Of a DNA stretch of 20,000 nt, positions 1-20,000 are shown in pieces; the stretch's first letter is position 1; the number at the start of each line of letters is the position of its first letter. The position numbers and the translations under genes are program-made. Where the stretch lies: the IMG/VR virus record IMGVR_UViG_3300037418_002719. One strand, given 5' to 3'. Below the pieces are notes generated by a model. That model searched no databases. It saw only the letters and a program-made list of their open reading frames with translations, and was not told where the DNA came from. This DNA comes from an uncultured virus (IMG/VR IMGVR_UViG_3300037418_002719). Its lineage: Duplodnaviria > Heunggongvirae > Uroviricota > Caudoviricetes.

Positions 1-1880
1 CGGGTCGCCGAACCAGTGATGTGGATGAGGGCCTTGAATCCGTCAACCATCACACGGACGGCGTTCTTCGCGCCGACCGACTTCGAGGCCTTGTTGACGT
101 TGTCGGCCCAATCGGAGAAGCCCCTTGATAGGCCAGGTAGATAGTTGGAGAAGTCAGACGCGATGTGACCGAAAGCAGCACCCAATGAGACCAAGCCGTG
201 CAGGAGCGGCGTCAACGATCGGTTGGCGTTCTCGAAAATATTGTTGAGGGTGTCGCGTCCGCCCTTGCTGCGCAGACGCTGGAACGCCTCGGTGATGCCA
301 TCGGCGGCGCGCGTCATGAACCCACGCGTGCGAGCCGCGAATGACGGCAGCAACTTGTCAGCAGTCTTGATGCCCTCACTGAAGACCTGACCGAAAGCCT
401 TATCGGCGGCTGGGCGTGTCGCAGACTGGAATGACTTCTTGAGCTTCTCCAGCCCCTTGAAGGCCTCCGCGGTCTGCTTCGGCATGTGAGCGAAGACAGA
501 GTTCAACTGCTCCTGGGCAGTCTTGGCCTGCTTGGACTTACTGCCGTACTTGGCGACCGCGTCGTTGTACTTCTTCTGCGCTGCGAACGCGAGCTTCAGG
601 TTGTCCTTGACCGGCTTCAACGCGATCGCAGCGCCCGCGACGAGCGGAACGAATCCGGTCAACGCCGCCGTGCCCAGCCCGACGCCCCCAGCGAGGCCAA
701 CACCGATCGCGCCAGCGAGTGCCCCAACCGCACCAGCGACGCCGATGACGACAGGTCCGAGCAGTGTCAGTGCTCGTACAGCGCCTCCGATTGTTGACGT
801 GAATGGGCCAAGACGCACCGTGGTATCTGAGAGCGCTGCCGCCCAACGTGACAACGCCTTTGTTCCACGTTCATCGACATCGAACGACAGGTGAGGCGGC
901 GGATGACCGAGACGATGCAGTCGCTCTTCGAGCCGGCTTAGTTCCTCGTCGTGAGCCTCAATCTTGATGTCGATCTTGTCGCGCTCGTGCTTGTCGATGA
1001 AGATGCGGTTACGCTTGTCGACGAGCTTTTGACGGCGCTCAAGCAGATCGACGTAGCGGACCGTGTCGCGCTTCACTGTCTGAAGCTCGCGCTCACGTCG
1101 CGCGGCGGCGTCACTGACCGCCCTCTCTTCAATCCTGGCGGCTCGTACGGCGGCCTTGACCCGCTCATTCTCGGTCTTGATTTCCGCGGCGCGGGCACGC
1201 TCAGATGCGCGCGCGGCGCGGGCCGCAGCCTGCTCGCGGGCGCGTAGATCCTTCGCCTCGGCGTCACGGATCGCCTTTGCGGTCTTCTCGAACTGACGCT
1301 GCTTCTCGTATTCGGCGCGCCGTGTTGCCTCAACAGCCGCGGCAAGGCGCTTCTGCTCGGCCTTGACCTCGGCCTCACGTGCCTTCTTGCCTACCTCGGC
1401 GCGCTTCTTGGCCGCATCCTCGGCGGCGCGGACCGCGTCTTGCTCGGCCTTCTTGATCGCGTCGGCGGTCTTCTTGGCCTGCGCAGTACGAAGCTGTGCG
1501 ATCTTCTTCTCGTTATCCGCTACCGCCTTGACGCGATCCTCGTCAAGCTGCGCGATGCGGTTGAAGGCCTTGACGTTCTCGGCCTCGTACTGCTTGATGC
1601 GGCGCGACGCGTTCGCGAACCCAGCGTTGGCCTTACGGATATCGACGTCGAGCGTAGCTGTTGCGCGCTCGCGGTCCCAGCGCTCCTTATCAGCCTGCGC
1701 CTTGCGTAGCTTGGCGTAGAACTCAGAGGTGTTGGCACCCAGACGTAGCTCAGCTTCCTTGCGATCAAGCTTCGCCATCGTTCGGTCGAACTGAGCTTCG
1801 ACCTCCTTGAGTTCACGGCCAACGTTGCTGTCGACTTCGACAACGATCTTACCGTGTCCTAGGATTTCCTCTCCTGCCAT
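1..1880 (-). CDS. Tape measure protein (5' part; runs off left edge)
   Basis: ATG at 1880 with SD GGAGGAGG; reads MAGEEILGHGKIVVEVDSNVGRELKE..., open to the window edge; long A/K/E/R helical region then a Gly/Ala-rich hydrophobic stretch (LTLLGPVVIGVAGAVGALAGAIG); directly after the tail chaperone. Absent from the ORF track because it has no stop in the window. Confidence 0.92.
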   Translation of the reverse strand, partial: MAGEEILGHGKIVVEVDSNVGRELKEVEAQFDRTMAKLDRKEAELRLGANTSEFYAKLRKAQADKERWDRERATATLDVDIRKANAGFANASRRIKQYEAENVKAFNRIAQLDEDRVKAVADNEKKIAQLRTAQAKKTADAIKKAEQDAVRAAEDAAKKRAEVGKKAREAEVKAEQKRLAAAVEATRRAEYEKQRQFEKTAKAIRDAEAKDLRAREQAAARAARASERARAAEIKTENERVKAAVRAARIEERAVSDAAARRERELQTVKRDTVRYVDLLERRQKLVDKRNRIFIDKHERDKIDIKIEAHDEELSRLEERLHRLGHPPPHLSFDVDERGTKALSRWAAALSDTTVRLGPFTSTIGGAVRALTLLGPVVIGVAGAVGALAGAIGVGLAGGVGLGTAALTGFVPLVAGAAIALKPVKDNLKLAFAAQKKYNDAVAKYGSKSKQAKTAQEQLNSVFAHMPKQTAEAFKGLEKLKKSFQSATRPAADKAFGQVFSEGIKTADKLLPSFAARTRGFMTRAADGITEAFQRLRSKGGRDTLNNIFENANRSLTPLLHGLVSLGAAFGHIASDFSNYLPGLSRGFSDWADNVNKASKSVGAKNAVRVMVDGFKALIHITGSAT

Positions 1881-1902
1881 CTGGGTGCCTCACCTCCTCC
1901 TA

Positions 1903-2124
1903 TTACTTAGCCGCAGCGCGCAGGCGATCCAAGCCCTCGCGGTCGTTCTTCCAATCCTCGACCTCGCGCCGCTTCTCTGCGTCCTTAGCCTCCTTCGCAA
2001 CCTTCAGCGACACCGCCTCCATGATCATGTAGTCGATCACGTCGTCAGAGTCCATCTGAGGCCAAGGACGGCCTGATTCCTTGAACGTCCGCCAGAGCCT
2101 AGTCGCCGTAGTCGAGGCCACGAA
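1903..2124 (-). CDS. Tail assembly chaperone C-terminal extension (gpT-like), probably reached by frameshifting
   Basis: Overlapping frame (...FVASTTATRLWRTFKESGRPWPQMDSDDVIDY...RAAAK) between the chaperone and tape measure genes; no convincing RBS of its own; +1 relative to the upstream ORF. Confidence 0.75.
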   Translation of the reverse strand, partial: FVASTTATRLWRTFKESGRPWPQMDSDDVIDYMIMEAVSLKVAKEAKDAEKRREVEDWKNDREGLDRLRAAAK

Positions 2125-2533
2125 ATCGCCGCCACTCTGCCGAGCGGTGCAGGCCTGCGATGTGGTTTCCGAGCGCATCGAGGTCGCGCTGGCGGGTTCC
2201 AATCTCGACGAGAAGCTCGATGTCCTCGTAAGGGAGGTCGGCGACGTCGTCGGCGGTGATCGAGGGCTCCTTGACCATCGTCGTGACTAGCAGTGAGAAG
2301 AACTCAGCCTGCTCGGCGAGAAGCTCCCGCGTGATCGTCTCCTTCTGAATCGCGCCGATTGCAGCATCGAGGAGATTGTTGGGGATCGACCCGTTCTTCA
2401 CCATCTGGGGAAGGTTGGGGATCGTGATTGTGACCTCGGTACCGCTGGGAAGCGTTACCTCGTGAACGCCGGCCTTCTTCCAGGCCGATGCGTCTCTAGG
2501 CTTCGTTACTACCGTCGTGTCGCTGCTGCTCAT
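2099..2533 (-). CDS. Tail assembly chaperone (gpG-like), 144 aa
   Basis: Position between major tail and tape measure genes; SD AGGAGG; N-terminal EVTLPSG motif common in such chaperones. Confidence 0.85.
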   Translation of the reverse strand: MSSSDTTVVTKPRDASAWKKAGVHEVTLPSGTEVTITIPNLPQMVKNGSIPNNLLDAAIGAIQKETITRELLAEQAEFFSLLVTTMVKEPSITADDVADLPYEDIELLVEIGTRQRDLDALGNHIAGLHRSAEWRRFRGLDYGD

Positions 2534-2660
2534 CCTGTGCCTCCTGGGCTGTGGTTTCTGAGTCCCGCATTCTCGCGAGTGACTGGACTAGCAAGCGGGA
2601 CTCCCGCTGTACTCGCTTCGCCTGCGCTAGAGCTAGCTCAAGCCGTGCGTTGTTGTCCAT
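2496..2660 (-). CDS. Small hypothetical helical protein, 54 aa (below ORF-track cutoff)
   Basis: MDNNARLELALAQAKRVQRESRLLVQSLARMRDSETTAQEAQDEQQRHDGSNEA; ATG lies 8 nt after a TATTCT -10 in the late promoter motif; fills most of the 2534-2752 gap. Confidence 0.6.
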   Translation of the reverse strand: MDNNARLELALAQAKRVQRESRLLVQSLARMRDSETTAQEAQDEQQRHDGSNEA

Positions 2661-2668
2661 GTATTAGA

Positions 2669-2689
2669 AGAATACACAAATCAGCGGCA
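2669..2689 (-). promoter_or_regulatory. Putative late promoter TGCC-N11-TATTCT
   Basis: One of eight copies of the motif; immediately downstream of a terminator. Confidence 0.7.
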
Positions 2690-2690
2690 T

Positions 2691-2722
2691 AAAATGAAGA
2701 AGGCCGCGCAGTGGCGGCCTTC
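2691..2722 (-). terminator. Intrinsic terminator after major tail gene
   Basis: GAAGGCCGC-CACTGC-GCGGCCTTC stem followed by TTCATTTT. Confidence 0.8.
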
Positions 2723-2752
2723 AGGTCCATGGCGGTAGCGAAGCGCCTAGGT

Positions 2753-3724
2753 TTAGTAGCTCGCTGTCTGGTTCTTCAAGGTCGCCGTGAGCAGGTCCGT
2801 GACGCCGGTTGCCTTCTGGGCGACGGCGCGAACCGAGGAAACGATCGGCCCGCCGGCCGGGTCTGGCTCAGCCGGGAACTCCTCGTAGGCGATCGACGGC
2901 AAGTCGAAGGCGATCTCATTGTTGGCGTCGAGGGTGAACGTGAAATTCGCCGCAGTGGTGAAGATGTTCGGCGAGATAGCGGTTCCCGTAGCGCCGCCGT
3001 AGTAGAACTTGTTGTACTCGGTGAGATCCTCGAAGAGCAGATCGAACGAGAGGCTGATCTCGCGCTGACCGGCGGTGATGTCGTAGGGGACGACGTCGTC
3101 GGTCTGCTGGCGCTCAAGGTTGTTCTCAACGGTGAGGCTGAACGAACGAATCAGACGAGTCGATGCCCCGCCGAGCGTGATCGCAGCGTTGTTGAAGTTG
3201 AACGGCACGTCCGAGTCAAGCGTCAGAGAGCCGAGCGGGTCGACAGTGAGACGCGTCGGAATCAAGCCCTGAACACCGACGGTGGCGGAGAGCGGCTGGC
3301 CGGCCTCGGCTGCGATCGTGATCGAACCGGCCTGGCAATCCTGGAAGCGCTCGAAGAGCGCGCCAGCGCCACCAATGTTGCGCCACAGGGTCAGCCACGG
3401 CAGCGTCTGCCCCGGCTTGATCGTGTGCGTGTAGTTCGGTGTTGAGCCAGTCGATACTGTGTTGCCGAGAACCCCTGTCAGCCAGAAGCCGAGCGACTCA
3501 GGGCGCACGTAAAGCTCGGGCGAGCCCTCGACGCCAGACGTTGTGATGTATGCGGCGGCCTGGTCGCGAGACGAGTCAGTCTCGGAGAGTCGGTCTGTTG
3601 CCAGAACAGGCGCAATGTTGCCGCCCGAGAATGCGTTGGCGAAGAGCGGCGCTGCTGCTACAGAGCCCTTGGCTGTCTGCTTTGCTCCCGCGATCCAAGC
3701 GGACTTACCGGAAAATCCTGCCAT
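2753..3724 (-). CDS. Major tail (tail tube) protein, 323 aa
   Basis: Position after the tail terminator, size, beta-rich composition and motifs (YTHTI, FSLTVENNL, REISLSF); SD GAAGGAG. Confidence 0.88.
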   Translation of the reverse strand: MAGFSGKSAWIAGAKQTAKGSVAAAPLFANAFSGGNIAPVLATDRLSETDSSRDQAAAYITTSGVEGSPELYVRPESLGFWLTGVLGNTVSTGSTPNYTHTIKPGQTLPWLTLWRNIGGAGALFERFQDCQAGSITIAAEAGQPLSATVGVQGLIPTRLTVDPLGSLTLDSDVPFNFNNAAITLGGASTRLIRSFSLTVENNLERQQTDDVVPYDITAGQREISLSFDLLFEDLTEYNKFYYGGATGTAISPNIFTTAANFTFTLDANNEIAFDLPSIAYEEFPAEPDPAGGPIVSSVRAVAQKATGVTDLLTATLKNQTASY

Positions 3725-3730
3725 CGGTGA

Positions 3731-3976
3731 TTACTCCTTCCAGTCGTCCACTACTGGGGACTCAGGTTCGGTGGGCGTGACTGGCTCGACAACTACTTCG
3801 ACGGCCGGTGCGTCGTCTACGACGACGAACAAGTCAGGGTACGAGGCCTTGATTGTTTCGATGACTACGCGGTCGTCGGTCGTGTACGGAGAGTTATTCA
3901 CCGAGAAGGACACGGTACCAATGGACACGTTGATGTCGCCGTTGGGTGCGCTGGCAGCCTTTGAGATCTTCGCCAT
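3731..3976 (-). CDS. Hypothetical virion-associated protein, about 81 aa
   Basis: Preferred ATG at 3976 (MAKISKAAS...) lies 8 nt after a TATCTT -10; the track's TTG start at 4006 falls within the promoter; acidic Pro-rich C-terminus. Confidence 0.7.
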   Translation of the reverse strand: MAKISKAASAPNGDINVSIGTVSFSVNNSPYTTDDRVVIETIKASYPDLFVVVDDAPAVEVVVEPVTPTEPESPVVDDWKE

Positions 3977-3984
3977 GACCTCAA

Positions 3985-4005
3985 AAGATACCCCACGGCT
4001 CGCCA
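3985..4005 (-). promoter_or_regulatory. Putative late promoter TGGC-N11-TATCTT
   Basis: Shares TGGCGAGCC-N6-TANNNT exactly with the protease promoter. Confidence 0.75.
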
Positions 4006-4014
4006 AAAACCCTA

Positions 4015-4467
4015 CTACGCGGTCGTTTCGATCAATGCAGAGTTGTTTCCCCGCGACTGAACAGTCATCTCAAATCGAGACTTGTTGCCCGTGGCGTCGG
4101 TTGTGTACCTGGTCATGACGACGTCGAAGTACCAAACGCCAGCATCACCGGTGATGCGCGCCGAGGCTAGCGCACGCCGCAGGCGCTCAGCCTTGTTGGC
4201 GATGATCCGTGGATCGACCTGTTGCTGTGGGTCGATGTCGGCCTTATAGGGGTCGAAGAACTGGATCGTACATTGGCCAACAAGCTCGATTCCGCGCGTC
4301 TCCTCAACCTCTGGGTAGATACCCACGTAGGTACGCCCGTCGGTGCCGAGCGAGGCATGCAGACGATCATGACGGATGATCAAGTACTGGATGTCGCTGA
4401 ATTCGGTTTGAATGACCACCTCAAGCGCGTTGGCGAGAAGCGTGTACGGGTCAGTCACTACAGTCAT
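4015..4467 (-). CDS. Putative tail terminator / tail completion protein, 150 aa
   Basis: Synteny (after HK97 gp10-like gene, before major tail), size, ATGA overlap with the upstream gene. Confidence 0.7.
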   Translation of the reverse strand: MTVVTDPYTLLANALEVVIQTEFSDIQYLIIRHDRLHASLGTDGRTYVGIYPEVEETRGIELVGQCTIQFFDPYKADIDPQQQVDPRIIANKAERLRRALASARITGDAGVWYFDVVMTRYTTDATGNKSRFEMTVQSRGNNSALIETTA

Positions 4468-4970
4468 CCTGGAAACTCTTCCTTAGCGATTTGCATCATT
4501 CTGTGTCGCGCTACTTGGTCGTACGAGGGGCGAAGGAACGGCTGCGCACGCGTGCCTGGGTGGAATACCCAAGCGCCGCTCTCGTCCCAGTTCTCATACA
4601 GTCGACCGCTACCTACGGGACCGAAATGCGGATTGTTCCAGACGAACTCGCCGCCCTTCCAGAAGAAGTGCAATCGTCCCTTGATGATGTGCGGGCTGGT
4701 TCCGAGTTCAACATATAGCGCATGTTGAGAGATAGAGTACCAGTAACCGCGAGTTCCCTCAGACGTGCTGCGCATTGAACGCCTCAGCGGAATGTCCCCC
4801 TTCTTGCGACCGCTGGCCTTACCGACGGGTGCCAAGGCGCGCGCTGCCTCCTCGCCCTCCTTGACAGTCCTCGCCACGGTGGCGACGGCGGCCTCGTCAC
4901 AGCGCGCGGCGAATCGACCAAAGTTGTCGCGCGCCATAACGACGCGGGACTTGGCCTTGATCTCAGCCAC
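4464..4970 (-). CDS. HK97 gp10-like neck / tail completion protein, 168 aa
   Basis: Motifs ARALAPV, HALYVELGT and HPGTRAQPFLRPS typical of the HK97-gp10 family. Confidence 0.88.
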   Translation of the reverse strand: MAEIKAKSRVVMARDNFGRFAARCDEAAVATVARTVKEGEEAARALAPVGKASGRKKGDIPLRRSMRSTSEGTRGYWYSISQHALYVELGTSPHIIKGRLHFFWKGGEFVWNNPHFGPVGSGRLYENWDESGAWVFHPGTRAQPFLRPSYDQVARHRMMQIAKEEFPG

Positions 4971-5629
4971 TACAATCGAGGGACGATGTAGTTCTGAAGA
5001 ATGGCCTGCGCGCGCAAAGGAATTGCCTCTTCAATGTCGGCGGCGGCCCTGGTTCGGGAATAGTTCTCGATTGATTCCTGTGTGTACGGACGGGTTGTCT
5101 CAGCCAATGCGTCGGCGATGATGATTGTGGCGCGCTTTACATCGTCGGGGATCTCAGGCCAGCCCCACGTTGCGGTGACGTTGACGATGTTAGGCTTCTG
5201 TGGCAACTTCCAGTACAAGGTGTCCAGGTTGTACGTGAAGCCCATCTCCGGAGAACCCACCCCGTAGGCGTTTGGTGCAAGCTGAAGCCAGCGCTTGACA
5301 GGGCTGTTGAGTGGATACGCAGACCACTCATTCACACTGAGCGTGGTCGCTGTGATCGTGTCGCCTGTCCAGCCGGACTGAACCGAAACATCCATCACGG
5401 TCTGACATTCGTCGATGTCAAGGAAGCCGCTCCCGTCGTATTCGTACTGACGCACGTCTGAGAACGGCACCTCCTCGCTGACATTGAACTCTAGACCAGT
5501 AAAATTCCTCACCATCGATGACGCAGACGCCACAGCAAGCGTGAACTTGTCATCGTCCGGAGTCTCCACAGTCGGCGGCAGACCAAGGGCCATCTTGAAG
5601 GTGGCGAGATCAATCAGCGGCGTAGCCAT
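4970..5629 (-). CDS. Head-tail adaptor (SPP1 gp15 / HK97 gp6-like), 219 aa
   Basis: N-terminal LIDLATFKMALG, ASSMVRNFTG; C-terminal VTATWGWPEIPDDVKRA, ESIENYS, ILQNY; synteny. Confidence 0.85.
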   Translation of the reverse strand: MATPLIDLATFKMALGLPPTVETPDDDKFTLAVASASSMVRNFTGLEFNVSEEVPFSDVRQYEYDGSGFLDIDECQTVMDVSVQSGWTGDTITATTLSVNEWSAYPLNSPVKRWLQLAPNAYGVGSPEMGFTYNLDTLYWKLPQKPNIVNVTATWGWPEIPDDVKRATIIIADALAETTRPYTQESIENYSRTRAAADIEEAIPLRAQAILQNYIVPRL

Positions 5630-5635
5630 ACTCTA

Positions 5636-5656
5636 AGGGTACTCGCGGCCTAGACA
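5636..5656 (-). promoter_or_regulatory. Putative late promoter TGTC-N11-TACCCT (leaderless, ATG 6 nt downstream)
   Basis: Motif copy; adaptor gene has no SD. Confidence 0.7.
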
Positions 5657-5683
5657 CGAAAAGGGCCGCTCGGAAGCGGCCCT
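5654..5683 (-). terminator. Intrinsic terminator after capsid unit
   Basis: AGGGCCGCT-TCCG-AGCGGCCCT stem followed by TTTCGTGT. Confidence 0.85.
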
Positions 5684-5708
5684 CATGAGTTTCGATTCGC
5701 TCCGTGAC

Positions 5709-6047
5709 CTAGGAGAGGTCCGGAACGTGCTCCTCGCCGGAGTCCGAGCCGACAGCGCGGACGTGCTCGGAATCACTGCCCTCGCCGGCCTCCGAGGAAA
5801 CCGGGAGCGGAGCGGCCGTCGTGCCAAACTTGGCCTCGACGACTCCGGTGGCGAGCGCCTCGCCCAGCGGGACTGTGATGCGGTCGCGCTTGGCGTCGGC
5901 GTCCTCAGGGATCTGAACTGCCAGCGACGAGTTCGGATCGAGGATCACCTCATCGGCACGGAACACGGTCTCGTGGACGTGGAGGTCTCCTCCGCCCTGA
6001 GCCTCGCGAACCTCGCGGACTACTGTGTATCGGTCTTCAGTTGCCAT
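5709..6047 (-). CDS. Hypothetical acidic protein downstream of major capsid, 112 aa
   Basis: ATG with SD AAGGAG; between capsid gene and terminator. Confidence 0.8.
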   Translation of the reverse strand: MATEDRYTVVREVREAQGGGDLHVHETVFRADEVILDPNSSLAVQIPEDADAKRDRITVPLGEALATGVVEAKFGTTAAPLPVSSEAGEGSDSEHVRAVGSDSGEEHVPDLS

Positions 6048-6065
6048 TGTTGATACTCCTTAGGC

Positions 6066-7376
6066 TTAGCCGTTGGCGAGTCCGACGCCGCCGATGACGT
6101 TGAAGGCCACCGGTGCGCGCGCGGCGGTGAAGCCGACTCGCTGCTCAGCGCGGAAGATCGTCTGGTTGCTGGTGAACAGGACGTGCGGCGACTCGTCGAC
6201 CGTGATGCCCTGGCGGTCGAGGATCAGAGCCTCGGAGAAGTCTCCGACGATGACGCGCGACTCGTTGGTTCCCGTACCGAGGTTGGTCGGGATGCGGTTG
6301 CTGGTGACGACCTTGAAGCCGAAGAGCGACTTGTTGGCTGCGCGACCCTGCTGGACCGAGTCCGGCCCAACCAAGTACAGACCCTGGGCATCCTTAGCCT
6401 TCAGGATGCGCGTCCAGGTGCGCGGGTGCATGACGATGGCGGTCGGCTCACCGTGGTTGTCCTGGACGTTAGCGATAGCGTCGAGGATCGAGTCAAGGAG
6501 GCCGCCGTCGTCGGTGACGGTGATGTTGGTCAGCGTGGTAGCGCCGAGACCAGGCGTGTTGAGCAGGCCGAGCGGCTGGCCGGTGCCGGAACCGTTGAGG
6601 AACGCTGTCTCCTCAAGGGCGACAAGGCGCTTCGCAAGGTCAGAGGTGACGAGGCGGTCGACGGCTGGGTTCGAGTCAGCAAGTAGCTGGTTCGAGATCG
6701 TGGCCAGGCCGGCTGCGGTGAAGACCGAGGCCGAGACCGTGGTCTTCGCCATGCTGGTCGACTCAGGCTTGGTCGCAAGCTCGGCGACCCATCCAGCCGA
6801 CGTACCGAGCGTTAGCTGGTCAAGCTGTAGCTCGTTCGTGGTGATGTTGAGCTTCGAGCAAAGCGCGCGAAGAACGTTGTCGGACTCGCGGACCTCGACG
6901 ATCTGACGCTCGATCTGCTTCTCGACGAGGTAGCCGCCCTGGTTGGCAGTTCCCTCAGTCATGGCCTTGCCGCCGGTGGCGTTCATGAGGCGCTCGCGCG
7001 CCGAACCGTCACCCTTGGAGGCTAGTCGAATGTCGTTGAAGAACGAGTACTCGCCCGAGTCGTACGGGGTCTCGTCGTCGGTGACGGCCTTACCGTCAAC
7101 GCGGCCAATGGCGAACGGGCCGATCGGCTTCTTGAGATCCTCGATGACCTCGTCGAGCGTAGTGACCTTAGCGCGTAGCGCCTTGACCTCTTCCTCACGC
7201 TCGCGATCTGCGCGCTCAGACTTCAAGCGCTCGATCTCCGGTGTGATCTCGTTCTGAACCTGCTCGATGAAGGACTTGACGTCCTCTGCTGGTGCGCCGC
7301 TCTCAGCCTTTGAGAGAAGCTCGCTTGCACGGCTCTCTAGGGCCTCAATCTTGGCAACGATTTCCTGAAGTTCCAT
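6066..7376 (-). CDS. HK97-fold major capsid protein with N-terminal delta (scaffold) domain, 436 aa
   Basis: N-terminal coiled coil, then GGYLV, AGWVAE, ISNQLLADS, FLNGSGTGQPLG, KDAQGLYL, VGDFS, FRAEQRVG. Confidence 0.97.
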   Translation of the reverse strand: MELQEIVAKIEALESRASELLSKAESGAPAEDVKSFIEQVQNEITPEIERLKSERADREREEEVKALRAKVTTLDEVIEDLKKPIGPFAIGRVDGKAVTDDETPYDSGEYSFFNDIRLASKGDGSARERLMNATGGKAMTEGTANQGGYLVEKQIERQIVEVRESDNVLRALCSKLNITTNELQLDQLTLGTSAGWVAELATKPESTSMAKTTVSASVFTAAGLATISNQLLADSNPAVDRLVTSDLAKRLVALEETAFLNGSGTGQPLGLLNTPGLGATTLTNITVTDDGGLLDSILDAIANVQDNHGEPTAIVMHPRTWTRILKAKDAQGLYLVGPDSVQQGRAANKSLFGFKVVTSNRIPTNLGTGTNESRVIVGDFSEALILDRQGITVDESPHVLFTSNQTIFRAEQRVGFTAARAPVAFNVIGGVGLANG

Positions 7377-7444
7377 AACTAGTGAGTAATCCTAGCTCCG
7401 TGCCTGCCACTTTGTGACGTGCGTTGGTTGATTCGACTCAACAA

Positions 7445-7465
7445 AAACTACACACATCAGTGACA
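7445..7465 (-). promoter_or_regulatory. Putative late promoter TGTC-N11-TAGTTT for capsid (about 60-nt leader)
   Basis: Motif copy; 14/17 identical (CTGATKTGTGTAKTYTT) to the copy at 2668-2684. Confidence 0.7.
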
Positions 7466-7476
7466 GCGGCGGGCCA

Positions 7477-8436
7477 CTAGTAGACATGGACACCGTCAGC
7501 GCCGCCCTCAGTGTTGTCGTGGACTTCCTTGAGACCGACGTGCTCGATAACCTGACCAAGCTTCCCGACGAGCGCATCGACGCGCGCAGCTACCTCTTCA
7601 GGAGACATACCGACGGTCTCCTTGAGTTCGCTGAATCGTGATCGAAGCTCATCAGAGAGGTGTTCAGTATTGATGGAGCCGTTGGCGATGTGCTCGGCGG
7701 TGATAGAGCCCGGCTCTACCGCCGATACGGCTGGCTCATCGACCTCAGGCTCGTCGACCTCTGGCTCGTCTGGTGTTTCCTCAGGTACCGGTGTTTCCGT
7801 CTCCGGAATTTCCTCGACCTCTGGCTCGACGACTGAGTCATCGACGACCTCGACGGCCGGCGCTTCATCGTCCTCGGACTTGCCCTCAAGTACTGGCGCT
7901 GACTCGAACGCCTTACCGGCAACGACCGCAAATGTCGTGCGAGGATTGACCGGGAACGGTGTGACGCTGATCTCGCCGAGGTCAACGTCGTAGATTCGCG
8001 GACCGGACTTCGTCATGCGGCGCTTGAAGATGCCGCCAACGGAGAACGCCTTGATGGTTCCGCGCTTGATCTTGTTGAAGATGTCTTCGGCCCACGAGCC
8101 AGCGGCTGGACGGTCAACGCGGCCTCGTACCCATAGTCCGTGCTCGTCAACCTTGGCGTCGGTGAATACACCAAGCGCCTTGTCGTACTGGTGGTGGTAC
8201 AGCATGATCGGGTTCACCGATAGGAAGCTCTTCAGGCCGCGCTCGAACGCGCCAGGCTCGAAGGCCTCTTCCTGTCGATCCACACCCCAATCGCTGGCGT
8301 AGCCCTCCACCCAGATGTCACCGTTCTCATCCTCTGTGACCTCATATGCCTTCTGGTCAAGGAAGAAGTCGTAGCGGAACTCCGCCTGCTGCGTTCCGTC
8401 TGGCTGAGTGGTGACTGCCTTAGTGCCGAATGACAT
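7477..8436 (-). CDS. HK97-family prohead maturation protease with acidic C-terminal extension, 319 aa
   Basis: VEGYAS, DRQEEAFEPGAF, MLYHH, FSVGG, EISVTPFPVNP; Glu/Pro-rich linker and C-terminal helix. Confidence 0.95.
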   Translation of the reverse strand: MSFGTKAVTTQPDGTQQAEFRYDFFLDQKAYEVTEDENGDIWVEGYASDWGVDRQEEAFEPGAFERGLKSFLSVNPIMLYHHQYDKALGVFTDAKVDEHGLWVRGRVDRPAAGSWAEDIFNKIKRGTIKAFSVGGIFKRRMTKSGPRIYDVDLGEISVTPFPVNPRTTFAVVAGKAFESAPVLEGKSEDDEAPAVEVVDDSVVEPEVEEIPETETPVPEETPDEPEVDEPEVDEPAVSAVEPGSITAEHIANGSINTEHLSDELRSRFSELKETVGMSPEEVAARVDALVGKLGQVIEHVGLKEVHDNTEGGADGVHVY

Positions 8437-8443
8437 AGAGAAA

Positions 8444-8464
8444 ATCGTACGTATTGGCTCGCCA
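8444..8464 (-). promoter_or_regulatory. Putative late promoter TGGC-N11-TACGAT (leaderless, ATG 7 nt downstream)
   Basis: Motif copy; no SD before the protease ATG. Confidence 0.75.
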
Positions 8465-8465
8465 C

Positions 8466-8498
8466 AAACACGAAAGGCCAGGTCAATGACCTGGCCTT
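8466..8498 (-). terminator. Intrinsic terminator
   Basis: 12-bp perfect inverted repeat AAGGCCAGGTCA/TGACCTGGCCTT running into TTTCGTGTTT. Confidence 0.85.
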
Positions 8499-8520
8499 GA
8501 AAGTGTTCAGCGTTGGTGGT

Positions 8521-8727
8521 CTACTTGTAGTCGGCTACGGTGTCGGCGTAGACGCGCTTACCGGTCGAGCGGCCGGCGGTGCCGGTCTTGCCTGCGACGC
8601 GGTAGTTGGGTGCCTTCTGGTCGGCCAGGTTGGTGAAGGTCTTCGCTGGCTTCGCAGAGTTGTTGCCCTGGGCCGGGCGAGCGACTGAGCGAGCGCGATT
8701 AGCGGTGGGCATAGTCTTTCGAGCCAT
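8521..8727 (-). CDS. Small basic hypothetical protein, 68 aa
   Basis: MARKTMPTANRARSVARPAQG...; ATG 7 nt after a TACTAT -10; bounded by terminators on both sides; the track's longer start at 8805 would run through the terminator. Confidence 0.75.
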   Translation of the reverse strand: MARKTMPTANRARSVARPAQGNNSAKPAKTFTNLADQKAPNYRVAGKTGTAGRSTGKRVYADTVADYK

Positions 8728-8734
8728 GCCAGAT

Positions 8735-8755
8735 ATAGTAGACCCCACAACGACA
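8735..8755 (-). promoter_or_regulatory. Putative late promoter TGTC-N11-TACTAT (leaderless)
   Basis: Motif copy overlapping the tail of the nrdJ terminator. Confidence 0.75.
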
Positions 8756-8779
8756 AGGACCGCCCGGAGGCGGCCCTTG
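8747..8779 (-). terminator. Intrinsic terminator after nrdJ
   Basis: CAAGGGCCGCC-TCCG-GGCGGTCCTTG stem followed by TCGTTGT. Confidence 0.75.
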
Positions 8780-8817
8780 CGTGACTTCAACGAACCTCGA
8801 ACCACACTAGAAGTGTA

Positions 8818-10737
8818 TCAGATTTCGCACGAACCAGCCATACAGGCAAGCTCCTGTGAGCCCTCTGTCATGTCGTCGCTCTCGTAGATCTCCAACAACG
8901 ACCAATCAACAGCCTTGGGCATTTCCGCGAGCAGTGCCTCGTACTCAGGCTTCGAGACCTCCTCGTATGGTGCCTGGTCGTAGGTGTGCTCCGAGTACGG
9001 CAGGAACGACAGTCCGACAACGATGTCGAAGTTCTCATACACCCAGTCACCGACTACGTCCCATTCGTCGTTGCGTACGTTGACCGTTACGGACGGGTTG
9101 TGGTCGCACCAATGCTCGGCGAAGACTTTCCAGTGTTCGAGCACATCGATTGCTGAGAGATCAGACCTAGTAACGGCCGTCTCCGGTGCCTGCTTTGGGT
9201 ACGAGAACACCCAGGTCTTATCGGGATTCATCACATCATCCTCACACGGCACGCCAGCCATGTAGAGAACATTGGCTACCGGGTCGTGCTTGTTGCCTCG
9301 ATTGCGGCGGATGTAGTATCGACCGTGCGCGGCATGCATTCCGTTTCCGTGCCCACCAACGAGTTCCGTTGAGTTCCCGGCCGGCTTCATGCACGTCCTG
9401 GCCAGCGACGCATTGATGCCAATGATCTCAGCGTACTTGGAGTTCGTAACCCTGACTACGTGGTTTAGTTGATCAAGGATGCGGGCCATCTCATCCTTAT
9501 CAGCCTTAGCGTTCAGCAAGGGCGAGTCCTGGACGCCGGTCATGCCGACACCGAGAAGGCGCTCTTCCTCAGAGTTCCTCTTCCAATCATCGCTGATGTA
9601 GCGGAAGTGTGTGAACGACGATTGGATTGTTCCGATCATCGTGGCAACTCGAACCTTTCTGGTGAGCGAAATCAAGTCATCCTCTGGTCGAACCGTGATC
9701 TGCGAGAGGTTGCAGAACTGTCGATCACGAAGGATGATCTCGCCGCAGGGGTTGAGTCCGAACTTGTAGAACGAGCGGCCCAACTTGGTGGCCTTCGCGG
9801 CGGCGGCTGCGCGGTTGAAGAACCCGCGCTCGCCGCTGCCTGAGGCGCGCAGCGCTGCCCACTCAGCGTTGAAGACTTCTCGCGACGGTCGACCATCCCA
9901 CGCCGCTGAGTTGTTAGCGAGCGCAAAGTGCTTGCGGTGGTCGTCGTTGTACCATTCGCCGGACTTGGCGTCGCGCATCATGAGGTCGTCGGGAGACGAC
10001 AATGAAATCAGCGCAGAACGACGAACGCCGCCCACAACTACGACCTCGCCCACCATACACATGATGGAGTGCGCCTCGATCGGCGTCAGACGACGACCAG
10101 CGGCGTGCTCGAACACACCAATCGTGTGCAAGAACAGCCGCACCAACGGATCAGGCCCAGAGGCACGCCCGCCAAAGGTCTTGAGCTTCGCGCCGGCCTC
10201 ACGCACACGCGAGACGTCAAACTCAGGGATGCGCCCCTCGTAGAGAGCGGAAATCAGGGCACGGAACGCGTATGCCCAGCCGTCCTTGGAATCCTCAACA
10301 ACAATGACATCATCGACGCGTACCAAGACCGCCGGAATCTCAGGAAGCTGCTCGACCTCGTCAGGCTCGACAGAAAAACCAACTCCGGTTCCGCACATCA
10401 AGATGTGCATGGCCTCGTCAAAGGCCTCCGGGCGATTTACAGCAATATATGAACAGTTGTAGGCGGCTGTAGCGTCGCGCTCCAACGCTGGCCCAGCGGT
10501 CATCAATGCGCGCATCGATGGTAGGACGTCGCGCGAAAGGATAGACGACCTGATCAGACCGTAGTCCTCTTCAGAGAGCGGTCTGTGGCGTCGCTCAAGA
10601 TGACTACGAACGTAATCAACAAAACGGTCAACGGTCTCTTCCCACGTCTCGCGGCGGGCTAGATCATCGCGCCAACGAGCGTACTTGGACTGGTGGATCT
10701 GCTGCTCATAAAGCGTCGGCAGCGCGTGCGACAACAT
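8818..10737 (-). CDS. nrdJ: Class II (adenosylcobalamin-dependent) ribonucleotide reductase, 639 aa
   Basis: KYARW..RRETWEETVDR, PSMRALMTAG, YNCSY, GGVRRSALIS, NPCGEI, FCNLS, KPAGNS, HNPSVTV, C-terminal CMAGSCEI; no small-subunit gene adjacent; SD AGGAG. Confidence 0.95.
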   Translation of the reverse strand: MLSHALPTLYEQQIHQSKYARWRDDLARRETWEETVDRFVDYVRSHLERRHRPLSEEDYGLIRSSILSRDVLPSMRALMTAGPALERDATAAYNCSYIAVNRPEAFDEAMHILMCGTGVGFSVEPDEVEQLPEIPAVLVRVDDVIVVEDSKDGWAYAFRALISALYEGRIPEFDVSRVREAGAKLKTFGGRASGPDPLVRLFLHTIGVFEHAAGRRLTPIEAHSIMCMVGEVVVVGGVRRSALISLSSPDDLMMRDAKSGEWYNDDHRKHFALANNSAAWDGRPSREVFNAEWAALRASGSGERGFFNRAAAAAKATKLGRSFYKFGLNPCGEIILRDRQFCNLSQITVRPEDDLISLTRKVRVATMIGTIQSSFTHFRYISDDWKRNSEEERLLGVGMTGVQDSPLLNAKADKDEMARILDQLNHVVRVTNSKYAEIIGINASLARTCMKPAGNSTELVGGHGNGMHAAHGRYYIRRNRGNKHDPVANVLYMAGVPCEDDVMNPDKTWVFSYPKQAPETAVTRSDLSAIDVLEHWKVFAEHWCDHNPSVTVNVRNDEWDVVGDWVYENFDIVVGLSFLPYSEHTYDQAPYEEVSKPEYEALLAEMPKAVDWSLLEIYESDDMTEGSQELACMAGSCEI

Positions 10738-10762
10738 GTACTCCTAGTGCTGAAAGTTATTA

Positions 10763-10832
10763 TCTCGGTCCCGGCGGGGCGTCCGCCGGAGAGGTGCGAT
10801 CGACGTAGTCGCCGTCTTCCTCAGGACCGAGA
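10763..10832 (-). ncRNA. Candidate structured cis-regulatory RNA in nrdJ leader
   Basis: 9-bp closing stem TCTCGGTCC/GGACCGAGA enclosing two hairpins, ending about 26 nt before the nrdJ ATG. Confidence 0.4.
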
Positions 10833-10976
10833 AAAGTATCAACCGCCATGCCTACGAAGCACGCAGGTAGTCCTAGTGTTCGTACCACCTTATAGGTGGT
10901 TATCAACCCAATACCCGCGGCCAGTTTGAGGCCGCTGATCGCTAGGGTTGCTTGGACTGACGGGTGTAGGAGACGC

Positions 10977-11225
10977 CTAGCCGGCGTCGGAGAGAAGGCG
11001 GTCCGGTGAATGCGCGGCGTCCCACTTCTCATAGTACTTCTCAAAATCGAGATGCGCCTTCTGGGAGCGCGCTTCGGAAATCTCCATCGGTGTCACGTTC
11101 TTACATAGTGAGGTGCGCTCACCACAAGATGGACACAACTTGTAGACATCCAAAACCGGCCAGTTGAGGGCGCAGATGGAACATCTACGCGCTCGCTCGA
11201 TCTCGTCGTGACGGTCAGCGATCAC
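10977..11225 (-). CDS. Zinc-ribbon hypothetical protein, 82 aa
   Basis: CSIC...CPSC; GTGA overlap with upstream gene; SD GAGG. Confidence 0.8.
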   Translation of the reverse strand: MIADRHDEIERARRCSICALNWPVLDVYKLCPSCGERTSLCKNVTPMEISEARSQKAHLDFEKYYEKWDAAHSPDRLLSDAG

Positions 11226-11380
11226 TCTTCCTCATTCTCCGCGATACCGTAGAGAAGAGCAAAGCTGATCGCCTCGTTGAGTAGCGCGAGCGCCGCCACC
11301 GGAACGCCAGCCCACGGCGACACCGAAAACACCAGCAGCGTCGCCAGGACCAGCAAGGTCGTCGACAGCGGGGCCGGCAT
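11222..11380 (-). CDS. Small membrane protein, about 52 aa, two hydrophobic segments
   Basis: MPAPLSTTLLVLATLLVFSVSPWAGVPVAALALLNEAISFALLYG; TGATG overlap with upstream stop. Confidence 0.7.
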   Translation of the reverse strand: MPAPLSTTLLVLATLLVFSVSPWAGVPVAALALLNEAISFALLYGIAENEEE

Positions 11381-11727
11381 CACGCGGCCTCGTCGAACGC
11401 CGACTTGAATCGCGGCCACAGCATACCTAGATCACAAACCAGGCAAACGCGCGCAAAGCCCGCGCCGCGCTCAAGCATGCTCTTACGCTTCTTGGATGTC
11501 TCGGCGACAGGATCGTACGTCACCACCGCCATAGTCTCGTTACCGCAGCCGCAGGTGTGGGCCTCGTCGAAGCCCTTGCCGCGCGGCTTCGGAAACCGAA
11601 CCAGTTGGCCCTCGCAGCGATCCGGCAGGATCGCGCCGCCTTGATGCTCGACCTCCTCAACGAGGACATTGAGGTCATCTAGTGTGAACTCAGGTCCGTT
11701 AGCACCAATATTGGGCTCTTCACTCAT
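11380..11727 (-). CDS. Cys-rich hypothetical protein, 115 aa
   Basis: CGCG and CLVC motifs; overlaps upstream gene; SD GAGG. Confidence 0.75.
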   Translation of the reverse strand: MSEEPNIGANGPEFTLDDLNVLVEEVEHQGGAILPDRCEGQLVRFPKPRGKGFDEAHTCGCGNETMAVVTYDPVAETSKKRKSMLERGAGFARVCLVCDLGMLWPRFKSAFDEAA

Positions 11728-12004
11728 CGCTTTCCTCGTTTTCGATCTCTACGTGCTCTCCGCAATGCGGGCAGTCGAATTCGAGCGAACCCAGATCCAA
11801 CATGAAGTCCAATTCAGGCTCGGGCCAGTCGCGTGCTACGACTTCTCGCAAGCGGTCCTTGACAACCGTGAGATAGCCGATAGCATTCTCAGGAGACATA
11901 CCATCGTAGGAGAATTGCGGCGCGGTCCCGTTCTCGTTGAGCACGACCTCGATGGTGATCGTGCCCACGACGGGAAGGTCTTGCTGCTCTTGCGTCTGCT
12001 GCAT
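11720..12004 (-). CDS. Acidic hypothetical protein with C-terminal CPHC, 94 aa
   Basis: ATG 11 nt after an extended -10 TGC-TAGACT; tiles with downstream ORFs. Confidence 0.75.
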   Translation of the reverse strand: MQQTQEQQDLPVVGTITIEVVLNENGTAPQFSYDGMSPENAIGYLTVVKDRLREVVARDWPEPELDFMLDLGSLEFDCPHCGEHVEIENEESDE

Positions 12005-12038
12005 GGGGTGTTAGAAGTCTAGCACCCCGGCGCTTTCG

Positions 12039-12236
12039 CTACCTGCGGCGGCGGCGTCGCTTTCTGCGCGACGGCGTCGTCTTCGGCGTGTTGCGCGGCT
12101 TGCCGCGCTGGTAGGAGTCGACGACCACGCGCGTCTTGCCGCGATCCGGGCCGCGCGGCGAGCGGGTGTGCGACTTCACGGCTACGCCGGTGCGCGATCC
12201 TGGCTTGCGCTTTCTCTTCTTTCGGCCTCGGGTCAT
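12039..12236 (-). CDS. Arg/Lys-rich protamine-like small protein, 65 aa
   Basis: 28 of 65 residues are R/K; two VxVxS(H/Y)xR repeats; directly after portal, with a late-promoter motif copy. Confidence 0.75.
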   Translation of the reverse strand: MTRGRKKRKRKPGSRTGVAVKSHTRSPRGPDRGKTRVVVDSYQRGKPRNTPKTTPSRRKRRRRRR

Positions 12237-12243
12237 GGTCGAC

Positions 12244-14478
12244 CTAGATTACCGCCTCGGGCGGCAGCGAGATCGGCGTGAATGCCCGGCGGCAGCGCGG
12301 GTGCTCCAGGCGACGCTCGCGTGCCTCGTCAATGGTCCATACTTGTCCGTCGGCGGCAATGCAGGGCTCGTCATGGTCTCGTCCATCGTGGACGAAGACG
12401 TGCGACTCGCCGTTCATCTCGGCTACCGTGAGCACGCCCTCGTTGTAGGCATGGACAGCCTCTGTCATGGCTACGGTCTCGGCGTGTCCACTACGCCAGC
12501 GGTCCATCTCGCCGCGGATGGCGCGCTCGATATCGCTCTTGGTCTGGCCGGCGCTCAAAGCCTCGGCGACCTTACGTGCGACATCATTACGAAGGTTGTT
12601 GATGATGGCGCGGAGGCCGCCCTTGCGGTAGACGACCTCACGGGCTACGGCCTCGTAATCGATTTCCTCGTCGGGGCGGCGTCCAACTGTTCCCTGCTGG
12701 ACCACCGAGGTAGAGACGGCTCGCTTGGTGGCCTTCTCCAGCGCACGAGCCATCAAGGACTGAAAACGAGTCCAGGCCGACGACTTGCGTAGCTTACTGC
12801 GGATTCTATCGCCCGGTGCCTTTCCCTCGACGGCGCGCTCAAGCTCATCCAACAGGTCACGCTCAAGCGAATGAATCGCTTCCTTGATCTCAGCGGTCAA
12901 CTCCGCGGTGATCGCGTCCACGGCGATGTCACGATCGCTCATCAGGACGTCGTCCGGGGGCGTGATACGCGACGCTAGATCATGACTGGCGGGTTCCATG
13001 GCCTTAGCGCCAGCGGCGATTTCCTCAAGCCGGGCGATGATCTCGTTGGCGTCGAAGGACTTGCCGGAGGCGACGGCTGTTCGCGACTTCGGCTTCGGCA
13101 GGCTGGTGTCGCGCACGCTGCGCGGGAAGGCGACCGTGTTCTCTGGGTTCGGAGGGCGGCCAGGTTCGCCCGCGAGGTTGAAGTCGGGGAAGCCGGCCGT
13201 GGTGTCGTCGGCGGTTCCATTCGGTCCGGGAAGGTTGATGACGAGGTCGTCGCGCTCGTCGCCAAGCGGGTCCAGCCCGGCGTACTTACGTACCTCGCGG
13301 ATACGGACGCCCGGCAGGGCCGCGAACGCGGACGAGAGGCGGAGCTTCTCCTCCTCGGGGATGATGTACTCGTAGTCGATCTTGAAGTCCATCTCCCAAG
13401 GCGACGTGATGCCCTTGGAGATCGCCTTCTGGAGCTTGTTCAACAACGGACGCATCGTCTTGTTATCGAAGATGCGCTGATCGGCGTTGCTGGTGCCGGT
13501 CGCGGCGGGCGCTGACGCGTAGCCCAGCAGCGAGGCCGGGACGCGGAACATGGCAAAGATCCGATCGCGTGAGAGGTTTGTGAGGTTCTCGAACGCCGCG
13601 TCGGTCGCCGACGGCGCGATCGACTGATACTTCAGTCCGGCTTCGAGCACCATCAGCGCGCCCGCATTGCGGGGGCCTCCATACATGGCGCGTAGCTGGG
13701 TCTGGAGGCGACGCAGCACGTCCTTCGGGACGCGGCGGTCGGACTGCACCACCATCGAAGGCTGGGCGCGCTTCTCGTAGTAGCTGGCCATCGTATCGGT
13801 GAGCGCTAGGTCCATGTCGAAGACCCGCGACCCGCCCTGGATGACGCCGAGCCCATAGTAGGGGTCGTGCGGGTTCGGCATCTTGAAGTGCATGACCTGA
13901 CTCGAAGGGATCTTCAGCTTGCCGGTCCCGGGAACAGAGTATTCATAGGACTCGATCCCCCATTGGCCGGGAACGACCTTGACCAGCGGCGGGGCGAGCC
14001 GATAAATCGCCAGCGGTCGACCCGACGAGTCCGGCCGCCACTTCAGCCAATATGCGTTGCCGGTGAGCAGGTAGTCGATCAGCGTTAGCTCGATCAACTC
14101 CTCGTAGCCCATGAACGGATTCGGGTCTTCGAAGAGCTTGCCTAGCAGGTAAGGGGCGGACTTGATCTCGTCCGGCGTGTGCGGCGTGCGGCGCGACTCC
14201 GGAATGTAAGAGACGCCCTTCTGCTCGAAGTGCCACTCAGCCGATGACGCGGTCTCCGTAATGAGGCGCACGCAGTCCATGACCCAATCGACAGCGTCCA
14301 CCTTGCCTCCGTAGGCGTTGAGGTGTCGCCCAGCCTCGCGCTGCGCAAACGGTGTCCGCGTCCGAGCAGGACCATCGACGATGATCGGCTGTGTCGGCCC
14401 GGCCATCAGGTCGGGTGTCGCAGGGAACGCCTTCTGGGCCGCGCCGGCCTGTGCTCGCATCATCGCCTTGAGGTCCAC
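12244..14478 (-). CDS. HK97-family portal protein fused to a C-terminal MuF (Mu gpF / SPP1 gp7) minor head domain
   Basis: Portal motifs PNPFM, LLTGNAY, VMHFK.PNP...YGLG, VLEAGLKY, IFAMFRVP, IREVRKYAGLDP; MuF motifs AETVAMTEAVHAYNEG, C...DG, HPRCRR. ORF is open to ATG 14523, but GTG 14478 lies 7 nt after a TAATAT -10 and is preferred. Confidence 0.93.
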   Translation of the reverse strand: MDLKAMMRAQAGAAQKAFPATPDLMAGPTQPIIVDGPARTRTPFAQREAGRHLNAYGGKVDAVDWVMDCVRLITETASSAEWHFEQKGVSYIPESRRTPHTPDEIKSAPYLLGKLFEDPNPFMGYEELIELTLIDYLLTGNAYWLKWRPDSSGRPLAIYRLAPPLVKVVPGQWGIESYEYSVPGTGKLKIPSSQVMHFKMPNPHDPYYGLGVIQGGSRVFDMDLALTDTMASYYEKRAQPSMVVQSDRRVPKDVLRRLQTQLRAMYGGPRNAGALMVLEAGLKYQSIAPSATDAAFENLTNLSRDRIFAMFRVPASLLGYASAPAATGTSNADQRIFDNKTMRPLLNKLQKAISKGITSPWEMDFKIDYEYIIPEEEKLRLSSAFAALPGVRIREVRKYAGLDPLGDERDDLVINLPGPNGTADDTTAGFPDFNLAGEPGRPPNPENTVAFPRSVRDTSLPKPKSRTAVASGKSFDANEIIARLEEIAAGAKAMEPASHDLASRITPPDDVLMSDRDIAVDAITAELTAEIKEAIHSLERDLLDELERAVEGKAPGDRIRSKLRKSSAWTRFQSLMARALEKATKRAVSTSVVQQGTVGRRPDEEIDYEAVAREVVYRKGGLRAIINNLRNDVARKVAEALSAGQTKSDIERAIRGEMDRWRSGHAETVAMTEAVHAYNEGVLTVAEMNGESHVFVHDGRDHDEPCIAADGQVWTIDEARERRLEHPRCRRAFTPISLPPEAVI
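12246..12266 (-). promoter_or_regulatory. Putative late promoter TGCC-N11-TAATCT inside the last portal codons
   Basis: Motif copy; ATG of the basic protein 9 nt downstream. Confidence 0.55.
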
Positions 14479-14485
14479 GGAGAGA

Positions 14486-14506
14486 ATATTATGCGCCGCC
14501 GTGCCA
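14486..14506 (-). promoter_or_regulatory. Putative late promoter TGGC-N11-TAATAT (leaderless GTG)
   Basis: Motif copy at the head of the structural module. Confidence 0.7.
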
Positions 14507-14509
14507 CCC

Positions 14510-14655
14510 CAAGTGGTACGCATCGGTGGTGGGTATTTCGAGCCTCGCTTGGTTCATGTCCACGCCACTTGGCCCCCTCTATAGGGGGCCGAAGTGTCAA
14601 GTGGTCAATCACCGCATTCTAGAGCCAAATTTTTTACCCACATTCGACCCACTTG
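14510..14655. repeat. Four CAAGTGG heptamers in alternating orientation plus a central inverted repeat
   Basis: CAAGTGG 14510-16 and 14598-604; CCACTTG 14565-71 and 14649-55; GGCCCCCT-CTAT-AGGGGGCC 14571-90. Confidence 0.6.
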
Positions 14656-14716
14656 AATCTGACGCCTGCGTCATCTTTGTTCCCTGAGCGCTGGTACGAA
14701 GCCCCGACGGCGGCTC

Positions 14717-14733
14717 TTGACATCTGGTACGCT
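14717..14733 (+). promoter_or_regulatory. Putative extended -10 promoter TGG-TACGCT (leaderless ATG at 14741)
   Basis: TGn-TANNNT 7 nt before an SD-less ATG at the head of the plus-strand operon. Confidence 0.6.
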
Positions 14734-14740
14734 TCCATGT

Positions 14741-15064
14741 ATGGCAGCAAGGCACCCAATCGACGACGAACTCGTCGTCGCAGAGGCCGCGGTGCGTCAC
14801 GCTCAGATGGTGCGCAGGTTTCACGCCAGGAAGTCGCCGAGAGGAAGCGCTCAGCGGCAGGCCGACCTTCAAGAGGCGCGAGAACGCCTCAGGACGGCGA
14901 TGAAGCCGCTGCGCTCATACCTAGGACGCGCCGCTTACAAGAATGCAACCAACTACAACGCTGATCTACATGATCGCGTGCGCGAGACGTCAGCGGCGAT
15001 GCAGAAGGAGCGCCGCAAGCTTCACAAGATGGCCGCGAGGAGCACGAATGCTAGACCACGATGA
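14741..15064 (+). CDS. Basic helical hypothetical protein, 107 aa
   Basis: MAARHPIDDELVVAEAAVR...; first gene of a tightly tiled operon. Confidence 0.75.
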   Translation: MAARHPIDDELVVAEAAVRHAQMVRRFHARKSPRGSAQRQADLQEARERLRTAMKPLRSYLGRAAYKNATNYNADLHDRVRETSAAMQKERRKLHKMAARSTNARPR

Positions 15065-15260
15065 ACTAGAAGTACTTGATCAACTCGGAGACGTGGCGAG
15101 CGCGTTTGCGGCGCTGCCGCAGGAGCATGCTGCGGACATTGATGAGTTCGTGGCCGCCATCCACGCGGCGCAGAACATCGTCCTGTCACGACCCGGCATT
15201 CGCTCATATCGAAAGCTCAAGGTGCTTCCGGAGGATTGGAAGCGGCCGGTGGGCGCGTGA
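15048..15260 (+). CDS. Small helical-hairpin phage protein, 70 aa
   Basis: MLDHDELEVLDQL...LPQEHAADIDEFVAAIHAAQNIVLSRP; SD GAGGAG. Confidence 0.8.
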   Translation: MLDHDELEVLDQLGDVASAFAALPQEHAADIDEFVAAIHAAQNIVLSRPGIRSYRKLKVLPEDWKRPVGA

Positions 15261-15748
15261 GCGTTACTAAGCCGTGGCTCAACGATAGCCCCTACGCGCC
15301 GTCCTATGAGACGGCAACCCTTGAGGCTGTCCGCCTGTGTGTGCAGCAGGCGGTCTCCAAGGAACTCCTAGGAGCACAGAACATCGAGTTCGTGGCCGAG
15401 GAGATGAGCCGACAGATGATCTTCAGGTTGCGCGCGATGGTCTACGAAGACCCGAAGCAGCGCCGACGCGACGTTCATCGAATTGTCGAGGAGTGTGCGC
15501 ATCCTACGTGGAAGCACGCGCTGATCGCATCGCTGCCCGAGGCCGCCCTGTACCGCCGCCGCTTTCTCGGCTATCTCTGGGACATCGAACCCATGTATGC
15601 CAACACGCGCGTTGTCCACGAGGTCGCCGTAACTGCGCGGGGCCTCTTCCCCGACATGAGTATCCACTACCCGAAGGAGCTTGGAACCATTCAGTATATG
15701 ACGAAGATCGAGCCGCTGGGTTCGCGACGCGAGGAGTGGTATGTCTAG
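15257..15748 (+). CDS. Hypothetical protein, about 163 aa
   Basis: GTGA overlap with upstream stop; tiles with neighbours. Confidence 0.75.
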   Translation: MSVTKPWLNDSPYAPSYETATLEAVRLCVQQAVSKELLGAQNIEFVAEEMSRQMIFRLRAMVYEDPKQRRRDVHRIVEECAHPTWKHALIASLPEAALYRRRFLGYLWDIEPMYANTRVVHEVAVTARGLFPDMSIHYPKELGTIQYMTKIEPLGSRREEWYV

Positions 15749-16067
15749 TCTCGCCGCGGTCGTCGTCGGTGAGGTCATCGATGAGCTACAGAGCCGAAGC
15801 GGCTTCGACGCCTGGGCCGAGGAGATCGACGACCAGGTTTGGGAGGAACTCGTAGATCGGCTCGTCGAGCGGGTCGACACGTTTACGGCATCGACGATCG
15901 CCGTCGGACCGAAAGCGGCTGCCGCCTTCCTGCGCGTCATCGACATTCTTCACGACAGCCTTGGTCCCGGCGATGGCGACTTCTGGGACTGGATCGAAGA
16001 AAACGACAAGCTCGCCTATGATGCCTACTACGATGTCCTAGCTCAGATGCGAGAGGTGTCGGCGTGA
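15741..16067 (+). CDS. Acidic hypothetical protein, 108 aa
   Basis: SD GAGGAG; overlaps both neighbours. Confidence 0.8.
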   Translation: MSSLAAVVVGEVIDELQSRSGFDAWAEEIDDQVWEELVDRLVERVDTFTASTIAVGPKAAAAFLRVIDILHDSLGPGDGDFWDWIEENDKLAYDAYYDVLAQMREVSA

Positions 16068-17005
16068 TCCTTGCCGTCATTGTCGCTGTGCTGTTTGCGT
16101 GGTATGTCGCTGTTCGCCTCTACCCGAGCCAGAACGAGCCCACCAAGGGCAACACGTTCTCCGCTGAGATCCTCGCTGACTCGCTGTCGCCCGCCGGGTA
16201 TCGGCTCACGACGTTCCTGGTCACGCTACCGCGCTTCATTCTCGCCGAGTTCAACACCCATAGGCGAATCAGCCGCAACTCGGCCTCGTCGCGCGCGATC
16301 CCGATCAAGCGTCAGATCCAGCGCGTCATCAAGTACCCCTTCGTGCCTCTCGGCTTCGGCGGCGCACAGAAGGGCATGCAGGCCGCCGAGGATCTCTCTG
16401 GCTGGCGTGAACGGGTAGCTCGCCAGACGTGGCTGAAGACGCGCTACGCCGCCGTTGCGGCGGCATGGATGCTGGACCGCCTCGGCGTTCACAAGTCATT
16501 CGCGAACCGCGTACTTGAGCCGTGGCTGTGGCACACTGTGATCGCGACCGCCACTGAGTGGGAGAACTTCTTCGCGCTGCGCACCGACGCCGCCGCCCAG
16601 CCCGAGTTCCGTCACGTGGCCGAGATGATGGAACTCTTGTACCGCGACAACAAGCCGAAGAAGCTCGGGCCGCTGGAGTGGCATCTTCCGATGCTATCAG
16701 CGGAGGATCGTAAATTTCTCTGCCCGAGCGTACATTCGTTCGTCGACGCTGGCCGCGCCGCGCGGGTCAGTTTCGACACACACGATCGCGACGAACCGAT
16801 CAGGGCTTCGTACGCGCGTGCTGAGATGCTGACCTCGAACGGTCATTGGTCGCCGACCGAGCACCAGGCCAAGGTCGGGCTGTCGGTTGAGTCAGCCGCG
16901 GGCCACAACGGCAACCTCCAGGGCGACTGGATGCAGTTCAGGAAGATGTTCGACAACGAAGACAACTACGCACTACTCAAGGAGAGCACGCATGTCGAGG
17001 CCTGA
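16064..17005 (+). CDS. thyX: Flavin-dependent thymidylate synthase (ThyX/Thy1, phage type) with N-terminal hydrophobic extension, 313 aa
   Basis: SAEILADS...RLTTF, PRFILAEFNTHRRISRNSASSRAIP (THR-X7-S variant of the ThyX motif), HKSFANRVLEPW, NFFALR...AQPE, ARVS, HWSPTEHQA. Confidence 0.88.
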   Translation: MILAVIVAVLFAWYVAVRLYPSQNEPTKGNTFSAEILADSLSPAGYRLTTFLVTLPRFILAEFNTHRRISRNSASSRAIPIKRQIQRVIKYPFVPLGFGGAQKGMQAAEDLSGWRERVARQTWLKTRYAAVAAAWMLDRLGVHKSFANRVLEPWLWHTVIATATEWENFFALRTDAAAQPEFRHVAEMMELLYRDNKPKKLGPLEWHLPMLSAEDRKFLCPSVHSFVDAGRAARVSFDTHDRDEPIRASYARAEMLTSNGHWSPTEHQAKVGLSVESAAGHNGNLQGDWMQFRKMFDNEDNYALLKESTHVEA

Positions 17006-17201
17006 ATACGGTGAGTACACGAACGGAACGGCGATCGATATCATCGAGAACGAGGGTCTCGGCTACGCCGTGCGTCATTACATCAGCGGCGACGCTTTCA
17101 AGGACCCTGAAACTCAAATCCGCTGGAACAACGCGGCCGGTTCCCTTGAGGCGCTCATCGAATACCTTCAGGATGAGACGGGCCGCGAGATCGATGCCTA
17201 A
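16992..17201 (+). CDS. Hypothetical protein, 69 aa
   Basis: MSRPEYGEY...IIENEGLGYAVRHY; SD AAGGAG. Confidence 0.8.
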   Translation: MSRPEYGEYTNGTAIDIIENEGLGYAVRHYISGDAFKDPETQIRWNNAAGSLEALIEYLQDETGREIDA

Positions 17202-17553
17202 GTATGAACTCGACTACTCGAAGGCTGAATACCAGTGCCCTGACTGCGGAAGCGGTCAGGGCCTCTGGCAGGCCGTGAGCTTCGAGGGCTGGGTGTCCGC
17301 GACGATTAGTGTCGAATTTGTCGGTGAGCAGGCCAGACCGGCAGTTGTCCTAGAGACGACCGATCACGGGTTTCAAGGAACAGACTGGGATATCGAAGGC
17401 AGGATCACACACAATCACGGCGGCTGCGGAGAGTGTGGCTGGGAAGGCGGTTTCCCAGAGGGTCTCAAGCTTCACGCGCCGAGGAAGCTCGGCTGGGACG
17501 GCCGGCCAATTCGCGCGCAGATGGAAGGTCAGCTAGGATTGTTGGATGCCTAG
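17194..17553 (+). CDS. Zinc-ribbon protein, 119 aa, with C-terminal QLGLL
   Basis: CPDC...CGEC; start overlaps upstream gene end. Confidence 0.78.
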   Translation: MPKYELDYSKAEYQCPDCGSGQGLWQAVSFEGWVSATISVEFVGEQARPAVVLETTDHGFQGTDWDIEGRITHNHGGCGECGWEGGFPEGLKLHAPRKLGWDGRPIRAQMEGQLGLLDA

Positions 17554-17764
17554 ATTCATTTTCGCCGACCGCGACGATGTCGAGAAGCGAGACGACGCCG
17601 AGGAATGGCTTCCGTACTCGGACTGGGAGTACCCAACGTACCTGATCGATACGAAGACCGACAAGATCATCGCCAGCGATCAGTGCGAATCGGAGGACGC
17701 AACGTTCGGTCGCCACTACCGATTCTTGATCGACCTACTCAACGAAGTCGCTGAGGGAGACTGA
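17546..17764 (+). CDS. Acidic hypothetical protein, 72 aa
   Basis: Tiled overlaps; SD AGGA. Confidence 0.75.
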   Translation: MPRFIFADRDDVEKRDDAEEWLPYSDWEYPTYLIDTKTDKIIASDQCESEDATFGRHYRFLIDLLNEVAEGD

Positions 17765-17967
17765 TGCTCGGCCGGCACTACCACATCGGACGCTCATGGC
17801 CGGGCTGCGGCACGCCAATGGAGGACGAGTGTCCGTGTCCCCAGGAACCCTGCGGGCTCATCGATGAGAAGCGCGTAGTCGAGGGCTGCGAGCAGCACGA
17901 CACGTCGTTCTGCAAGACGATGCGCTCGGGTCACCCAGCCGATTCATGCCCAGGAACGTCATCATGA
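17764..17967 (+). CDS. Cys/His-rich small protein, 67 aa
   Basis: EDECPCPQEPCGL...CEQH...H...C; TGATG overlap; SD GGGAG. Confidence 0.78.
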   Translation: MLGRHYHIGRSWPGCGTPMEDECPCPQEPCGLIDEKRVVEGCEQHDTSFCKTMRSGHPADSCPGTSS

Positions 17968-18176
17968 GGCAGGTCGCTATCGGCGCGCCGACGCTGGCGA
18001 TCGTGTCAGCGTTGATCTACGCGACCATCGCGTTGGGCGCTGGGGAACTTCTACTTCTCGCGGCCTACGGTGTGGCTTCCGTGATTGGGTTCAGCGCGGT
18101 CTCATACATCGTAGGCGGCTTTGTCGTCGACATGATCGAGAGCGGTCAGCGAAACAGAAAGGGAGTCGATGGTTGA
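17964..18176 (+). CDS. Small membrane protein with two hydrophobic helices, 70 aa
   Basis: ATGA overlap; long hydrophobic stretches and a basic C-terminal tail. Confidence 0.75.
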   Translation: MRQVAIGAPTLAIVSALIYATIALGAGELLLLAAYGVASVIGFSAVSYIVGGFVVDMIESGQRNRKGVDG

Positions 18177-18398
18177 GTGCGCGGCGGTTCGCGTGAGTAC
18201 AGGGTCACGATCGCCGACGCGTTGCGGGAGGTCATGGAGGATGTTTGGGTTCCCGTCGAAGGCGTCAAGTTGACCTTCGAAGGTGACGTCATGGAGATCA
18301 TCCTGACTAACGATTTAGAGCGCGTAAAGCGCGCAGAGAAGTCGCCGAAGGTCGCCACACAGCCTAATACGGGCGAACCCGTGAGGTGGAGGTTCTGA
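18177..18398 (+). CDS. Hypothetical protein, 73 aa
   Basis: GTG directly after upstream stop; tiles the operon. Confidence 0.65.
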   Translation: MRGGSREYRVTIADALREVMEDVWVPVEGVKLTFEGDVMEIILTNDLERVKRAEKSPKVATQPNTGEPVRWRF

Positions 18399-18877
18399 TA
18401 CCGGAGAAGCTGCGTTGGGTAGTTAGATGGACACGCAGAGGCAGCAATCTCGACGGCTACGATCTCAAGGACTGTGTCGCCGCACTTCAGGACGCGATCG
18501 AGCGCCTAGAGCCACACATCTACAAGCTTGGCGTCGACACCAAGATGCCCGAGTACCGGCGCAGGTTTTGGCGGCGCGTACCCGAGTACGTTGACACGTC
18601 TCGGCACATCAACACCGACAGGATCGAATGGAAGATCGGCTTCAACGATGACGCGATAACGTTGTTGCTGATGTTGCCGTATTACGAAAAGACCGTTACG
18701 CGTTTGCAGTCTCCGCTTGAGTACCTTCGCTTCGGCGAGCCGCGGAGCTTCACATCGAACGACCCTGACCGTCAACAGCGCCTAGCCAGAGGAGTCATGG
18801 AGGCGTTGGCGACGATTGGGTTCCATCCAGGCGGGCCGAACCCGCCAGTTTCGATCGAGCCCAACGGCGACTACTGA
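18386..18877 (+). CDS. Hypothetical protein, 163 aa
   Basis: Tiles the operon; exact start uncertain. Confidence 0.7.
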   Translation: MEVLIPEKLRWVVRWTRRGSNLDGYDLKDCVAALQDAIERLEPHIYKLGVDTKMPEYRRRFWRRVPEYVDTSRHINTDRIEWKIGFNDDAITLLLMLPYYEKTVTRLQSPLEYLRFGEPRSFTSNDPDRQQRLARGVMEALATIGFHPGGPNPPVSIEPNGDY

Positions 18878-18966
18878 TTGGCACTTCTCAGTGGGTCGCG
18901 GTCGGCGGGCTTGTGCTTTGGCTGCTGCTGGTTCTAGCTGTCGTCTACGTAGGACTTAGCGAATAG
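18874..18966 (+). CDS. Possible single-pass membrane peptide, about 30 aa, non-canonical CTG/ATT start
   Basis: (L)IGTSQWVAVGGLVLWLLLVLAVVYVGLSE fills the gap to the terminator. Confidence 0.4.
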   Translation: MIGTSQWVAVGGLVLWLLLVLAVVYVGLSE

Positions 18967-18972
18967 AACGAC

Positions 18973-19008
18973 AGAGGCCCCGTTATTCGTGAGAATAACG
19001 GGGCCTTT
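18973..19008. terminator. Probable bidirectional terminator between convergent operons
   Basis: 14-bp perfect stem AGGCCCCGTTATTC-GTGA-GAATAACGGGGCCT; short T-rich tails on both strands. Confidence 0.85.
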
Positions 19009-19043
19009 GGGCACCCCATGCCGACTGTCAGGGATGAATTCTA

Positions 19044-19436
19044 TCAGAACTTCACGGGCCGGCGCGGCAACCTCTTCGGCTTCGAAGCGCGGTACTTCTC
19101 CCACGACCAGACATCGTCACCGGCCGAGACGATGTGCCGCTTCTCGCGCCAGCAGTTGATGCACGTCTTGACTCGAATGGTGACGACGCGCTCGCGCGCC
19201 CAGTAGCGCTTCTCTTCCACGTACTCGATGTACCACTCGTGGTGCCGGCCAGCGAGGCAGCGCTGGCTCTTCTTCTTAGCGACGCGCTTCTTGCCACGCG
19301 CCTTGCCAGTGCAGGGACCGTCCTCGATCGGAGCCTTGCGCGGATCGGGCTCGCGAGCCTCACCGATGATGCAGCAGCCGCACTGCGCGTAGAGCTTCTT
19401 GCCGTTGCGGCGGCGTGAACGACGCTTGTGGTGCAT
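19044..19436 (-). CDS. Basic Cys/His-rich hypothetical protein, 130 aa
   Basis: SD AGGAGG; CGCC, C...HHEW...CINC. Confidence 0.8.
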   Translation of the reverse strand: MHHKRRSRRRNGKKLYAQCGCCIIGEAREPDPRKAPIEDGPCTGKARGKKRVAKKKSQRCLAGRHHEWYIEYVEEKRYWARERVVTIRVKTCINCWREKRHIVSAGDDVWSWEKYRASKPKRLPRRPVKF

Positions 19437-19452
19437 GTGACCTCCTAGGTTG

Positions 19453-19731
19453 TTATGAACTCACATGCATGGCTTCCTCCCTCTGTTGAATGGCCTTTGC
19501 GAAGCAGCCCTGCGAGACCACATTCTTCCCGTTCTGGAGATCGGCGACAGAACTATCGCTGCCCCACAGCGAGTTGAACGGGATCTTGTCAAGCTCTAGC
19601 GATGCTGCGATTTCTGATGCCTCGCGGTAGTCGTAGAAGTTCGTAACGCAGACCATGCATCGCAGGTAGCGTCGAAATTCAAGCGAGAAGTAGACACCTG
19701 TGTTCCAGCAGCGCGGGCAGTCGAAGGCCAT
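19453..19731 (-). CDS. Zinc-finger-like hypothetical protein, 92 aa
   Basis: SD AAGGAG; CPRCWNTG...CMVC. Confidence 0.8.
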   Translation of the reverse strand: MAFDCPRCWNTGVYFSLEFRRYLRCMVCVTNFYDYREASEIAASLELDKIPFNSLWGSDSSVADLQNGKNVVSQGCFAKAIQQREEAMHVSS

Positions 19732-19744
19732 GAGTCTCCTCTAG

Positions 19745-19788
19745 AACGACAAAGACCGCCGAAGCATAGCAGCAACGACGGTCTTTGT
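19745..19788 (-). terminator. Terminator after tRNA cluster
   Basis: ACAAAGACCGTCG...CGGCGGTCTTTGT stem followed by CGTT. Confidence 0.65.
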
Positions 19789-19791
19789 AAA
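19763..19791 (-). promoter_or_regulatory. Housekeeping-sigma-type promoter TTTACA-N17-TATGCT with extended -10 TG
   Basis: Near-consensus hexamers, 17-nt spacer, upstream of the 19731 ATG. Confidence 0.7.
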
Positions 19792-19792
19792 G

Positions 19793-19867
19793 TGGTAGCC
19801 CCACCGGGGATTGAACCCGGTCTAAGAGTGTGAAAGACTCTCGTGCTGACCATTACACCATGGGGCC
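19793..19867 (-). tRNA. tRNA-Glu(UUC) with encoded CCA
   Basis: Full cloverleaf: acceptor GGCCCCA/TGGGGCT, anticodon arm AGAGT-CTTTCAC-ACTCT, T arm CCGGG-TTCAATC-CCCGG, ACCA end. Confidence 0.95.
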
Positions 19868-19875
19868 GTGAAGGG

Positions 19876-19954
19876 TAGCGGAGGTAGGATTCGAACCGTT
19901 TATGACGACCTCCTGGTTATGAGCCAGGCGAGCTTCCAACTGCTCTACTCCGCG
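19876..19954 (-). tRNA. tRNA-Met(CAU), initiator-like, with 6-nt insertion in T-stem (possibly degenerate)
   Basis: CGCGGAG start with C1:U72 mismatch; anticodon arm CCTGG-CTCATAA-CCAGG; T arm GTCATAAACGG-TTCGAAT-CCTAC; followed by CCC rather than CCA. Confidence 0.85.
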
Positions 19955-19960
19955 TGATAG

Positions 19961-20000
19961 TAGGCCGTGCGGGATTCGAACCCGCGTTCTTCACTGTGAG
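19961..20000 (-). tRNA. Partial tRNA (3' half), probably Glu(CUC)
   Basis: CTC-AC-AGTGA-AGAAC-GCGGG-TTCGAAT-CCCGC-ACGGCCT-A; truncated by the window edge, so the anticodon register is inferred. Confidence 0.75.

Follow-up and report, generated by a model that had tools for sequence, protein, structure and literature searches.

One promoter class probably serves the genes for virion, packaging and tail fibres in an uncultured high-GC tailed phage of about 140 kb and in its relatives. In the mechanism that we propose, the −10 hexamer would be read by the host holoenzyme and a short upstream box by a class-specific factor, which would switch these genes on late. A host-type hexamer and a box at an exact spacing from it make up the architecture of the class, which is restricted to virion and packaging functions, stands apart from a canonical promoter class in the same genome and has been conserved while the sequence around its key bases turned over. 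What we infer from sequence is the late timing, where the transcripts start, and what the factor is and where it comes from. The window analysed here is a stretch of 20,000 nucleotides, and whole-genome figures refer to 139,911 bp.

The first-pass annotation had listed eight minus-strand sites of the form TGBC-N11-TANNNT in front of virion transcription units; all eight match, and a ninth, beside the capsid gene (7409–7389), had been overlooked (Table 1). The window holds 10 matches in all (9 on the minus strand, 1 on the plus strand) against 2.54 ± 1.59 expected, and none of 200 dinucleotide shuffles reached 10. The lone plus-strand match (224–244) lies antisense within the tape-measure gene and looks like chance. 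Both of the longer strings by which two pairs of sites had been linked, TGGCGAGCC and CTGATKTGTGTAKTYT, were found among the window sites, and the absence of a good −35 was borne out in that TTGAC at 16–18 nt from the hexamer occurs at none of the late-class sites. The p65 promoter is located in the 3′ end of the portal gene and its product is a very basic protein of 65 aa, while the pre-chaperone promoter fronts a 54-aa ORF heading the chaperone, tape-measure and tail genes; neither ORF was called by the simple in-house gene caller that we used (259 ORFs).

Table 1. Late-class promoters, a contrasting promoter and terminator-like hairpins in the window
Feature	Position	Strand	Sequence or stability	Distance to start	Remarks
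Portal-MuF promoter	14486..14506	-	TGGC-N11-TAATAT	7 nt to GTG at 14478	Orthologous site in L003, L010, G007
p65 promoter	12246..12266	-	TGCC-N11-TAATCT	9 nt to ATG at 12236	Kept in L003; in L008 a motif site fronts a 93-aa ORF matching p65
68-aa basic protein promoter	8735..8755	-	TGTC-N11-TACTAT	7 nt to ATG at 8727	
Prohead protease promoter	8444..8464	-	TGGC-N11-TACGAT	7 nt to ATG at 8436	Orthologous sites in L003, L007, L008, L011, G007
Capsid promoter, distal	7445..7465	-	TGTC-N11-TAGTTT	68 nt to capsid ATG	Leadered transcript predicted
Capsid promoter, proximal	7389..7409	-	TGGC-N11-TAGGAT	12 nt to capsid ATG at 7376	
Head-tail adaptor promoter	5636..5656	-	TGTC-N11-TACCCT	6 nt to ATG at 5629	
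Pre-tube promoter	3985..4005	-	TGGC-N11-TATCTT	8 nt to ATG at 3976	81-aa acidic gene, then tail tube gene; kept in L003, L006; sites at corresponding position in L008, L009, L010, G007
Pre-chaperone promoter	2669..2689	-	TGCC-N11-TATTCT	8 nt to ATG at 2660	Kept in 2/2 relatives (L003, L006)
Contrast promoter	12016..12024 (genome 7977-7985)	-	TGn-extended -10, TGC-TAGACT	11 nt	No box at N11; first small gene of reductase block; not late class
Terminator-like hairpin	8753..8780	-	-24.7 kcal/mol, z = -4.9, 0/200 shuffles as stable		After ribonucleotide reductase gene; abuts 8755 promoter
Intrinsic-terminator-like hairpin + T-run	8474..8498	-	-19.8 kcal/mol, z = -3.7		Just upstream of protease promoter
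Terminator-like hairpin + TTTT	5663..5682	-	-20.1 kcal/mol, z = -4.5		After 112-aa gene downstream of capsid gene; abuts adaptor promoter
Intrinsic-terminator-like hairpin + T-run	2699..2722	-	-18.1 kcal/mol, z = -4.7		After tail tube gene; just upstream of 2689 promoter

Although the pattern is enriched over shuffled sequence in the window, this does not extend to the genome as a whole, where the bare TGBC-N11-TANNNT string occurs 20 times, about the chance level; a reversed control pattern was likewise about as frequent as the motif in five relatives. The significance of the motif is therefore positional. The genome contains 906 TANNNT hexamers, 20 of them (2.2%) with TGBC at N11, whereas among the 34 that lie 5–12 nt ahead of a start codon, either as called or in frame upstream of the call, the box is found at N11 in eight (Fisher p = 1.5e-7) and in at most one at each of the other spacers between 3 and 25.

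The description of the box itself as TGBC turned out to be only approximate. The family consensus, drawn from 85 sites in 56 loci, is YG(T/G)C(A/G)-N10-TANNNT, and among 260 unique TANNNT-before-ORF sites the variants were TGTC (50), TGGC (21), CGTC (13), TGAC (9), CGGC (7) and TGCC (3), so that YG(T/G/a)C followed by a purine is the better family-wide rendering and TGCC is rare. The box is short and degenerate, yet the distance from its first base to the first T of the hexamer is exactly 15 bp, which places the box at about −27 to −23. The hexamer is a −10 of the sigma-70 family, usually with a G just before it. These features uphold the view of a distinct class in which a −10 of host type is accompanied, in place of a −35, by a box fixed at about −27 to −24. 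They also bear on the extremely unlikely alternative that the box is an operator, at which a phage or host repressor bound at −27 to −23 would silence promoters that need only a −10 and are otherwise constitutive, releasing them late in infection. Promoters consisting of a −10 alone are described as functioning in high-GC bacteria (PMC3160421), and the genome does encode (at 63625–63972) a MarR/PadR-like winged-helix protein, present in 3/5 relatives and in both of the complete ones, whose AlphaFold2 model (pLDDT 83) gave MarR-family regulators as top Foldseek matches (E = 8e-5, TM about 0.57). However, a 5-bp asymmetric box at one fixed spacing is not what would be expected of MarR-type dimers, which normally bind longer palindromes at positions that can vary, and no conserved inverted repeat around the sites was seen in the logos.

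Conservation of the promoter class across a large family of uncultured high-GC phages is supported by a motif scan of the relatives, the class being found down to 42% capsid identity. In 56 ingroup loci the box stood at N11 in 85 of 319 start-proximal TANNNT hexamers (0–15 at other spacers), compared with 3/50 in the outgroup. The 95%-identity relative L003 has kept 9/9 window sites, and between the two genomes the box agrees in its T, G and C at 27/27 positions and the hexamer in its T, A and T at 27/27, whereas the spacer agrees at only 68/99. Ahead of the capsid gene, an exact match to the motif was present in 21 of 23 distinct relatives at 54% capsid identity or more, in 6/24 at 39–51% and in 0/5 at 25–28%. 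Of the two capsid promoters it is the proximal one that is better conserved; the distal one was followed as far as L003, where it is retained. Window genes that lack the motif lack it in the relatives also (0/22). A weight matrix built from 17 sites of distant relatives alone placed seven late sites within its top eight matches in this genome, and a complete 81.7-kb relative has the box before the portal, protease and capsid genes, the gene at the pre-tube position and a putative small terminase gene. The adaptor promoter is more variable: the exact box was found in only 1/5 relatives, and reading by eye of the adaptor upstream region in L006, L008 and L009 showed a repeat resembling a hairpin and a −10 still in a good position, with TGCG, TGCT or GGCC as the box, while neither of these two features was seen in L010.

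The proposal that the class is specific to virion units held up outside the window. Three further strict sites were found elsewhere in the genome of about 140 kb: before a 149-aa gene that is followed by the large terminase subunit, before a tail-fibre protein (phrog_9017) and before a gene heading a BNR-repeat tail-fibre block. Limitation of the strict form to virion, packaging and tail-fibre genes is thus supported, as is the use by non-virion genes of either TTGAC-N16-18-TANNNT or a TGn-extended −10. The TTGAC type occurs 21 times in the genome (3.95 ± 2 in shuffles) and was not found on the coding strand before any virion gene between 5.5 and 29 kb. In one of the canonical TTGAC promoters (genome 109869) CGTC stands at N11 as well. 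The candidate promoter at 12016, which had been noted as lacking TGBC, proved to be of the TGn-extended type.

Two features that the earlier description did not contain are the leaderless geometry of the sites and their abutment on terminators. At all window sites except the distal capsid promoter the hexamer ends close to the start codon (gaps of 7, 9, 7, 7, 12, 6, 8 and 8 nt) and, since most of these gaps fall at 6–9 nt before ATG or GTG, leaderless mRNAs are predicted. The 85 family sites have gaps of 7 nt (34), 6 nt (26), 10 nt (14), 8 nt (5), 9 nt (5) and 11 nt (1). In the high-GC Actinobacteria and Deinococcus-Thermus, a TANNNT located some 12 nt ahead of the start codon has been described as a leaderless signature (PMC3160421), and late-class mRNAs should likewise start on the start codon or a few bases from it. 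Many relatives have GGAG between the hexamer and the capsid ATG, so translation of the capsid may partly use leadered read-through mRNA. Terminator hairpins lie directly upstream in four of the six sites folded (Table 1) and, as several sites thus come right after an intrinsic terminator, the virion module appears to be split into separately promoted units. These would be portal; the 65-aa protein; the 68-aa protein; protease; capsid (with two promoters); adaptor plus neck; pre-tube plus tube; and chaperones plus tape measure plus tail. A terminator-preceded leaderless gene elsewhere (genome 29762) has TGTC at N7, not N11.

In our preferred reading, the −10 of the class would be read by the host primary-sigma holoenzyme and the box would stand in for the −35 contact, its reader being a factor specific to the class (most likely, as we assume, a phage protein from an earlier stage of infection), whose action would turn the virion genes on late. 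The search of the genome for such a reader, which had been proposed as a check, came back empty for known families: no sigma-like, WhiB-like, MotA/AsiA-like or other known activator family was recognised among the 259 ORF calls, most of which have no family match, and six-frame searches of the genome gave nothing for Sigma70_r2 and Sigma70_r4 at E up to 10 (control genomes gave matches) and no match for WhiB. A diverged sigma-like protein of the phage might hide among the ORFs without a family match and replace the host sigma, with TANNNT as its −10 and the box as a close −35; recognition by sigma factors typically involves two short elements at a fixed spacing. We regard this as very unlikely, given the empty six-frame searches with their positive controls, a gap of 11 nt that is far below the 16–18 nt of the genome's canonical promoters and a late-class TANNNT that is the same as in the canonical early-type promoters, which points to region 2 of the host sigma. 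The same lack of a phage sigma or activator family would also suit a box read by a host component (an alternative sigma or a protein associated with RNA polymerase), with no phage factor needed and with the timing set by host physiology or by early promoters losing the competition. Unrelated phages of other hosts do have comparable short boxes, set almost equally far from a −10 of host type: (T/G)GACC with a conserved C 12 nt upstream of the hexamer in Lalka27a and GTGCAC-N10-TAGTGT in Rosebush. Such recognition could reflect a property that the RNA polymerases of high-GC bacteria have in general. On the other hand the box sequences differ among the three phage groups, and a class found only at virion genes, with host-type TTGAC promoters elsewhere, is the usual sign of a phage-directed switch; no alternative sigma consensus is known to us in which a TANNNT of housekeeping type is paired with an element as close as 11 nt upstream. 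A host reader is therefore possible but unlikely. In its working the preferred system, with a class-specific and probably phage-encoded factor, would resemble the T4 middle promoters or the late promoters of Thermus phage Lalka27a.

Among known systems, the ‘TA-led’ leaderless genes of Actinobacteria and Deinococcus-Thermus share the use of TANNNT about 12 nt before the start as promoter and leaderless marker (PMC3160421, PMC12340547, PMC4007540), but these, as described, belong to host genes at large and lack a fixed box upstream, whereas here a box at fixed spacing marks one class of phage genes. In Thermus phage P23-45, gp39 acts with extended −10 middle and late promoters (PMC7403470), and the shift to −35-independent promoters is brought about by displacement of sigma region 4, so that the likeness lies in a switch of the host polymerase. 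The P23-45 class needs a TGn adjoining the hexamer, whereas at the family sites checked for this extension T at −3 was found in only 10/74 and G at −2 in 16/74; moreover the virion-module genes of P23-45 (NC_009803.1) carry ribosome-binding leaders and have no TGBC-N11-TANNNT at their starts. Mycobacteriophage Rosebush (cluster B) has GTGCAC-N10-TAGTGT before its major head and major tail genes (two such sites in 40 kb), of which we found no published description. As in the present class, a short box starts with TG at 15 nt ahead of the hexamer, the −10 is of host type, a −35 is missing and the genes served encode the most abundant virion proteins; the differences are in the box (TGCAC there, TGKCR here) and in leaders of about 65–90 nt in Rosebush.

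Closest to the proposed mode of working are the T4 middle promoters, which combine a MotA box with a host −10 by way of sigma appropriation (AsiA and MotA): the −10 remains of host type, a short class-specific box takes the place of the −35 at a fixed distance, and a phage factor reads this box as region 4 of sigma is remodelled (PMC7403470). Box sequence and position differ from those described here, and no MotA or AsiA homologue was found among the ORF calls of this phage. The T4 MotA box is centred at about −30, and the middle transcripts of T4 are not known to be leaderless as a class.

The closest described case is that of the late promoters of Lalka27a, of which its authors describe 16, leaderless, with a −10 and a universally conserved C at −25, half of them with mapped 5′ ends, and for which they infer an unidentified phage factor that alters the specificity of the host polymerase (bioRxiv 10.64898/2026.04.20.719267). 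As in that account, many virion genes here have promoters with a host-type −10, no −35, a conserved element at about −25 and a hexamer 6–7 nt before the ATG, in a phage without a recognisable sigma or RNA polymerase. Unlike the present sites, which are known from sequence alone, half of the Lalka27a sites have mapped ends, and its authors report no terminators between collinear late genes whereas four promoters abut terminators here. The helicase is the only detectable protein shared by Lalka27a (genome PQ109076) and this phage. The hexamer of Lalka27a is fixed as TAGGGT whereas here the middle three bases are free, and its box is (T/G)GACC with the C 12 nt upstream of the hexamer whereas ours is YGKC with the C 11 nt upstream. 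The suggestion of the first-pass annotation that this is a late transcription system not previously described is thus only partly right, Lalka27a being a close case that led to the same proposal of a phage factor.

The window corresponds to bases 1-20000, read on the reverse strand, of one virus contig of 139,911 bp (61.5% G+C; 100% complete according to CheckV), in which our own simple gene caller found 259 ORFs, and its minus strand carries the virion module that is set out in the table. The 65-aa and 54-aa ORFs were not called by this program; both are conserved in relatives. All eight of the TGBC-N11-TANNNT sites that the first-pass annotation had reported in front of virion genes were located, and a ninth, proximal to the capsid gene, was added on the same strand. 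The pattern occurs 10 times in the window (nine times on the minus strand and once on the plus strand, antisense within the tape-measure gene) compared with 2.54 ± 1.59 times in shuffled sequence, and 0 of 200 shuffles reached 10. It should be noted that the bare pattern is not enriched genome-wide (20 matches in 140 kb) and that its reversed form, used as a control, is about as common in five relatives. The signal of the motif is positional rather than one of overall frequency. TGBC stands at the 11-nt spacing in 2.2% of the 906 TANNNT hexamers of the genome; for the 34 hexamers that lie 5-12 nt before a called start or an upstream in-frame start it does so in 8, no other spacer from 3 to 25 nt giving more than 1 (Fisher p = 1.5e-7 for the start-proximal enrichment at 11 nt). 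Two further sites, those preceding the 65-aa and 54-aa ORFs, are outside this count of 8 in 34.

Late-class sites, genes and other features (w, window coordinates; g, genome coordinates; late-class sites are named by their start, and gap is the distance in nt from hexamer end to start codon)
Feature	Coordinates	Strand	Late-class site	Gap	Remarks
Portal fused to MuF-like domain		-	w 14506	7	
65-aa very basic protein	w 12039-12236	-	w 12266	9
Five small ORFs and class II (B12-dependent) ribonucleotide reductase	w 8818-12004	-			own TGn-extended -10 at w 12016-12024; terminator after reductase gene
Three of these small ORFs	g 7997-8281, 8274-8621, 8914-9024
68-aa basic protein		-	w 8755	7
Prohead protease (Peptidase_S78)		-	w 8464	7
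Major capsid protein		-	w 7465 (distal)	68
Major capsid protein		-	w 7409-7389 (proximal)	12	start codon ATG
Head-tail adaptor		-	w 5656	6
Neck1-type protein		-
81-aa gene		-	w 4005	8
Tail tube		-
Chaperones		-
Tape measure		-			
54-aa ORF		-	w 2689	8
Antisense match in tape-measure gene		+	w 224-244
149-aa gene overlapping large terminase subunit		-	g 43397	6
Tail-fibre protein (phrog_9017, E = 4.6e-15)			g 120597	6
302-aa gene			g 127237	53	heads block with 1021-aa BNR-repeat protein and BppU_N protein
Late-class-like candidate	g 29741-29764	+		6	outside window
213-aa protein	g 51216-51857	-
115-aa protein	g 63625-63972
CCA-adding enzyme gene	g 136597-138018
tRNA and RNA-repair genes	w 19793-19954	-
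tRNA and RNA-repair genes	g 125356-126547, 133183-133735
Possible NAD-salvage genes	g 37428-38603, 66772-67380, 114379-114912
DGQHR-domain 438-aa protein	g 86208-87524	-
AAA_25 replicative helicase-like protein	g 54168-56360	-
Gap without called ORF or tRNA (~2.5 kb)	g 107400-109900

Outside the window three more strict matches lie near gene starts, all of them in virion, packaging or tail-fibre contexts, and the remaining 8 strict matches in the genome are within genes, antisense or remote from any start. The restriction of the motif, in its strict form, to virion functions that had been proposed from the window was borne out; these sites precede terminase-linked and tail-fibre genes. Non-virion genes use other promoters, either TTGAC-N16-18-TANNNT or, at the reductase block, a TGn-extended -10. 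The former pattern is found 21 times in the genome compared with 3.95 ± 2 times in shuffles, and many of these sites are leaderless too; in the 5.5-29 kb region no virion gene has one of the 21 in front of it on the coding strand.

The relatives of this virus in IMG/VR make up a large family. In one relative of 95% identity all nine window sites are kept (9/9), and between the two genomes the T, G and C of the box and the T, A and T of the hexamer are each identical at 27 of 27 positions, compared with only 68 of 99 in the spacer and 65-73% in the flanks. Counted per orthologue, the motif is kept before the capsid gene in 7/7 relatives, the 54-aa ORF in 2/2, the 81-aa gene in 2/2, the portal gene in 2/3 (the exception has CGTC in place of the box) and the adaptor gene in 1/5. 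Window genes that are without the motif are also without it in relatives (0/22), having ribosome-binding sites or overlapping starts instead. Upstream of the capsid gene the exact motif, usually in the form TGTCAC-N9-TANNNT, is found in 21 of 23 distinct relatives at ≥54% capsid identity, 6 of 24 at 39-51% and 0 of 5 at 25-28%, and in several of the misses TGTCAC is retained but the hexamer varies or the spacer is 12 nt long. In 56 ingroup loci (290 kb) the box stands at the 11-nt spacing before 85 of 319 start-proximal hexamers, compared with 0-15 at other spacers, and at least one site is present in 46 of the 56; in 19 outgroup loci the corresponding figure is 3 of 50. An excess of TGBC at a spacer of 6 in the family set proved to be an artefact of overlapping hexamers and near-identical contigs.

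The 74 unique sites read T, G, a third position (T 50, G 21, C 3), C and a fifth position (A 50, G 20), followed by nine poorly conserved bases, G (48/74) and TANNNT. Counts of four-mers made without presupposing TGBC (TGTC 50, TGGC 21, CGTC 13, TGAC 9, CGGC 7, TGCC 3) indicate that the box is better written YG(T/G)C(A/G). A weight matrix built from 17 sites of distant relatives only placed 7 late sites among its top 8 matches in this genome, and a complete relative of 81.7 kb with terminal repeats carries the box before its portal, protease and capsid genes, a 154-aa gene, the gene before the tube, a 71-aa gene and a putative small terminase. We conclude that this is a genuine promoter class, conserved and confined to virion genes.

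The hexamer ends 6-8 nt before the ATG or GTG at six of the nine window sites, 9 nt before it at one, 12 nt at one and, at the distal capsid site, 68 nt; family-wide the gap is 6-8 nt in 65 of 85 sites. In high-GC Actinobacteria and in Deinococcus-Thermus, leaderless genes are recognised by a TANNNT whose first base lies about 12 nt ahead of the start codon (PMC3160421). The late sites have the invariant T, A and T of this hexamer, and most of them have a hexamer end about 6-8 nt before the ATG or GTG and lack a ribosome-binding leader, a geometry that is that of leaderless mRNAs, with transcript starts predicted from sequence. Sites 8755, 8464, 5656 and 2689 are each immediately preceded by a strong G+C-rich hairpin and a T-run (folding energies of -18 to -25 kcal/mol, z-scores of -3.7 to -4.9), and no such hairpin is found upstream of 7465 or 4005. 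As these terminator hairpins abut the promoters, the virion module would be cut into units of terminator, promoter and leaderless gene. The capsid gene has two promoters, and own promoters for capsid and for tail tube are a plausible means to set protein ratios. Where, among relatives L043-L064, the capsid ATG is 9-10 nt from the hexamer, there is a GGAG or AGGAG in between, so that the capsid could be translated both from a leadered read-through mRNA and from the near-leaderless mRNA of its own promoter. An element on the plus strand resembling the late class (listed in the table as a candidate only) consists of a terminator hairpin and TGTC-N7-TACTCT, with a spacer of 7 nt as against 11 nt, before the start codon (ATG) of a basic protein whose sequence begins with MARR.

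Several known promoter types can be compared with these sites. In a canonical housekeeping promoter the -10 is preceded, at a distance of 16-18 nt, by a TTGACA-like hexamer; as had been noted in the first-pass annotation this is absent from the late sites, none of which is among the 21 TTGAC-N16-18-TANNNT sites of the genome and whose logos have no signal at that distance. An extended -10 (TGn-TANNNT) would have T and G three and two bases ahead of the hexamer; it is ruled out, as T is found there in 10/74 and G in 16/74 sites, the only biased base being the G directly before the hexamer. Promoters of the sigma-54 (-24/-12) type have GG at -24 and GC at -12 (TGGCAC-N5-TTGCW). TGGCAC does occur at the portal site, alone among the late-class sites, and this reading too is ruled out since the third box position is T in 50/74, which leaves GG unconserved, and TANNNT stands where GC should be. 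What is found, a host-type -10 with a class-specific box replacing the -35, is the feature of promoters of the T4 middle type.

It had also been suggested that a phage-encoded activator or alternative sigma factor reads the box; the promoter class on which this proposal was built stands, but no such factor was found in Pfam, PHROGs, NCBIfam or six-frame sigma and WhiB searches. Neither MotA nor AsiA nor any other transcription-factor family was matched (Pfam, ORFs outside the window plus 32 window ORFs; PHROGs, 238 ORFs; NCBIfam, 150 of 259), and six-frame searches with Sigma70_r2 and Sigma70_r4 gave no match at E up to 10, with positive controls. The only sigma-like signal was a 20-bit match (cut-off 259) to a region-4-like helix-turn-helix in the 149-aa protein, which was rejected because it is at the small-terminase position and itself under a late promoter, and for WhiB there was only a sub-threshold match of 15.8 bits (cut-off 23.6) within the gene for the CCA-adding enzyme. 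A conserved 167-aa neighbour of the terminase genes was dropped on account of a RuvC-like DPGxxTGW motif seen by eye. PDB sequence searches with four conserved proteins of no assigned family and with two alignments gave nothing useful. A 213-aa protein, present in 5/5 relatives and lying between DNA polymerase A and dNMP kinase in G000, G002 and G007, has a C-terminal T5orf172/MUG113 (GIY-YIG-like) domain and a poor predicted fold (pLDDT 57.6, with the N-terminal 95 residues below 50); its N-terminus is AP2-like by eye only (FRGV...TAEEAAQDY), without a profile match. A 115-aa protein, present in 3/5 relatives, is predicted with confidence to be a MarR/PadR-like winged helix (pLDDT 83, Foldseek E = 8e-5). 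No link to the box was found for either. Together with proteins of 264 aa (g 58354-59148), 139 aa (g 59247-59666) and 76 aa (g 64302-64532), these two belong to the core proteins of unassigned role that this genome has in common with the 81.7-kb relative, and all five are candidates for a box-binding factor. Late timing, transcript starts and a box-binding factor are what we infer from these data, and the system is a well-supported prediction rather than a demonstrated one.

Comparisons bearing on the host point variously to actinophages, Thermus and Meiothermus phages and Planctomycetota MAGs, all at about 28-36% identity. Megablast against a phage collection gave no match to a close cultured relative. 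The capsid is less than 30% identical to those of cultured phages, the nearest being from actinophages, and among cellular genomes Planctomycetota MAGs contain the closest ones (33-36%); the best-coverage matches of the large terminase are from Thermus and Meiothermus phages (about 29%) together with an acidobacterial phage. A search of an endolysin atlas gave no host clue.

Most of the 259 ORFs have no family match (Pfam, PHROGs, NCBIfam). This is also true of the 65-aa protein, which is extremely basic, containing stretches like RKKRKRK and, at its C-terminus, RRKRRRRRR; it is preceded by a late-class promoter of its own and could be a DNA-condensing or internal virion protein. Within the virion module, the reductase and its five small ORFs are located between portal and protease, and the three small ORFs that could be matched by tblastn retain their position in the 81.7-kb relative. 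The genome has 20 tRNA genes, two of them (Met, Glu) in the window, and encodes a set for RNA and translation repair comprising RtcB, RNA ligase, RlaP, PTH2 peptidyl-tRNA hydrolase, a CCA-adding enzyme and an RF-1-domain (ArfB-like) protein. NAD salvage is possible for three genes (nicotinate/quinolinate phosphoribosyltransferase-like, isochorismatase/nicotinamidase-like and NUDIX hydrolase). The 438-aa protein has a DGQHR domain (DndB/DpdB-like; TIGR03187, E = 1.7e-25) and is possibly related to DNA modification or anti-defence. In the AAA_25 protein, LAGLIDADG and Hom_end domains suggest an intein; only about 303 of its residues can be aligned in relatives G002 and G007. The gap listed in the table separates a long minus-strand block from a plus-strand block headed by a canonical leaderless promoter at 109869.

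The results provide a precise late-promoter consensus, YG(T/G)C(A/G)-N10-TANNNT at 6-7 nt before the start codon, for a large family of 80-140-kb phages known from metagenomes only, in which transcription units, start codons and small genes can be annotated from sequence alone. The kind of promoter is already known, namely phage late promoters with a host -10 and a class-specific element for the -35; new here is the consensus, and the class is coupled to predicted leaderless mRNAs and to terminator-bounded units. In functional design the class matches T4 middle promoters, where the -35 gives way to a MotA box under sigma appropriation (PMC7403470), and it differs from the extended -10 late promoters of P23-45 covered there; the motif architecture is absent from the late region and virion module of P23-45. 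Promoters of cluster O mycobacteriophages were discarded as a precedent, as their published description is of canonical -35/-10 elements. The closest described case is the Thermus phage Lalka27a, for which a preprint (bioRxiv 10.64898/2026.04.20.719267) reports 16 late promoters, with TAGGGT as the hexamer and a C at -25 conserved in all, as well as leaderless transcripts and no phage sigma or polymerase, the authors inferring a phage factor. The earlier view that the class was undescribed therefore holds for the exact consensus, of which we found no description in the literature searched (the supplements of that preprint, with the promoter logos, lie outside the search), but not for the general kind, in which the Lalka27a late promoters precede it. 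Both phages have many leaderless late promoters (predicted here) and a -10 with a conserved base at about -25 in place of the -35. They differ in that the Lalka27a genome has (T/G)GACC, whose conserved C lies 12 nt ahead of the hexamer, whereas the invariant C here is one base closer, at 11 nt, and in that the middle of the hexamer is free here, unlike TAGGGT. When all 259 ORFs were compared with the Lalka27a genome by tblastn, an SNF2-type helicase was the only match. In the cluster B mycobacteriophage Rosebush, GTGCAC-N10-TAGTGT precedes the major head and major tail genes, with the same distance from TG to hexamer as here. One reading, which we think improbable, is that the box may be a -35-like core (TGNC, cf. 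TTGACA) lying 6-7 bp nearer the -10 and read by host sigma region 4 repositioned by a small phage protein, with no separate DNA-binding activator, and that such 'short-spacer' late promoters (TGKC-N11 in this family, TGAC-N12 in Lalka27a, TGCA-N11 in cluster B mycobacteriophages) are a recurrent and so far unnamed strategy of unrelated phages with high-GC hosts; if true, sigma would here be appropriated in a new way that is coupled to leaderless translation. Taken with Lalka27a and Rosebush, the present family provides a third instance in which late promoters of phages with high-GC hosts carry a short box near -25 in place of the -35, and if the mechanism is common to these cases it would represent a new form of host polymerase redirection.
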